From NCBI GenBank assembly GCA_937892095.1, contig CALAVC010000224.1:49893-113892 (forward strand): a stretch of 64,000 bases of DNA. The letters run 5' to 3'. Positions within the stretch are counted from its first letter, which is position 1; each line of letters starts with the position of its first letter. Under the pieces are notes generated by a model. The model had not been told where the DNA came from. It did not search any database and saw nothing but the letters and a program-made list of their open reading frames with translations. Source of the stretch: an uncultured Bacteroidales bacterium. GTDB lineage: Bacteria; Bacteroidota; Bacteroidia; Bacteroidales; Marinilabiliaceae. Positions 1 to 64,000 of the stretch are shown here, piece after piece. A program made the translations under genes and the position numbers.

Positions 1-1
1 A

Positions 2-127
2 TTTCAAGACTTCAAGGGTGTCGAAGCTATTCGTTTGGCTACTATCGACGAACTTACAAATAGTATTGGAAAAGCCAAGTCTACTATCGTTTTTGAATAT
101 TTTCACCCTATATCTTCTTACGAATAG
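2..127 (+). CDS. 3' end of a gene entering from the left edge; tail resembles the C-terminal helix-hairpin-helix region of excinuclease ABC subunit C (UvrC)
   Basis: Frame 2 reads FQDFKGVEAIRLATIDELTNSIGKAKSTIVFEYFHPISSYE and stops at TAG 125-127. The G-V-x-x-I...A-T-x-x-E-L...I-G pattern is HhH-like. Only 41 aa are visible. Confidence 0.4.
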   Translation, partial: FQDFKGVEAIRLATIDELTNSIGKAKSTIVFEYFHPISSYE

Positions 128-156
128 TAAGAATTTGCAGTGTTCCACGAGAAACG

Positions 157-936
157 CTACCCCACAAAGCGACTTCTAAAACTTCTAATTCTATCGCCTA
201 TAGACGCATTATGCTTTTCTGCAATTTGTTCGGTTATGTCAATATTCGTGGCTAAGCTCGTGCAAAAATGAGAAAGACTAATATTTGCTGCCACTGGTTC
301 ATTATATCCATTTCCGTTTGGTATCCGTACAAGACTTTTGCGTGGGTAAACAAACGGACTATTCCTTCCTGCCGACGACAAAGCTAATCTTTCTACTAAA
401 CCAACATCTTTTCTGTTTAGAATCTTATAATACAAATCGTTTCCACATTCCGTAAGCGTTGTTCGCTTACTCTTGTTACGTAATATTTCTTTTGACATCT
501 CTATATTTTTCAACCTCTTTTGCCACATATTTCGCCACGTGCCGTATGAAAGCAAATTAGGTCTGTAGCTCATGTAGGTAGAAAACTGATAATCAAGTGG
601 CATATCTATATTGTCGGCATACCCACATATTCCCATCACACCTCTTTTATCATAAAAGTCTAACGCCGAATTCATATATCTAAGGATAAATGCCGACACG
701 TCTACTTGTTCGCTAATTATTATAAGTCGCTCATTTTCACTGAGTATACTATCGATATTCTCTTCAACATTCTCTCCACTAAGCCTAACCACTTTGTCAA
801 ATAATTTGCAGTCTGTAATGTCTGCTGTTGTATACAGAGTTGTACGATTGGCCAATTCAGCCTTACTAATATTTTGTATAGCTATTTCTGTTCTCTGTGC
901 TGCAGAATCGGATAAGAGTAAAACAGGTGTATTCAT
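157..936 (-). CDS. hypothetical protein (259 aa), no family recognised, lower GC than neighbours
   Basis: Uninterrupted 259-aa ORF with no competing ORF on the other strand. No signal peptide or TM segment is obvious. A hand count of 157-276 gives 47/120 G+C, against 57/120 at 13396-13515. Confidence 0.6.
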   Translation of the reverse strand: MNTPVLLLSDSAAQRTEIAIQNISKAELANRTTLYTTADITDCKLFDKVVRLSGENVEENIDSILSENERLIIISEQVDVSAFILRYMNSALDFYDKRGVMGICGYADNIDMPLDYQFSTYMSYRPNLLSYGTWRNMWQKRLKNIEMSKEILRNKSKRTTLTECGNDLYYKILNRKDVGLVERLALSSAGRNSPFVYPRKSLVRIPNGNGYNEPVAANISLSHFCTSLATNIDITEQIAEKHNASIGDRIRSFRSRFVG

Positions 937-1094
937 TGTGTTTAATTACATTATATAATATATTTCTTGTGTTTGCTTACAAAAATAAGTGTTCGGGCTT
1001 TAATTTTTTACAAACTATAATTTAATTTCTCTTTTCTACGATAAGCCCAATATAGCGAAGTGAATAAAAGTAACGAAAATTTAAATATTTTATG

Positions 1095-1102
1095 TAAATT
1101 TG
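1095..1102 (+). promoter_or_regulatory. candidate Bacteroidota -7 promoter box (TAAATTTG) for the gene starting at 1144
   Basis: Exact match to the TAnnTTTG consensus, 42 nt upstream of the ATG. No clear -33 TTTG was seen. Confidence 0.35.
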
Positions 1103-1143
1103 CACTCCAAACAAAAAGTAGGGATTAAATAAATTAATTTAGG

Positions 1144-1959
1144 TTGATGGATAAGCCCAATGTTCTCTACGTCTCGCAAGAGATTTTTCCTTATTTGCCC
1201 GAATCTCCAATAGCCAAACTTACCAGAGTTTTGCCACAGTCGGTCACTGAAAAGGGTAATGAGATACGCACTTTCATGCCGCGTTTTGGCAATGTCAATG
1301 AAAGGCGCAATCAGCTCCACGAAGTTATTCGTCTTTCGGGTCTTAATGTCGTCATCGACGACACCGACCACCCATTAATAATAAAAGTCGCCAGCATTCA
1401 GGCTGCGCGCATGCAAATCTATTTTATCGACAACGAAGATTTCTTTGCTCGTAAGGCAACCGTGCGCGACTCCGAAGGTAAAGAGTTCGACGATAACGAC
1501 GAACGTGCCATATTCTTTGCTCGCGGTGTGCTTGAGACAACCAAAAAACTCCGTTGGATACCAGACGTAGTGCATTTGCACGGTTGGTTCACAATGATTA
1601 TCCCAATCTTCTTGCGATTCTTTATGCAAGACGACCCTGCTTTTAAAGATTGTAAGATAATCGTCTCGCTACACGATGAGGGTTTCTCAAGTACGTGGAA
1701 CGACCTCAACAAGAAAATATGGGTGGAGGGAATTAACGAAAAGGAACTAAAAAAACTCCAGATTACCGACTTTACTTCGCTAATGAAAACCGCCATCGAC
1801 CTTGCCGACGGCGTAACCATTTGTAGCGAAAACGCTTCTGCCGAGCTAATCGACTATGCTCGCTTGTCTGGCAAGCCCGTTCTCGACTATCCAGGCGAAG
1901 TGCCCGACGCAACCCCTAAATATCTCGACTTTTACAACCTTATCAAGGGACAGAAATAA
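1144..1959 (+). CDS. short glycogen/starch-synthase-like protein (GT5 N-terminal domain family, ~270 aa form common in Bacteroidota)
   Basis: N-terminus NVLYVSQEIFPYLPESPIAKLTRVLPQSVTEKGNEIRTFMPRFG and the later DVVHLHGW motif are typical of the starch synthase catalytic domain. Length is 271 aa. Confidence 0.7.
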   Translation: MMDKPNVLYVSQEIFPYLPESPIAKLTRVLPQSVTEKGNEIRTFMPRFGNVNERRNQLHEVIRLSGLNVVIDDTDHPLIIKVASIQAARMQIYFIDNEDFFARKATVRDSEGKEFDDNDERAIFFARGVLETTKKLRWIPDVVHLHGWFTMIIPIFLRFFMQDDPAFKDCKIIVSLHDEGFSSTWNDLNKKIWVEGINEKELKKLQITDFTSLMKTAIDLADGVTICSENASAELIDYARLSGKPVLDYPGEVPDATPKYLDFYNLIKGQK

Positions 1960-1995
1960 CTACTTGATTTTTAAAGCTTTAACAGCCGTAAGGAC

Positions 1996-3087
1996 TCATT
2001 CCCTACGGCTGTTTTCTATGTGTATCAGTGCACAATTACCCACTCTTTGTGTGTCATATTTCAATCCTCTTGTTGTAATTTTGGGAGCTACTACTCCATC
2101 AAAAAGAAGTTTATCGGCACAAAAGACGTATGCTTCGTCCCACACATTACTATCAATAAAGCTCTGTAACGTCGTTTTTCCGCCTTCGATTACTACTGAC
2201 TGTATTCCTGTCTCGGCAGAAGTTTTTAGTACGTTTATGACCGTTTTACGCATATCTGTACAGCTGGTTAATTGCACGTAGCGTACATTATCAACCTCAC
2301 AACTATTTAGCTTGCCAAAAACTATTGTTTTCCCACCATCGGTAAGTAACTTGGAGTCCGATGGGATTCGGTTATTTGGGTCTATAACCAATCGTATGGG
2401 GTCTTTCCCTGTCCACAGACGCGTCGTTAGGCTCGGATTGTCAACAGCAACTGTTGTCGCACCCACAAGAATGGCATCGTTTGTCGCGCGCAGTCGGTGA
2501 GACAAACGTCTACACTCTATATCGCTAATTTCGGTCGGCATGGGTTGCCCAGCAGTATTGCGAAGTCCAATATAGCCATCGGCACTCTGTGCCCATTTGA
2601 GCGTAACGTAAGGTCGCCGAAGCTCATTGTAGCAAAAGAAACGTCGATTAAGCTGTCTGCATTCGTTTTCCAAAATGCCTACAGTTACTTCTATACCAGC
2701 CTTGCGGATAATATCTATTCCTCGCCCACTTACTTTAGAAAAAGTGTCTTTGCAGCCAACCACTACGCGCTTAAAGCCTGTGCGGACAATCAACTCTGCG
2801 CATGGTGGAGTACGTCCATAGTGAGCGCATGGCTCAAGACTGACGTATATGGTGCTATGTCTTAGCAACTCAACGTCTGTGTTGCTTACCGAGCGCACAG
2901 CATTTACTTCGGCGTGTGGTTCTCCAGCTCTGTGGTGCCAACCCTCGCCTATGATGCGTCCATCGCACACAATTACGGCTCCAACCATAGGGTTCGGACT
3001 CGTCTGCCCCTCGGCACATAACGCCAATTCGATGCACCGACGCATATATTTTTCGTCTGCCGTTTGTTCTCTATCTTTGTCTGTCAT
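1996..3087 (-). CDS. ribD: bifunctional diaminohydroxyphosphoribosylaminopyrimidine deaminase / 5-amino-6-(5-phosphoribosylamino)uracil reductase
   Basis: CMP/dCMP-type zinc motifs HAEVNA and PCAHYGRTPPC sit in the N-terminal half. The C-terminal RibD reductase-like half contains YVTLKWAQSADGYIG. Length is 363 aa. Confidence 0.93.
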   Translation of the reverse strand: MTDKDREQTADEKYMRRCIELALCAEGQTSPNPMVGAVIVCDGRIIGEGWHHRAGEPHAEVNAVRSVSNTDVELLRHSTIYVSLEPCAHYGRTPPCAELIVRTGFKRVVVGCKDTFSKVSGRGIDIIRKAGIEVTVGILENECRQLNRRFFCYNELRRPYVTLKWAQSADGYIGLRNTAGQPMPTEISDIECRRLSHRLRATNDAILVGATTVAVDNPSLTTRLWTGKDPIRLVIDPNNRIPSDSKLLTDGGKTIVFGKLNSCEVDNVRYVQLTSCTDMRKTVINVLKTSAETGIQSVVIEGGKTTLQSFIDSNVWDEAYVFCADKLLFDGVVAPKITTRGLKYDTQRVGNCALIHIENSRRE

Positions 3088-3102
3088 ATATAGTTATTTT
3101 GC

Positions 3103-3945
3103 ATGTCTACTCTCTGTCAAATCAGGCGACACATTGCTTCTCGTCTTGCTGAGGCGGGCAATCAAGAATCTGAAAGCATCGCTCGGTTGTTGCTTGCCGA
3201 CACTCTCAATCTTAGCCTAACCGACATATTTGTCAAGTCCGACCTCACACTCGACAAAGACACCGAAAGCCATTTGGAGACTTGTCTCAATAGATTGCTA
3301 TCTGGCGAGCCTTTGCAATATGTGGTGGGTTCTACAGTCTTCTGTGGGCTTACGCTTGCCGTCGGACAAGGTGTGCTCATTCCGCGTCCAGAGACCGAAG
3401 AACTTGTTGGTTGGGTAGTCTCCGACTTGAATAAGAAAGGGCAGGGTAGGGTAGTAGATCTTTGCACAGGCTCAGGTTGTATAGCACTCAGTATTAAGCA
3501 TTTATTACCACAAATGTCTGTTTGCGGTGTCGATGTTTCGTCGGTCGCACTTGCCTATGCCCAGCGCAATGCCACTACATTGTCTCTCGACGTATCTTTT
3601 ACTCAGGCCAATATTCTTGACCCCAATTACTCTCTTCCTACAAATGTAAGTGTCGTTGTCAGCAACCCTCCCTACGTACGCATGTCTGAAGCAGCTGAAA
3701 TGTCGTCCGTTGTTCTCGATAACGAACCGCACGAAGCTCTTTTCGTTCCCGATACCGACCCACTCATTTTCTATCGTCTCATTGGTCGGCTTTGCGTTTC
3801 GGCACACGCCGATTTCTATGCCGAAGTCAACGAAGCTTTTGCTACCGAACTTGTATCTCTTCTTACCACCATGGGCTTTTGCTCTGTCGAAGTGCGACAA
3901 GACTTCACTGGTCGCCCACGTATGATAAGATGTCTTATATCCTAA
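3103..3945 (+). CDS. prmC: peptide chain release factor N5-glutamine methyltransferase
   Basis: SAM motif VVDLCTGSGCIAL, catalytic NPPY (VVSNPPYV) and the HemK-type PLQYVVG motif. Length is 280 aa. Confidence 0.9.
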   Translation: MSTLCQIRRHIASRLAEAGNQESESIARLLLADTLNLSLTDIFVKSDLTLDKDTESHLETCLNRLLSGEPLQYVVGSTVFCGLTLAVGQGVLIPRPETEELVGWVVSDLNKKGQGRVVDLCTGSGCIALSIKHLLPQMSVCGVDVSSVALAYAQRNATTLSLDVSFTQANILDPNYSLPTNVSVVVSNPPYVRMSEAAEMSSVVLDNEPHEALFVPDTDPLIFYRLIGRLCVSAHADFYAEVNEAFATELVSLLTTMGFCSVEVRQDFTGRPRMIRCLIS

Positions 3946-4534
3946 TAGGCACATCGCGTAGCTTGTTGTCTACCATTGTTTGCAACTCTTTGTAGAATGC
4001 AAAAAACTGTTGGCGTATAGTGTCATAATTAGCTTTCACAATTTTGACAGCTTCTTTTGTATGGTCTGGTAGCGATGTATTGCGAGTCATCACACTGAGT
4101 GCACGTCCAAGCCCTTCGGTTGTCGAATAGTCTTCAAGACGACGACTCTTGATTAAGAATGGCAACAACTTGCGCATCTTGCCCGGCATCCTGAAATAAT
4201 TGATTAGCAACACTTTCTGTGCCTTTGCCACAAATCTATGCAGTTCGATATTGGGATACACCTCAATCCAGTTTGCTGCCAAAAAATGGTCGTATGTCAT
4301 GTCGCAAAGAATCCCTGCATAGTGCCTATAAAGCGGTCGAAAATAATCAGATGTCTCTTTTGCTATGGCGTGTGTATCAGTAAAATAATCTATCTGTCTG
4401 TGGAGCAACAGCCCCATGCGCACACGCGGACTATACCTTTCGTAGTCGCTTCCCTTTACGCAGTCGCCAATAAAATTGCCCAGCATGACATCCGGGTCGA
4501 AGTGCGACAACGCTAAGTGTGCCAAGTAATTCAT
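3935..4534 (-). CDS. acpH: acyl carrier protein phosphodiesterase
   Basis: From the internal ATG (4532-4534) the protein starts MNYLAHLALSHFDPDVMLGNFIGDCVKG...LHRQIDYFTDTH, close to the AcpH N-terminus remembered from E. coli. The 22 aa upstream in the ORF track are probably not translated. Confidence 0.75.
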   Translation of the reverse strand: MNYLAHLALSHFDPDVMLGNFIGDCVKGSDYERYSPRVRMGLLLHRQIDYFTDTHAIAKETSDYFRPLYRHYAGILCDMTYDHFLAANWIEVYPNIELHRFVAKAQKVLLINYFRMPGKMRKLLPFLIKSRRLEDYSTTEGLGRALSVMTRNTSLPDHTKEAVKIVKANYDTIRQQFFAFYKELQTMVDNKLRDVPIRI

Positions 4535-4616
4535 TAGTATCTTATTGTGTATGGTGGCAAGCAAACATAACGAAAATAAACCGTAAATTAGCACTATCAA
4601 TCAATTTCAATTCAAT

Positions 4617-4934
4617 ATGATAGAACAACTTAACGACGAGACGTTCAAGACGGAAGTACTGGCCAAGCCTGGTATTGCCGTTGTCGATTTTTGGGCAGGA
4701 TGGTGTGGTCCGTGCCGTATGCTTGCTCCGCATATTGAGGCGCTTGCCAACGATTTCGCTGGTCAGGCACGTGTCTATAAGCTCGATGTTGAAGTAGGAC
4801 AAGAGACAGCAGTTGCCATGGGCATAATGAACATCCCTTGCGTCATCTTCTTCAAAGACGGCAAAGTAGTCGACAAGAGCATAGGCCTTGTGCCTAAAGA
4901 GGTTCTTGCCAACAAACTACGTCCACTGCTCTAA
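4617..4934 (+). CDS. trxA: thioredoxin
   Basis: 105 aa with VVDFWAGWCGPCRMLAP, containing the WCGPC active site. Confidence 0.95.
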   Translation: MIEQLNDETFKTEVLAKPGIAVVDFWAGWCGPCRMLAPHIEALANDFAGQARVYKLDVEVGQETAVAMGIMNIPCVIFFKDGKVVDKSIGLVPKEVLANKLRPLL

Positions 4935-4959
4935 AAGAAAGCATTAACCCATAAAAAAA

Positions 4960-4990
4960 GAGTTGCCAAATATGACTTGGCAACTCTTTT
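4960..4990. terminator. bidirectional intrinsic terminator between convergent trxA and secG
   Basis: Perfect 10-bp stem gagttgccaa / ttggcaactc with a 7-nt loop. An A-run lies upstream and TTTT downstream. Confidence 0.75.
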
Positions 4991-5013
4991 CATGTAAATA
5001 AAACTCTATTTTC

Positions 5014-5370
5014 CTATTCTGCAGCAGGAGTCTCAGCAACAGGAGCTTCTGTAGCAGCAGGCTGAGCGTCAAATTGCTGAGTTGCCTGACCCATGCCACG
5101 GCTATTTTCAATCAGTTGGTCCACATCCGATTCGGTAGCCATTTCACGTGTAGGTATAAAAGCTACCGAGGCAAGCGAAAAGACTAACAATGCAATTGCC
5201 AATCCCCATGTTGCTTTTTCTATGAAGTCGGTCGATTTGCGAACACCCATAAGTTGCGTTTGGCTTGCAAAATTTTGGTTCAGACCACCACCCTTAGAGC
5301 GTTGTGCCAATACCGCAAAGACCATTAATATGCTGGCGACTATCATCGCCACGACTACGACATTGAACAT
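5014..5370 (-). CDS. secG: preprotein translocase subunit SecG
   Basis: 118 aa with two TM segments and the motif LAQRSKGGGL after TM1. The tail is Ala/Glu/Pro-rich. Confidence 0.8.
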   Translation of the reverse strand: MFNVVVVAMIVASILMVFAVLAQRSKGGGLNQNFASQTQLMGVRKSTDFIEKATWGLAIALLVFSLASVAFIPTREMATESDVDQLIENSRGMGQATQQFDAQPAATEAPVAETPAAE

Positions 5371-5385
5371 TTTAGTTGCTGTTTT

Positions 5386-6270
5386 TTATTGATTATCAGA
5401 CAAATTTGAAATACAAACCGCAAAATAACTACTTTTTTGTGGGAATTTCAAACTTAGTTTTTTGTATATGTTAATGGCTTTCGCTGTTTTTTCTTTAGCC
5501 TTGGCTATGTCGCCGTTCTGTCTGTCTGTCTCGGCTTGCTTCGAGAGTATCTTTGCAAGTGTCTCTGTAAAGAAGGTTTCGTCTTCTGCCGAATCCTCTT
5601 CCTCCTCGTCGTCATTGTTCGCCACGGGCACTGTGGGAAGCACTTCCTCTTCTTTTGCCTGACCGAATTTTATTTGCTCGTCATCTTGAAGTATAAACCT
5701 GTCAATGAGGTCAGAATGTTGCTTTTGCCGTTCCTGATTGTCGTTCTGCTCGCTAATCGTTTCTCTGCTCGCAATGTAGTCTATCCAGTCTGCAAAAGTA
5801 TATTTCTCTGTCGGACGACCTATCTTGTCGCTCAGCAAACTCTCTATGTCGAACGCCATTGCCGACTGAGAAAGCAACTCATCTGTGTCCGTAACATTTT
5901 CTGTCTCCAACAAATCTTGCATTTCGGTTTGCACGCCGAAGTCGAGAATCTCTATTTTCGGAGCCTGTTTTTGAGTCTCTACTTCTGTCTCAACAGTCTG
6001 ATTCTCAATCTGTTGCTGTTCTTTTGGGGCTTCTTTTGGTGCAGAGTGTAGTAGCCAAAATAGGCTCGCCCTATCCCAAATGTGCACCGACGACTCGCGT
6101 AAAATCTGAGTAAACTCTATGCTCCGACTGTCGTGCAATGCTTTTATGAGTAGCATTCGCCCAGCATGAAAATATGGGTACTTACCCACGATATCTTTCA
6201 AGTTGCTAACCTCATCGTTCGTCGACAATGTCTGCCGACGTAGCATTTCATAAAACGTATCTCTGTTCAT
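5386..6270 (-). CDS. conserved hypothetical protein with acidic middle region and TPR-like C-terminus
   Basis: 294-aa ORF lying between the LptE-like gene and secG. Contains a D/E-rich stretch (NNDDEEEEDSAEDE). The C-terminal AKAINIYKKLSLKFPQKSSYF is TPR-like. Confidence 0.6.
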   Translation of the reverse strand: MNRDTFYEMLRRQTLSTNDEVSNLKDIVGKYPYFHAGRMLLIKALHDSRSIEFTQILRESSVHIWDRASLFWLLHSAPKEAPKEQQQIENQTVETEVETQKQAPKIEILDFGVQTEMQDLLETENVTDTDELLSQSAMAFDIESLLSDKIGRPTEKYTFADWIDYIASRETISEQNDNQERQKQHSDLIDRFILQDDEQIKFGQAKEEEVLPTVPVANNDDEEEEDSAEDETFFTETLAKILSKQAETDRQNGDIAKAKEKTAKAINIYKKLSLKFPQKSSYFAVCISNLSDNQ

Positions 6271-6273
6271 ACG

Positions 6274-6801
6274 CTACCAATCGGCAAAGGCTTTGTTGAA
6301 AATGTTCTCTGTAAGCTCTTCTACAAGTTTTTCTACCAGTTCATCTTCCACGTCGGCAAGATTATTTTCAGAGTCGTAATCTTGATATGCACTAAACGTC
6401 TGTTCCCAGTCTTTGCGAGGGTCCTTACTATTCCTACACCTTATCTTGACGCCAACCGTTAGTCTTGTCTGTGCCGACACAGCATCAGCCTTCATGGCCA
6501 TCGGCTTAGTATTATACACGTTAATTTCGCCCGAAAAGTCTATGTCGCCTTGCTCGTTGACAAGTTGCAACCTACTTTCGTTCTGTATGCGGTCTTTTAG
6601 ACCCTCGGTAAGTGTTGTACTGAGCGACGGGTTGATAAGTGGAGCCCTATTGTTGATATATTGCACCGAAAATGTGTTCAGATTTTCAGGTATCGACGCA
6701 CCGCTCATTGTTATGCTAACCGTGCACGACGACACAATACTTGCCACCGCTAACATGCATATCATGAGCGTTTTCTTACATATCTTCCAAGCCATAGTCA
6801 T
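6274..6801 (-). CDS. LptE-like LPS-assembly lipoprotein
   Basis: Lipoprotein signal ...MICMLAVASIVSSC from the internal start MTMAWK at 6801. Size and position between a sigma-54 activator and secG match remembered Bacteroidota synteny. Family assignment is from memory only. Confidence 0.55.
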   Translation of the reverse strand: MTMAWKICKKTLMICMLAVASIVSSCTVSITMSGASIPENLNTFSVQYINNRAPLINPSLSTTLTEGLKDRIQNESRLQLVNEQGDIDFSGEINVYNTKPMAMKADAVSAQTRLTVGVKIRCRNSKDPRKDWEQTFSAYQDYDSENNLADVEDELVEKLVEELTENIFNKAFADW

Positions 6802-8095
6802 GTATTTTTCTGTATAGAGTACGCTCCGAAATCTGTAGTTCACGTGCTGCCTTCCGACGGCTACCTCCATTACGTTCCAGAGCTTTACATATCATTTCGC
6901 GCTCACCATCGGCAAGCGAATATGTCTGTTCGTCCACAATCTTTGCTTCCTTTGCTTCCGTCTCTGCTTCACTACGCACAGGGCTAACTTGCTCTGCATT
7001 AGCAATCTGACGACGAAAGTCGCCACCGCGCAAGTGTCCCACCTCGACGCTCATAATGTCTTCATCGGCCGGCATCTTGTTCATGCTTGCGATGTCGCTC
7101 GCTTCACTGTTTTTTGTGTCATATAGTCGCTCTATGACGCCAAGATCCTCCTGACCAATGTTGCCACCATTGCGAATCATGCCCAACACGAGTTTTTTAA
7201 GGTCTGTCATGTCGCGTCGCATGTCGAAAAGAACTTTATAGAGCAAGTCCCTATCGCTATTGTAGCTCTCGTGTGCACTGCCACCCACTTGTGGCAACAA
7301 TCCGTTCGAACTTTTCTTTTCGGGCAAGAATCGCAACATCTCGTCTGCACTCACCGTCCGTTCTTTGGCAAGAACAGTTACCTGCTCTGCCACATTTTTT
7401 AGCTGACGTACATTACCCGGCCAGTCGAACGACTGCAACACGTCTTGAGCACCTTCAGTAAGCCTCACTGGCGGAATGTGATTCTTATCTGCAAAGTCCG
7501 ACGTAAACTTATGAAAGAGTGCTGGGATGTCTGCCACGCGTTTTCGTAGTGGAGGTATGCGCAGCATTATGCCGTTAAGCCTGTAAAAAAGATCTTCGCG
7601 AAATTTGCCTTCGCCAATGGCTTTCTCGAGGTCTACATTTGTCGCCGCCACTATTCTGACGTCGGTTTTTTTTACCACGCTTGAGCCCACACGCATATAT
7701 TCGCCCTTTTCAAGCACTCGAAGCAACTTGGCCTGTGTTGCAAGTGGCAACTCGCCTATCTCGTCAAGAAAAATTGTGCCGCCGTCGGCCTCTTCAAAAT
7801 ATCCTCTTCGTTCGGCAAGTGCGCCCGTAAAGGCTCCTTTCTCGTGTCCAAAAAGTTCCGAATCTATTGTGCCTTCGGGTATGGCTCCGCAGTTGACAGC
7901 TACGTAGGTCTTATGCTTGCGCGAACTATATGCATGTATTATCTGTGGAAACGCTTCTTTGCCACTACCGCTTTCGCCTATTATGAGCACCGACAAGTGT
8001 ATGGGTGCCACGGCAACGGCTGTCTCTATGGTGTGGCATAGCTCGGCATCCTGACCTATTATGCCAAAGCGTGCTTTGATGTCTGTTATGTCCAT
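6776..8095 (-). CDS. sigma-54-dependent transcriptional activator (AAA+ domain plus C-terminal Fis-type HTH, no receiver domain)
   Basis: Walker A GESGSGKE, signature GAFTGA, Walker B IFLDEIGEL, and C-terminal HTH RKAARELQISERTLYRKI. The ATG at 8093-8095 is preferred over the TTG at 8116. Confidence 0.9.
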   Translation of the reverse strand: MDITDIKARFGIIGQDAELCHTIETAVAVAPIHLSVLIIGESGSGKEAFPQIIHAYSSRKHKTYVAVNCGAIPEGTIDSELFGHEKGAFTGALAERRGYFEEADGGTIFLDEIGELPLATQAKLLRVLEKGEYMRVGSSVVKKTDVRIVAATNVDLEKAIGEGKFREDLFYRLNGIMLRIPPLRKRVADIPALFHKFTSDFADKNHIPPVRLTEGAQDVLQSFDWPGNVRQLKNVAEQVTVLAKERTVSADEMLRFLPEKKSSNGLLPQVGGSAHESYNSDRDLLYKVLFDMRRDMTDLKKLVLGMIRNGGNIGQEDLGVIERLYDTKNSEASDIASMNKMPADEDIMSVEVGHLRGGDFRRQIANAEQVSPVRSEAETEAKEAKIVDEQTYSLADGEREMICKALERNGGSRRKAARELQISERTLYRKIHDYGLEDM

Positions 8096-8184
8096 TGGGG
8101 GGAATATTCTGTGCAATGCCCTTCACGACAAGGGCGACAATAAAAATATTATGTGCTAAGTTAAAGATTTTTCACGTAGCATAG

Positions 8185-8211
8185 AAAAACGAGTAGAGGC
8201 ATAGCCCCTAC
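8185..8211 (-). terminator. probable intrinsic terminator downstream of the OmpA-family gene
   Basis: On the minus strand, stem gtaggggc / gcctctac (one mismatch) with a 3-nt loop, followed by a T-rich run (tcgttttt). Confidence 0.45.
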
Positions 8212-8244
8212 CCGTCCACATGTTAGTATTGAGAATGATGACGC

Positions 8245-9420
8245 TTATTTTATCACTTCAAATTCCGTACGCCTATTGAGTGGCTGATTCGTTTCGCTTA
8301 TGGGTTCACGACTGCCGCGCCCTTCTGTCAAAATTCGTTCAGCCTCTATACCCTGACGCACAAGTTCGGCTTTTGCTGCTTCGGCTCGTTTTTCGCTCAC
8401 GCGCTGGTTAGCCTCGTCCGAGCCGTCTTTCGATGCATGCCCAACAACTTTTACTTTTAGGTCTGGGTATTTTTTCAGCAATTCGGCCACTTCGCCAAGA
8501 ATTGCCTTGCTCTTCGAGTTCATCTCGGCAGAGCCTACACTAAATTGTAGGTTGTTAAATTTTGTCTGCAACGCGTCCATGGCTTCTTGTGCTTCTATGC
8601 GTTGTTTCTCTGTTGCCAAAGATGCTGAGTCTGCTTCGGCACGTGCAATAGAGTCTTCGCGTGCTTTTTGAAGTTCGGCCAGTCGAGCTGCTTCAAGTGC
8701 TTTGTCGTTACTTGTTGTCGTCATTGCTGGCAGTGCTTTGCCTGTGCAGTCACACCAACTCTTGTCGTCCACTCCCTTGCAACCCTTCATCAGCAAGAAG
8801 GCAATCAACAATAGTAGCAATAGTAGCAACAGCAACCATAGCCATCTGCAACACCCTTTGCGCCCACCAAGTCGCTCTTCGTCGGCTGGTGTCATGAGCG
8901 ACGAGTAGTCAGGATACGTTTCCTCTGGCTCATTCGCATTACTTTCATTGTCCGCCACGATGAACTGACTCACTGGTGGCACATAGCCATTGATATATTC
9001 CAATCGGAAGTTGCCACGTGCAAAGTTCCCGTCGGCTTTCTCAAATTCGGCCACTGTAATGTCATACTCCTTGCCTTTTTCTATCATTCGCTCGAAGTCC
9101 GCTTTTGCCCACGTTTGCACAAAATACACATCTGTGCCATCGGTCAAGTGGATTATCTCGTCGGGCTCATCGAAGAACTCGCTATCGAGCTGCTTAGCAT
9201 CCAGCAGCTCGCCCGCACGCTGACCATTGTCGTAGCGTGTGTCTTTGACGCTATAAAAAATGTGCTTAAACCTCCCATTGTATGCTGCGTTTATCTCGCC
9301 CGGAAAGGCTGCTCGCAACTGCTCTAAAGTCGTTTCAGGATGAAGACGCAAATAGGCATGCACAATGCCAAGTGCTGTCCTATTTTGCGCTTTGCCATAC
9401 ACTTTTACTTTGTCTGCCAT
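8245..9420 (-). CDS. OmpA/MotB-like peptidoglycan-binding protein with a cytoplasmic N-terminal domain and a single poly-Leu TM segment
   Basis: No signal peptide. TM segment CCRWLWLLLLLLLLLLIAFLLM, then a coiled-coil-like stretch. A complete OmpA-like domain follows: FSVGSAEM...VVGHASKDGSDEANQRVSEKRAEAAKAELV...NRRTEFEV. Confidence 0.8.
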   Translation of the reverse strand: MADKVKVYGKAQNRTALGIVHAYLRLHPETTLEQLRAAFPGEINAAYNGRFKHIFYSVKDTRYDNGQRAGELLDAKQLDSEFFDEPDEIIHLTDGTDVYFVQTWAKADFERMIEKGKEYDITVAEFEKADGNFARGNFRLEYINGYVPPVSQFIVADNESNANEPEETYPDYSSLMTPADEERLGGRKGCCRWLWLLLLLLLLLLIAFLLMKGCKGVDDKSWCDCTGKALPAMTTTSNDKALEAARLAELQKAREDSIARAEADSASLATEKQRIEAQEAMDALQTKFNNLQFSVGSAEMNSKSKAILGEVAELLKKYPDLKVKVVGHASKDGSDEANQRVSEKRAEAAKAELVRQGIEAERILTEGRGSREPISETNQPLNRRTEFEVIK

Positions 9421-9458
9421 AGTTATGCGCTATTTATTTGGTTTTTACTGCTTTACGC

Positions 9459-9466
9459 CAAAAATA
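9459..9466 (-). promoter_or_regulatory. candidate -7 promoter box (TATTTTTG on the minus strand) for the OmpA-family gene
   Basis: Plus strand reads CAAAAATA, the reverse complement of TAnnTTTG. It lies 39 nt upstream of the start at 9420. Confidence 0.35.
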
Positions 9467-9638
9467 GTTAAAATGTTTTTAGTTATACTTCTTATTTATT
9501 TTATAATCTTTACATTTTATGTTGTGCAACACAAATCCCTCCCTACTTCAACTCCCAACACAACGCCATGTGTAGCACATTATGCCCTAAAAAATTGCTA
9601 ATTTCGTTGTCTCGTTTTCATAATTCAAAACACTCCCA

Positions 9639-10094
9639 ATGAGGGTCATCATTCAGCGTGTAAGTCAGGCATCTGTCGTTGCCGATGGTCAGCAAGCTGG
9701 TCAAATAGGCAAAGGTCTTTTTGTCCTTCTCGGCATTTGCCCCACCGACACCACCGACGACATCGCCTATCTAACAGCCAAAATCGCATCTATGCGCGTA
9801 TTCTCCGATAGTGCAGGACTTATGAATCTCTCCGCCTCCGATGTCGGTGCAGACATACTCGTTGTCAGTCAGTTTACGCTCTTTGCCAAAACTCGCAAGG
9901 GCAACCGACCATCGTTTATCGATGCTGCCCGCCCCGAAGTCGCCATACCTCTCTACGAAGCTTTTGTTAGCGAACTAAGCCACATCACTGGCCGACACGT
10001 ACCAACAGGCGTCTTTGGTGCCGATATGCAAATAAGTCTCGTCGCCGACGGACCAGTCAGCATAATCATGGACTCTAAGCAAAAAGATTTCTAA
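9639..10094 (+). CDS. dtd: D-aminoacyl-tRNA deacylase
   Basis: 151 aa. N-terminus MRVIIQRV, SQFTLFA and the C-terminal NDGPV-like motif (ADGPVSI). Confidence 0.93.
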   Translation: MRVIIQRVSQASVVADGQQAGQIGKGLFVLLGICPTDTTDDIAYLTAKIASMRVFSDSAGLMNLSASDVGADILVVSQFTLFAKTRKGNRPSFIDAARPEVAIPLYEAFVSELSHITGRHVPTGVFGADMQISLVADGPVSIIMDSKQKDF

Positions 10095-10098
10095 ATCA

Positions 10099-10440
10099 AT
10101 GTCCGACCTTACTCTCCCACAAGCGCAACAGTTAGTCGACGAATGGATTCGCACCTATGGCGTCCGATATTTCAATCCGCTAACCAACATGGCTTGTCTC
10201 ACCGAAGAAGTCGGTGAGCTCGCTCGCATTGTCGCTCGTACCTATGGCGAACAAAGTTTTAAGGACGGCGAACATCCCGACCCTTCCGACGAAATGGCCG
10301 ACATCCTATGGGTCCTTATCTGCATGGCCAATCAGATGAACATCGACCTTCAAGATGCCCTCCGACGTTCGCTCGACAAGAAAACCAAGCGCGACAAATT
10401 ACGACACGTCAACAATCCGAAACTCAAACAACAATCATAA
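10099..10440 (+). CDS. MazG-like nucleotide pyrophosphohydrolase (small YpjD-type)
   Basis: 113 aa. LTEEVGELARIV and DEMADILWVLICMAN contain the EExxE / ExxD helices of the MazG fold. Confidence 0.8.
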   Translation: MSDLTLPQAQQLVDEWIRTYGVRYFNPLTNMACLTEEVGELARIVARTYGEQSFKDGEHPDPSDEMADILWVLICMANQMNIDLQDALRRSLDKKTKRDKLRHVNNPKLKQQS

Positions 10441-10444
10441 CCCA

Positions 10445-11341
10445 ATGACAGCACAGCAAATCATAGACGAATTCCCCTATCCCGTACAGCTCGACAACAT
10501 TCAAGCAAACATAGAAAAGGCACGCATCGACTCCCAAAAATATCTGTCCGACGATGCCGTACTTCAAACCATTTTCAACAGCATAGATCTCACAACTCTC
10601 AGCGCCACCGACTCAGCAAGTAGTGTGCGCAATTTCGTCAGTCGTGTCAATAGCTTTGCTGCCGACTATCCCGACCTCAAAAATGTTGGTGGCATCTGTG
10701 TTTATGCTGTCTTCGCACCTATTCTGAAAAGCACCCTTCGCGTCGAGAGCGTACATCGTGCAGTAGTAGCAGCTTGCTTCCCTTCGTCGCAAACATTTAC
10801 CGACATCAAGGTAGCCGAAGTCGCCAAGGCCGTCAGCGCAGGTGCCACCGAGGTCGATGTCGTCATTAGTGTAGGCGAATTTCTCGATGGCAACTACGAG
10901 TTTGTACTCGACGAACTGCGTAGCCTCCGCACGGCCACAGGTTCAGCACGCCTCAAAGTAATTCTCGAAACAGGAGCTCTCACGTCGCACGAAGAAATCT
11001 GGATAGCCTCGCTACTTGCCATGGAAGCCAGCGCCGACTTCATAAAGACCAGTACTGGCAAGAATTGCTCAGGTGTCACACCCGAAGCCGCCTATGTCAT
11101 GTGTTCTGCCATCGCTGCTTTCGCCAAGGCCCGTGGTCGTAAGGTCGGTTTCAAGCCTGCAGGTGGCATCTCTTCGCCCGACGAAGCCGTCCTCTACTAC
11201 GAAATCGTTCGCTCACTCCTTGGCACAGAACAAGTCTCCAACAATACGCTATTCCGTATCGGTGCAAGTCGACTTGCCAACTCACTCCTTCAAAAAATTC
11301 TAACCCTCAAAGGTCGCACAGCCCCCGAAAAATATTTCTAA
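10445..11341 (+). CDS. deoC: deoxyribose-phosphate aldolase (long form)
   Basis: Contains the Schiff-base lysine motif DFIKTSTGK, GATEVDVVI and KPAGGI. The ATG at 10445 (MTAQQ) follows the upstream stop directly. The longer ORF-track start overlaps the MazG-like gene. Confidence 0.85.
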   Translation: MTAQQIIDEFPYPVQLDNIQANIEKARIDSQKYLSDDAVLQTIFNSIDLTTLSATDSASSVRNFVSRVNSFAADYPDLKNVGGICVYAVFAPILKSTLRVESVHRAVVAACFPSSQTFTDIKVAEVAKAVSAGATEVDVVISVGEFLDGNYEFVLDELRSLRTATGSARLKVILETGALTSHEEIWIASLLAMEASADFIKTSTGKNCSGVTPEAAYVMCSAIAAFAKARGRKVGFKPAGGISSPDEAVLYYEIVRSLLGTEQVSNNTLFRIGASRLANSLLQKILTLKGRTAPEKYF

Positions 11342-11348
11342 CATTCTC

Positions 11349-12113
11349 ATGGATAAAAAAGACATCTTAGGTCTCATTCCAGCTCGCTACGCTTCGACGC
11401 GTTTCCCCGGCAAACCACTTGCCGACATCGGTGGAAAGCCCATGATTCAGCGTGTCTACGAAAACGTCAGCCTCGCGCTCCCCAACGTATGTGTCGCCAC
11501 CGACGACATCCGCATTGCTCGTGCCGTAAGCAGTTTTGGAGGTCGCTATGTCCTCACATCGTCCGACCACCGCAGTGGCACCGACCGTTGTGCAGAAGCA
11601 CTCACCAAAGTCGAAGCCGAAGACGGACAAAACTACCAAGTCGTCATCAATATTCAGGGCGACGAACCATTTATTCGACCCGAGCAAGTCAACTTACTCG
11701 CGTCAGCTTTCGATAGCGACAAAGTACAAATAGCCACACTCGTCAAGAAAATCGACACACCCGACGATCTTCTCAATCCCAATAAGCCAAAAGTAGTTGT
11801 CAGCTGTCTGTCCGATGCACTATATTTTAGCCGACAACCCATCCCATACCTACGCTCCGAACCCGATGTCAACAAGTGGCTCTCGATGCACACCTACTAT
11901 AACCACATCGGACTCTATGCCTACCGTACTCGTGTCCTTCACCATCTCACCAAACTCGCACCAGGCATTCTCGAACGTGCCGAAAGCCTCGAACAACTTC
12001 GTTGGCTCGAAAATGGCTATTCCATTCGTGTGCTCACCACGACACTCGAAAGCCTCAGCGTCGACACACCTGCCGACCTCGAAGCTCTTCGCATGCGAGG
12101 ACTCATAAAATAA
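11349..12113 (+). CDS. kdsB: 3-deoxy-manno-octulosonate cytidylyltransferase (CMP-KDO synthetase)
   Basis: IPARYASTRFPGKPLADIGGKPMIQRVYE, NIQGDEP and the LEQLRWLENG motif. Length is 254 aa. Confidence 0.93.
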   Translation: MDKKDILGLIPARYASTRFPGKPLADIGGKPMIQRVYENVSLALPNVCVATDDIRIARAVSSFGGRYVLTSSDHRSGTDRCAEALTKVEAEDGQNYQVVINIQGDEPFIRPEQVNLLASAFDSDKVQIATLVKKIDTPDDLLNPNKPKVVVSCLSDALYFSRQPIPYLRSEPDVNKWLSMHTYYNHIGLYAYRTRVLHHLTKLAPGILERAESLEQLRWLENGYSIRVLTTTLESLSVDTPADLEALRMRGLIK

Positions 12114-12227
12114 ATTTATCGTTTTAACGTAACATAACAACTTATATAGCGTATAACCACCACAGTGGTCGGTGTTACCGGCTCGTGTTTTTAAAATTAA
12201 TATTATCTTTACGCAAGATTTTTTAGA

Positions 12228-12809
12228 ATGTTAGCCATGACGAAAATAGGAGCTAATCAAGACTTCTTGGAGTTCGCCTATCAGTTGTATCACACGATGC
12301 AGGCCAACGAAATTAACCTCGTCTACGAAGGAGTCGTTACTCAGGAAATAACAAAAACATTCACTGCCATGACCGAGAAAAATATGGTCAAAGCAGAGGA
12401 GAAAAGTACCGTCCAACGTAGGGTCTTCAACGTTATGGTCGAATGTCTGCAAAATATTAGCAAGCATGCCGACCCAATCTCTGGCGAAGAAGATGAAGAA
12501 CGACGTGGCATAGTCCTCGTTTCTCATGGCGAACATAGCTACAACGTCATCACTGGCAATGTAGTTAAAAAAGAAAAACGTGCAGGTCTCGAAGCCACCC
12601 TCCAACACATCAATAGCCTCGACAAAGAAGGTCTTTCAGCCGCCTACAAACAGCAAATACTCGAAGGTCGCATATCCGAAAAAGGTGGTGCTGGTCTCGG
12701 TTTTATCGACATCGCCAAGAAGAGTGGCAACAAAATCGACTATCAGTTCAAGGAACTAAACGACGATTTTGTGTTCTTCATCATCATCACCACAATTTCG
12801 CGTAGCTAA
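12228..12809 (+). CDS. SiaB-like GHKL-fold serine/threonine protein kinase (anti-sigma-factor-kinase-like)
   Basis: 193 aa. N-box-like VECLQNISKHA and G-box-like KGGAGLGFIDIAKKSG. It lies directly upstream of a DUF1987/SiaC-like gene. Confidence 0.7.
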   Translation: MLAMTKIGANQDFLEFAYQLYHTMQANEINLVYEGVVTQEITKTFTAMTEKNMVKAEEKSTVQRRVFNVMVECLQNISKHADPISGEEDEERRGIVLVSHGEHSYNVITGNVVKKEKRAGLEATLQHINSLDKEGLSAAYKQQILEGRISEKGGAGLGFIDIAKKSGNKIDYQFKELNDDFVFFIIITTISRS

Positions 12810-12859
12810 ACACTCGAAAATCAACAAAAACTAACATAAAGACAAGCATACTTGCAACA

Positions 12860-13225
12860 ATGGAAGTAATAAATATCAAAGGCACCGACGATACGCCATC
12901 TATCGTGATGGATAAAGACGCCAACATCATCGAATTCTCCGGTCGCTCGCTCCCCGAAGACGTTGCCACTTTCTATGGCCCCGCTCTCGCTTGGATAGAC
13001 GAGTTCGTCAACGACCCCAACGAACACACCGATGTCTGCTTCAAACTCGAGTATTTCAACACAGCCTCCTCTAAAATACTCCTCGACATACTCCTCAAGT
13101 TCGAGCCCATTGCCGACAATGTTACCATCAAGTGGCACTACCACGAAGACGAAGAAGACATCCTCGATGCTGGCAAAGAATACGAAGATATCGTTGAAGT
13201 ACCTTTCGAATTCGTAGAATACTAA
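12860..13225 (+). CDS. SiaC-like regulatory phosphoprotein (DUF1987 family)
   Basis: 121 aa. GTDDTPSIVMD...IEFSGRSLPED...FYGPALAWIDEF...LEYFNTASSKILLDIL...IKWHY matches the DUF1987 pattern. Thr68 lies in the YFNT motif. Confidence 0.75.
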   Translation: MEVINIKGTDDTPSIVMDKDANIIEFSGRSLPEDVATFYGPALAWIDEFVNDPNEHTDVCFKLEYFNTASSKILLDILLKFEPIADNVTIKWHYHEDEEDILDAGKEYEDIVEVPFEFVEY

Positions 13226-13395
13226 GCAATCTCCCCCACTCCTCACCACAAACACCCGATAGTCAAAGCACGGCAACTAAAGCCCGACCACTAAAAACAT
13301 AAAACAAAAAAACAAACAGTCCTTACCCCGACAACTAAATCAACACTCTAATGGGTTTGGGGCTGTTTATTTTTTCTTTCTGAATACATTTCGAG

Positions 13396-16300
13396 ATGAG
13401 CGAAGAGATACTTGAACACTTGATGAAACTCTTTGGCATCATCGCCAAGCAAGGCGGCGGTGCCAGCGGGATCGAAGTGGAGTTTGTTAGCAAATTCTTA
13501 AAATCTCAACTCGGCGACGCAGCTGTAGAACAATACCTCGAAATGTTCAAAAGCGAAGCCAACAAAGGCGTCAAGTTCGACGAGAAAGGTCGACTCATAG
13601 TCGCTGTGGGCGATAGCATGAAAGTGCTCGGCATCTGTCGCAAAGCCAACAAAGCCCTCTCCAAAGAACAAAAAGTCGTCGTACTCGTCCGACTCTACGA
13701 AATGGAACGAGTATACACCGAGGGCATAAAAAATGGCACAATCAATGTCAACGTCAACGAAGACGGGACAGACATGGCTGCCGAGACAATCAAGTTGCGC
13801 GAAGAAGTCATCAAGACTGCTGGCGAAGTATTCCGACTCGAAGTAAAGGAAATAGACAACATCAAGCTCTTCTGCAACCAAGACAACCAACACAGTTTCG
13901 ACATCGAAGACTTCCTATTGGCCGACGACGCTGCCGACGACACCTACAAAGCCGCCGTTCACGTCAAGGACGACAACCTCGATGGCTTCCTCTCCATTCT
14001 GCAAATAAAGAGTGCTGACCTATACTTCGTCAAGTACGTAGGCAGTCGCGAAGTATCCATCAATGGTCTCGCCATTGACAGCGGGACAGTCTATCCTCTC
14101 CCTGGCGGTAGCTTCATCAAGACGCCCACAGGTCTCATGTACTACACCGACATCGTAGCACGTCTGGCCAAGGAAAGCAATGTCGCCAAAATATCTTTTG
14201 AAGTCAAAGACGTCAATTTCGTCTTTAAGACTGGTGGCATCGGACTCCGACACATCAACATGGCCGAAGAGCAAGGCAAACTTGTCGGCATAATGGGTGC
14301 CTCAGGTGCAGGCAAAACAACATTGCTCAACGTCCTTTGTGGCAACGAAGCGCCAACAACGGGCGAAGTCCTTATCAACGGGCTCAACCTGCACACTCAA
14401 AAAGAACAACTCGAAGGCGTCATAGGTCTCATACCACAAGACGACCTCCTCATCGAAGAGCTAACAGTCTACCAAAACCTCTACTACAATGCTAAGCTAT
14501 GTTTCAGAAGCCTTAGCGAAGAAGAAATCAACGAACGAGTAGACAAAACACTCAAAGACCTCGGACTCTACGAGCGTAAAGACCTACAAGTAGGCTCGCC
14601 ACTCAACAAAATGATTAGTGGCGGTCAGCGTAAACGACTCAACATCGCTCTCGAACTTATCCGCGAACCGGGAATACTCTTCGTCGACGAACCAACATCA
14701 GGTCTTTCAAGTCGCGACTCCGAAAACGTCATGAATCTCTTGCGCGAACTATCGCTCAAAGGAAAACTCGTTTTTGTCGTCATTCACCAACCATCTTCGG
14801 ACATCTACAAGATGTTCGACAAAATGTTTATTCTCGACACTGGTGGATACCCAGTCTACTATGGCAACCCCACCGAAAGCATAACATATTTCAAGCGCGA
14901 AGACGGACAAGCCAATGCCGACGTCGGTCAGTGCCCCACTTGTGGTAACGTCAATCCCGAACTCGTCTTCAACATCCTCGATGCCAGCGTACGCGACGAA
15001 TTTGGCAACACACTCAACAAGCGTAAGAAAACTGCCGAAGAGTGGAATAAGTCCTACAATGAAAAAATCCTTCCCAAAATACCAACCGTACGAACCGTAG
15101 ACGAACAACCACCCAAATCGCTCGACATACCCAGTTGGTTTAAGCAATTCTGGATATACACGCAACGCGACTTCTGGGCAAAAATAAGCAACACGCAGTA
15201 TATCCTCCTCAACATACTCGAAGCGCCAGTCCTCGGTTTCGTCCTTGCCTACCTCATCCGCTACATAGTCGACCCCGACTCCGACGTCTACATCTTCCGC
15301 GAAAATGCCAACATACCCATCTACATCTTCATGGGTACGGTCGTTGCCATATTCTTCGGGCTTATCATTAGTGCCGAAGAAATATTCAAAGACGCAAAAA
15401 TACTCAAGCGCGAAGCATTCCTAAACCTCAGCCGTTCGGCCTACCTAATGTCCAAGATTGTCATTCTTATGGGCATATCTGCCATTCAGATGATACTCTT
15501 CATTCTTGTGGGCAATGCTGAAATACAATTCACAGGAATGAACTGGGAATTTTGGGTAATGCTATTCTCCGTTGCCGTCTCGTCCAACATACTCGGACTA
15601 ATCATTTCTTCCACGTTCAACTCCATCGTTACCATCTACATCATGATACCACTTATCATGATTCCTCAGATGGTGCTCGGCGGCGCTATGTTTACATTCG
15701 ATAAGCTAAACAAAGACATTTCAGCCGTTGACAAAGTGCCACTCGTGGCCGAGGTAATCCCAGCGCGCTATGCTTACGAAGGTCTCATCGTACATCAGTA
15801 CAAGAACAATAAATTCGAGACGCGATTCTTCGACGACAAGATGGCCGAAAGCCAAGCCGACTTCAAGCAAGTATACTACCTGCCCAAACTCAAAGACGCA
15901 CTCGACAACGTCCGTACTCTGCAAGAAAAACAACAAGTAGACGACAAGTCTTTCAAAGCCGACCTCGCACTCCTCCACAACGAACTCGGCAAAGAAATGC
16001 ATCGCCACCCCGAAATAGCGTTTGATAGCCACGACCGACTCACCCCCATCGACTTTGGTGCAGATGTCTATGCCGATACCAAAGCCTACATAGCCAAGCT
16101 CGAACAGCTCTACCAAGAAGCCTTTATGCAGGCCAACCAAAGTCGTGAGAACAAAATAAACTACTACCTCGAAAAGCAGAAAGACATATATAACAGACTC
16201 AAAGACGAGTGCTCCAACGAAGCCGTAGCCGATGTCGTCACCAAGACGTTCGACAAGAACAAAATCCTTCGTGATGGCGACCGACTAATACAAATTAAGG

Positions 16301-16635
16301 ACCCCATCTATCAAATGCCCGAACCAGAAGGCATACTTCGCTTCCGTTGCCACTTCTTTGCACCCTACAAATATTTCTTCGGCACGTATATTGATACAAT
16401 TTGGTTCAACGTCTTGGCCGTATGGGTCATATCCGCCTTCCTCTACTGCTTGCTCTATTACGACGTAGTCCGTAAGAGTTTTGAGAAAATTGGCGACTTC
16501 AAACTTGGCAAGAAATTAGAACCTATCATGGCTAAGATTTCTGCCACTGTTAAAACGTTATTCGCTTCGTTCCGTAAAAAGAAAGAAGAAACAAAAGCCA
16601 CAACCAAAAAGACCGAAAAAGCAACTTCTAAATAA
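13396..16635 (+). CDS. ABCG-like (ABC-2 type) transporter, fused ATPase and permease, with a ~290-aa N-terminal regulatory extension and a long insert before the last TM segment
   Basis: Walker A GIMGASGAGKTTLLNVL, signature ISGGQRKRLNIALEL, Walker B ILFVDEPTSGLS and H-loop VIHQPS. Five to six TM segments follow (aa ~590-800), then a ~220-aa helical region, a final TM IWFNVLAVWVISAFLYCLLYY and a Lys-rich tail. Confidence 0.9.
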   Translation: MSEEILEHLMKLFGIIAKQGGGASGIEVEFVSKFLKSQLGDAAVEQYLEMFKSEANKGVKFDEKGRLIVAVGDSMKVLGICRKANKALSKEQKVVVLVRLYEMERVYTEGIKNGTINVNVNEDGTDMAAETIKLREEVIKTAGEVFRLEVKEIDNIKLFCNQDNQHSFDIEDFLLADDAADDTYKAAVHVKDDNLDGFLSILQIKSADLYFVKYVGSREVSINGLAIDSGTVYPLPGGSFIKTPTGLMYYTDIVARLAKESNVAKISFEVKDVNFVFKTGGIGLRHINMAEEQGKLVGIMGASGAGKTTLLNVLCGNEAPTTGEVLINGLNLHTQKEQLEGVIGLIPQDDLLIEELTVYQNLYYNAKLCFRSLSEEEINERVDKTLKDLGLYERKDLQVGSPLNKMISGGQRKRLNIALELIREPGILFVDEPTSGLSSRDSENVMNLLRELSLKGKLVFVVIHQPSSDIYKMFDKMFILDTGGYPVYYGNPTESITYFKREDGQANADVGQCPTCGNVNPELVFNILDASVRDEFGNTLNKRKKTAEEWNKSYNEKILPKIPTVRTVDEQPPKSLDIPSWFKQFWIYTQRDFWAKISNTQYILLNILEAPVLGFVLAYLIRYIVDPDSDVYIFRENANIPIYIFMGTVVAIFFGLIISAEEIFKDAKILKREAFLNLSRSAYLMSKIVILMGISAIQMILFILVGNAEIQFTGMNWEFWVMLFSVAVSSNILGLIISSTFNSIVTIYIMIPLIMIPQMVLGGAMFTFDKLNKDISAVDKVPLVAEVIPARYAYEGLIVHQYKNNKFETRFFDDKMAESQADFKQVYYLPKLKDALDNVRTLQEKQQVDDKSFKADLALLHNELGKEMHRHPEIAFDSHDRLTPIDFGADVYADTKAYIAKLEQLYQEAFMQANQSRENKINYYLEKQKDIYNRLKDECSNEAVADVVTKTFDKNKILRDGDRLIQIKDPIYQMPEPEGILRFRCHFFAPYKYFFGTYIDTIWFNVLAVWVISAFLYCLLYYDVVRKSFEKIGDFKLGKKLEPIMAKISATVKTLFASFRKKKEETKATTKKTEKATSK

Positions 16636-16657
16636 ACAAACTAACACACCTAAGCTA

Positions 16658-17557
16658 ATGACACTCAAAAAATTATTCATAGCCCTATGCGCCACTCCTC
16701 TGCTTGTCGGCTGCACAGGAAGTAAGACATCGCAAGACACATTTGAAGATCTGCCCGACAGCCTCAAAGGTGCACCACTCCAACTATCTGAAAACGTAGT
16801 TAACGACATGATTCAAAACATCTCGTCGCCAGTCGAGATGGCCAATCAAATTAAAAATAGTGGTGCAGGCTTCGACCAGTCGGTCCTCAACTCTGCCGAC
16901 AAGATGAAAGACTACGACACAAGTTTTAAGCGTGCGCTCAATCTCGGTGCCTATAGTGCCGACCTTGGCTATATCAACACTTTCAACAAAAACACCGTAG
17001 TAGTCTCTTATCTGCTCGCCGTCAAAGAACTTGCCGATGGACTCAATGTCGGTCAGTTCCTCGACTTTAACACCCTTAGCCGACTTGCCAAGAATAGCAC
17101 CAACCTCGATAGCCTCAAGCTACTCTCGGTTAGTAGCTTCAACGAGATGGACCGTTACCTCCGTCAGCAAAATCGCTCCAATGTCTCCACAGCCATCGTT
17201 GCAGGTGCTTGGGTCGAAGGCATCTACATCACTTGCAAAGTGATTGAGCAAACCAACGACAAAGAACTCGTCAACCGACTTGGCGAACAAAAAGATATTG
17301 TCAACATCTTGCTCATCATCCTCAACAATTATCGTCAGGATGCCAACTTTGCTAACCTTGTCGCACGCGTCGACGGACTCAAGAAAATCTACGACGAAGT
17401 AAAAGTTACTACCGAATTTGGCGAACCTGTAACCAAGGAAGTCGATGGCATGCTCATAATTGAACAAAACGCCATCACAACAGTAGACATCTCGCCCGAG
17501 CAAGTAAGTCAGATAATTGAGCAAGTCAAGAACATTCGTCAGTTCATAGTAGAATAA
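16658..17557 (+). CDS. helical lipoprotein, unknown family (copy A of duplicated pair)
   Basis: Lipobox PLLVGC and a 299-aa ORF. 127/179 core residues are identical to the 18103-19020 product in a gap-free hand alignment. Confidence 0.8.
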   Translation: MTLKKLFIALCATPLLVGCTGSKTSQDTFEDLPDSLKGAPLQLSENVVNDMIQNISSPVEMANQIKNSGAGFDQSVLNSADKMKDYDTSFKRALNLGAYSADLGYINTFNKNTVVVSYLLAVKELADGLNVGQFLDFNTLSRLAKNSTNLDSLKLLSVSSFNEMDRYLRQQNRSNVSTAIVAGAWVEGIYITCKVIEQTNDKELVNRLGEQKDIVNILLIILNNYRQDANFANLVARVDGLKKIYDEVKVTTEFGEPVTKEVDGMLIIEQNAITTVDISPEQVSQIIEQVKNIRQFIVE

Positions 17558-17596
17558 AGCTCAACCGCCCCACAGAATGTAAGTAACCATTCCGCC

Positions 17597-18040
17597 ATGA
17601 AAAAAATGCTCATGTCCCTACTTGCTCTTGTAGCTTGCGCAGTCGGTTCGCACGCCCAATGTGGCGACGAACTCATGAAGCAGGCTCTCGGTGCTATGGG
17701 CAATTATCAATACATCAAAGACTTCGACATAAAGTTGCCGGCGGCATCGAGCAAGACTGGCACAAAATTTTCTGTTGTGCTCAATAGCCGCACCCACTAT
17801 CAGGTCAACATAGCCAACGGAACTACCAACACCGAAAATGTCATCGTGCAGATATTCGATGGCGATAAACTCCTCGGCACCAACTTTGCTAATGGCAAGA
17901 CATTCTCTGTTTTCCAATTTATATGCAGTAAGACAGGTGCTTATAAGCTCAACGTATTCTGCAATGGTGGTACCGATGCTTGCGCACGTGCAGTCCTATC
18001 GCTCGTCAAGCAATATTCCGAAGCCGAAATGCCTAAGTAA
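17597..18040 (+). CDS. small secreted four-Cys protein, unknown family (copy A)
   Basis: Signal peptide MKKMLMSLLALVACAVGSHAQ. The mature part has 4 Cys. 99/119 residues are identical to the 19046-19486 product in a hand alignment. Confidence 0.8.
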   Translation: MKKMLMSLLALVACAVGSHAQCGDELMKQALGAMGNYQYIKDFDIKLPAASSKTGTKFSVVLNSRTHYQVNIANGTTNTENVIVQIFDGDKLLGTNFANGKTFSVFQFICSKTGAYKLNVFCNGGTDACARAVLSLVKQYSEAEMPK

Positions 18041-18102
18041 CACCACAAATATCCAAATAGAACAAACGAAAAACACCAATCAAGCTAAGCAAATCAATCA
18101 CA

Positions 18103-19020
18103 ATGAAACTGCAATATATCTTTGGCGGCTTTGCCGTAGCATCACTCTCACTATCGGTGAGCAGTTGCATATCGGGAAATAGTAATAACGAGCTTGCAGA
18201 CATCCCCGCAGGCGACCAGATGGCCGACACATCTCTCATAGTATCGGGCGAAGTGGTCAGCGACATGATTCAGAACATCTCGTCGCCAGTCGAGATGGCC
18301 AACGAAGTCAAAGGCACGGGTGTCGGTTTCTCGCAGAACTTGCTCAACCCTGCCGGACAAGAAAACAAGTACGAAACAAGCTTCAAGAAAGCAGTCAATT
18401 TGGGTGTTTACGCTGCCGACCTTGGCTACATCAACACTTTCAACAAGAACCTTGTCGTAGTCGACTATCTTGGCTCCATCAAACGTCTGTCTGACGGCAT
18501 CGGTGTCGGTCAGTTCCTCGATTTCAACACTCTCACCCGACTCGCTAAGAACAGCACCAACCTCGATAGCCTCAAGCAACTCTCCGTAACAAGCTTCAAC
18601 GACATCGACCGCTACCTTCGTGAGCAGAACCGCTCTAATGTCTCCACGGCCATAGTGGTTGGCACATGGGTCGAAGGTCTATACATCACCAGCTCGGTTG
18701 TTAAGCAAACGGGTGATAAAGGTCTTATCGATCGTCTTGGCGAACAAAAAGACATAGTCGAAATAATTCGCATAGTTGTCAACGCATATAGCCGTTCCGA
18801 CCGCGACTACAAGAACCTTTCAACCAAGATTGAAGAGCTCCGTAAGATTTACGAGGGAGTGCGTGTAACTACCGAAATGGGTGTCCCCGAAACAAAAGAA
18901 GTTGACGGCATGCTCGTCATCGTACAAAACGAAATTACAACAATAGATTTTGCCGACGACCAAGTGGTGAACAACATCATTGGCAAGATTGCCGAAATCC
19001 GCTCAATGCTCGTCGAATAA
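18103..19020 (+). CDS. helical lipoprotein, unknown family (copy B)
   Basis: Lipobox LSVSSC and 305 aa. Paralog of the 16658-17557 product. Confidence 0.8.
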   Translation: MKLQYIFGGFAVASLSLSVSSCISGNSNNELADIPAGDQMADTSLIVSGEVVSDMIQNISSPVEMANEVKGTGVGFSQNLLNPAGQENKYETSFKKAVNLGVYAADLGYINTFNKNLVVVDYLGSIKRLSDGIGVGQFLDFNTLTRLAKNSTNLDSLKQLSVTSFNDIDRYLREQNRSNVSTAIVVGTWVEGLYITSSVVKQTGDKGLIDRLGEQKDIVEIIRIVVNAYSRSDRDYKNLSTKIEELRKIYEGVRVTTEMGVPETKEVDGMLVIVQNEITTIDFADDQVVNNIIGKIAEIRSMLVE

Positions 19021-19045
19021 CCTAACACACAAAACTAAAACGAAG

Positions 19046-19486
19046 ATGAAAAGAATATTTTTGGCTCTCGCCTTTGTATTAGGTCTTGTATGTTCTTCGC
19101 TCAGTGCCAAGGCACAGTGTGGCGACGAACTCATGAAAGCTGCTCTCGGTGCCATGGGCAACTACCAGTATATTAAAGACTTCGACATAAAACTTGCAAG
19201 TGGAGCAAGCAAAGAAGGCACCAAATTCTCTGTCGTGCTCAACAGCCGTACGCAATACCAACTCAACATTGCCAATGGCTCGTCGAACACGGAGAACGTC
19301 ATTGTCCAGATTTTTGACGGCGACAAGCTACTTGGTACAAACGCAGCCAATGGCAAGGTGTTCACAGCCTTCCAATTCCTTTGTAGCAAGACAGGTGCTT
19401 ACAAGCTCCATGTCTATTGTGAAGGCGGCTCTGAGGCTTGTGCACGTGCAGTCCTATCGCTTGTGAAGCAAATTCCTGCCAACTAA
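19046..19486 (+). CDS. small secreted four-Cys protein, unknown family (copy B)
   Basis: The internal ATG at 19046 gives MKRIFLALAFVLGLVCSSLSAKAQ, a signal peptide. Paralog of the 17597-18040 product. The longer ORF-track start overlaps the upstream gene. Confidence 0.8.
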   Translation: MKRIFLALAFVLGLVCSSLSAKAQCGDELMKAALGAMGNYQYIKDFDIKLASGASKEGTKFSVVLNSRTQYQLNIANGSSNTENVIVQIFDGDKLLGTNAANGKVFTAFQFLCSKTGAYKLHVYCEGGSEACARAVLSLVKQIPAN

Positions 19487-19594
19487 ATGCCATAGGGACA
19501 TTTTGTTAGAAACCAATTACTCACAAACAAACATCCTATTAATGCATCGAGTTAGCGAATGTGTCAGTAGTATGTTTTTCTATACACCAATTTA

Positions 19595-20548
19595 ATGCAT
19601 GAGGTCAAAACATCTTCAGATCCTTTTTCGGTCATCAGCGGTAAAGTGGTGGCTATTTTCTTCATTGTTTTAGTATTCATCGTTGTTCTATTCAATTGCT
19701 TTACTATTGTCGGTCCGTCGGAACGAGGCGTAAAGGTTACACTTGGTGAGGTTGACAATTTTGTATATCCTCCGGGCATTGTTTGGAAAGCTCCGTTCGT
19801 TACGCGAGTCAATAAATTCGTCTTGCAACCAAAGACCTACGAAGTTAGCTTCGAGGTTGGCGACAATGGAGCCATAACAAAAGACATGCAGACAGTTGGT
19901 GCAACAGTGTCGGTTCGTTATACCTACGACGAGAATCGCATTCTTGAAATTGTCAAGAAATACGCCAACGATGCCATCATAGAGTCGGCAATGCGCGACA
20001 ACATCAAAGCGAGCCTTAAAGAAACCACTGGTAAGTATTCTATCTATGCGCTCGTCGAGGAACAAAATAAGATTACGCAAGAGGTGTCGGCAGCTATACT
20101 TTCTCGCATGTCTGACTACCCCATTGCCATTGCTCAGACCACCATTACCAATTGGGATTGGAGCGACGACTTTGACAAGCAGATAAAGGAGACGGCTAAC
20201 CGCAATCAGCAGATTAAAGTGGCCGAAGCCGAAGCCAACATAGCAGCCGCACAAGCACAAAAACTTGTCAAAGAGGCAGAGGCTAAAAAGCAAGCTGCAG
20301 AGCTCGACGCTCAGGCTAAGATTGCAGCAGCTCGTGGCGCTGCCGAAGCCAAAAAATTGGCTGCCGATGCGCAGGCTTATGAGAATCAGCAGATTGCCAA
20401 AAATATGCAGACCATGCAAGCACAATGGAACTACGAGATAGAACTCGAACGTGCCAAGCGTTGGAATGGTAAGCAAGTCTCCGACGCAGCCTACATTGTG
20501 CCTGGCACAGGTGCTGTGGTGCCACTTACTGGCATTAAGTCGAAGTAG
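19595..20548 (+). CDS. SPFH/band-7 (prohibitin/stomatin-like) membrane protein with an Ala/Lys/Glu-rich C-terminal coiled coil
   Basis: N-terminal TM AIFFIVLVFIVVLF followed by FTIVGPSERGVKVTLGEV, typical of SPFH domains. The C-terminal region KVAEAEANIAAAQAQKLVKEAEAKKQAAELDAQAKIAAARGAAEAKKLAADAQ is coiled-coil-like. Confidence 0.8.
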   Translation: MHEVKTSSDPFSVISGKVVAIFFIVLVFIVVLFNCFTIVGPSERGVKVTLGEVDNFVYPPGIVWKAPFVTRVNKFVLQPKTYEVSFEVGDNGAITKDMQTVGATVSVRYTYDENRILEIVKKYANDAIIESAMRDNIKASLKETTGKYSIYALVEEQNKITQEVSAAILSRMSDYPIAIAQTTITNWDWSDDFDKQIKETANRNQQIKVAEAEANIAAAQAQKLVKEAEAKKQAAELDAQAKIAAARGAAEAKKLAADAQAYENQQIAKNMQTMQAQWNYEIELERAKRWNGKQVSDAAYIVPGTGAVVPLTGIKSK

Positions 20549-20580
20549 CGACTATTTAATTTACCCTCTGACATATAGTG

Positions 20581-20620
20581 AGCCTCTACATGATATGTGT
20601 AGAGGCTTTATTTTGTTTTT
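20581..20620 (+). terminator. intrinsic terminator closing the 12228-20548 gene string
   Basis: Perfect 10-bp stem agcctctaca / tgtagaggct with a 7-nt loop, followed by ttattttgttttt. Confidence 0.8.
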
Positions 20621-20655
20621 GTTTTATCTTTATGTGTGTTATAAATCCCGAAAGT

Positions 20656-21564
20656 ATGAAACATTTAACATCTGTAATTGGTTTGTTGTTTGCACTTTGC
20701 GCGACGGCACAAGAATATAGTGTTGAGTTATCTCGTCGCAACAGTCTATATTTGGTAGACACCAAAATTGGTGGGCATACCGAAAAATTCACATTTGACA
20801 CAGGTGCATCATGTACTATGATCAATAGCGACCTATGCACGTTGTTAAAAAGTGAGGGACACCTTACGGAACCTCAACTTTCGACGGTGCTCGTAACGAT
20901 GGCCGATGAAAGTGAAATAGAATGTCGTGTGGTCTACATAGACGAACTGGAAATAGGCAGTGCAAAATTTCAGGACGTCAAAGCGTTATGCGTGCCAGGG
21001 TCTGATGCAGAACCCCTTGTTGGGCATACTATTATCGAACGCATGAGCCGTCATTCGTTTCAGGGGAATAGGCTGACTTTTGAGCTATTGCCAGCCGAAA
21101 GGCAGAAGTACTTGATGGATTGCAATTGGGCAAGCGATCTTCTTAATTATGGAAGTGGATCGGAAGCAGAACTTCAAGAGGTGTATGATATGTTAACGCC
21201 ATATTTTAATAATCAAACGATTGTTTCCGAAGACTTGGATATTTATTGTAGGGCAGTGTATAACCTTGATAGGTTTGATGAGTTTGTAGTGGCATTCGAG
21301 AGGTTGGCCGAAGACAAATCATACGACACACCGACTGACATGTACGATTGTTTGACAGTCGCCTATGCTGTGATAGGCAAACTGAGCGAAGCAAAAATGT
21401 ATCTTGACAAATACGTGCAGAGCGAAGATACGGACCAAGAAATAGTTGGTTACCTACATTTTATGCTTGCCGAGAAAATGTTGTACGCAGGGCAGTATGA
21501 CGAAGTCTTGCACTATGTTGGTCTGCTAAAAGAAATGAATTATAAGCCAGAGAAAGATGAATAA
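20656..21564 (+). CDS. secreted retropepsin-like aspartic protease with a helical (TPR-like) C-terminal half
   Basis: Signal peptide MKHLTSVIGLLFALCATAQ. Catalytic motif FTFDTGASCTMIN (D-T-G-A-S) and a later LVGHTIIERM flap-like motif. The ATG at 20656 is preferred. Confidence 0.7.
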   Translation: MKHLTSVIGLLFALCATAQEYSVELSRRNSLYLVDTKIGGHTEKFTFDTGASCTMINSDLCTLLKSEGHLTEPQLSTVLVTMADESEIECRVVYIDELEIGSAKFQDVKALCVPGSDAEPLVGHTIIERMSRHSFQGNRLTFELLPAERQKYLMDCNWASDLLNYGSGSEAELQEVYDMLTPYFNNQTIVSEDLDIYCRAVYNLDRFDEFVVAFERLAEDKSYDTPTDMYDCLTVAYAVIGKLSEAKMYLDKYVQSEDTDQEIVGYLHFMLAEKMLYAGQYDEVLHYVGLLKEMNYKPEKDE

Positions 21565-22387
21565 GAAAGTATTGCTTGTTTGGGGGGGTCTGATGTGTCT
21601 TGAGGGTGCAAAAGCCCAAGAGGTTGACTATCCGTGTAGTAGCAATATTGCAGATGGAAAATATGAAAAGGCCGAGAAGAAAATATTTAAAGCCCTGCAA
21701 AAAGAGCCAGACGCAACGGTGTATTTTGCAGCATATATGTTATATGCACAGGTGGCATACCCATCCTACGATGTCGAAAAGGCTTATGACTATCTGGAAA
21801 AAAGTCGTGAGGCTTATGGCTCGTCCGAAGAAAAACGACAAGTCAAGTTGCAAAAACATGGTTATTCGACAACGCTATACGATGTCGAAGCCGAAAAAAT
21901 ATGTCAGTCGGCTCTCGACCTTGCCGACCAAGCAAAGACAGTCGATGCATACGAGCATTACTTGACACACTACAAGCGAGCCACCGAAAATCAGCATAAA
22001 ACGGCCACTAACAGTCGAAACGCACTAATCTTTGAGAATGTTGTCAGTGTCAATACAGTCGAGGAATATGAGCGTTTTATAAAGAAATATCCTATGGCTC
22101 TCGAAGTGCCACGAGCCAAAATGCTTCGCAACAAGAAAGCCTACGAAGAGGCCGATCTGGTTGGCACTGTGGCGGCATACAAAGAGTTTGTGAGTCGCTA
22201 TCCACAAGCCACCGAATGTGGGCAAGCTATGTCCAAGATATACAAACTCGAATATGATTCGACCACGAAGCAAAATGTCGAGCAGTTGTCCACAATTGGC
22301 TATGGACAAAGTCGACCAGCTGCAAACAACAACACTGCCGATGGTCGCAAGAAGAATAGACGTGTAGAAATAAAGTTTATCAAGTAG
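21557..22387 (+). CDS. secreted repeat protein (three TVxxYxxF/YxxxYP repeats) ending in only the last ~30 aa of an OmpA-like domain
   Basis: Signal-like N-terminus. Repeats TVDAYEHYLTHYK, TVEEYERFIKKYP and TVAAYKEFVSRYP. The C-terminus STIGYGQSRPAANNNTADGRKKNRRVEIKFIK matches just the final OmpA_C strands. Confidence 0.6.
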   Translation: MNKKVLLVWGGLMCLEGAKAQEVDYPCSSNIADGKYEKAEKKIFKALQKEPDATVYFAAYMLYAQVAYPSYDVEKAYDYLEKSREAYGSSEEKRQVKLQKHGYSTTLYDVEAEKICQSALDLADQAKTVDAYEHYLTHYKRATENQHKTATNSRNALIFENVVSVNTVEEYERFIKKYPMALEVPRAKMLRNKKAYEEADLVGTVAAYKEFVSRYPQATECGQAMSKIYKLEYDSTTKQNVEQLSTIGYGQSRPAANNNTADGRKKNRRVEIKFIK

Positions 22388-22391
22388 AGTC

Positions 22392-23150
22392 TTAAAACCA
22401 ACCCTTGCGCAACCAAAAAATGAAGAAACGTATGGCAATGGGTATGTGGTGTGCCACTGTGCTGAGTAGCCCATAGTGTGTGCGCATGATGGCAAAGCGT
22501 TCGCGAAGCGAGCGTGCAATGTTGTGTTTTGTCATGCCTCCGTCAAGAAAGCGCGACAGAGTCTGCTGACTGTTGCAAACAACTTTTGCCGACTGCAATA
22601 TTCGCACGCACCAATCAAAGTCTGCCGAAAAATGGTAACGTGTGTCGTATTGTGGGCATAAGCTTCGTCGCGCGACGAAAGACTGATGGCTGACCAACAT
22701 CCCTCGTTTGAAGTCGCGCCACGTAAGCGCTTCTGGGGGCGACAGCCTGCGCTGACCAATGGGCTTCCCGTCGTCGCCGACTATTAGCGTGTCGCCATAA
22801 ACGACGTCGGCATCTTCGCTATCAATAATGTCCAATATATGTTTAGCAGTGTCGGCATCGTATAGTTCATCGCCAGCGTTGATAAACCATACGTAGTCTT
22901 GCGAAGCCATGTTAAGACCCTTGTTCATGGCATCGTATATGCCATTGTCGGCTTCGCTAACAGATTGTCGGCGCAAGCCCTCGGGCGACTCATGTGCCAA
23001 CACAATCTGCATAGTCTGGTCGGTCGACAGTCCGTCGACTATTATGTGTTCTATCAGTTGGCGAGCCGACTGCATGTCTACCGAACGCAATGTACGCTCT
23101 ATTGTGCTTTGAGCGTTGCGCACCACAGTTATTATCGAAATGCCTCTCAT
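22392..23150 (-). CDS. glycosyltransferase family 2
   Basis: ISIITVVRNAQSTIERTLRSV...IVDGLSTD with a DxD-like region (NAGDELY). Length is 252 aa. Confidence 0.85.
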   Translation of the reverse strand: MRGISIITVVRNAQSTIERTLRSVDMQSARQLIEHIIVDGLSTDQTMQIVLAHESPEGLRRQSVSEADNGIYDAMNKGLNMASQDYVWFINAGDELYDADTAKHILDIIDSEDADVVYGDTLIVGDDGKPIGQRRLSPPEALTWRDFKRGMLVSHQSFVARRSLCPQYDTRYHFSADFDWCVRILQSAKVVCNSQQTLSRFLDGGMTKHNIARSLRERFAIMRTHYGLLSTVAHHIPIAIRFFIFWLRKGWF

Positions 23151-24421
23151 TGTCTGTTGGCAAGTGCTGTCCTATACGTGCTGATGTACTGCTTTGCTAC
23201 AATCTTTTCGTCGTAGAGCGAATAGGCGTATTCGCTAATTTCTTTTTGCCTTGCAGAAAAACCCATCAAAAGTGTCGACACTATGCCATTGGCAAGCGAT
23301 AGTGAGTTTTTGACTTCGGCCATGTAGCCCACTTTCTCATGTTCCACCATTTCGGGCACTCCACCTATTCGAAAGCCTACAACAGGAGTGCCACACGCAA
23401 GACTTTCCATGACCGTATTGGGCAAATTGTCTTGTAGGCTTGGCAACACAAACGCATCAGCAGCGTTGTATAGGTTGACAAGTGTCTGCCTATCGCGCAC
23501 AAAGTCGAACGAGTGTACGCGAAACGAGTGTCCATCGTCTTGCAGCTTACCTCCTTTCACCTTGCCAAAGACAACAAGTTCTATTTGTTGAGCTATGAGT
23601 GGAAAACTATCGCTAATTATGCGAAGAGCTTCGCTCAAGTAGCGATAGCCTTTGCGAATATCGCTTAGTTTGGCAGCTCCAAAAAGCAGAAGCTTTTTGT
23701 CGGTAGGCAAGCCAAGTGCCATTCGACATGCGCTTTTGTCGCGTGGGCAAAACACGTCGCGTTCTATTGGGTTCGGGATAACCACACACTTCTTGTGGCG
23801 GAAAAGCACAGAGCCACTTGCGCATGAGCACAACCAGTGTGAACAGGCCACAAGCGTCAGGTTGGCATTTCCGTACACACTTTTTTTCTGCTGAAAAATT
23901 TGTTGCGAAAGGTCGGTTTTCGAAGGGTTGCGTAGTAGCGGACAATAGCCACAATGCTCTGCATATTCAAGGCAAGAGCCTGCGTAGTGGCAACCGCCGC
24001 TAAATGCCCACATGTCGTGAAGTGTCCAGACAACAGGCTTGCCCAACTCAAAAAGCTTTTGCAGACCTTGCATAGACAAGTATCCCTGATTTATCCAGTG
24101 TAGATGAATTATGTCTGCATCTTGCACAAGTGGATGCTGACTGATGTCCAGTCCTGTGTTGGCAATAGAAAAATTGTAGCGCATAGACAGTGAGCGCTCC
24201 GACGGCAATATGGTTAGCCTCTCGCCCACAAATCGTCCAAAGGCTTTAATTTGTGCCAATCGTCCGCTTTCGGCCTCTACAATGTTTGTCCCATTACTCT
24301 TCTTATGCTCAACAAGCATGTACGAGTCTATGCCTTCTTTCAAGAGTGCATTATGCAGTCGGTGAGCCGCCACTGAGGCCCCTCCACCAGTGTCTGTCTT
24401 GTTTATGTGTACGACTTTCAT
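23147..24421 (-). CDS. glycosyltransferase family 4 (GT-B, GT1-type)
   Basis: N-terminus MKVVHINKTDTGGGASVAAHRL. The C-terminal half has PSLQDNLPNTVMESLACGTPVVGFRIGGVPEMV (E-x7-E region). It overlaps the downstream GT2 gene by 4 nt. Confidence 0.85.
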   Translation of the reverse strand: MKVVHINKTDTGGGASVAAHRLHNALLKEGIDSYMLVEHKKSNGTNIVEAESGRLAQIKAFGRFVGERLTILPSERSLSMRYNFSIANTGLDISQHPLVQDADIIHLHWINQGYLSMQGLQKLFELGKPVVWTLHDMWAFSGGCHYAGSCLEYAEHCGYCPLLRNPSKTDLSQQIFQQKKSVYGNANLTLVACSHWLCSCASGSVLFRHKKCVVIPNPIERDVFCPRDKSACRMALGLPTDKKLLLFGAAKLSDIRKGYRYLSEALRIISDSFPLIAQQIELVVFGKVKGGKLQDDGHSFRVHSFDFVRDRQTLVNLYNAADAFVLPSLQDNLPNTVMESLACGTPVVGFRIGGVPEMVEHEKVGYMAEVKNSLSLANGIVSTLLMGFSARQKEISEYAYSLYDEKIVAKQYISTYRTALANRQ

Positions 24422-24469
24422 ACTCTTCCAAAGATACTGTTTTCTGAACCTTATATCAAAAATATGCCG

Positions 24470-24477
24470 TAACTTTG
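24470..24477 (+). promoter_or_regulatory. candidate -7 promoter box (TAACTTTG) for thiS
   Basis: Exact TAnnTTTG match, 49 nt upstream of the thiS ATG. Confidence 0.35.
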
Positions 24478-24525
24478 GACGTTGCGCAAGCCTTTTGCGC
24501 CCTTATACATCAACACGCAGTTCTT

Positions 24526-24723
24526 ATGATAGTCTACGTTAACGACAAGCCCACCGAACTGCTCGGAAAGACGGTGGCCGACCTTGTAGAAGAACTACAC
24601 TTACCACAGACGGGCATTGCTGTGGCCAAAGGACAAGACATCGTGCCACGCCCCGATTGGGCACAAACTTTTCTTAGCGAAGGCGATCGCCTCATTGTTA
24701 TTCGTGCCGCAAGTGGTGGGTAA
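24526..24723 (+). CDS. thiS: sulfur carrier protein ThiS
   Basis: 65 aa from the ATG at 24526 (MIVYVNDKP...), ending in the diagnostic C-terminal GG. It lies directly upstream of thiE and thiG. Confidence 0.85.
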   Translation: MIVYVNDKPTELLGKTVADLVEELHLPQTGIAVAKGQDIVPRPDWAQTFLSEGDRLIVIRAASGG

Positions 24724-24728
24724 GAGAT

Positions 24729-25382
24729 ATGTTAGATAAGAAACATCTACAAAATTTTGGTCTGCAGTTCATCACGCATTCACCCGTTGCAAGAGAGTGT
24801 GTCGAACAGGCAGAAGCCGTACTTCGGGGTGGTTGCCTTTGGGTGCAATTGCGCATGAAAGATGCCGACGCCGACACTCTTATCGACACTGCCAAGCGTA
24901 TTGCACCTATGTGTAAAGATGCTGGAGCAACATTTATTGTCGATGACAACATAGACGCGTGTCTTGCAGCAAATGCCGATGGTGTCCATTTGGGCAAAAA
25001 TGACACTCACCCAAGTGTGGCACGTCAGATGCTCGGAGCCAATAAGATAATTGGTGGCACATGCAATACGGCAGAAGATGTCATCAGCATTGCACCTTAT
25101 GTCGACTACGTTGGCTGCGGACCATTTAAGTTTACAACCACCAAGAAAAACCTTTCGCCAGTACTTGGTCTCGATGGCTATCGCAATCTGACGTGGCAAG
25201 TGCGTAGCAATGGCGTAAACGTTCCAATAGTTGCCATAGGTGGCATAACAGTTGCCGATATTGACGACATTCTCAGTTGCGGACCCAATGGCATAGCTCT
25301 CAGTGGCGAGATAATACGCTCTGCCGACATGACGCAAAAGACAGCAGAAATAATAGACAAGATTAACCGACACAACAAATGA
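24729..25382 (+). CDS. thiE: thiamine-phosphate synthase
   Basis: 217 aa. [25 protein letters not shown] and VAIGGIT motifs of the TMP-TENI fold. Confidence 0.85.
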
Positions 25383-26155
25383 GTACAGACATACTTACCA
25401 TAGCCGGCAAGCAATTTAGCAGTCGCCTATTTCTTGGCACCGGCAAGTTTAGTAGCAACGACCTAATGAGTAAAGCCATCGTAGCTTCGCAAAGCCAGAT
25501 GGTTACCGTGGCCATGAAGCGTATCGACATGTCCAACCCACAAGACGACATGTTGCGCCACATCACCTCAGTCGGAGAACTACAATTGTTGCCCAATACG
25601 AGCGGAGTACGCACCGCCGAAGAAGCCATCTTTGCAGCCAAGCTTTCGCGTGAAGCCTTTGGCACCAATTGGCTCAAACTCGAGATTCATCCCGACCCTC
25701 GCCACTTGCTCCCCGACCCCATCGAAACTCTTCGTGCAACCGAAGAACTCGTCAAGCTTGGCTTCGTTGTGCTACCCTATTGTCAGGCCGACCCAGTCCT
25801 CTGTCGTAGACTCGAAGAAGCTGGTGCAGCCACCGTTATGCCCTTGGCAGCTCCAATTGGCACCAACAAGGGCCTGCGCACTGCCGACTTCTTAAGCCTC
25901 ATCATAGAGCAATCGTCGGTGCCAATAGTTGTCGATGCTGGTATAGGCGCACCAAGTCATGCCGCAGCAGCCATGGAAATGGGTGCCGATGCCGTACTTG
26001 TCAACACCGCCATTGCTGTTGCTGCCGACCCTCAGAGCATGGCCGATGCTTTCCGCATGGCAGTCATAGCTGGGCGTCAGGCCTACCTTTCGGGGCTTGG
26101 GGCAGTAAGCGATGTCGCCGAAGCCAGTAGCCCACTAACCTCTTTCCTCGCCTAA
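25379..26155 (+). CDS. thiG: thiazole synthase
   Basis: 258 aa. [42 protein letters not shown] and AVLVNTAIA. It overlaps thiE by 4 nt. Confidence 0.93.
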
Positions 26156-26159
26156 AACT

Positions 26160-26870
26160 ATGGCCTTCGACATACACAATCTGCTCGAAAAGACCGACAG
26201 TTGGATGGCTCGTCATTGGCGTGCTTGCTTGCTGACTATGTTAGGCATAGTGGCCATGCAACAGTGTACCATTAGCAGCCTACAATATCGGCTCGAACGC
26301 TACTCTGCCGTGGTCGGTCAGCCTGTTGCACACGAAGACTCTGTCGCTAACAGTATAGTGTCAGTCCCTGCCGACAATGTCTCGGACTCCGTAGACGTCT
26401 CGACCATCGACACAACCTCAGCCGATGAGTCTTTAGGAAAGCATAGCAACTTGCCTTTCTTTGCCTTTCTGCTTGTCGTGGGCATAGCTGTCTACGTTGT
26501 GTGGTATAGTCGGCGCAATGCACTCTACCCCATAGGACTATGGGTCGGTGGGCGTCTTCGTCAAGCGCCCGATGGCACCATATTTTTCAGTATGAAAGTT
26601 AAAAATCGCTCGACGAAAGAAGTTGAGGTCAACGAACCCATCATCAATTTCAAGAGCCGAAGCAACCTCCGTAAGTTCAGAGCTGCTGTGCCCTCAATAC
26701 CCATTGTCATGCAAGCTGGTACAACATTTGAAACACAAATAAGTCTCAACGGACTCATTGAGCGCAATCCTGAACTTATGCAAGCCTATGCCGTCAGTCT
26801 GACCATATCGACCAATGGCAGACGGCACTCTACGCCGCCAAGCTTCATTCGCTTTAAAGAAAAAGCATAA
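26160..26870 (+). CDS. hypothetical two-TM membrane protein
   Basis: 236-aa ORF starting 4 nt after thiG. TM segments CLLTMLGIVAM and LPFFAFLLVVGIAVYVVWY. No family was recognised. Confidence 0.6.
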   Translation: MAFDIHNLLEKTDSWMARHWRACLLTMLGIVAMQQCTISSLQYRLERYSAVVGQPVAHEDSVANSIVSVPADNVSDSVDVSTIDTTSADESLGKHSNLPFFAFLLVVGIAVYVVWYSRRNALYPIGLWVGGRLRQAPDGTIFFSMKVKNRSTKEVEVNEPIINFKSRSNLRKFRAAVPSIPIVMQAGTTFETQISLNGLIERNPELMQAYAVSLTISTNGRRHSTPPSFIRFKEKA

Positions 26871-26892
26871 GAGCTGTCCTTACACTAAAAAT

Positions 26893-26933
26893 ATAGCGGA
26901 AGTACTCCTATTGAGTGCTTCCGCTATGTTTTT
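26893..26933 (+). terminator. intrinsic terminator after the thiSEG/hypothetical operon
   Basis: Perfect 10-bp stem atagcggaag / cttccgctat followed by gttttt. Confidence 0.75.
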
Positions 26934-27283
26934 GGCACGTATATTGCCAAATAAAAAAGCGAGCGGCGTTTCACAACGTCTCTCGCTCCGTGAAATTAAT
27001 CACCAAACACACTTATCAACTAATCAACGAAAAAACTATTCCATTGTTTTCTGTATCCTAATACGCCACAAACATTCATAAGGTTACAGTGAGAAATAAA
27101 CTTTTTTCATAAATATGTTTTCTGTCTCTTTGAGTACAAGTTTATCTTGTCTGTTAAATGATAGTATATCAGCAGTTTACCGTTGGTCGACCAAGTCTAT
27201 GTAAGATAGTCTCGTAATGACGCTAAAAATGCGTCTGCATAACTATTTCGACGCTAAAAAGATTTTTCTAACGTAGAATGTGG

Positions 27284-27291
27284 TAAATTTG
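27284..27291 (+). promoter_or_regulatory. candidate -7 promoter box (TAAATTTG) for fabH
   Basis: Exact TAnnTTTG match, 62 nt upstream of the fabH ATG. Confidence 0.35.
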
Positions 27292-27352
27292 TCCCCCGAT
27301 TGTGTAAAAGAAAAAACATATCACCATTTTCATATAAAACCCTTAGCAAATA

Positions 27353-28339
27353 ATGTCACAGACCAATGCAGTCATCACGGGTATAGGTGCCTACACACCA
27401 GAGTACAGACTCACCAACGATGAACTCAGTCGTATGGTAGACACCAACGATGAGTGGATAATGACCCGCGTAGGCATCAAAGAACGCCGCATTCAAAAAG
27501 ATGAAAAAGCAGCCTCCGACATGGGCGTAGAAGCCGTGCGCGACTTGGTTCGCAAGACAGGTCTAAACCTCGACGAGGTCGACTTGCTCGTTTGCACCAC
27601 CGTAACTGGCGACGCACCCGTACCTTCCACGGCTGCCATAATCTGTGGCAAGCTCGACATGCACAAAGCTTTGGCTTTCGACATCAATGGTGCTTGCTCT
27701 GGTTTTCTCTATGGGCTCGACCTCGTTAGCCAATACATCAAAGCTGGCTCGAAAAAGAAAATCATTCTTGTCAGCACCGAAAAAATGTCGTCCATAGTAG
27801 ACTATACCGATCGCACCACGTGCGTACTCTTTGGCGATGCTGCCACAGCCGTACTCGTTGAGCCTACATCTGAAAATGTAGGTGTGATGGATGCCGACCT
27901 ACATGCCGACGGCTTCGGGCGCGAATGGCTCAAAGTGCCCGCAGGAGGTTCGGCTATGCCAGCCAGCCACGAGACGGTCGAAGGCCATAAGCATTTTATA
28001 TATCAAGAAGGTAAGCAAGTCTTCCGCTACGCCGTCACCTACATGGCCGATGCTACCGTAGAAGTCATGAAACGCAACAACCTTACAGCTGCCGATGTTG
28101 CTTGGCTCGTACCCCACCAAGCCAACTTGCGCATAATATCTGCCACAGCAGAGCGCATGGAGCTACCAGCCGACAAGGTCATGATAAACATAGAACGCTA
28201 CGGCAATACCACTTCTGCCACCATACCTCTCTGTCTCTACGAGTGGGAAAAACAACTCAAAAAAGGCGACAACCTAATATTGGCAGCCTTTGGTGCAGGG
28301 TTTACGTGGGGCACCATGTATATCAAGTGGGGATATTAA
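27353..28339 (+). CDS. fabH: 3-oxoacyl-ACP synthase III
   Basis: 328 aa. ITGIGAYTPE, active-site NGACSGF, HQAN and GNTTSATIP motifs. Confidence 0.93.
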   Translation: MSQTNAVITGIGAYTPEYRLTNDELSRMVDTNDEWIMTRVGIKERRIQKDEKAASDMGVEAVRDLVRKTGLNLDEVDLLVCTTVTGDAPVPSTAAIICGKLDMHKALAFDINGACSGFLYGLDLVSQYIKAGSKKKIILVSTEKMSSIVDYTDRTTCVLFGDAATAVLVEPTSENVGVMDADLHADGFGREWLKVPAGGSAMPASHETVEGHKHFIYQEGKQVFRYAVTYMADATVEVMKRNNLTAADVAWLVPHQANLRIISATAERMELPADKVMINIERYGNTTSATIPLCLYEWEKQLKKGDNLILAAFGAGFTWGTMYIKWGY

Positions 28340-28348
28340 GAAGCATAG

Positions 28349-29353
28349 GTGAAAATAGGTAATCTCGATCTCGGCACTCAGCCCGTCTTCCTTGCTCCCA
28401 TGGAAGATGTGACGGATATGCCTTTCCGTAAGCTCTGTCATGCCTACGGAGCCGATATGATGTATACCGAGTTCGTAAGTGCCGATGCGGTGGTGCGCGA
28501 CATTAGTAGCACCATGCGCAAGATAGACATCGACCCCACAGAACGTCCTGTGGGAGTACAGATATATGGGCGCGAAATAGAGCCCATGGTCCGTGCCGCA
28601 CAAATTGTCGAAGAAAGCAACCCCGACGTTATAGACATAAACTTTGGCTGTCCGGTAAAGAAAATAGCAGGCAAAGGTGCTGGTGCAGGCATGTTGCGCG
28701 ACATTCCCAAACTCGTCGAGATGACCCGACAAATTGTCAGGGCTGTACGTCATACTCCCGTAACTGTCAAGACGCGCCTCGGTTGGGACGAGAATAGTAA
28801 AACAATTGTCGACACAGCCGAAAGACTGCAAGACGTCGGCATAAGTGCACTGACCATACACGGACGCACTCGCTCACAAATGTATACTGGTCAGGCCGAT
28901 TGGACACTCATTGGAGCCGTAAAAAACAACCCTCGAATGACTATTCCCATAATAGGCAATGGAGACATTACGTCGGACGAAGTGGCGCAACAAAAATTTG
29001 ACACTTACGGAGTCGATGCCATAATGATAGGGCGTGCCGCCATTGGGCATCCATGGATATTCGAGAGCGTCAAGCACTATTTGCGAACGGGCGAGAAACT
29101 TGCCCCGACGAGCGTCAGTGTTCACTGTCAGAGACTTAGCGAGCAGCTACGTCTGACACACGAATGGATAGGCGATGAAAGACGTGCCATATTACATTTT
29201 CGCCGACATTTGGCAGTATCTTTTAAAGGCTTACCAGACTTTCGACAAACAAAAATACGTCTGCTTCGTTCGGAGAAGATTGACGAAATAAACGTCATGC
29301 TAAGCGAAATAGCTACTCGCTACGCCGAAAACATAGAGGAGGCGCATGCATGA
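28349..29353 (+). CDS. dus: tRNA-dihydrouridine synthase
   Basis: GTG start. VFLAPMEDVTDMPFRKLC, DINFGCP, TVKTRLGWD, LTIHGRT and IGNGDI motifs. Length is 334 aa. Confidence 0.9.
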   Translation: MKIGNLDLGTQPVFLAPMEDVTDMPFRKLCHAYGADMMYTEFVSADAVVRDISSTMRKIDIDPTERPVGVQIYGREIEPMVRAAQIVEESNPDVIDINFGCPVKKIAGKGAGAGMLRDIPKLVEMTRQIVRAVRHTPVTVKTRLGWDENSKTIVDTAERLQDVGISALTIHGRTRSQMYTGQADWTLIGAVKNNPRMTIPIIGNGDITSDEVAQQKFDTYGVDAIMIGRAAIGHPWIFESVKHYLRTGEKLAPTSVSVHCQRLSEQLRLTHEWIGDERRAILHFRRHLAVSFKGLPDFRQTKIRLLRSEKIDEINVMLSEIATRYAENIEEAHA

Positions 29354-30462
29354 TACAGATGCAAAATTTGCCAGCCGTCCATGGTCGGCTCGAGCCTCAG
29401 CTATCCGAAGCCATAAGTCGTGTAGTCTCATCGGGTGTATACATTCGAGGGAACGAGGTGCGTAGCCTCGAAGATGAACTTGCTCGCTACATTGGTGTAA
29501 AATATGCTCGCACTTGTGGCAACGGCACCGATGCTCTTACCATAGCACTCATGGCTCTTCGTCTCCAACCAGGCGACGAAGTCATTACAACCACTTTTTC
29601 TTTCATTGCTGCTGCCGAAGCCTGTGCGCTCCTTGGACTTGTACCAGTCTTCGCAGATATAGACCCTAAGACTTTCAATATTTCGCCGTCTGAGATAGAA
29701 AGGCTTATCTCGTCTCGTACGCGTGCTATAATACCAGTTCACCTCTTTGGGTGTCCTGCCGACATGGAATCAGTCATGCGCATTGCTCGTCGTCATAAAC
29801 TCTACGTGATAGAAGACTTTGCACAAGCATTTGGAAGCGAGACGACCTACGAAGGCAAACGCTATCGGGTCGGAGCAATAGGAACAATCGGTTGCACATC
29901 TTTTTACCCCACAAAAAATCTCGGTTGTATGGGCGACGGCGGAGCCGTCTTTACGCAGGACGAAGAGTTGTCGCGTCGCATTAACATGATAAGCACTCAC
30001 GGAGCCGAAAAGAAATATCAGAGTACCGAAATAGGTCTTAACAGTCGTCTCGACGAGATTCAGGCTGCCATTCTTCGCATAAAGTTGCGCCACATAGACC
30101 AATATGTTGCTCGTCGACGAGGTGTAGCTCTGAAATATCGTGCCGCACTTGCAGCCAACGACTTTGTAGTATGCCCTCAAATGACCGACGGACATACGTT
30201 TAATCAGTTCACAATTCGTGTCAACTATGGCTGTCGAGACAACTTGCGAGCCTATCTTACTGCACGTCAGATTGCCACAATGATATACATTCCGCCCATA
30301 CATCGGCAAAAAGTATTCGAGGCGTATAACAATATTAGCTTGCCTGTGGCCGACACCGCCATTGGCGAAGTCTTGTCGCTACCAATGCATACCGAGCTGA
30401 CCGATGACGAGATAAACGAAGTCTGCACACGAATAAACGAATGGCAGATAGGCATGAAATAA
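29350..30462 (+). CDS. DegT/DnrJ/EryC1-family PLP aminotransferase, WbpE-like (UDP-2-acetamido-2-deoxy-3-oxo-glucuronate aminotransferase type)
   Basis: GNEVRSLEDELARYIGVKYARTCGNGTDALTIALMAL and FYPTKNLG (Lys for PLP). It closely resembles the WbpE N-terminus as remembered. It overlaps dus by 4 nt. Confidence 0.8.
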   Translation: MIQMQNLPAVHGRLEPQLSEAISRVVSSGVYIRGNEVRSLEDELARYIGVKYARTCGNGTDALTIALMALRLQPGDEVITTTFSFIAAAEACALLGLVPVFADIDPKTFNISPSEIERLISSRTRAIIPVHLFGCPADMESVMRIARRHKLYVIEDFAQAFGSETTYEGKRYRVGAIGTIGCTSFYPTKNLGCMGDGGAVFTQDEELSRRINMISTHGAEKKYQSTEIGLNSRLDEIQAAILRIKLRHIDQYVARRRGVALKYRAALAANDFVVCPQMTDGHTFNQFTIRVNYGCRDNLRAYLTARQIATMIYIPPIHRQKVFEAYNNISLPVADTAIGEVLSLPMHTELTDDEINEVCTRINEWQIGMK

Positions 30463-31034
30463 AGGAATACACGTCTGACCCGACAGCAGTGATCGACGAA
30501 GGATGCCAAGTCGGCAGGGGCACGCGTGTGTGGCACTTTACTCACCTCGTCAGTGGTTGCCGTGTGGGCAACGATTGTAGCATTGGGCAAAACGTTGTCA
30601 TAATGGGCAAGGTCGTCGTTGGCAATGGCGTCAGGATACAAAATAACGTATCGCTCTACGATGGTGTCATTGTCGAAGACGATGTCTTCATCGGACCTTC
30701 GGCGGTTTTTACCAATGTGTTCAACCCTCGTGCTTTTGTCAGTCGGAAACACGAATATCGTCCGACAATAATACGTCAAGGTGCATCGATAGGTGCCAAT
30801 GCTACCATAGTCTGCGGACATGAGGTCGGTCGATATGCTCTCATAGGAGCTGGGTGCGTCGTCACGCACGACGTGCCACCCTTTGCCCTTATCATGGGCA
30901 ATCCTGCGCGTCAGACAGGTTGGGTTAGTCGCATGGGTCATAAGTTGGTCTTTGACGAAAGCGGACGAGCCACTTGCCCTCAGACAGGCGAAGAATACAT
31001 ACTTACGGATAACGGAGTGAACATAAAACAATGA
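30441..31034 (+). CDS. left-handed beta-helix N-acetyltransferase, WbpD-like
   Basis: VIDEGCQVGRGTRVWHFTHL...IQNNVSLYDGV...GPSAVFTNVFNPRA...GANATIVCG...GNPARQTGWVS. The hexapeptide repeats and overall pattern match WbpD as remembered. Confidence 0.8.
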   Translation: MADRHEIKEYTSDPTAVIDEGCQVGRGTRVWHFTHLVSGCRVGNDCSIGQNVVIMGKVVVGNGVRIQNNVSLYDGVIVEDDVFIGPSAVFTNVFNPRAFVSRKHEYRPTIIRQGASIGANATIVCGHEVGRYALIGAGCVVTHDVPPFALIMGNPARQTGWVSRMGHKLVFDESGRATCPQTGEEYILTDNGVNIKQ

Positions 31035-32062
31035 AAGACGGGAAAATAGCATTTGGCATTGTGGGAGTTGGCTACATAGGACATAGGCACATAGCCATGA
31101 TAGATGCCGACGCCGAGACAACGTGTGTGGCCGTGGCAGACATCTTGCCACGTGAAAATATCGACATTCGACCCGAACTGCCTCTATATTCAGACCTAAC
31201 GACAATGCTTGCTGCTCACCCCGAGATAGATGTCGTTAGCATTTGTACTCCCAATGGTTTGCATGCGGCCATGTGCATAGAAGCCCTCCAAGCACAAAAA
31301 AATGTGCTCGTAGAAAAGCCCTTAGCTCTGAGCGTTGCCGACGCCGTTCGTATTGGTCAGGCCGAGGCAAAGTCTAAGGGGCGAGTATTTTCGGTCTTTC
31401 AGAACCGCTATACACCCACGTCGGAATGGATAAAACAAGTTGTTACCGATGGGACACTTGGTACCATACGTCAGGTAAACGTCAACTGCATGTGGAATCG
31501 GGACGAAAGGTATTATAAGGGTGGATGGCATGGTACAGCCGACATGGATGGAGGAACGCTTTTTACGCAGTTCTCGCACTATATAGACATACTCTTGTGG
31601 CTCGTGGGTGACATAGACATCCTTAATGCTACTTTTGCCGACTATGCACACTCGGAAAGCACCGATTTTGAAGACACTGGTGCGGTCATTTTCAAGACTC
31701 GAAAAAGTGATGCCATCGGCACACTGACCTATACAACGGCCATTCCCGACCAAAATTTCGAATCGTCCATAATTCTTGTTGGTTCTCGTGGCACAGTCGA
31801 AGTGGGCGGGCAGTATATGAGCGACGTAAAGCAGTGCAACATAAGTGGTTACACTATGCCCACTCTTGCAGCTCCTAACCCACCCAACGACTATGGTGCC
31901 TACAAAGGTTCTGCAGCCAACCATTGCTATGTCATTCGCAATGTGGCAGACGTCCTACTTCGTGGTGCAAAGCCCACAGCCGACTATGCCGATGGGTTGC
32001 GAGTGGTGCAAACGATAGAGAACATCTATAAATTTCGGACAGGAGATTATTATAGGCACTAA
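31031..32062 (+). CDS. Gfo/Idh/MocA-family NAD-dependent oxidoreductase, WbpB-like
   Basis: Rossmann N-terminus IAFGIVGVGYIGHRH and the EKP motif (VLVEKPLA). Its context lies between WbpD-like and GT genes. Confidence 0.7.
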   Translation: MKDGKIAFGIVGVGYIGHRHIAMIDADAETTCVAVADILPRENIDIRPELPLYSDLTTMLAAHPEIDVVSICTPNGLHAAMCIEALQAQKNVLVEKPLALSVADAVRIGQAEAKSKGRVFSVFQNRYTPTSEWIKQVVTDGTLGTIRQVNVNCMWNRDERYYKGGWHGTADMDGGTLFTQFSHYIDILLWLVGDIDILNATFADYAHSESTDFEDTGAVIFKTRKSDAIGTLTYTTAIPDQNFESSIILVGSRGTVEVGGQYMSDVKQCNISGYTMPTLAAPNPPNDYGAYKGSAANHCYVIRNVADVLLRGAKPTADYADGLRVVQTIENIYKFRTGDYYRH

Positions 32063-33171
32063 TGACCAAGCGACAAGCACTTATATGCACGCAGTCTGAC
32101 CTAACGACCGACTACCGTGTGCATAAGATGGCTCAGACGTTGCGAAGTGTGGGCTATGAAGTATCTTTTCTTAGTCGAAGTCATCCCGATAGAGCCAAAA
32201 ACACTTGCACCGACACTCACATTATGCGGCTTCTGACGTGGCGCGGACCGCTATTCTATGCCGAGTTTAATATTCGTATATTTTTATACCTGTTATTTCA
32301 TAGGCGTTACGACCTAATTGTCGCCATTGACCTCGACACGATTGCAGGTTGCGCCATGGGCAAAAAGTTGCGCGGTGGCAAGCTCTTTTTCGACAGTCAC
32401 GAATATTTCCCCGGCTTACCCGAACTCGTTGGTAGACCATTGATTAGCAAGGTATGGACAAAGATTCAAGACATTTTTGTTCATTCTGCCGACGTTTGTG
32501 CCACTGTATGCCAAGGTATTGCCGACATTTTTAAGCAAAAATACGACGTCGATTTCCTTGTTGTTCGCAACGCTCCTCTTGCCGACCGAGAGGTCGACAC
32601 GCCTCTTGCCAATGTTGAAGCAAATCGTCCTTTTACGCTACTCTATCAGGGGGCTGTAAACATAGGTCGTGGCGTTGAAGAAACCATACGAGCCATGAAG
32701 CAACTGCCCGATTGCCGATTGCTCATTGTTGGCTCTGGCGACATTGTCAGCCAATGCAAGCAACTTAGCGAAGAGCTGCGCGTAACCGACCGCGTAATCT
32801 TTTGTGGGCGTCGCCCCTTTGCCGAACTCGCAAAGTATATGTCTCAGGCCGATTTAGGGCTTGTCTTGTCGGCCGACACGTGCATTAATCAGCACTTTGT
32901 CTTGCCAAACAGAATTTTCGACTTTGTGCATGCCACACTGCCCATCCTTGCCAACCGATTGCCCGAGATGAGTCGTATTGTCGAGGGAGAAAATGTCGGT
33001 CTTTGCATCGACAGCATTAGTCCCGACGAAATAGTGTCTGCCGTCGGGCAAATTCGCTCCGACATCAGTCGAATAGGTGTCTGGAAGCAAAATATGCTAC
33101 GTCTGCGCAATGTCCTGACTTGGGAAAACGAGACTGCGCAACTGATCGAAAGAATTAAAGCCTTGCAGTAG
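32062..33171 (+). CDS. glycosyltransferase family 4 (GT-B)
   Basis: 369 aa. The C-terminal half has LLIVGSGD...FVLPNRIFDFVHATLPILANRLPEM, resembling the GT1/GT4 nucleotide-sugar binding region. Confidence 0.7.
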   Translation: MTKRQALICTQSDLTTDYRVHKMAQTLRSVGYEVSFLSRSHPDRAKNTCTDTHIMRLLTWRGPLFYAEFNIRIFLYLLFHRRYDLIVAIDLDTIAGCAMGKKLRGGKLFFDSHEYFPGLPELVGRPLISKVWTKIQDIFVHSADVCATVCQGIADIFKQKYDVDFLVVRNAPLADREVDTPLANVEANRPFTLLYQGAVNIGRGVEETIRAMKQLPDCRLLIVGSGDIVSQCKQLSEELRVTDRVIFCGRRPFAELAKYMSQADLGLVLSADTCINQHFVLPNRIFDFVHATLPILANRLPEMSRIVEGENVGLCIDSISPDEIVSAVGQIRSDISRIGVWKQNMLRLRNVLTWENETAQLIERIKALQ

Positions 33172-34387
33172 CCACTTCGGGTGGGCAAATGCCTTTGACA
33201 TCGTATATGATGCCGTCACTGACGAGCAGGCTGCGAAAATCAATGTCCTTAAATTCTTTGTGAGCTACGGCCACAATTACGGCAGAATAGCAACCCCTAC
33301 CAACCTTGTCAAAGTTGGTTAATATGTCTATTCCGTAGGTCTTGTTGACTACATTGGGGTCGCAAACAGGGTCGTATATTTCAACGTTTTGGCTATGCTT
33401 GCTAAGCACTTTGTATATGTCGGCAACACGTGTATTGCGCACGTCGGGGCAGTTCTCTTTAAATGTAAAACCAAGTATCAGCATACGGGCGTTTGAGACC
33501 GTTAACCCACGCTTTTCCATAAGTTTCAAACTTTCCTCCGCAACGTAGATACCCATATTATCGTTCACTTGTCGTGCGCTGACTACGACATTGGGTACTA
33601 TGTCATATTCTCGTGCTTTCTCAATCAGGTAATATGGGTCGACACCTATGCAGTGTCCGCCGACAAGTCCTGGTCGCACATCTACAAAATTCCACTTGGT
33701 GCGTGCAGCAGCCAGCACGTCGGCTGTCGATATGCCCATAGCTGCAAACAGTTTAGCCACTTCGTTGATGAGCGCAATGTTTACGTCTCGTTGTGTGTTT
33801 TCAAGCAGTTTGGCAGCCTCTGCCACGCGAATAGACGGAGCAGTGTGTATGCCTGCATCTATTATGGTGCCGTATATTTCGGTCACGCGCTTTGCCACTT
33901 CGGGTGTCGAACCACTGACAACCTTGCAGATATTCTCGGTCTGGTGGACAACGTCCGATGGGTTGACGCGTTCGGGACTATAGCCTACAAAAAAGTCTTC
34001 GTTGAATCGCAGACCACTTGCAGCCTCTATTTGAGGGACGCACACGTCTTCGGTCATGCCTGGGTAGACTGTCGACTCGTAGACAACAATGTCGCCACGC
34101 CTTATGACACTACCCACAGCTTGCGATGCCGAAAGCAAGGGTTGCAAGTCGGGGCGGTTATGATTGTCGACAGGTGTCGGGACGGCTACAACGTAGAAAT
34201 TACACTCTTGTTTGCCGACCTCGTTAATATCATCGGTAAAAAATATGTTTTCGGTCCCTTCTAATTGTTCTATTCGTTTGTGGTCTGTGTCGTAGCCCAC
34301 AGTTGCAAAGTGCTTAGCAAAAAGTTTTATCAGCGGCAAGCCTACGTAGCCAAGCCCGACTACGCAAATTTTGTTCTGTTGTGTCAT
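33155..34387 (-). CDS. nucleotide-sugar 6-dehydrogenase (UDP-GlcNAc/ManNAc dehydrogenase, WbpA/TviB-like)
   Basis: KICVVGLGYVGLPL Rossmann motif and the catalytic-Cys region LVGGHCIGVDPYY. Length is 410 aa. Confidence 0.85.
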   Translation of the reverse strand: MTQQNKICVVGLGYVGLPLIKLFAKHFATVGYDTDHKRIEQLEGTENIFFTDDINEVGKQECNFYVVAVPTPVDNHNRPDLQPLLSASQAVGSVIRRGDIVVYESTVYPGMTEDVCVPQIEAASGLRFNEDFFVGYSPERVNPSDVVHQTENICKVVSGSTPEVAKRVTEIYGTIIDAGIHTAPSIRVAEAAKLLENTQRDVNIALINEVAKLFAAMGISTADVLAAARTKWNFVDVRPGLVGGHCIGVDPYYLIEKAREYDIVPNVVVSARQVNDNMGIYVAEESLKLMEKRGLTVSNARMLILGFTFKENCPDVRNTRVADIYKVLSKHSQNVEIYDPVCDPNVVNKTYGIDILTNFDKVGRGCYSAVIVAVAHKEFKDIDFRSLLVSDGIIYDVKGICPPEVATARL

Positions 34388-34390
34388 GTT

Positions 34391-35929
34391 CTAATTACCC
34401 CATGTGTCGCGGTCGAGCGAACGATATTGAATGGCTTCGGCAATGTGTTCTGCGCCCACATTTTCGGCTCCAGCAAGGTCGGCAATAGTGCGAGACACTT
34501 TTAATATACGGTCATACGCACGAGCCGAGAGCCCCAACCTTTCCATTGCCATCTTCAGTATTTGCGAGCCTGCTTCGTCGGGTCGAGCATACGTGTTGAG
34601 CAGTTTTGTGGTCATTTGTGCGTTGCAGTGCACGCCTGCCACGTCTTTAAATCGTGCGCTCTGTACTTCGCGCGCTCTGACTACCCTACTACGTATCGTA
34701 GCACTCGACTCTCCTTGCTTCATGCTTGCAAGCTCACCCACTGGCACTGGCACCACCTCTATGTGGAGGTCTATGCGGTCGAGTAGCGGACCCGATATTC
34801 TGCCCAAGTATTTTTGCACCTGACCGGGTCCGCAAGTACAAGTCTTTGCAGGGTCGTTGAAGTAGCCACAAGGACAGGGGTTCATACTGGCTACCAACAT
34901 AAAACTGGCTGGATATTCCACAGCAAAGCGCGAGCGAGATATGCTTATTATTCGGTCTTCGAGTGGTTGGCGCATAACCTCGAGCACCTGACGCTGGAAC
35001 TCTGGCAACTCATCGAGAAATAGCACGCCATTGTGTGCAAGGCTTATTTCGCCAGGTTGTGGAAATGTCCCACCGCCCACAAGTGCTACATTGGAAATGG
35101 TGTGGTGTGGACTACGAAACGGACGTGTGGTTAGTAACGATGTTTCGCCTTTCAGCTTGCCAGCCACGCTATGTATTTTAGTCGTTTCGAGAGCTTCTTC
35201 CATTGTCAGCGGTGGCAATATGCCCGGAAGTCGTTTGGCCATCATGCTTTTGCCCGAGCCAGGTGAGCCGATGAGCAATATGTTGTGTCCGCCAGCAGCA
35301 GCTATTTCGAGTGCACGCTTGGCGTTGTCTTGTCCTTTGACGTCGGCAAAGTCTGGCATGTCGTCGGTGGGCGTAGCTGAAAATTCTGTTGCCGCATCGA
35401 CCACCGTAGGCTCTATGCCATTCCCAGTCTCGAGCAAATCAACCACTTGGCGTATGTTATGAGCACCATAGATGTGTAGCCCACTCACGACTGCTGCTTC
35501 CTTGGCGTTCTGATGTGGAAGTATAAAACTTTCGAATCCGTCGGCTTTGGCTTTCAGAGCCATAGGCAGAGCTCCTTTGATGGGCATAAGCGATCCGTCG
35601 AGCGATAGCTCACCCATGATGAGCGTACGCTCCAAGTGTTGTGGAGCTATCTGTCCGCTGGCAGCCAATATGCCCACAGCAAGTGGCAAGTCGTAGGCAC
35701 TACCCTCTTTGCGAATGTCGGCAGGTGCCATATTGATGACAATGCGCTGACCAGGCCACCGCCAACCATTTTCGCGTATCGCACTCTCGGTGCGTTGCTC
35801 GCTTTCTTTGACTGCACTATCGGGTAAGCCTACTATGTAATACTTTATGCCAGGCGATACGTTGACCTCCATAGTCACCGTCCGCGCGTCTATGCCACTC
35901 ACGGCTGCTCCGAATGTCTTGACGAGCAT
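34391..35929 (-). CDS. comM: YifB/ComM-family Mg-chelatase-like AAA+ ATPase
   Basis: N-terminal Lon-protease-like domain (MLVKTFGAAVSGIDA...). Walker A LLIGSPGSGKSM, VLFLDELPEF and the Cys cluster NPCPCGY...CTC. Confidence 0.9.
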   Translation of the reverse strand: MLVKTFGAAVSGIDARTVTMEVNVSPGIKYYIVGLPDSAVKESEQRTESAIRENGWRWPGQRIVINMAPADIRKEGSAYDLPLAVGILAASGQIAPQHLERTLIMGELSLDGSLMPIKGALPMALKAKADGFESFILPHQNAKEAAVVSGLHIYGAHNIRQVVDLLETGNGIEPTVVDAATEFSATPTDDMPDFADVKGQDNAKRALEIAAAGGHNILLIGSPGSGKSMMAKRLPGILPPLTMEEALETTKIHSVAGKLKGETSLLTTRPFRSPHHTISNVALVGGGTFPQPGEISLAHNGVLFLDELPEFQRQVLEVMRQPLEDRIISISRSRFAVEYPASFMLVASMNPCPCGYFNDPAKTCTCGPGQVQKYLGRISGPLLDRIDLHIEVVPVPVGELASMKQGESSATIRSRVVRAREVQSARFKDVAGVHCNAQMTTKLLNTYARPDEAGSQILKMAMERLGLSARAYDRILKVSRTIADLAGAENVGAEHIAEAIQYRSLDRDTWGN

Positions 35930-35963
35930 TTCTTCGACCTACGCTTTAAAAGATTATAATTAT

Positions 35964-36003
35964 ACAACGTTTTGGGGGGCAGACGTACCCCCAAAAACGT
36001 TGT
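35964..36003 (-). terminator. hairpin terminator downstream of the 36031-37700 operon
   Basis: 15/16-bp stem acaacgttttggggg / cccccaaaaacgttgt (one bulged A). On the minus strand it is followed by AT-rich sequence. Confidence 0.6.
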
Positions 36004-36030
36004 GCTAATTTACAACTTTTTCTTGCGCTC

Positions 36031-36444
36031 TTAATGTTTTTCGGCTCTCTGGCGTAGCATCTCCCCAGTCAAGACAAAAGTGCATGTGTCTTTTTGCGTG
36101 TCATACGTCTGTCCGTATGCTGTGTTCTCTTGTTGGTCCACCCAGTAGTTGGGGTCGGTAAACTCCTCCCATAAGTGCAGTTGCAAGGTGTCCGCAATCA
36201 CACTAAGACTATTAAATATGCGGTCGACCATATATATCCCACGTGGTCCTTCGGCATGGTGAAACGCCTTTCTCTCGCCGGGTTGTAGGCAGACCGATGT
36301 GCTATAGTCGTTGTATATGTGTGCGTGGCAATCTACGTGCACGTCGGTCCGATTCTCTATCATAAATGTGTTGCTGACATACTCTGGGTCGTTGCACGAC
36401 ATCATTGTCAGCAGAGCAACACATAGCGAAAAATGTTTTCTCAT
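36031..36444 (-). CDS. small lipoprotein, unknown family
   Basis: Lipobox LLTMMSC and 137 aa. It distantly resembles the 37242-37700 product. Confidence 0.65.
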   Translation of the reverse strand: MRKHFSLCVALLTMMSCNDPEYVSNTFMIENRTDVHVDCHAHIYNDYSTSVCLQPGERKAFHHAEGPRGIYMVDRIFNSLSVIADTLQLHLWEEFTDPNYWVDQQENTAYGQTYDTQKDTCTFVLTGEMLRQRAEKH

Positions 36445-36459
36445 CTTATTTCCCTCGCT

Positions 36460-37245
36460 CTAAAATTCTACAGCCAATCCTATCGAAAAACATGTTTGCG
36501 TAGAGCCGTCTTCGCAACACGAGTAGCGGTCTTCGAACTCGTCCATATCGACCAACGTTACGCCTATGTATGGCGACAAAGCAAGTGGTCCGCGTAGTGC
36601 TACTCTGCAGCCCACTCCGAGGTTGGAATATACTCCTGCCGATGTCTTGTTGTTGGTCCTATTGTCCCACGAGGAGTCTATCAGCATACCACCAAGCTTG
36701 ACGCAAAAAAATGGCGATGCCTTTGTGCGCAAAAAGTCGTGCTTGTAGAAAGCATATATGGGTATGGCAAAGAAATCGGTGTCGAACATATAGCTATAGT
36801 AGTCGTCGACAAGGTAGCTTGCGGCACTGGGCATAACGCCAATGCCAAGTGTCCGACCACTTCGTGGACGATATTGCACCTGAAAGTTTACGCCCATAAT
36901 TGTCAGGTCGCAGTTCGTGTCTATTTGTGGTCCCACACCAAAGGTTAACCCTCGGCGTGTGGTCATGCGTCTGTATGGTTCGTCAAGGCTCTCTTGGTGG
37001 GTTTCTGTTGCTTGTGTCTCGGATGCTTGTTTTATGGGGCTAACGCTCTCTATGCTTGCATAGTCTATTGTCATTTCAGAGCCTTGCGCAGTCTGCACTC
37101 GTATGCTTTCGCCTGCCTTAATTTCAAGAATCTTACATGTCAGTCTGTCGCCATTCCGAAAGTAGACAATGTCGGTGCTTTGCGCCACAGAATGACTGCT
37201 CATTAGTGGCAGGCAAGCTATTATGGCCAAAAGTATTCGTCTCAT
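36460..37245 (-). CDS. outer-membrane beta-barrel protein with a small N-terminal soluble domain
   Basis: Signal peptide MRRILLAIIACLPLMSSHSVAQ. The second half has alternating hydrophobic beta-strand patterns, and the C-terminus ends ...IGLAVEF (terminal aromatic). Confidence 0.6.
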   Translation of the reverse strand: MRRILLAIIACLPLMSSHSVAQSTDIVYFRNGDRLTCKILEIKAGESIRVQTAQGSEMTIDYASIESVSPIKQASETQATETHQESLDEPYRRMTTRRGLTFGVGPQIDTNCDLTIMGVNFQVQYRPRSGRTLGIGVMPSAASYLVDDYYSYMFDTDFFAIPIYAFYKHDFLRTKASPFFCVKLGGMLIDSSWDNRTNNKTSAGVYSNLGVGCRVALRGPLALSPYIGVTLVDMDEFEDRYSCCEDGSTQTCFSIGLAVEF

Positions 37246-37700
37246 TTCTGTTCTACGATGTCTGGTGTAATGTGAAAAGTCTCGGTACGATAGACAAATT
37301 CGTAGTCGCCACCTGCGCTTGCATGCTCAGTCTCCGAAGTCCAATTGTCGCACGTTTCGCAAAAAAATTTGTTTTGCTTTGAGTCTTCGTAGTCGTGATG
37401 CCTCTCTGCCCTAAACAAAAGCGCATCGCATTGCACGTCGGCAAAAACAGAAAGTGTGTCTACACGGTAGTAGTAGAGCCACGCCTCTTCGTTTTCCGTC
37501 TTAGTCTGGTAGATAATGACCGACTTTTGTGGTGGCATTGCGTACAGGCAATGTGAACGATAGTTGCTCACACGCACGTACACCGTATCTGTCAAGTCGT
37601 TGGCCACACTACATCGGTAGAAATACATTTCGTCGCCGTCGATACATGCCGTTATTACTCCACATAGTGCCAACAACATGCTCATATACGTCTTTTCCAT
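37242..37700 (-). CDS. small lipoprotein, unknown family
   Basis: Lipobox LCGVITAC and 152 aa. It overlaps the downstream barrel gene by 4 nt. Confidence 0.65.
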   Translation of the reverse strand: MEKTYMSMLLALCGVITACIDGDEMYFYRCSVANDLTDTVYVRVSNYRSHCLYAMPPQKSVIIYQTKTENEEAWLYYYRVDTLSVFADVQCDALLFRAERHHDYEDSKQNKFFCETCDNWTSETEHASAGGDYEFVYRTETFHITPDIVEQK

Positions 37701-37728
37701 CAGATGTGATTGATTTTTGGGTAGTATG

Positions 37729-37736
37729 CAAAATTA
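37729..37736 (-). promoter_or_regulatory. candidate -7 box (TAATTTTG on the minus strand) for the 37700-36031 operon
   Basis: Plus strand reads CAAAATTA, the reverse complement of TAnnTTTG. It lies 29 nt upstream of the start at 37700. Confidence 0.35.
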
Positions 37737-37797
37737 TGTTTTAAATTCATTCTAAACAACGCATTTGAGGTCGTAAAGTAGAAATATCAATATTTTA

Positions 37798-37805
37798 TAC
37801 CTTTG
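37798..37805 (+). promoter_or_regulatory. candidate -7 box (TACCTTTG) for the acyltransferase gene
   Basis: Exact TAnnTTTG match, 30 nt upstream of the ATG at 37835. Confidence 0.35.
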
Positions 37806-37834
37806 CTCTTCATAACTTGGAATATGTAAGATAA

Positions 37835-38761
37835 ATGGAATTTAAAAACGACATACCCGTCCTCAACGTGTGGGGCAAGATGGGCATGGCAGTCATTCGT
37901 GCCTTTTCGCATTTGCCCATGCGCTTTCTCTACGTATTTGCCGACGTGGTCTACTTCCTGATGTATTGGGTTGCAAGCTATCGAATAAAAATAGTGCGAA
38001 GTAATCTGCAACTTGCCTTTCCTCACAAAAGTCAGCAAGAGTTGCGCCAGATAGAACGTAAGTTTTACCGCCATTTGGCCGACTATTTTTTCGAGACCAT
38101 CAAAGCACTCACCATTTCTGACGAAGAACTTCGCCGTCGCTACGTCATTCGCAATCCTGAACTTGTAAACAACATTACGGCCACAGGTCAAAGCGTCTTT
38201 CTCTATGGTGCACACATTGGCAACTGGGAGTGGCTGACTGTCTTGCCACTGACGTTCCCTCAAACACCCGTCCACACTTTTTATCAGCGACAAAGTAGCA
38301 CCTTTGCAGACCACATGTCGCTGTCGGTCCGTACACGTCGTGGCATAATTGCCGTAGAAAGCCATAAGGGCTTCCGACACGAAGTCGCGTGCAAACGTGG
38401 TGGACACACCCACATGACACTTGTCCTTGGCGACCAAAGCCCACACATCGGTGCGCCAAAATTCTGGTTCGACTTCATGGGGCAAGACACCTCTTTCCTT
38501 GTCGGACCAGCACACATAGCTGCCAAAATCGACGTGGCACTTGTCTACCCAAGCTATGTGGTCTATCGACGTGGATATTACGAAGTCGAGATGAAACTCA
38601 TTGTTGTGCATCCTGCCGAAGTTGGTGCCAAAAATTGTGCAAAACGCTTTGGTGCTCTCCTCGAAGACGACCTCGCACGCTTGCCCGAGCTTTGGCTGTG
38701 GAGCCACAATCGTTGGAAACACAAACATGCCGACTTCCCCGACGACGATAAAGAAGCCTAA
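37835..38761 (+). CDS. lipid A biosynthesis (LpxL/HtrB-family) lysophospholipid acyltransferase
   Basis: 308 aa with an N-terminal TM. The motif GAHIGNWEW is the H-x4-E type catalytic dyad of the LpxL family. Confidence 0.75.
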   Translation: MEFKNDIPVLNVWGKMGMAVIRAFSHLPMRFLYVFADVVYFLMYWVASYRIKIVRSNLQLAFPHKSQQELRQIERKFYRHLADYFFETIKALTISDEELRRRYVIRNPELVNNITATGQSVFLYGAHIGNWEWLTVLPLTFPQTPVHTFYQRQSSTFADHMSLSVRTRRGIIAVESHKGFRHEVACKRGGHTHMTLVLGDQSPHIGAPKFWFDFMGQDTSFLVGPAHIAAKIDVALVYPSYVVYRRGYYEVEMKLIVVHPAEVGAKNCAKRFGALLEDDLARLPELWLWSHNRWKHKHADFPDDDKEA

Positions 38762-38774
38762 GTAACATTCTGCA

Positions 38775-40706
38775 ATGAAAAAATATTTTAGCCCTCTTGC
38801 GGCTCTCTGTCTCAACATATTGCTTGCCTACGGAGCCTTTGCTGTAGCTCACGTAGCCTATGCCCTCGAAAACTATTCCTATTTTGCGCCAGCATTCTCG
38901 TTCTCTGCCTTGCCCGACTTGCTCGTCGGCACGCTCCGATTCGACACATCGGGAATGGTCTACGTCAACATGCTCTATGCCATACTTATGCTCTTTCCCT
39001 TATGGCTAAAAGAAAACGACGTCTACCATCGTTTTTGTCGTGTGGTGTTCGTAGTTCTCAATGGCATAGCTTTCGTCGCCAACATGGCCGATGCTGTCTA
39101 TTTTCGCTACACTCTCCGCCGAACCACAAGTACCGTTTTTAAAGAGTTTGCAGGCGAAGACAATCTTGTCGGCATATTTGCAATAGAAATACTTCGCCAT
39201 TGGTATTTGTTACTACTCAGCATAGCTGTCATATACCTACTTTGGCGACTCTACACAATGCCAAAGTGTAACTGTGCAAGCCTCCGACCAATAGTCTACT
39301 TTGCCACAGGTATTCTAGTCTTTGCAGCTGTTGTCGGACTTTCCATTGCTGGCATGCGTGGTGGTTTCACTCGCGCCACTCGTCCCATAACGCTCAGCAA
39401 TGCCAATCAGTATGTCAGCCGTCCTGTCGATGCTGCTCTAATCCTCAACACCCCTTTCACCATCATCCGTACCATAGGCAAAAAAGTCTTTGTCAACCCT
39501 CACTATTTTCGTAGCGAAGAAGAACTATCACGTGTCTACACTCCGTGGCACACTCCCACGTCCGACAGCATTAGTGCCAAAAGACGCAACGTCGTTGTTC
39601 TGATAGTCGAGAGTTTCGGACGAGAGTATATAGGCTCTTTAAACAAAACTCTTGAAAACGGCACCTACAAAGGCTACACACCCTTTGCCGATTCGCTTAT
39701 AAGTCAAAGCCTTACCTTCAAATACTCTTTCGCCAATGGGCACAAAAGCATCGATGGCATGCCCAGCATACTAAGTGGCATTCCCATGATGATAGAACCC
39801 TTTTTTGTTACCCCTGCTGCGCTCAACAAAGTAGGAGGCTTGGCAGCAACTCTCGGTGCGCAAGGCTATCAGACAGCATTTTTCCATGGTGCGCAACGTG
39901 GCAGTATGGGCTTTCAGGCTTTTGCACGTGCCACAGGCTTTGCCGACTACTATGGGCGCGAAGATTTCTGTGCCGACCCTCGCACACGTGGCGACGAAGA
40001 TTTCGATGGCAATTGGGCAATATGGGACGAACCCTTTTTGCAATATTACGCCATGAAAATGAACGACATGCACGAGCCGTTTATGACTGCAGTCTTCACA
40101 GCTTCAAGCCACCATCCTTTTGTCGTACCTGCCGACTACGAAGCTCTGCCCAGTGGCACTCTGTCCATCCACAAGTGCATACGCTATACCGACAATGCTC
40201 TGCGTCAGTTCTTCGCCTATGCCAGTCGTCAGCCGTGGTATGAGAACACTCTCTTCGTCCTGACGAGCGACCACACCAACATGACCGACCACGAATACTA
40301 CATGACCGACCTCGGCGGTTTTTCTGCTCCCGTTGTCTTCTTCGACCCTCAGCACTCGCTCTTTCAGCCAGCCATACAAGACAAGGTGGCACAGCAAACC
40401 GACATCATGCCAACAGTCCTTGGCCTTTTGGGCAACACGCAACCCTATCTTGCCTTTGGGTGCGACCTAATGACAACCCCTCCCGACTCCACATTTGCAG
40501 TCAGCTACACCAATGGAGTCTACCAATACGTCAAAAACGGCTACGTAATTCAGTACGATGGAGTCGAAAGCATTTCGGCATACCTACTCACCGATAGCCT
40601 CATGAAAAACAAAGTCGCTCCACCCGATGGTATGCTCACAGAGCTAAAAGCCATCATAGAACAATATATGATGCGAATGGTCTCCGATCGCCTAATGTCG
40701 GAATAG
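38775..40706 (+). CDS. LTA-synthase-family (alkaline-phosphatase superfamily) membrane phosphotransferase
   Basis: Five N-terminal TM segments, then a sulfatase-like domain VVVLIVESFGREY...GHKSIDGMPSI...LTSDH. Length is 643 aa. Confidence 0.8.
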   Translation: MKKYFSPLAALCLNILLAYGAFAVAHVAYALENYSYFAPAFSFSALPDLLVGTLRFDTSGMVYVNMLYAILMLFPLWLKENDVYHRFCRVVFVVLNGIAFVANMADAVYFRYTLRRTTSTVFKEFAGEDNLVGIFAIEILRHWYLLLLSIAVIYLLWRLYTMPKCNCASLRPIVYFATGILVFAAVVGLSIAGMRGGFTRATRPITLSNANQYVSRPVDAALILNTPFTIIRTIGKKVFVNPHYFRSEEELSRVYTPWHTPTSDSISAKRRNVVVLIVESFGREYIGSLNKTLENGTYKGYTPFADSLISQSLTFKYSFANGHKSIDGMPSILSGIPMMIEPFFVTPAALNKVGGLAATLGAQGYQTAFFHGAQRGSMGFQAFARATGFADYYGREDFCADPRTRGDEDFDGNWAIWDEPFLQYYAMKMNDMHEPFMTAVFTASSHHPFVVPADYEALPSGTLSIHKCIRYTDNALRQFFAYASRQPWYENTLFVLTSDHTNMTDHEYYMTDLGGFSAPVVFFDPQHSLFQPAIQDKVAQQTDIMPTVLGLLGNTQPYLAFGCDLMTTPPDSTFAVSYTNGVYQYVKNGYVIQYDGVESISAYLLTDSLMKNKVAPPDGMLTELKAIIEQYMMRMVSDRLMSE

Positions 40707-40792
40707 TCTGTCATTCAATATGTTAGCTTTTGTGTGTAAAAATATTTTCAAAAAATAGCATTCTTTTTTTTGCACAAATAAAAAATACGCTC

Positions 40793-40800
40793 TACATTTG
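40793..40800 (+). promoter_or_regulatory. candidate promoter for the tRNA gene (-7 box TACATTTG, with TTTG at 40769-40772 as a -33 element)
   Basis: Exact TAnnTTTG match with a TTTG 20 nt upstream. It lies 45 nt before the tRNA 5' end. Confidence 0.45.
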
Positions 40801-40845
40801 CACTCGCAATCGGGAAGCAACAACGCTCCGAGAAGCAAGGGAAAT

Positions 40846-40919
40846 TCTCCAATAGCTCAGTTGGTTAGAGCATCTGACTGTTAATCAGAGGGTCATAGGT
40901 TCAAGTCCTATTTGGAGAG
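40846..40919 (+). tRNA. tRNA-Asn (anticodon GTT)
   Basis: A cloverleaf can be drawn by hand. Acceptor tctccaa/ttggaga, D arm gctc-agttggtta-gagc, anticodon arm tctga-ctGTTaa-tcaga, T arm atagg-ttcaagt-cctat, discriminator G. CCA is not encoded. Confidence 0.93.
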
Positions 40920-40929
40920 CAATCAATAC

Positions 40930-40966
40930 AGCTCGCAAGAATTAATTCTTGCGAGCTAATTTTTTT
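40930..40966 (+). terminator. intrinsic terminator after tRNA-Asn
   Basis: Perfect 14-bp palindromic stem agctcgcaagaatt / aattcttgcgagct, followed by taattttttt. Confidence 0.8.
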
Positions 40967-41080
40967 GTATCTATTAACGAAAGTTAGCTATATGCAATAG
41001 CATTCGTAAAGTATCTTTGTACAAGCAACAAGTAATCAATCTCCATAGTATACGCTGTCCGCGTTCAGCGCGTATTTTTT

Positions 41081-41956
41081 ATGCTCTCCATACTCATACC
41101 TACATACAATCATGTGTGCTTGGGGCTTGTGCGTGAAGTCGTAGGTCAGGCAAGCCAAGCAGGGTATGACTATGAAGTAATAGTAGGCGACGACGGCTCA
41201 ACCAATCTACGCATGGTGGCCGAAAACTCCAAGATTGACGACATCGACGGTTGCCGACTTATCGTAACTGGCAAAAATATAGGCATTGCACGTATGCGCA
41301 ACATGCTTATGAACGAGAGCAAAGGCGACTATATGCTTTTCCTCGATTCCGATGTAATGCCAGCAAGCAAAGACTTCTTGCAAAAATATGTCGATGCCAC
41401 CAAGAGCAAAACCGATGTCGTTGTCGGTGGCATAATGTATCGCCAAGATGGAAGCATAAGTCCACTACGACTAAAATATGGCATAGAGCGCGAGCAAAGC
41501 ACTGCCGCACAACGAAAGCTGCGTGGATATTCATTCATTTCGAGTGCATTCATGCTCAGCCGCAAGGTGGCCGAAGCCATTCGCTTCGACGAATCGTTCG
41601 ACCGTTACGGACACGAAGACACACTCTTTGGAGTATCACTCAAATTAGCTGGTATGCAGATAACACACATCGACGCACCCGTCTTTCACGACAACACAGA
41701 CACATCTGAAGAATTTGTAGAAAAAACACGCGTGGCCATTCAAAGCCTCATCATGCACTACGACGAGCTACGCGACTATTCCCGACTGGCACAAATCTAC
41801 GAAAAGACCAAGAAGCTACACCTAACGCATGTCATCGGTATGGTCTACAAATATTTCCGCCGTCAAATGGAAAAAAACTTGCTCAGCGCAAAGCCTTCGC
41901 TGCGCATACTCGACATGTACAAGCTCAGCTATATGTGTCGAATCAATCGCTTATGA
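41081..41956 (+). CDS. glycosyltransferase family 2
   Basis: LSILIPTYNH...VIVGDDGSTN...FLDSDV (DxD). Length is 291 aa. Confidence 0.85.
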   Translation: MLSILIPTYNHVCLGLVREVVGQASQAGYDYEVIVGDDGSTNLRMVAENSKIDDIDGCRLIVTGKNIGIARMRNMLMNESKGDYMLFLDSDVMPASKDFLQKYVDATKSKTDVVVGGIMYRQDGSISPLRLKYGIEREQSTAAQRKLRGYSFISSAFMLSRKVAEAIRFDESFDRYGHEDTLFGVSLKLAGMQITHIDAPVFHDNTDTSEEFVEKTRVAIQSLIMHYDELRDYSRLAQIYEKTKKLHLTHVIGMVYKYFRRQMEKNLLSAKPSLRILDMYKLSYMCRINRL

Positions 41957-43122
41957 CACGTAGTAAAACGTTGCCACTTGTGGCGCTTGCCTCTGGCACT
42001 CTCGGACTCGGCATAGCCGAGTTTGTAATGATGGGCATCTTGCCCGCCGTCTCATCTTCGCTCAGCATTAACATTGCACAAGCAGGGCATTGTATATCGG
42101 CCTATGCTTTGGGCGTGTGTATAGGCGCACCACTTACCGCACTCATCGCTTCCGACAGACCTCTCCGCCGCGTTCTCGTTGCACTGATGGTTATCTTTGT
42201 AGTCGGACATACCATGGCAGGTCTTGCCCGTAGCTACCACGCACTGATGATTGCCAGAGTCGTATCGGGGCTTCCGCATGGAGCCTTTTTCGGTGTGGGC
42301 TCCATTGTCGTTGAAAGGCTTTCCGACCGAAACAAAGCCACGCAGTCTATGGCCATAATGATCGCTGGCATGACCGTGGCCAATGTTGTCGGTGTGCCAC
42401 TCGGCACGTGGCTCTCTACGGCAGTCTCGTGGCGACTAATATTTTTCCTGACGGCCGCATGGGGGTTGCTTACTCTCATCGCCATTGCTCTTTTTGTGCC
42501 GCACGAAGAACCTTTGCCCGAAGTCGGACTACGTGGGCAGTTCCGTTTTGCACGCCACGCCTCAGCCCTCTATATCATCGTGGCCACTATGTTTGCCAAT
42601 GGTGGCATCTTTTGTTGGTATAGCTATGTCTTGCCACAGATGTATGCCGAAGCGCACATGTCGCCCGACTATCGCACGTGGCTAATGACACTCGCTGGCA
42701 TAGGCATGGTCGTTGGCAACCTTTTGGGAGGATACCTCACCTCGCGTTTCCCTGCAGCTCGAACAGGCATGAAGCTTCAAATATGCGCCGTCTTTATGCT
42801 CGTGCTCATGAGCCTTTCGATGAGCAGTCTGTGGTTATCAGCCACGCTGACCTTTGTGCTGACGGGGCTACTCTTCTCGTTCTCGCCTGCACAACAAATG
42901 CTTATTCTCGAACATGCTCATGGTGCCAAGATGATGGCTGCTGCTTTCATCCAAATAGCCTTTAACTTCGGCAATGCCGTAGGTGCCTATCTCGGTGGGT
43001 TGCCTATCGATGCGGGGCTGGGCTACCGATACTCTCCGCTGATAGGAGCCGCCATGGTCTCGCTCGGTGCATTGTCTATGTTCCTTTTCGTCCGACACCG
43101 TAGTGCACTCGCACGTCAATAA
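41953..43122 (+). CDS. MFS transporter (AraJ/sugar-efflux-like, 12 TM)
   Basis: About 12 hydrophobic segments. MFS-like loop motif GLARSYHALMIARVVSGLPHGAFFG. The ATG at 41953 overlaps the stop of the GT2 gene. Confidence 0.8.
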   Translation: MTRSKTLPLVALASGTLGLGIAEFVMMGILPAVSSSLSINIAQAGHCISAYALGVCIGAPLTALIASDRPLRRVLVALMVIFVVGHTMAGLARSYHALMIARVVSGLPHGAFFGVGSIVVERLSDRNKATQSMAIMIAGMTVANVVGVPLGTWLSTAVSWRLIFFLTAAWGLLTLIAIALFVPHEEPLPEVGLRGQFRFARHASALYIIVATMFANGGIFCWYSYVLPQMYAEAHMSPDYRTWLMTLAGIGMVVGNLLGGYLTSRFPAARTGMKLQICAVFMLVLMSLSMSSLWLSATLTFVLTGLLFSFSPAQQMLILEHAHGAKMMAAAFIQIAFNFGNAVGAYLGGLPIDAGLGYRYSPLIGAAMVSLGALSMFLFVRHRSALARQ

Positions 43123-43166
43123 ATCGTCGAAAGGCATTAACTTTGTATATCATCATGTTCATAACG

Positions 43167-44636
43167 ATGAAACTATTTCAAACGATGAAACACACACATC
43201 TTATTGTTTGCATAAGTGCTTTGCTTGGCACCATGTGTGCCAACGCTCAAAAGACTGATATTGAAGTTCGTGTCGACGGCAACTACAAAGGGCAGCCAGT
43301 CGTACTCGGCTACTACTTCAACAATAAAATGCTGGTCAAAGACACCGTCATGACCGACAATAAAGGCATAGCACACTTCCGACCCTCCGAACCCTACAAA
43401 GAAGGCATATATATCCTCCACTTCCCCAAAAACGGTTGCTTGCTCGATATGCTTATGTCTGCCGACCAACAATTCACCGTTCGTACCGACACCGCACAAG
43501 GTGCTCTCAGTCGGATGAAGATAACAGGCAGTCTTCCCACCGAACGATTCCTTACATATCAGCACTATATGAACGGCATGCAAAAACGCAACTCCGAACT
43601 GCGCAATGCCTACAAACTTGCACAGTCCGATGCTGAAAAGAAAAAGATAAGCGACCAGTTCGACCAAATGCAAGCCGACATTAAAGCCTACAACGAAAAG
43701 ACTATACAAGAAAATCCCGACAACTTCATCAGCCGATTTCTCCTTGCACTCAAAGATGTCGACATCCCAGAATTTCAATACCCCAACACCTATACCGCAG
43801 CTCAGCGCGACTCGGCCAAACGTGTCAAAAGCTACTACTACTATCGTCAGCACTTCTACGACAACTACGACCTGACCGACGACCGATTGCTTCGCACTCC
43901 ATTCTTCTGTGGCAAGATAGATAAATATTTTCAAGAGACTCTGCCACAAATCCCCGACACCGTAGCCGACGAAGCCATTAGGCTCATCGAGCAATGTCGA
44001 CCGAACAAAGAAATGTTTCAATTCTTTGTCTCTACGCTCTACAACATGACCAACCAGAGCAAAATAATGGGCATGGACGCAGCTCTTGTACGTCTTGCCG
44101 ACAAATATTATCTAAGTGGTGAAGCCGATTGGGCCGACAAAAAATTTATCGACGACCTACGTGAGCAAGTCGATGGCATACGCTACACCCTTGTGGGGCT
44201 CAAAGCTCCCGACTTACGCATGCCATCTGCCGACGGACAGTGGTACAAGCTATCCGAGGTACGTGCACCCTACACCATACTCGCTTTTTGGGAACCCTCG
44301 TGCGGACACTGCAAAAAAGAAATCCCTAAGCTCAACGACGTCATTTGGAAAAAATATGCAAAGCATGGCGTCAAGATATTCGCCGTCTACTGCCAAGTAG
44401 ACGAAAAACCATGGAAAGAATTTATCGACGAACACAACTTAGACGAGTGGATGAACGTTTGGGACCCCTATGGACATAGCCACTATCGCAAGTACTACAA
44501 CATAAAGAGTACACCCACATTCTTTGTTCTCGACGAGACTAAGACCATTGTGGCAAAAAAACTCGGGGTCGAGCAAATAGACGACTTCCTTGCCCACATG
44601 CTTGGACTTGCCACCGACTCCGACAATGAAAAATAA
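43167..44636 (+). CDS. TlpA/AhpC-type thioredoxin-fold protein with a long N-terminal domain (secreted thiol:disulfide oxidoreductase-like)
   Basis: Signal peptide MKLFQTMKHTHLIVCISALLGTMCANAQ. The C-terminal redoxin domain has FWEPSCGHCKKE (CxxC). Confidence 0.75.
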   Translation: MKLFQTMKHTHLIVCISALLGTMCANAQKTDIEVRVDGNYKGQPVVLGYYFNNKMLVKDTVMTDNKGIAHFRPSEPYKEGIYILHFPKNGCLLDMLMSADQQFTVRTDTAQGALSRMKITGSLPTERFLTYQHYMNGMQKRNSELRNAYKLAQSDAEKKKISDQFDQMQADIKAYNEKTIQENPDNFISRFLLALKDVDIPEFQYPNTYTAAQRDSAKRVKSYYYYRQHFYDNYDLTDDRLLRTPFFCGKIDKYFQETLPQIPDTVADEAIRLIEQCRPNKEMFQFFVSTLYNMTNQSKIMGMDAALVRLADKYYLSGEADWADKKFIDDLREQVDGIRYTLVGLKAPDLRMPSADGQWYKLSEVRAPYTILAFWEPSCGHCKKEIPKLNDVIWKKYAKHGVKIFAVYCQVDEKPWKEFIDEHNLDEWMNVWDPYGHSHYRKYYNIKSTPTFFVLDETKTIVAKKLGVEQIDDFLAHMLGLATDSDNEK

Positions 44637-45651
44637 TACCGTGAAGTCTGCCACGCCACAAATATTACAAGCCATAGGTCTGTTTGCAATGTCAGCTTTG
44701 CTGAGTGCAACTTGTACATCGTGCAAAGAAGACGACTACGACACCCGAGAACCAAAGATATATTTCAGTAGCGATGGTAAATATCTCATCGGTCCGACCG
44801 ATACACTCGTTCTTACTCCTCGTATACTCTACGACAACGGCAGTGGCTACACTTGGCAAGATAAGCAGACTAGCAACATTATCAGCAACGACATTAATCT
44901 GACCTTTACTTCCACAGCCCTCTGCGACTACAATTTCCTCTTTGCCGTCGATAACGGCAACGGACAAGACACTGCCAGCGTCTTTATTCGCGTTGCAGTG
45001 CTCTCCGAAGCTGATAGCGTCTGCAATTGCACCACATCGACCAAGAAACTCTATCTGCAACCCGACACATTGTCAGGAGCTTTCGTGTCTAAGGGCATTG
45101 TATGGAATAACGTCATCAATGCCGACACGACAGCTTGGGTTGGCTTCGCACTCTGCAATCGTACAACCATAGACAACAGTATCGGCACAAGCACTCTTGG
45201 CACAGCCTATATCAATGGCACCACAAGCACTAATGCCTACTTTGCGGTCAATGCCTCCGACTCGATGGCCAAAGTCGTTTTCCCTTCTCGCACCTACTCG
45301 CCCATTAGCATAGACATTGCCAACGACAACCTTATGTTCCTTGCGAGCAAATTTGGCATGACAACCACCGACTCTGTCTTTATCAGTCCAGCCTCGCAAG
45401 GCGACTACTTCCGTGTCTTCATCGAAGGTATTGATGCTAATGGGATGACAAATGGCAACCGAGCCTCGTTCGACCTCATAGAGTGTTCGTACGACAACCC
45501 CGCCAAGTACGTTCGCCATGCAGATTGGACAACCATCAGTCTGCGCACACTCGGTCAGTGTAATGGACTATTGATGAGCATCGAGAGCAATCGTTCCGAG
45601 TGGATAAGCTTGCCATTCTTTTGTGTCAACAACCTAATCTTGCAAGACTAA
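44626..45651 (+). CDS. lipoprotein, unknown family
   Basis: The ATG at 44626 gives MKNNTVKSATPQILQAIGLFAMSALLSATCTSC, containing a lipobox. The ~340-aa sequence is beta-rich. It overlaps the upstream gene by 11 nt. Confidence 0.65.
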   Translation: MKNNTVKSATPQILQAIGLFAMSALLSATCTSCKEDDYDTREPKIYFSSDGKYLIGPTDTLVLTPRILYDNGSGYTWQDKQTSNIISNDINLTFTSTALCDYNFLFAVDNGNGQDTASVFIRVAVLSEADSVCNCTTSTKKLYLQPDTLSGAFVSKGIVWNNVINADTTAWVGFALCNRTTIDNSIGTSTLGTAYINGTTSTNAYFAVNASDSMAKVVFPSRTYSPISIDIANDNLMFLASKFGMTTTDSVFISPASQGDYFRVFIEGIDANGMTNGNRASFDLIECSYDNPAKYVRHADWTTISLRTLGQCNGLLMSIESNRSEWISLPFFCVNNLILQD

Positions 45652-45667
45652 GAGTCAACGCCCCACA

Positions 45668-46222
45668 ATGACAAAAGATTTCTTTCGACTGTTCTGGTCG
45701 TTCTTCAAAATAGGTTTTTTTACTTTTGGTGGTGGGCTGGCCATGATTCCGTTCATCGAAGAGGAATTTACCAAAAAACTTAGGTGGCTCACGTCCGATG
45801 AGATGAGCGAACTCGTTCTGTTAAGTCAATCACTTCCGGGCGTCGTGGCAGTCAATGTCAGCATACTGATTGGTCAGAAGCGTGCGGGCGTTTTAGGGTC
45901 GGTGGCGGCAGCCCTTGGCACAGTCTTGCCAGCCCTACTCTCCATTGTGCTCATACTCTGTCTGCTACGTGGCTTTGAAGACAATCGCTACGTCCGCATG
46001 GTCTTTACGGGCATAAAGGCTGCCAGTGCCGCTCTAATCCTTCACACGGTTTGGCGTCTCGGTCGGCGAATTGTCGGCACAACCTTTGCCGACATAGTTG
46101 CTCTCGGCAGTTTTATTATGGTGTCTTGCGACATCTCGGCTGGTTGGGCAATAGTTGTCGGAGCACTCTGTGGACTTGTTTTCTACAACTTCTACATCGT
46201 AGGCAAAGGAGGGCGCGTATGA
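45668..46222 (+). CDS. chromate transporter family protein (first half-size subunit)
   Basis: 184 aa. FFKIGFFTFGGGLAMIPFIEEE is the CHR-family signature. Confidence 0.85.
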   Translation: MTKDFFRLFWSFFKIGFFTFGGGLAMIPFIEEEFTKKLRWLTSDEMSELVLLSQSLPGVVAVNVSILIGQKRAGVLGSVAAALGTVLPALLSIVLILCLLRGFEDNRYVRMVFTGIKAASAALILHTVWRLGRRIVGTTFADIVALGSFIMVSCDISAGWAIVVGALCGLVFYNFYIVGKGGRV

Positions 46223-46806
46223 ACTACTTTTTGCTCTTCATTGTATTCTTCAAAGTTGGCTTGCTTGGTTTTGGTGGCGGATATGCCATTCTCCCACTCA
46301 TATATCAAGACATACAATCGTTCGGGCTAATGAGTGCCTCCGAGTTCTCCGACCTTGTGGCTCTGTCGCAAGTAACCCCCGGACCCATAGCCATCAACGC
46401 AGCCACCTACGTCGGCTTCAAGGTTAGCGGACTCGTGGGTGCTTTTGTAGCCACAGCTGGTGTCGCACTGCCATCGCTCATTCTTTGCATGATAGTGATG
46501 TCGGTCATCGACCGCTTCAAGCAAAGCCCAGCTGTGCAAGGCATACTCTATGGCATACGCCCTGCCACGGTCGGCCTTATGGCAAGTGCTTTCGTCTTCA
46601 TGGCGCAAGCTGCTTTGTGGCCCATGTGGAGCAGTGTCCGCTCGTGGACCGAGAACATGCAAAGCCCCGACCTTATTGCTTGCATAATCTTTGTGCTTAC
46701 CTACGCACTCATCCTTACCCGACGCATAGGAGCCATCGTCCTTACTCTCTTGGGCGGATTGCTGGGCATCTTATTTAGTTTATTGGCACCACTCTTTGGC
46801 GCATGA
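46219..46806 (+). CDS. chromate transporter family protein (second half-size subunit)
   Basis: The internal ATG at 46219 (ATGA overlap with the upstream stop) gives MNYFLLFIVFFKVGLLGFGGGYAILPLIYQD. Length is 195 aa. Confidence 0.85.
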   Translation: MNYFLLFIVFFKVGLLGFGGGYAILPLIYQDIQSFGLMSASEFSDLVALSQVTPGPIAINAATYVGFKVSGLVGAFVATAGVALPSLILCMIVMSVIDRFKQSPAVQGILYGIRPATVGLMASAFVFMAQAALWPMWSSVRSWTENMQSPDLIACIIFVLTYALILTRRIGAIVLTLLGGLLGILFSLLAPLFGA

Positions 46807-48764
46807 CACGACACTTACATCTACACACAATCCTATTCTATCTACTTGCATTTTTTTTGTCAATCCGTGCAAGCGCACAACTCGTCAGACTATCCGACCA
46901 TTCGCAACGTGTGTTGGTCATAACCAGCTATTCTCCCGATGGCAGTAGTACAGCTTCTGTTGTCAGAGACTTCGCCGACCGTTGCGAAGCCGTCGGTATC
47001 CGACCCGACATTAGCATGGAAAGCCTCAACTGCGACAGGTTCTCCGATGTCGTACGTTGGCGAACTCGCATACGCAAAATACTAAGTAAGTTTCGCGCCG
47101 AAAACAATCATCCCGATGTGCTTCTCCTCCTCGGACAAGAAGCCATGTCCACATATCTTAGCATAAACATATCCGAACTGCCCGAAGTGCCAGTCATTTG
47201 TGGCATGGTCAGTCGCAACTATGTTGAGCTACCCTCCGACAGTCAGAACCTCAGCACTTGGGAACCCGAAAGTCGCGACGTAAGCGAAGTTGGCAACCTC
47301 TACAACATCGTAGGTGGATATTTCTATCAATACGACCTCGACGTCAACATGGGGCTCATCAGCCGCTATTTCCCACACGTGCGCCACGTTGGAGTGCTTA
47401 CCGATAATAGCTATGGAGGCGTTTGCATAAAAAGCTACATCGCAGACCAGTCCAGAAAACATCCCAACCACGATTTCCTCTACTTAGACGGGCGAAACCA
47501 GACCATACTCGACGTAGCCGACAGCATATCGCACATGCCCGACAGCACAGCACTGCTGATAGGCACGTGGCGTTTCGACAAGAACAATCGTTTCTACCTC
47601 AACTCCTCAATAGCCATGCTCCGGTCCGACAATCCAGACATACCTGTCTTCACACTTACCGACACAGGCATTCGCGATTGGGCCATCGGCGGCTACACTC
47701 CAGAATATCACAACGTCGGCAGCGAACTGGCCGATGCTTTGCGCTACTACATCGAAACAGGCAAGTCGAAGTTTAACTATGTCTCCAGTGGCTACGTCTT
47801 CAACTATCATGCCCTCATGCGCTTCGACATCGACGAAGACCTCTTGCCACACAACAGCCGCATTGTCGAACGCCCCGAATCGGTTTGGGACTCCTACAAA
47901 GTGTACGTCATTGGCATATTGCTCACCGTGATAGTACTTTCGGCACTACTCGTCTGGACCACACACCAAATGCACAAAAATAAGCGTCTGAAAGCCGAAC
48001 TCGAAAAGAGTCATAGGGAACTTCGCGAAGCCAAGAATCGGGCCGAAAACGTATCCATGATGAAGTCCAGTTTTCTTGCCGACATAAGTCATGAACTGCG
48101 CACGCCTCTCAATGCCGTCGTAGGCTTTGCCGAGGTCATTACCAACAACGATCAGCTAACTGCCGACGAGCGACGCAACATAATGGAAATTGTTGGCAAG
48201 AACAGCAAGTTGCTCACAAGCCTACTCACCGACATTCTCGACATCTCTCGAATTGAGTCGGGGCGCGTCAAATACAACATCAACGAATGGGACGTGGCCG
48301 AAATATGTCGCACGTCCATAGCCTCGGTCCGCATGGCGCAAGACACTCACGGACTCGACCTGCGATTTGAAACCGACCTTTGGGCTTGCCCACTAATGAC
48401 CGACCGCGAAAGACTGCAACAAGTCGTGGTCAACCTCATCGGCAACGCCGTCAAGTTTACCGACCAAGGGCACGTAACCATTAGCCTCAGTCGGACCGAC
48501 GACAATCAAGTCCAGATTGCCGTCAGCGACACTGGGCGAGGCATACCGCCCGACAAAGCCGAAGACGTCTTCCGACGCTTTGTCAAGCTCGACGAATATT
48601 CCATCGGCACCGGACTCGGATTGTCGCTCTGTCGCATGATTGTCGAAAACTTTGGCGGCAAAATATGGGTCGACACAAGCTATGTCGATGGAGCAAGACT
48701 AGTCGTCCGACTTCCGCAGCTAAAAATCGAAATCGGCGAACGTGAGGTCGAGACATCCTACTGA
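46803..48764 (+). CDS. sensor histidine kinase with a large periplasmic domain (no receiver domain, no adjacent response regulator)
   Basis: Signal/TM, then a ~350-aa extracytoplasmic region, then TM VYVIGILLTVIVLSALLVW. H-box FLADISHELRTPLN, N-box LIGNAVKFT, G1 DTGRGI and G2 GTGLGLS. Confidence 0.88.
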   Translation: MTRHLHLHTILFYLLAFFLSIRASAQLVRLSDHSQRVLVITSYSPDGSSTASVVRDFADRCEAVGIRPDISMESLNCDRFSDVVRWRTRIRKILSKFRAENNHPDVLLLLGQEAMSTYLSINISELPEVPVICGMVSRNYVELPSDSQNLSTWEPESRDVSEVGNLYNIVGGYFYQYDLDVNMGLISRYFPHVRHVGVLTDNSYGGVCIKSYIADQSRKHPNHDFLYLDGRNQTILDVADSISHMPDSTALLIGTWRFDKNNRFYLNSSIAMLRSDNPDIPVFTLTDTGIRDWAIGGYTPEYHNVGSELADALRYYIETGKSKFNYVSSGYVFNYHALMRFDIDEDLLPHNSRIVERPESVWDSYKVYVIGILLTVIVLSALLVWTTHQMHKNKRLKAELEKSHRELREAKNRAENVSMMKSSFLADISHELRTPLNAVVGFAEVITNNDQLTADERRNIMEIVGKNSKLLTSLLTDILDISRIESGRVKYNINEWDVAEICRTSIASVRMAQDTHGLDLRFETDLWACPLMTDRERLQQVVVNLIGNAVKFTDQGHVTISLSRTDDNQVQIAVSDTGRGIPPDKAEDVFRRFVKLDEYSIGTGLGLSLCRMIVENFGGKIWVDTSYVDGARLVVRLPQLKIEIGEREVETSY

Positions 48765-48831
48765 CACTCGGTAAGATTTTAACATAAGAATAACTAACTT
48801 TGAAAAAAATAATATTTCACCAAGTTTTCTG

Positions 48832-51800
48832 ATGAATAAATATAAACTAATCAACAACGTAACTGGCTGGATAGCCTTTACCATTGCAGCCATTACCTAC
48901 ATCCTCACCACCGAAGCTTCGGCCAGTTTTTGGGACTGTGGTGAGTTTATAGCCACAGCCGATAAGCTACTCGTCGGACACCCACCCGGAGCCCCACTCT
49001 TTATGATTATGGGACGCTTCTTTGCCATTCTTGCTCCAAGTCCAGAACTCGTAGCCAAGTTTATCAACGTAATGTCGGCACTCGCAAGTGCTTTCACCAT
49101 ACTTTTCCTTTTTTGGACCATCACGCACCTCGGACGCAAGATATTCATCGACGGCAACGATGCCGACCAAGAGCCTTGGCGCATTTGGGCAGTCATGGGT
49201 GCAGGTCTTGTCGGTGCTCTCGCCTACACTTTTTCCGACACCTTTTGGTTCTCTGCTGTCGAAGGTGAAGTCTACGGCATGAGTTCTCTCTTCACTGCAG
49301 CCGTCTTCTGGCTCATCCTGAAGTGGGAAAATCAGGCCGACGACCCACATGCCGACCGCTGGATAATACTCATAGCCTATCTTATGGGTCTTTCCATTGG
49401 TGTCCACTTGCTCAACTTGCTTTGCATACCAGCCATCGGTCTCGTCTACTACTACAAGCGCTATACGCCCACCACTCGTGGCACCATATATGCTCTGCTC
49501 GTCTCGTGCGTCTTCCTTGGTGCCATTCTCTATGGCATAATCCCCGGACTCGTCAAGATTGCAGGTGTCTTTGAGTTGCTCTTCGTCAACGGACTCGGAT
49601 TGCCCTACAATACGGGTGCCATCTTCTGGATGCTACTTCTTTTGGGTGCCACCGTTTGGGGCATCTACTACACTCATGTCAATGGGCGTCGCACTGCCAA
49701 CCTTATAGTTAGCTCTTTTGCCGTCATCGTGCTCGGCTACTCGTCTTTCGCCATGGTGGTCGTCCGCTCGGCAAGCGACCCCACAATGGACCAAAACTCA
49801 CCAGACAACGTCTTCGACCTCATCTCATATCTCAACCGTGAGCAATATGGCGACCGACCACTCTTCATGGGGCAAACATTCGTCTCGCCACTCGACCGAC
49901 GTGCCTCGCACGAAGATGGCGACCCCATATACGTTAAGCGCAACGGACGCTACGAGATAGTCGACCATAAGCCCGTCTACCACTATCAGGCGCAAATGCT
50001 ATTCCCTCGCATGTATAGCTCCGAAGACCGACACGTACAGGCCTACAAAAATTGGTCCGACTATAAAGGCACGCCCGTAGGTGTTACCGACGAAGACGGC
50101 AAACGTTCTACGGTTATGCGCCCTACGATGTGGGAAAACATAAAGTTCTTCTTTAAATATCAAGTCGGCTTTATGTATTTGCGCTACTTTATGTGGAACT
50201 TCTCAGGTCGACAAAACGACATTCAGGGACATGGCGAACTGACGCATGGCAACTGGATAACTGGCATTAGCTTTATCGACAACGCCATGCTTGGCGACCA
50301 AGACCTGCTTCCCGACAGCCTTCGTAACAACAAAGGACACAATGCCTACTTTATGCTTCCGCTCATCCTTGGTCTGATAGGTCTCTTTTTCCAATGGGGA
50401 CGTGGTCAAGCTGGTCGACAAGGCTTCTGGATCGTTCTGTTGCTCTTCTTCATGACTGGTCTTGCCATAGTACTATACCTAAATCAGACACCTTTCCAAC
50501 CACGCGAACGCGACTATGCCTATGCTGGTAGCTTCTATGCCTATGCAGTATGGATCGGTTTGGGTGTCCTATCAGTTGTCGAGCTACTGCGCAAATACAT
50601 CGGTGGCAAGACCTCTGCCATTGTTTGCACAGCGTTGCTACTCATCTGTGTCCCCGGAGTCATGGCTCAGCAAAACTGGGACGACCACGACCGCAGCGGT
50701 TGCACCATAGCACGCGACATAGCCTATAACTACCTTGCTTCGTGCGACGAAAATGCCGTCATCTTTACCAATGGCGACAACGACACCTTCCCACTTTGGT
50801 ATATTCAAGAAGTCGAAGGCGTTCGCCCCGATGTCCGCATCTGCAACCTATCCTATTTGCAGACCGAATGGTACGTCGACCAAATGAAGCGCACAGCCTA
50901 CCAGAGTCGCCCTCTGCCCATCAGCTTTACTCACGAACAATACACTCACGACCGCGACATTATCTACCTTCTCGGTCGCACCGATGAGTTTGTTAGCCTC
51001 AAAGACGCTCTCGACTTCGTACGCTCCGACGACCCTCGCACCAAGAGCATCCCCGAATACTCTGGTCGCTTGTGCTTCATTCCTGCCAAGAAGTTCAAGT
51101 TGGCTGTCGACACTGCTGCCGTCATCGAAAACAACGTAGTGTCGCCCGCTCGCCAAAGTCTGTTGCAAAAAGAAATGCGCATAAGCGTCTCAAGTAGCTA
51201 CATGACCAAAGCCCAACTTATGGTCTACGACATGTTGCAGTCTGCCAATTGGAGCCGACCTCTCTACTATGCCGTAACCGTCGGGCGCGAAAACCACTAC
51301 GGACTTGCTGGCTACTTCAACCTCGAAGGATTGGCTTTCCGCATTGCGCCCATCTACACCATGCCCAACGAACAGACTGGCGAGATTGGTTCGGTCGATA
51401 CCGAAAAGATGTACGACAACGTGATGAACAAATTCCGTTGGGGCTTCTACAACAAAGAAGGATTATACCTCGACGAAAACAAGACGCGTATGGGCACCAA
51501 CCTTCGCAACTACCTTACACGCCTTGCCTCCGAATTGCTCAACGAAGCCGACGCTCAGCCACAGAATAAAGTCGAAAAGACTCATAAGGCAATCGCCGTA
51601 CTCGACAAGATTCAAGAAGAAATACCCTCGTCGGCTGTCGCCCACAACTTCTTCAGTCTCGAACTGGCCGAAGATTACTATCGTGCAGGACAACCCGACA
51701 AAGGCGACCAAATCATTAACGAGTTTGCCACTGAGAACCTCAAGGAACTCAACTACTACATCTCGCTCGGAAGCCATGCCAGCAGTATGTATGAAAGCAT

Positions 51801-51933
51801 TCGTCGTTGCTTTGCCATATATGGCGAAATTGCTCGCTCACTCGACAAATACGGTCGCACAGAACTCGACGAGGCTCTCCGCTCTCAATATGAACCAACA
51901 GAACCCTTCTTGCAACAACTTTTCCAACGCTAA
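48832..51933 (+). CDS. DUF2723-family membrane protein (GT-C-fold glycosyltransferase-like, TMEM260-related)
   Basis: 1033 aa. The N-terminus TTEASASFWDCGEFIATADKLLVGHPPGAPLF is characteristic of DUF2723. Many TM segments are followed by a large soluble C-terminal region. Confidence 0.8.
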   Translation: MNKYKLINNVTGWIAFTIAAITYILTTEASASFWDCGEFIATADKLLVGHPPGAPLFMIMGRFFAILAPSPELVAKFINVMSALASAFTILFLFWTITHLGRKIFIDGNDADQEPWRIWAVMGAGLVGALAYTFSDTFWFSAVEGEVYGMSSLFTAAVFWLILKWENQADDPHADRWIILIAYLMGLSIGVHLLNLLCIPAIGLVYYYKRYTPTTRGTIYALLVSCVFLGAILYGIIPGLVKIAGVFELLFVNGLGLPYNTGAIFWMLLLLGATVWGIYYTHVNGRRTANLIVSSFAVIVLGYSSFAMVVVRSASDPTMDQNSPDNVFDLISYLNREQYGDRPLFMGQTFVSPLDRRASHEDGDPIYVKRNGRYEIVDHKPVYHYQAQMLFPRMYSSEDRHVQAYKNWSDYKGTPVGVTDEDGKRSTVMRPTMWENIKFFFKYQVGFMYLRYFMWNFSGRQNDIQGHGELTHGNWITGISFIDNAMLGDQDLLPDSLRNNKGHNAYFMLPLILGLIGLFFQWGRGQAGRQGFWIVLLLFFMTGLAIVLYLNQTPFQPRERDYAYAGSFYAYAVWIGLGVLSVVELLRKYIGGKTSAIVCTALLLICVPGVMAQQNWDDHDRSGCTIARDIAYNYLASCDENAVIFTNGDNDTFPLWYIQEVEGVRPDVRICNLSYLQTEWYVDQMKRTAYQSRPLPISFTHEQYTHDRDIIYLLGRTDEFVSLKDALDFVRSDDPRTKSIPEYSGRLCFIPAKKFKLAVDTAAVIENNVVSPARQSLLQKEMRISVSSSYMTKAQLMVYDMLQSANWSRPLYYAVTVGRENHYGLAGYFNLEGLAFRIAPIYTMPNEQTGEIGSVDTEKMYDNVMNKFRWGFYNKEGLYLDENKTRMGTNLRNYLTRLASELLNEADAQPQNKVEKTHKAIAVLDKIQEEIPSSAVAHNFFSLELAEDYYRAGQPDKGDQIINEFATENLKELNYYISLGSHASSMYESIRRCFAIYGEIARSLDKYGRTELDEALRSQYEPTEPFLQQLFQR

Positions 51934-51939
51934 GAGACC

Positions 51940-52605
51940 TTGCTAAGCAAGTTAGCACATAACCTTATCATTCAGCCGCCTGAGCCCATCAGGCGGCTTT
52001 TCCCTCATTCTGTGTGGCGCATACCCACTTCCGAAAAGAAGGTCTACCTCACTTTCGACGACGGACCCATACCCGAACAAACACCTTGGGTCGTTGAGAC
52101 GCTACGTCGCTATGGTGCAAAAGCCACATTTTTCTGTGTCGGAGACAACGTCCGAAAGCATCCCGATGTCTTCCAGCTCATTCTTCAAAACGACTTCTGT
52201 CTCGGTTGCCACACCATGAACCACCTCCAACTGTGGCGAACTTCGTGGACAGAATATGAGCAAAACATACAGTTGGCTCTCGACACCATGAATTGTCCAG
52301 TCCGACTCTTCCGTCCCCCACACGGACAAATGTCGCCTTGGCGTGCTGCACAGCTTACTCGCTCTCGCTTCGACCGCATTGTCTTTTGGGACGTCATGCC
52401 CGAAGACTACAACAGACAATTGTCGCCTGCCGAAGTCTGCCAAAACCTTCTCACTCACGTTCGACCGGGGTCTATAATCGTCCTTCACGATTCCATAAAG
52501 GCTGGCGACAGAATGCGCACAGCACTTCTTACAGCTCTCGACACCCTTTCGGCCGATGGCTATGTGTTCGACGACCTAAAAAACGTATATTTACCAAACA
52601 AATAA
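51940..52605 (+). CDS. polysaccharide deacetylase (CE4) family protein; start uncertain (TTG 51940 or GTG 52012)
   Basis: VYLTFDDGP (catalytic Asp and metal-binding Asp), ATFFCVG and LGCHTMNH (His-His) CE4 motifs. Confidence 0.8.
   Translation: MLSKLAHNLIIQPPEPIRRLFPHSVWRIPTSEKKVYLTFDDGPIPEQTPWVVETLRRYGAKATFFCVGDNVRKHPDVFQLILQNDFCLGCHTMNHLQLWRTSWTEYEQNIQLALDTMNCPVRLFRPPHGQMSPWRAAQLTRSRFDRIVFWDVMPEDYNRQLSPAEVCQNLLTHVRPGSIIVLHDSIKAGDRMRTALLTALDTLSADGYVFDDLKNVYLPNK
51974..52000 (+). terminator. terminator-like hairpin just after the DUF2723 gene (inside the longest reading of the next ORF)
   Basis: Perfect 10-bp stem agccgcctga / tcaggcggct with a 5-nt loop, then ttt cc ctc. The U-tract is weak. 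Confidence 0.4.
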
Positions 52606-52617
52606 AACAAGACCATT

Positions 52618-52803
52618 ATGGACAAGCAACTTACCAAATCGTCCGACAAACTTCTTGCTGGCGTATGCAGTGGCATCGCCGAGTATCTTGGATGGGACAA
52701 AACTATTGTGCGCGTTCTCTTCGCTTGCCTCGTTCTCTTTGGTGGAAGTAGTGCGCTTATCTATCTCATTCTATGGCTCGTCATGCCTGATAAGCAAAAT
52801 TAG
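52618..52803 (+). CDS. PspC-domain membrane protein
   Basis: 61 aa. KLLAGVCSGIAEYLGWDKTIVRVLFACLVLFGG is the PspC signature, followed by a TM segment. Confidence 0.85.
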   Translation: MDKQLTKSSDKLLAGVCSGIAEYLGWDKTIVRVLFACLVLFGGSSALIYLILWLVMPDKQN

Positions 52804-53946
52804 GTGAGGCACATTCGCATAGCTTTTGACGGCAAACGTGCCGCTCAAAATCGCACTGGTCTTGGCAACTATAGTCGCTTCGTACTCAACGCACTTGCAA
52901 GCCGTAGCGACGTAGAGCAGCTCGACCTCTACGTGCCACACCCCAGCCGTACAGACTTGCTCGGCGCGCTTGCTTCGAGTGCGAAAGTCAGTCTTTGTGG
53001 GCCCACATCTTTCGGGTGGCAGAGGTTTAGTTCGCTCTGGCGAGTCTTTGCTTTGTCTTCGCAGTTGGAGTCCGACGGCGTCAGCCTCTTTCATGGGCTA
53101 AGCAACGAACTCCCATTAGGAATCGAAAAGACTTCGGTGCGAAGTGTCGTAACCATTCACGACCTTATCTTCCGTCGCTACCCCGAATATTATGGATTCG
53201 TCGATCGTCAAATATACGATTATAAGTTTCGTCGTGCTTGTCAGTCTGCCGACCGCATAATTGCAGTCAGTGAGTGTACCAAGCGCGACATCGTCAGTTT
53301 CTACGGCACCGACCCCAATAAAATAGATGTCGTCTATCAGGGTTGCGACCCACTCTTTGCATCCGAAGTGTCAGATAGCACCATGCAAGAAGTTCGGAGC
53401 AAATACGATCTGCCCGACAACTATATACTTTTTGTTGGTAGCATAGAAAGGCGCAAAAACCTTATGCTCGCCGCAAAAGCTCTCCGTAGTTTACCATCCG
53501 ATGTGCATCTTGTTGCCGTTGGTCGACGCACGTCCTACACTGCCGAGGTTGAGGCTTTCGCACAGTCGAACGGTCTCTCCTGTCGCCTACACGTCCTAAC
53601 GGGTGTCCCTTTGCAAGATTTGCCGTCGCTCTATCACATGGCACGCGTTTTTGTCTATCCTTCGCGCTTCGAAGGCTTTGGCATCCCCATTCTTGAGGCA
53701 CTAACGTCGGGCACTCCCGTTGTAGCATGCACAGGCTCTTGCCTCGAAGAAGCAGGTGGTCCGTCGTCGCTCTACGTCTCTCCAGACGACCACGAATCTC
53801 TTGCCCGTTGCATATCAGACATTCTCGGTAGCGACTCCCTACGCCAAAAGATGATTGCCGACGGACGCGCCTACGCTGCCAATTTTAGCCCCGAAAAGCT
53901 TACAGATGATCTCTTAAGTGTCTACGATAGGGTTGTGGCTCTGTAA
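52804..53946 (+). CDS. glycosyltransferase family 4 (GT-B)
   Basis: GTG start directly after the pspC-like stop. YPSRFEGFGIPILEALTSGTPVVA is the E-x7-E region. Length is 380 aa. Confidence 0.85.
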   Translation: MRHIRIAFDGKRAAQNRTGLGNYSRFVLNALASRSDVEQLDLYVPHPSRTDLLGALASSAKVSLCGPTSFGWQRFSSLWRVFALSSQLESDGVSLFHGLSNELPLGIEKTSVRSVVTIHDLIFRRYPEYYGFVDRQIYDYKFRRACQSADRIIAVSECTKRDIVSFYGTDPNKIDVVYQGCDPLFASEVSDSTMQEVRSKYDLPDNYILFVGSIERRKNLMLAAKALRSLPSDVHLVAVGRRTSYTAEVEAFAQSNGLSCRLHVLTGVPLQDLPSLYHMARVFVYPSRFEGFGIPILEALTSGTPVVACTGSCLEEAGGPSSLYVSPDDHESLARCISDILGSDSLRQKMIADGRAYAANFSPEKLTDDLLSVYDRVVAL

Positions 53947-53994
53947 TTTGTTTAGTGAGTAAAAAGTCTCCTATTACATAGGTGTACAAAACAA

Positions 53995-54037
53995 ATAGTC
54001 GGACATGTTATATAGAACATGTCCGACTATCTATTTT
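53995..54037. terminator. bidirectional terminator between convergent GT4 and LamG/T9SS genes
   Basis: Perfect 15-bp stem atagtcggacatgtt / aacatgtccgactat with a 6-nt loop. Flanked by acaa-a upstream and ctatttt downstream. Confidence 0.75.
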
Positions 54038-54054
54038 CGTAGGGTAAGAGTGTT

Positions 54055-55281
54055 TTACTTAACTATGACCTTTGTGCTCTTAGTCGTTCCGTCGGTCAGC
54101 GTAAGGCGAATAATGTATATGCCCTTAGCCATTGGTGCCGACACCTTCTGACCACCCAAAGTGTAATACTCTGTCTGAGCCACTTCGGCAGCGCTGACAC
54201 CTATTGTCTGCAATGCCGATGCTGTCGGGTCTATGCACGTGCCGTCGCGGTCATACTCGACAGTCTTTGCCACGAGCTCAATTTCTCTGTTGCGAGCGAG
54301 GTCGTTTACTCGGTCTTCAGTAGCGCAGCCGTGGAACACTTGCACTTCGTCAATGTCGCCCGTGAAAGCCTCATCGTTGGTGCCTGCCGTTACACTGTTG
54401 CCCACTGCAAAGCCCGTCTTGCCACCAAAAGAGTAGTTATACATCTTGCTGAAAGCCGTCATTACGGTGCGGTAGCCATCGACGTAGGCGTAGATAGTGC
54501 CATTCTTGTGGTCGCGACATACGACAATGTTGTGCCACTCTCCGTCGAAGACGTATTCCCAGCTAATAGTGCGTGAGCCGTCGGGAGACGTGTCGCCCGG
54601 CTTCTGACCCGTTATGCCGTCGCCAATTATTACAATTTCTTGTTTCTTGTTCTTCACTTGGTTTTTGTTCGTAAAGAATACTTGCTTCTTCGTGCTATTG
54701 GCCTCGACGCCAACCCAGAAGTTGCCGTTGCCAAGTGTGTTGTCCCAAGTGCCTTTGTGGAAAAGGTATGCAGTCGCACCACCAAATTCACCCGTCGAGC
54801 GCATATAGAGACTTACGGTAAACGAGCCTTCGTCGTCCTGATAGCTTGCGGCGTTATTGTTGTTCTTCACAGTGCCGTCTTCTTGTACTGCCATGAGCGT
54901 GTCGCCAAGCATACGAAGTCCTGCATAATATTCAACGTCGATGGCAGCTGCCGAACGCACTGCTTTAACTTCCACGGTGTTGCCGTCTGTGTCTGTTGTG
55001 GTGCTGGCAGCCACGTAGTCGCTCATCTTGACTTCGTCGAAGTGGAACGCCTTGCCACTCTTGCCGTCTTCGACATAAGAGCCTTCGGTCATGACGCGCA
55101 AAGTGCCATTTGCAACTTCGCCAGCAGAAAGAGCACGTGTGCCACTATTGGTCAGGTCGCCCTCGAAACTGAGTTTAGCCACCAGCTCGTCACAGCCCGT
55201 AGGTCCGTCTTCTTCTTGTGCATGTGCAGCAGGCATGCAAAGTAGCGATGCCGATGCCAAAAGAAATAGTTGTTTCTTCAT
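54055..55281 (-). CDS. secreted LamG/concanavalin-A-like lectin-fold protein with a T9SS C-terminal sorting domain
   Basis: Signal peptide MKKQLFLLASASLLCMPAAHAQ. The middle region has GEWHNIVVCRD...GTIYAYVDG (LamG-like). The C-terminus YYTLGGQKVSAPMAKGIYIIRLTLTDGTTKSTKVIVK is typical of type-A T9SS CTDs. Confidence 0.7.
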   Translation of the reverse strand: MKKQLFLLASASLLCMPAAHAQEEDGPTGCDELVAKLSFEGDLTNSGTRALSAGEVANGTLRVMTEGSYVEDGKSGKAFHFDEVKMSDYVAASTTTDTDGNTVEVKAVRSAAAIDVEYYAGLRMLGDTLMAVQEDGTVKNNNNAASYQDDEGSFTVSLYMRSTGEFGGATAYLFHKGTWDNTLGNGNFWVGVEANSTKKQVFFTNKNQVKNKKQEIVIIGDGITGQKPGDTSPDGSRTISWEYVFDGEWHNIVVCRDHKNGTIYAYVDGYRTVMTAFSKMYNYSFGGKTGFAVGNSVTAGTNDEAFTGDIDEVQVFHGCATEDRVNDLARNREIELVAKTVEYDRDGTCIDPTASALQTIGVSAAEVAQTEYYTLGGQKVSAPMAKGIYIIRLTLTDGTTKSTKVIVK

Positions 55282-55312
55282 TTTGATATATGATTTTGTT
55301 TGATCTTTTTTC

Positions 55313-57364
55313 TTAGTAGCCCGGAAGTTGTGTCAGTCGCGGATTGTCTATCATAGGATGCCCAGCCGACTTACATGCAAATGGCAACAGCTCCGAATGG
55401 TTTTCACGGAAGCCGTAGTAAATACCATTCGTATTGTTGTCTGTTGCAATCCACGATGGGTAGTTGTCGCGCTCGTCGAGCGAAAGCCCATTGCGCATAG
55501 TGGGTTGCTGATACAGTATGGTGCCAATGTTCAGGTCGTTGCTCTTGGCCGTGTTGAAGCCCACAAACGTGCGTGCTATTCGATTGGTCTCTTGCGTATA
55601 TGCCCAGTGTAGGTTCACCAGATACCAAAGTGTGTCGTCGGCAGCAATGTCGGGTCTGTGCTTGCGGACGACCTCCATCATATATTTCCTATATTTCGAC
55701 CACTTCTTTTTGTCGGCAAGCAAGCTAATGTCGGCAATGTCGGCCTGCTCGTCTTTGTCGGTAATGTCTATGTAGTCCAGCGCCAAAAATGGGTCGCCGT
55801 AGGTCTGGCTGTCGATGTGTAGCTTGTAGAGTCGGTAGCCAAAGTCGTTGCGGTCCGAAAGGGCTTTCATGGCCTCTTGTGTCTTCCGTACCTCACGTGC
55901 CAAAAGCCCCATGCGGTTAATCTCAAATCGGTTGAAGAGTTCGCTGCCAAATTCCCAATAGCGCTCCTGAAGCACAGCGTCGTCAAAATCTTCTTTCGTG
56001 GTGGGGATTTCTTTGTCGCCTATGCCTGCGCGTTCGCGCACCTGTCGTAAGGCTTTCTGTGCGTCTGCCGTAGGTGCTCCATTGAGGTAGTTGTCGGCTT
56101 CGGCAAACATCAATAGCACGTCAGAATAGCGAATCAGAGGAATGTTGAGGTTGCGCTTGCTTGCTTCTTGTGGCTCCACACACCAGTGCAAGCGAAACTT
56201 GCCAGCCATGACGCACGAATATGTCGTGGCCTCGTCGGCATAGCGCACGTCGTCCATGGGGTAGATAGAGTATGTGGCGCACGTCACGTCGCGTCGAGTG
56301 TCGGCAGAGTCGAACGACAAGTAGTAGGTCGGCAGTAAGCACTGCAAGGATTTTCGACTACCAAACGTGCCACCACTCGAACCCGGGTGTGCATAGAGCC
56401 CAAACTTAGAGTTGGTCAGCGAACCAAGTTCGGCAAGGCTCCACATTATCTCTCGGTTGAGCGAAGTCAAGTTGCGTTGGCAGAAGTTGTACCACAAGTA
56501 GTGGAAGCCACTCATTGTCCCCTGATTCTGAATAAGTTCGTTGCCACCATGCTCAATAATCTGCCGGCAAGCGTCGCGAGCAATGGCGTATAGTTCGTCG
56601 ACTCGTGCTTCGTCGCTTCGCCTACGCACGCCCAGTGTCGCGGGGTCGTTGGTCTTGAGGTCCCAGCGTAGCGAATAGCCAGCCGCATGCATTGCCACTT
56701 TGGCAAGCAGTGCCAAAGCACTGTTTTTGCAGAGGCGCTCAGTCGTGGTCAGCCCACTCTCTTCGAACCATTGCAGGTTCTCTGCTGCCCATTGCAAGTC
56801 GCTCACAATTTGGTCGTATATCTCGTCTCTGCTTGCGCGAGTGGGGTAGAGGGTGTTCTCGTCGCTCATGTCCATGTCTTCCAACGATTGCCAAACGGCT
56901 GGCACGTCGCCATAGACGTTTATCAACTGCCAATAGGCAAAGGCACGTTGGCACAGCAACTCTGCACGTAGGCTCTTGCTCTTGTCGCTTTCGGGCAGTT
57001 TGCCCACGCCTTTCAGCCCCACGTTGACACCTTCAATGGTCTTATAGCCCTCGCTATATATGCTCGATAGGGTATAGGGCGTAGTGGCATCGTAGTAGTA
57101 GTTGCAGATGTTATATTTGCTATTGTTGGTTGTGCCGTCTTCGCAAGAGTGGGTTATCATGTCGCCAGCTGCCAGCTGATAGAGAGCATCGGTCGTTACC
57201 AGTCCGCGATAGCAACCTAGTACGTAGGCTTCGGCTGCCGATTCTGTGCTAAAAACGGTCTCAGTGTCGGTGGTTGTGTATGATGGCATGTCGAGGTAGT
57301 CGTCGCACGCCGTAGATAGTGTGGCACACGCCACAACAAGGGCTATATTGTGTTTCGTAAACAT
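55313..57364 (-). CDS. SusD/RagB-family nutrient-binding outer-membrane lipoprotein
   Basis: Lipobox ATLSTAC, 683 aa, lying directly downstream of a SusC-like gene. The TPR-like N-terminal region contains AEAYVLGCYRGL. Confidence 0.85.
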   Translation of the reverse strand: MFTKHNIALVVACATLSTACDDYLDMPSYTTTDTETVFSTESAAEAYVLGCYRGLVTTDALYQLAAGDMITHSCEDGTTNNSKYNICNYYYDATTPYTLSSIYSEGYKTIEGVNVGLKGVGKLPESDKSKSLRAELLCQRAFAYWQLINVYGDVPAVWQSLEDMDMSDENTLYPTRASRDEIYDQIVSDLQWAAENLQWFEESGLTTTERLCKNSALALLAKVAMHAAGYSLRWDLKTNDPATLGVRRRSDEARVDELYAIARDACRQIIEHGGNELIQNQGTMSGFHYLWYNFCQRNLTSLNREIMWSLAELGSLTNSKFGLYAHPGSSGGTFGSRKSLQCLLPTYYLSFDSADTRRDVTCATYSIYPMDDVRYADEATTYSCVMAGKFRLHWCVEPQEASKRNLNIPLIRYSDVLLMFAEADNYLNGAPTADAQKALRQVRERAGIGDKEIPTTKEDFDDAVLQERYWEFGSELFNRFEINRMGLLAREVRKTQEAMKALSDRNDFGYRLYKLHIDSQTYGDPFLALDYIDITDKDEQADIADISLLADKKKWSKYRKYMMEVVRKHRPDIAADDTLWYLVNLHWAYTQETNRIARTFVGFNTAKSNDLNIGTILYQQPTMRNGLSLDERDNYPSWIATDNNTNGIYYGFRENHSELLPFACKSAGHPMIDNPRLTQLPGY

Positions 57365-57379
57365 TGCTGCTCAAGATTG

Positions 57380-60300
57380 TTAGAATGTGAGATTTAGTCC
57401 GACCACAAAGCTTCGCGAGCGTGGATAGGTCGAGCTGTCGTAGCCGGGGGTGCAGACCACCTCGTCTTTGGCCGACGACACTTCGGGGTCATAGCCCGAA
57501 TAGTTGGTAATAGTGGCAAGGTTGTTGACCGTAAAGTAGACGCGAGCATTCTGTATGTATGCTTTTTGCGTCAGGTCTTTGGGCAGTGTGTAGCCCAAAG
57601 TCAGCGTTGCGAAGCGCAAGTACGAGCCGTCTTCCACAAAGTATGACGACGGATATGTTATGTTGCCAAGGTTATTGGTCGAGAGGCTCCACGTGCGCCC
57701 ACTCTCGTCGGGGTTAAGCGTGCGAAGCACCTCTGCCGACGTGGCTCGCCGACCAGTCTGTGGATCTACCGTGCGGTAGTAATTGCCAAACTCTTTTTGC
57801 GTGTTTTGGAATAGCGAGTACGGACTCATGGAGTGCTTGGTCGCATTGTAGATGTCTTGACCGACGGCAAACTTCACGAAGAGGCTTAGGTCGAATCCGA
57901 AGACCGTCAGCGTATTGGTCATTCCGCCAAAGGCCTTTGGTGTGCCATTGCCAATCTTCTGTTCTTTGCGACTAAAAATCGGTTGCCCATTGTCGTCCGT
58001 TCCGTCAGCTGCAAACTTTTGGTCGCCAACGCTAATGTCTTTGGCTGTCTTGCCCTCAGGAAGCACGACTCCCTCACGCATAGTCGTCATTGCGTCGTCG
58101 GCAAAGTCGCTTGTCGTATAGACGCCCTCATATTTGTAGCCATACATGTCGCCAAGGCTCTCGCCCACTGTGGCGTAGTAGTTGACGCTGCCCGAACGAT
58201 TGCTCCCTGCTGTAAACGTCTTGCTCTGTATTTCGCCTTCCAGTCGGTCCACATTGTTCTTGTTCAGGGCAATGTTGAAGTCTGTTGTCCACTTCAAGTG
58301 GTCGGTCTTGATGTTTGTTGTCGACAACGTAAATTCCCAACCACGATTGGTCATCTGCCCTATGTTCTGATACTGGTTGCTATAGCCTGTCGATGTCGGA
58401 ATCTTGCTTAGCAACAAGAGGTCGTCAATCGTGTTGTTGTACCACTCTATGGTCAGATTTATTTTGCTTTGCAAGAACGACACGTCCAAGCCCACGTTGG
58501 CACTCTTGAGCGTCTCCCAACGCAAATCTTTATTGCCCAATGTGCCACTAATGGTATATGCCAGAGTTCCCTCTTCGTTGTTCATAGGGTAGGTGGTCTG
58601 GTTGATGTTGGTGGCATACATATTGTTCGATATGTTGCAGTTGCCCGTCGTGCCGTAGCCCAAGCGGAGCTTCATGTTGTTGACGACCGATGCCACGTCT
58701 CCGTTCTGGAAAAAGTCTTCTTCCGACACGCGCCATGCTACTGCTGCCGACGGAAATATGCCCCAACGATTGTCTTTGGCAAACTTCGACGAACCGTCGG
58801 CACGCAACGTCGCCGTCAGCAAGTAGCGCTCTGCAAACGAATAGTTGACACGACCAAACGCACTCACAATGCCACTGGTGCTATGTCCCGAACTCTTATC
58901 ACTGACACTTGCCGAACTGATGTTGTCCAACCCGAAAAGGTTAGGGTAGGGGAACTTGTTGAGTGTCATGCTCGTACTCGACGACTCCGAGTGCGATATT
59001 TCGTGCCCCACAAGTATGCCCACTTTGTGCTTCTCTGCCAAGGTGTTGTCATACGACAGTGTGTTGGTCAGTTGCCACTTTGCGCTCTCGCTCTTCCCAA
59101 TCGAGCCGTTAATGCCAGTGTTGACTGGGTCGGTCAAGTATGCCGTACTATTCTCGTCGGCAAAAGAGGTGCTTTTGGTGTTCGATGTCGTATGACTACC
59201 CGATATGCGATATGTAAAATGTTTGAGGAAGTCTATGTCCACTCCCGCATTTAACGTCAAGAGCTTGTGCTTTTTGTTCGACTGCGAAGCCTCAAGTTGA
59301 ATGTTTGGGTTGGGCGTGTCGAACGCATTTTCTCTTTCGCGGAGGTCTTTGTAGGTCTGTGTGTTAAATAGTTCGTCGAGCGTGTAGAGTGTGCCACCAT
59401 GTATAGGCTGCATCAGTATGTATTTCATGCCACCATATGCGCCACCACCGTCAGTGTTTGTGTGTGCATACATCACGTTGGCATCCATCTTTATGTGCTC
59501 ATATAACTTTGTGCTTAGCTTTATGCGTGCCGAGTTTTTCAAGAGTCCATGATGAGCCAATATGCCGTTTTGGTTGCGGTGACTAAACGTAACGAGCAGT
59601 TGAGTCTTGTCGTTGCCCACCGACACCGATATGTTGTGCGACTGCGAAAGAGCTGCCTCGCCGAGCATTTTGTCTTGCCAATCGATTGTCTCAGCACCTG
59701 CATATCTACTCTTCATACGTTCGTAGGCACCTGTGTAGAAGTCTGCATCGCTCTTGGCTACGCCAGCGTCGAAGTAGTTGATGTAGGTCTGCTCTTTTTC
59801 GTTCAGCAGAGCCATCTCGTAGTTCATGGCTGCAAACTCCTCGGCACCGTCTATCATGTCGAGCTTCTTGCTTATCTTGTCTACCGACACGTAGCCGTTG
59901 TATGTAACCTTTGTCTTGTTTTTGTCGGCATTCTTGGTGGTTATAAGAATTATGCCATTTGAGCCACGTGCACCATATATGGCCGTCGACGACGCGTCTT
60001 TAAGTATGTCTATGCTCTCGATGTCGTTGATGTCTATGTTCGCCAATGCGTCGTCCATTTCAAACCCGTCCACAATGTAGAGCGGCTTGGTGCTTTGCGT
60101 AATACTCGTGCCACCACGCACCGTTATGTCCGACGACGCACCCGGCGCACCACTGCTCGTAACCACATTGACGCCTGCTGCCTTGCCTTGCAACGCTTGT
60201 GCTGCCGTCACCACTGGCACGCTTGCCAAGTCGTCGGCCGAGACGCTACTCGTTGCGCCCGTCAGGTCTTTGCGTTGCACCTTAGCGTAGCCCACAGCCA

Positions 60301-60607
60301 CAAACTCGTCGAGCAATATGGCCTCTTCACGCAATCGAATGTCGTAGTTCGTGGCCTCGCCCACTCCGATAGTCTCAGTCTCGTAGCCCACAAAGGCCAC
60401 TTCGAGCTCCTGACCCTCTGCCGCTCTGATGGAGTACCGACCATCCATGTCGGTAATGGTACCCGTGTTCGTACCCTTGACAAAAACCGAAGCTCCGGGC
60501 ACTGGACCATTCTCGTCTGTTATGACGCCCGTGATTGTTTTTGCTTCTTGCGCTGTCGCACTCAGCGCGCCACATAGAAAACAAATAAGTAATGTTCGCT
60601 TAAACAT
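57380..60607 (-). CDS. SusC/RagA-family TonB-dependent outer-membrane transporter
   Basis: The start at 60607 gives MFKRTLLICFLCGALSATAQE. Carboxypeptidase-regulatory-like domain ITGVITDENGPVPGASVFVKGTNTGTITDMDGRYSI, TonB-box region LDEFVAVGYAKVQRKDLTGA, and C-terminal ...FVVGLNLTF. The 94 aa further upstream in the ORF track are antisense to nadB. Confidence 0.9.
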   Translation of the reverse strand: MFKRTLLICFLCGALSATAQEAKTITGVITDENGPVPGASVFVKGTNTGTITDMDGRYSIRAAEGQELEVAFVGYETETIGVGEATNYDIRLREEAILLDEFVAVGYAKVQRKDLTGATSSVSADDLASVPVVTAAQALQGKAAGVNVVTSSGAPGASSDITVRGGTSITQSTKPLYIVDGFEMDDALANIDINDIESIDILKDASSTAIYGARGSNGIILITTKNADKNKTKVTYNGYVSVDKISKKLDMIDGAEEFAAMNYEMALLNEKEQTYINYFDAGVAKSDADFYTGAYERMKSRYAGAETIDWQDKMLGEAALSQSHNISVSVGNDKTQLLVTFSHRNQNGILAHHGLLKNSARIKLSTKLYEHIKMDANVMYAHTNTDGGGAYGGMKYILMQPIHGGTLYTLDELFNTQTYKDLRERENAFDTPNPNIQLEASQSNKKHKLLTLNAGVDIDFLKHFTYRISGSHTTSNTKSTSFADENSTAYLTDPVNTGINGSIGKSESAKWQLTNTLSYDNTLAEKHKVGILVGHEISHSESSSTSMTLNKFPYPNLFGLDNISSASVSDKSSGHSTSGIVSAFGRVNYSFAERYLLTATLRADGSSKFAKDNRWGIFPSAAVAWRVSEEDFFQNGDVASVVNNMKLRLGYGTTGNCNISNNMYATNINQTTYPMNNEEGTLAYTISGTLGNKDLRWETLKSANVGLDVSFLQSKINLTIEWYNNTIDDLLLLSKIPTSTGYSNQYQNIGQMTNRGWEFTLSTTNIKTDHLKWTTDFNIALNKNNVDRLEGEIQSKTFTAGSNRSGSVNYYATVGESLGDMYGYKYEGVYTTSDFADDAMTTMREGVVLPEGKTAKDISVGDQKFAADGTDDNGQPIFSRKEQKIGNGTPKAFGGMTNTLTVFGFDLSLFVKFAVGQDIYNATKHSMSPYSLFQNTQKEFGNYYRTVDPQTGRRATSAEVLRTLNPDESGRTWSLSTNNLGNITYPSSYFVEDGSYLRFATLTLGYTLPKDLTQKAYIQNARVYFTVNNLATITNYSGYDPEVSSAKDEVVCTPGYDSSTYPRSRSFVVGLNLTF

Positions 60608-60634
60608 TGAATAGTTTAAAGTGTTAGTTAATAA

Positions 60635-61516
60635 GCTCTCTTCCAACACTTTAACCATCAAGTGGACTACATTAAGGGAAGCTTTCTCATCACCGAGGCC
60701 ATGCGTGGCTATGGGGGCATCCTTCGCCACAAAGACGGCAAGTCGTTCATGGAAAAATATGACGAGCGCGGTAGCCTTGCACCACGCGACATCGTCGCTC
60801 GCGCCATCGACAACGAAATGAAAGCCACTGGCGAACCTTGCGTCTACCTCGACGTAACGCACAAACCTGCCGAAGAGACTCGCCGACACTTCCCCATGAT
60901 ATACGAAAAATGTCTATCCATCGGCATAGACATAACCAAAGAGTATATCCCCGTAACGCCAGCCGCTCACTACCTGTGTGGTGGCATAAAAGTCGACCTC
61001 AACGCACGCACCTCAATCAACCGCCTCTACGCTGCTGGCGAATGTAGTTGCACAGGTCTGCACGGAGCCAACCGACTTGCGTCTAACTCGCTCCTCGAAG
61101 CCCTTGTCTATGCCGACGTAGCCGCTCGACACTCCACCGAAGTCATGCGCCACACCGAGATTCGCGACGACATCCCCGAGTGGAACGACGAAGGCACCGT
61201 GCACAACGAAGAGCTAATCCTCGTTACGCAAGCCAACCACGAAGTCGAGACCATAATGAGCAACTACGTTGGCATCGTGCGTAGCAACCTCCGACTCCAA
61301 CGTGCTCTCGACCGTCTCGAAATAATCAGTCGCGAAACCGAGAGCCTCTACCAAAGCAGCCGTGTCAACCTTGCCATTTGCGAACTCCGCAACAAAATCA
61401 ACGTCGGCTACCTCATCATAAAAATGGCACAGAAACGTCGAGAAAGTCGTGGACTTCACTACACCCTCGACTACCCCGACCGCAACAAAAACCTCGACAC
61501 CTATCCAATAGACTAA
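60635..61516 (+). pseudogene. nadB: L-aspartate oxidase, 5'-truncated (only about the C-terminal 55 percent remains)
   Basis: The product starts within [12 protein letters not shown]...[15 protein letters not shown]...HFPMIYEKC...[10 protein letters not shown]...[24 protein letters not shown]...[12 protein letters not shown]. This aligns to residues ~250 onward of E. coli NadB as remembered. The FAD-binding N-terminal ~240 aa are absent. The frame is closed by TAA at 60632-60634, 25 nt from the susC start. Confidence 0.8.
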
Positions 61517-61530
61517 CCTATTGGACATTA

Positions 61531-61582
61531 ATAAGCCACACATCCCCCGACAAGTTTTCTTGTCGGGGGATGTGTGGCTTAT
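61531..61582. terminator. long perfect hairpin between convergent nadB remnant and the TolC-family gene
   Basis: 24-bp perfect stem ataagccacacatcccccgacaag / cttgtcgggggatgtgtggcttat with a 4-nt TTTT loop. No strong U-tract lies on either side. Confidence 0.6.
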
Positions 61583-61599
61583 GTGGCGAAACCTAAAAA

Positions 61600-62967
61600 C
61601 TATTTGCAGTAACTGTTGATTGTCAGTCGGTCATACTCGTCTTGTGCTTTCATCATTTCTGTCCATGCATCGGTCTGCTTATCTCGCGCTTGCTGACAGA
61701 GTAGTTGAGCTTCAAGCAGTTGGCTCATCGTTGCCGTGCCAGCAGTGTAGCGATTTCGGCATAGGCGCAGATTTTCGGTGGCTTGCTCGACGCTTTCGCG
61801 TGCAATGTCGACGAGTTCAGACTTCTCAGTGGCTTCGTCGGCAGCTCGGTCCATCTGAATGCGCAGGAGTCGGGCTGTTTCGCCACGTTTTGTCTCTGCC
61901 TTGCGAACGTTTGCTTTGCCACGCTTCGATGCGTGCGAGCTACTCCACCAGTCGGTAATGGGGATGCTGACTGTTGCGAAAATCATCCCGAAGTTCGTCC
62001 CATCGCCCATAAGGTTATGGTAGTTCAGACCAGCGCCAACAGCAACACTTGGCATTGCGGCGCCAATATCCATACGACGTTGGAGCTCGGCCGCTTCAGT
62101 AGCCTTGTCGAGCAAACGCATCTCTAGTGTGTTGACCACTGCTGTCTCATGATTTGTCATGAGGGGCTTGCGGCTTGCAAGTTCATTCCCTTTCTCGACA
62201 GAAAAATTGTCGTCGGTCAGACCGCAGCGAACCGCAAGAGTTGTTCGTACGGTCCGTATGGCATTGTTGAGTTGTAAGCTTTGGGCTCGAATGTCGTTTC
62301 GGCGAAGCGCCACCTGCAAAGCATCGTTTGGCAGAGCCACGCCAGCGCGCACAGCCACGTCGACATCGCTTGCCGTTGCACTGAGCAGACTGTCGACTGC
62401 GCTGAGCGTCAGCACTTTCTCGGAGAGCGACACGAGTTGATAATACAAGTTTTCGACGTCGCGTTCGACGTCGCGAGTCGTCATTTCGGCTTGTATTTGG
62501 CTGACCGACTCGCCCACGGCTGCCAATTTGTTGCCGTTGACAATCTGTCCGCCTGCGAAGAGTGGTTGGACGACCGTCAGACTTCCTACGACACCATTTT
62601 TCATCATCGAGATGTTCATTGGGTCGGCCAAGCTGGCCACGAGTTCGGTTGGCAAGGAGCTGGCAAGCGCAGCTCCCATTTCGGGGCTAATCTGGTCGGC
62701 AAGCGAGACCTCCACGTCGACTAATGGCTTGTTTGAGCGAAAGGCAAAGCCTGTTGCACTGACATTGGGAAAATATTTGGTGAAGGCTTCGCGTCGTTGT
62801 TGTTTGGCTGCTTCGACTTCGTAGTGGGCTGCTCGCAAGCTCTCGTTGTTGGCAAGGGCAGAGTCTTGCAGTTGTGCTAGAGTGTATATTTTTTCTGTCG
62901 ACGGCTGAGCCATGCAACTTAGAGTCGCACAGAGCAGCACTGTCGCAAATAATATCATAGTCTTCAT
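61600..62967 (-). CDS. TolC-family outer-membrane efflux protein
   Basis: Signal peptide MKTMILFATVLLCATLSCMAQ, 455 aa. Two repeats of the OEP helical pattern are present (LAQLQDSALANNESLRAAHYEVEAAKQQRREA...). Confidence 0.85.
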   Translation of the reverse strand: MKTMILFATVLLCATLSCMAQPSTEKIYTLAQLQDSALANNESLRAAHYEVEAAKQQRREAFTKYFPNVSATGFAFRSNKPLVDVEVSLADQISPEMGAALASSLPTELVASLADPMNISMMKNGVVGSLTVVQPLFAGGQIVNGNKLAAVGESVSQIQAEMTTRDVERDVENLYYQLVSLSEKVLTLSAVDSLLSATASDVDVAVRAGVALPNDALQVALRRNDIRAQSLQLNNAIRTVRTTLAVRCGLTDDNFSVEKGNELASRKPLMTNHETAVVNTLEMRLLDKATEAAELQRRMDIGAAMPSVAVGAGLNYHNLMGDGTNFGMIFATVSIPITDWWSSSHASKRGKANVRKAETKRGETARLLRIQMDRAADEATEKSELVDIARESVEQATENLRLCRNRYTAGTATMSQLLEAQLLCQQARDKQTDAWTEMMKAQDEYDRLTINSYCK

Positions 62968-62972
62968 AACGT

Positions 62973-64000
62973 TTACATTTTAGGGCTTGACGGAGTCTTG
63001 AGCGACACCTTCCAATAGACCACCGGTAAGACAGTCACTACCATAATTAGCGAACCTATGCCACCAGCAAAGATTGTTATGCCGACAGGCATCCAAAACG
63101 ATGAGCCTGCCAAAATCATTGGCACGACACCCACTGCTGTTGTGGCTGTGGTCAAGAATATCGGCACCATGCGCCGTCGTCCTGCCTCGTAGGCAGCATT
63201 GCGTACGGCTCTATTATAGGCTTCGCAGTCGACCGTCCAATCGCCATGCTCGGCAATGTGCTTGTCGATTAGGTCTATGGCATGCTCAAAAATCAATATC
63301 TCGTTGCGCATAATCATGCCCATGAGTGTGATTAGCCCAAAGACCGATGTCAGACCCAGTGTGGTGTTACAAGTAGCATTGGCATGAAATATTGGCGTGC
63401 CGAGTCGATGGCTGCTTTGTGCGGCTCGTAGCCTTTGCCAAGATACTCCAAGTAGCCGTCTATGACAACAATGCTATTGTCGACCACCATCCCCAACACC
63501 ACAATTATTTGTTCTGGTCTGTCGCCAAAAGATTTGACGGCAGCCACCGAAGGTATGCGCCTCAGTTGGTCGGCAATTTCGTCGCTATATTCGTGGAGTT
63601 CGCTGTAGCTTCGGCTGTCGCTCTCAATGGCAATGAGCAGTGCCGAGGTGTTGCCAAAGTCGTCGTTGACCACAAGTGCCAGCACGCCACTGGGCAATTG
63701 CGACTTAAATGTGATAGTCCGTGTTTGATTTTAGACCACACTTCGTCTTTGTTGTTCACGTCGTCGTTGAGTGTCACCATGACTATGCACATTCCGTCTT
63801 GCGATGTCGTGGTAGTCTTGTTGCGCTTCACTTCGCCAAAAGTGAAAAGGTAGCGTTCGAGCGGACGAGCCACTTGTAGCTCCACGTCTTCTGCCGAAGC
63901 TCCGGGGTATACTGCCACGACAACTCCCTGCCGAATGGTTGCGGCTGGAAATTCATCTTTGGGCATTTGGTCCAAGCCGAAGATGCCCAACACGAAAAGT
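62973..64000 (-). pseudogene. RND-family efflux permease remnant (frameshifted, with large internal deletions; continues past the right edge)
   Basis: Three minus-strand ORF fragments carry RND segments in the correct order. An N-terminal periplasmic loop (PAATIRQGVVVAVYPGASAEDVE...) spans 63562-63993. LPSGVLALVVNDDFG... joins directly to a TM4-like VVDNSIVVIDGYLEY at 63350-63697. The C-terminal FGLITLMGMIMRNEILIFEH...PIFLTTATTAVGVVPMIL... spans 62973-63323. Together these cover ~1 kb, against ~3.1 kb for an intact gene. Confidence 0.8.

Follow-up and report, generated by a model that had tools for sequence, protein, structure and literature searches.

The 64,000 nt window analysed here, taken from an uncultured Bacteroidales bacterium of the Marinilabiliaceae (GCA_937892095.1, contig CALAVC010000224.1), contains eight consecutive plus-strand genes at 12228-12809, 12860-13225, 13396-16635, 16658-17557, 17597-18040, 18103-19020, 19046-19486 (an ATG start inside a TTG ORF that begins at 18980) and 19595-20548. 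These genes are separated by gaps of 50, 170, 22, 39, 62, 25 and 108 nt, and the first begins 114 nt after kdsB (11349-12113). A weak terminator-like hairpin (12167-12183, plus strand; 7-bp stem with 4 GC pairs and a T run) lies just after kdsB and is the likely upstream boundary of the unit, while a strong intrinsic-terminator-like hairpin (20580-20618, plus strand, with the hairpin call at 20580-20608; 13-bp stem plus T run) follows the last gene. An earlier note made from the sequence alone had described these genes, their spacings, motifs and terminator, and that description was confirmed in full.

The first gene (12228-12809, 193 aa; a gene caller starts it at M4, giving 190 aa) encodes a SiaB-family GHKL-type Ser/Thr protein kinase, which scored 167 bits against NCBIfam NF038262 (SiaB_fam_kinase, cut-off 85) and 141 bits against PF19788. 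The N-box VMVECLQNISKHA is invariant and the G-box GGAGLGFIDIAKKSG nearly so across 69 orthologues. The second gene (12860-13225, 121 aa) encodes a SiaC-family (DUF1987, STAS-related) phosphoprotein that scored 120 bits against PF09345. In searches against solved structures the two proteins matched the two chains of the Pseudomonas aeruginosa SiaB-SiaC complex 6KKO (chain A at E 7e-17 and chain C at E 3e-14, respectively), with Thr68 aligned to the acceptor Thr68 of SiaC (PMC8457831). The motif containing this residue, LEYFNTASSK, is invariant in 69 orthologues and takes the form YFNTAS[SA]K in distant loci. Both proteins score far below the SiaB and SiaC equivalog cut-offs (88 against 225 bits and 72 against 150 bits), and so they form a distinct subfamily.

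Since the characterised SiaABCD network includes a PP2C phosphatase and a diguanylate cyclase, we looked for both within the window. A tblastn search with the PP2C found in related cassettes gave no hit in the 64 kb, and no GG[DE]EF motif occurred in any ORF of 100 aa or more, although both tests have limited sensitivity. The gene downstream of siaC encodes an ABC transporter, and no GGDEF, sigma or anti-sigma domain was seen in any of the cassettes inspected. Between siaC and the transporter gene lies a 170-nt A/C-rich spacer (13226-13395), which is only 35-45 nt in free-living relatives and which may contain a hairpin plus U run near its 3' end (z = -1.65, not significant). This spacer could hold a separate promoter or attenuator and could separate siaBC and the ABC gene into different transcripts here.

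The third gene (13396-16635) encodes a 1079-aa ABCG-like protein with the nucleotide-binding domain (NBD) N-terminal to an ABC-2 membrane domain (ABC_tran at residues 284-435, 1.2e-31; ABC2_membrane at residues 584-801, 6.5e-19). TIGR00955 aligned over residues 286-811 to model positions 43-560 of 617 at 262 bits, which is below its subfamily cut-off, and the best PDB sequence hits were Cdr1/Pdr5, ABCA3/4/1 and ABCG2/5/8/1. The nucleotide-binding domain (14197-14895, aa 268-500) carries Walker A GASGAGKTT, signature SGGQ, Walker B ILFVDEPTSGL and H-loop VIHQPS. By hydropathy and charge count, five transmembrane helices (15199-15699, aa 602-768) are followed by a hydrophilic domain of about 230 aa (15700-16395, aa 769-1000), and then by a sixth transmembrane helix (aa 1001-1022) and a lysine-rich cytoplasmic tail (16396-16635, aa 1001-1079). 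The apparent C-terminal extension of the protein is a domain between TM5 and TM6, at the position of the ABCG EL3 loop, and is conserved at 27-62% identity in all relatives. It is predicted to be periplasmic from hydropathy alone, since it follows an odd number of transmembrane helices and precedes a last helix plus a K-rich tail.

The earlier note had observed that the first ~290 aa of this protein have no transport function, and we find that a regulatory N-terminal extension is real and comprises a TerB-like helical domain followed by a divergent FHA-like β-domain, both cytoplasmic. In the first (13396-13899, aa 1-168), an AlphaFold model with pLDDT 87.8 shows helices over residues 3-168. 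The protein itself gave no hit to the TerB profile even at E 10, whereas 30 of 36 homologues of its N-terminus carry PF05099 and one distant orthologue (at locus L089, see below) matches it weakly; the clade of the window has an insertion of about 33 aa and has lost one motif Asp. The second (13912-14142, aa 173-249) is modelled with pLDDT 94-97 over aa 170-250, and the 50 Foldseek PDB hits listed were all FHA domains (probability about 1 for most, TM up to 0.56), but with E values of only 0.05-0.45. The best PDB profile hit was the Mek1 FHA domain at E 0.21, and Pfam FHA was not detected; support for the FHA fold is moderate. At the sequence level, the canonical phosphothreonine-binding Asn of the SxNGT loop aligns to variable residues (Q/R/E), and no alignable counterpart of the Gly-Arg or Ser-x-x-His loops was found.

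The transporter gene is followed by two tandem pairs, each consisting of a lipoprotein gene and a gene for a small secreted protein. Lipoprotein A (16658-17557, 299 aa, lipobox LLVGC19) is modelled as a helical bundle plus β-hairpin (pLDDT 75.8), with no fold match in the PDB (best E 1.3) and no Pfam, NCBIfam or PDB sequence match, yet its family is large, with 2,699 representatives of clusters at 50% identity. Small secreted protein A (17597-18040, 147 aa) has a signal peptide ending in AQ before a Cys, has a conserved N-terminal helix QCGDELMKQAL..QYIKDF and is probably β-rich, judged by eye, and it too has no Pfam, NCBIfam or PDB match. Lipoprotein B (18103-19020, 305 aa, lipobox Cys22) and small secreted protein B (19046-19486, 146 aa) are paralogues of A with 58% and 72% identity, respectively. 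Both small proteins have a signal peptide ending in AQ before a Cys and four Cys in the mature part, of which only C22 and C129 are nearly invariant in the family. A search with PADLOC models for known anti-phage defence systems returned only generic P-loop hits for the ABC protein and none for the other proteins. The eighth gene (19595-20548) encodes an SPFH/Band_7 membrane protein (85.6 bits, 5.5e-24).

In order to determine which of these genes belong together, we compared the neighbourhood across related genomes, conservation of the neighbourhood having been set beforehand as a test of the proposed system. Synteny is near-perfect across Marinilabiliaceae: the order siaB-siaC-ABC-lipoprotein-secreted protein is syntenic in 67/67 related genome loci with enough upstream flank, siaC being the gene immediately upstream of the ABC gene in each, and the secreted protein directly follows the lipoprotein in 75/75 related loci and in 64/68 loci of a further count. 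The second lipoprotein/secreted pair is present in only 19 of 78 loci, all in the gut/rumen clade, and thus is a clade-specific duplication and not a defining feature. SPFH, kdsB and the downstream protease are never neighbours of the cassette (0/78 loci), and no SPFH homologue lies within 10 kb in any of the 78, including the closest relative (85% identical lipoprotein) and 18 other loci with the duplicated pairs; none was seen in the distant cassettes either. In the window the SPFH gene is on the same strand, 108 nt after the last pair, with no terminator predicted in between and a strong one after it, and it may be co-transcribed here, but it is not part of the conserved cassette. The synteny contradicts the eight-gene system proposed in the earlier note, in which the SPFH protein organises the complex in the membrane, and we regard that model as very unlikely.

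The same cassette recurs in distant Bacteroidota metagenome loci (designated by L numbers), namely in a Flavobacteriales MAG (L081) and in other Bacteroidota (L082/83, L086, L087, L089 and L090), where in nearly all cases siaC again directly precedes the ABC gene, usually with a 30-100 nt gap. In L088 the PP2C-PP2C-SiaB-SiaB-SiaC-ABC genes are convergent with two lipoprotein/secreted pairs, so the association survives rearrangement. In a diverse metagenome sample, among 27 loci with enough flank on both sides, 20 have the ABC gene, 19 have SiaC and 16 have a PP2C. The modules can nevertheless work apart, since seven of these 27 loci have the lipoprotein/secreted pair with no ABC gene within 10 kb, five of them placing the pair directly after polA, and one lineage (L080, L084 and L085) has ABC-lipoprotein-secreted protein without an adjacent SiaB/SiaC. 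Locus L124 likewise has ABC without a detected SiaB/SiaC, and L120 and L121 lack a detected SiaB. These exceptions, along with the 170-nt spacer, might suggest that the genes merely share an operon or condition of expression, with no direct gating, and that SiaB/SiaC regulates another target elsewhere in the genome, such as an enzyme or transcription factor. We consider this possible but unlikely, given the constant position of siaC beside the ABC gene, its survival of rearrangement, the absence of an alternative output domain in the cassettes inspected, and the fact that the one characterised SiaC acts on the protein encoded next to it (PMC8457831).

The comparison also showed that the PP2C phosphatase is not missing from the system. 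In most free-living Marinilabiliaceae a TM-GAF-PAS-PAS-SpoIIE (PP2C) gene ends about 34 nt upstream of siaB, preceded by CheR-CheR-CheB-GAF genes, and such a gene is found directly upstream in distant cassettes as well, whereas none lies within 10 kb in the 19 closest loci; only the gut/rumen clade of the window lacks it nearby. The reasoning of the earlier note, that the transporter is the obvious output because no PP2C is present, therefore rests on a lineage-specific loss; the system as seen in most relatives is a full SiaA/B/C-type switch, although a complete switch is not demonstrated for this genome. Within the gut clade SiaB is the best conserved protein of the cassette (83-92% identity against 70-85% for ABC), so it remains under selection without a neighbouring PP2C.

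Three characterised systems provide precedents. In P. aeruginosa, SiaC binds and activates the adjacent SiaD, phosphorylation of Thr68 blocks binding, and the authors propose that DUF1987 proteins regulate adjacent proteins (PMC8457831). The present cassette shares with that network a homologous kinase and phosphoprotein, the Y-x-N-T acceptor motif, a PP2C gene directly upstream in most relatives and a candidate regulated protein encoded immediately downstream of siaC, but the putative output is an ABC exporter with predicted periplasmic partners instead of a GGDEF cyclase, and the phosphatase carries GAF and PAS sensors and is accompanied by CheR/CheB genes. In Escherichia coli MlaFEDB, the STAS protein MlaB binds the ABC ATPase MlaF, and a phosphomimetic at the equivalent Thr, which lies at the interaction surface, weakens binding (PMC7367683). 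There, as is inferred here, a small STAS-type protein (SiaC is described as structurally STAS-related in PMC8457831) is coupled to an envelope ABC transporter whose periplasmic partners receive or deliver the substrate. The resemblance is functional only, since no Mla or MCE family appeared among the Pfam and NCBIfam hits of the eight proteins, the transporter here is a fused NBD-TMD of ABCG type, and no kinase or phosphatase is known for MlaB, whereas here both are encoded with the system (the phosphatase in relatives).

The third precedent is Rv1747 of Mycobacterium tuberculosis, an FHA-bearing ABC exporter regulated by PknF and activated by Thr phosphorylation (PMC3138270). It has the same order of cytoplasmic FHA-type domain(s), NBD and ABC-2-type membrane domain and a Ser/Thr kinase in the same operon, but here a single divergent FHA-like domain without the canonical Asn is preceded by a TerB-like domain, the only kinase in the cassette is of the GHKL/SiaB and not the Hanks type, the phospho-acceptor is a separate small protein, and a large predicted periplasmic domain and lipoprotein/secreted partners are added. 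Since FHA domains are phosphothreonine readers and Rv1747 is activated through them (PMC3138270), phosphorylated SiaC might dock onto the FHA-like domain and activate or cluster the exporter, the kinase then being the ON rather than the OFF signal, which would explain why the gut clade can keep the kinase and SiaC without a nearby phosphatase. This alternative is doubtful, given the replaced Asn, the weak Foldseek E values and the finding that, in the only characterised case, phosphorylation of SiaC abolishes partner binding (PMC8457831). The eukaryotic ABCG/PDR and ABCA lipid exporters, the closest solved transporter cores, share the NBD-before-TMD order, the ABC-2/type V membrane domain and a large extracytoplasmic insertion before the last transmembrane helix, but the bacterial protein is a half-transporter with TerB/FHA-like domains, and its predicted extracytoplasmic domain is unrelated in sequence.

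Taken together, these data suggest, with a probability of roughly 0.6, a SiaABC-type partner switch whose output is an ABC exporter complex instead of a diguanylate cyclase. In this view, the SiaB-family kinase would phosphorylate Thr68 of the SiaC-family protein, and in most relatives the membrane-bound sensor phosphatase encoded upstream would remove the phosphate. By analogy with SiaC-SiaD and MlaB-MlaF, the phosphorylation state of SiaC would decide whether it binds the cytoplasmic part of the exporter, either the N-terminal head or the NBD, and so switch ATP-driven export on or off. The half-size exporter would hand an envelope component, most plausibly a lipid or glycolipid-like molecule given the ABCG/ABCA-type fold, to the lipoprotein/secreted-protein pair in the periplasm; in the gut/rumen clade dephosphorylation would have to come from a gene elsewhere, and the SPFH gene is an unrelated neighbour. 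Our analysis establishes the gene families, the conserved catalytic and acceptor residues, the domain architecture and the conserved neighbourhood, while the phosphorylation of Thr68, its effect on partner binding, the SiaC-exporter contact, the topology, the direction of transport and the substrate are inferred. The interpretation offered in the earlier note is supported only in part: the functional tie of SiaB/SiaC to the exporter and the pairs is borne out by the synteny, whereas gating of the exporter by SiaC through the N-terminal extension and the role of the pairs as acceptors or cargo remain hypotheses.

We found no description of this gene combination in the literature that could be searched. 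It is tempting, though tentative, to speculate further that the cassette is a previously unrecognised, Bacteroidota-wide envelope export pathway, in which a SiaC-type phosphoprotein directly gates an ABCG-like exporter through its TerB/FHA-like head and the two orphan protein families form a new kind of periplasmic acceptor for a lipid or glycolipid. If so, it would be the first natural example of an ABC transporter switched by a dedicated kinase/phosphatase/STAS-like module, and it would also give a function to a lipoprotein family with about 2,700 clusters at 50% identity.

Eight ORFs were found on the + strand of the window at the coordinates stated in the earlier note (region 12228-20620), separated by gaps of 50, 170, 22, 39, 62, 25 and 108 nt, with the first gene starting 114 nt after kdsB. 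The seventh ORF most likely starts at the ATG at 19046, which lies inside a longer ORF with a TTG start. A strong terminator-like hairpin with a 13-bp stem and a T run was found at 20580-20608, and a weaker one was found at 12167-12183, just after kdsB. The exact contig is also present in a public metagenome assembly (ENA ERZ842392, 134.7 kb), where the same genes were called. The observation made in the earlier note, a same-strand run of eight genes closed by a strong terminator, is therefore confirmed. An Rfam search found only a distant tRNA. The spacer between siaC and the ABC gene (13226-13395) is 170 nt long and A/C-rich, with a hairpin followed by a U run just before the ABC start, whereas in free-living relatives this spacer is only 35-45 nt. 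It could be an attenuator or an internal promoter region, but its fold is not statistically distinctive (z = -1.65).

Searches of Pfam, NCBIfam and PDB confirmed the family assignments. The first protein is a SiaB-family kinase, with a match to NF038262 at 167 bits against a cut-off of 85, a match to PF19788, and an E value of 7e-17 to the SiaB chain of PDB 6KKO. The second is a SiaC/DUF1987 protein, with a match to PF09345 at 120 bits and an E value of 3e-14 to the SiaC chain of 6KKO, in which its Thr68 aligns with SiaC Thr68. Thr68 is the residue phosphorylated by SiaB in P. aeruginosa, and its phosphorylation blocks the binding of SiaC to its target (PMC8457831). Both proteins fall well below the NCBIfam equivalog cut-offs for SiaB and SiaC proper, and are members of the wider families rather than orthologues. 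The third protein has an ABC_tran domain (aa 284-435) followed by an ABC2_membrane domain (aa 584-801), and its closest solved relatives are PDR/ABCG and ABCA exporters. The eighth is an SPFH/Band_7 protein. The two lipoproteins and the two small secreted proteins match nothing in Pfam or NCBIfam. A search for defence systems with PADLOC gave only generic ATPase hits, and this reading was rejected.

In order to determine which of these genes form a conserved unit, homologues of the lipoprotein were aligned and one genome per GTDB species was scanned. This gave 78 loci, which came from Marinilabiliaceae (Anaerophaga, Marinilabilia, Carboxylicivirga, Saccharicrinis, Thermophagus, Breznakibacter, and Labilibacter) and from uncultured gut, rumen and sediment Bacteroidales. 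When these loci were searched by tblastn with the proteins of the window, siaB, siaC and the ABC gene lay directly upstream of the lipoprotein gene, in the same order and on the same strand, in all 67 loci with enough upstream sequence, and the small secreted protein followed the lipoprotein in 75/75 loci. A second lipoprotein/secreted pair existed in only 19 loci, all of which belong to the gut/rumen clade closest to the window. The SPFH gene, kdsB and the downstream aspartic-protease gene had no homologue near the cassette in any of the 78 loci. The conserved unit is therefore five genes (seven here). On this synteny we rejected kdsB and the protease as parts of the unit, as well as the SPFH protein, which the earlier note had counted as a component of the system; it is a bystander that may simply share the terminator. 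Directly after the terminator, at 20656-22387 (+ strand), lie the gene for a secreted retropepsin-like aspartic protease (PF13650/PF13975 in the contig annotation) and that for a 276-aa secreted protein whose C-terminal sequence looks OmpA-like by eye; the two genes overlap by 8 nt and are not conserved next to the cassette. On the other side, at 8245-9420 (- strand), a 391-aa protein with a C-terminal OmpA domain (PF00691 in the contig annotation) and an unusual internal poly-Leu membrane segment (CCRWLWLLLLLLLLLLIAFLL) is encoded between a sigma-54 activator/LptE/SecG block and the dtd-mazG-deoC-kdsB genes.

The flanking ORFs of the 78 loci were clustered and representatives were scanned against Pfam. 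Most free-living relatives carry a conserved block upstream of siaB on the same strand, consisting of two CheR methyltransferase genes, a CheB methylesterase gene, a gene for a small GAF protein, and a gene for an 870-aa TM-GAF-PAS-PAS-SpoIIE (PP2C) protein, the last of which ends about 34 nt before siaB. This is the SiaA-equivalent phosphatase. The block was seen in free-living relatives among loci L016-L079 (for example L057, positions 556-5837), and also in the further loci L087, L089 and L091-L098. No obvious methyl-accepting protein or CheA/CheW was seen in the loci inspected. The 19 loci of the gut/rumen clade lack this block, and many of them carry instead an sCache-HAMP-MCP-signal gene about 0.6 kb upstream of siaB, or a paralogue further downstream (for example L003:3048-4820, L012:3156-4934 and L018:3106-4887). 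In the window itself, tblastn found no PP2C, CheR, CheB or MCP-like gene anywhere in the 64 kb, and no GG[DE]EF motif occurred in any ORF. SiaB nevertheless remains the best conserved protein of the cassette in that clade, at 83-92% identity against 70-85% for the exporter, and is evidently still in use. The premise of the earlier note that no PP2C gene is present in the cluster or elsewhere in the window reflects a lineage-specific loss.

The cassette is much wider than Marinilabiliaceae. Among the contexts of distant homologues of the N-terminus of the exporter, we found TPR-PAS-PP2C / SiaB / SiaC / ABC in a Flavobacteriales MAG (L081), GAF-PAS-PP2C / SiaB / SiaC / ABC in marine-sediment Bacteroidota (L082/83), and the full cassette in two further distant loci (L086 and L087). 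One lineage (L080, L084 and L085) has the ABC, lipoprotein and secreted protein genes without an adjacent SiaB/SiaC. A profile search of 1.84 billion cluster representatives found 2,699 relatives of the lipoprotein at E ≤ 1e-3 and 2,080 at E ≤ 1e-10, and none of those tested has a Pfam family. Three distant representatives, chosen for the length of their contigs and without knowledge of their context, all sit in the cassette. In one of them, L088, the block PP2C-PP2C-SiaB-SiaB-SiaC-ABC is convergent with two lipoprotein/secreted pairs, so the association survives rearrangement. At 15961-17153 (- strand) this distant cassette carries two tandem SiaB-family kinase genes and two PP2C genes, one Reg_prop/Y_Y_Y-SpoIIE and one PAS-SpoIIE, ahead of a single SiaC, which suggests several inputs converging on one phosphoprotein.

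A metagenome scan with a broader alignment, followed by iterative HMM searches of all ORFs, showed the secreted protein directly after the lipoprotein in 64/68 loci. Of the 27 loci with flank on both sides, 20 had the ABC gene within 10 kb, 19 had SiaC within 10 kb, and 16 had a PP2C within 10 kb. The seven loci without ABC are the most divergent, and five of them place the pair directly after polA. In a divergent clade (loci L154, L155, L159, L160, and L169, with lipoproteins of about 30-34% identity) the lipoprotein/secreted pair stands alone, directly downstream of a DNA polymerase I gene and flanked by large secreted proteins, with no ABC or SiaB/SiaC within 10 kb; the pair therefore has a function that does not strictly need the exporter. 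The architecture is nested, in that the lipoprotein/secreted pair is the widest module, it is usually joined to the exporter, and the exporter is usually preceded by SiaC, SiaB and a sensor PP2C.

Homologues of aa 1-270 of the exporter carry PF05099 (TerB) in 30 of 36 cases. The protein of the window escapes Pfam, probably because of a clade-specific insertion of about 33 aa (window 13700-13810; ABC aa ~105-137), and the TerB-like domain of this clade has also lost the Asp of the conserved KQDGG motif seen in nearly all other homologues, which suggests an altered or lost ligand site in this clade. An AlphaFold model of aa 1-280 is confident (pLDDT 87.8, pTM 0.84) and shows helices over aa 3-168 and then a β-domain over aa 173-249. 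All 50 Foldseek PDB hits listed for the latter are FHA domains, with probability near 1 for most, target-normalised TM up to 0.56 and E values of 0.05-0.45, and a profile of this region has the Mek1 FHA domain as its best, weak, PDB hit (E 0.21). However, the canonical Asn of the phosphothreonine-binding loop is not conserved, and the Arg and Ser/His loops have no alignable counterpart. This is a predicted FHA-like fold of uncertain ligand. Hydropathy analysis suggested five TM helices (aa 602-768), a hydrophilic stretch (aa 769-1000), a sixth TM (aa 1001-1022) and a Lys-rich tail, which places about 230 residues in the periplasm at the position of the ABCG EL3 loop. This topology is an inference, but the domain is conserved in every relative. 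All ATPase motifs are intact in the translated sequence.

The model of the lipoprotein (pLDDT 75.8) is a helical bundle with a β-hairpin and a C-terminal helix. A Foldseek search of this model against PDB found no match (best E 1.3, TM 0.25 or less). The small secreted protein has a signal peptide ending AQ|C, a conserved N-terminal helix and what looks, by eye, like a β-rich body, and only two of its Cys are conserved family-wide. For both families, sequence or profile searches of Pfam, NCBIfam and PDB, including searches with distant members, gave nothing above noise; weak hits to LolA3_fam (13 and 12 bits against a cut-off of 83) mostly cover the signal peptide and were discarded.

What the sequences establish is that the N-box of the kinase is invariant and its G-box nearly so, that the acceptor motif of SiaC is invariant, that a sensor PP2C is present in most relatives, and that siaC and the exporter gene are fixed next to each other. 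The remainder of the mechanism is inferred by analogy: SiaB and the PP2C would set the phosphorylation state of SiaC Thr68, SiaC in one of the two states would bind the cytoplasmic head or the NBD of the exporter and switch transport, and the exporter would pass a hydrophobic envelope component to the lipoprotein/secreted pair. This inference rests on three precedents. SiaC acts on SiaD, and it has been proposed that DUF1987 proteins regulate adjacent proteins (PMC8457831); the STAS protein MlaB binds the ABC ATPase MlaF, and a phosphomimetic Thr weakens that contact (PMC7367683); and the FHA-bearing exporter Rv1747 is activated by Thr phosphorylation (PMC3138270). The interpretation offered in the earlier note is thus supported only in part: its core inference, a phospho-switch coupled to the exporter and its periplasmic pairs, is supported by the comparative evidence, while direct gating through the N-terminal extension remains a plausible hypothesis.

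Every domain except the two orphan families is of a known kind. The combination of a SiaABC-type switch with an ABC exporter complex as its output was not found in 8 million full texts under the terms tried, which covered DUF1987, DUF6272, SiaB and SiaC with an ABC transporter, and partner switching with ABC transporters in Bacteroidetes. It is widespread, conserved, and experimentally accessible in cultured Marinilabiliaceae. Phosphoregulation of an ABC transporter by a STAS-like partner has been proposed for MlaB but has not been linked to a kinase. This cassette supplies kinase, acceptor and transporter, together with, in most free-living relatives, the phosphatase, in one operon, and its occurrence in cultured organisms (Marinilabilia, Anaerophaga, Carboxylicivirga, and Saccharicrinis) makes it a direct test case for that proposal. 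The CheR/CheB/GAF/PAS front end offers a lead on the sensory side, in bacteria not known for flagellar chemotaxis. The lipoprotein and its small secreted partner, two large orphan families, gain a working context by their placement next to an exporter. Outside its single characterised output, a Pseudomonas cyclase, the SiaABC switch is unexplored, and here a second output is suggested, with the switch hard-wired, as judged from gene neighbourhood, to an ABC exporter across many Bacteroidota, including gut and rumen lineages.
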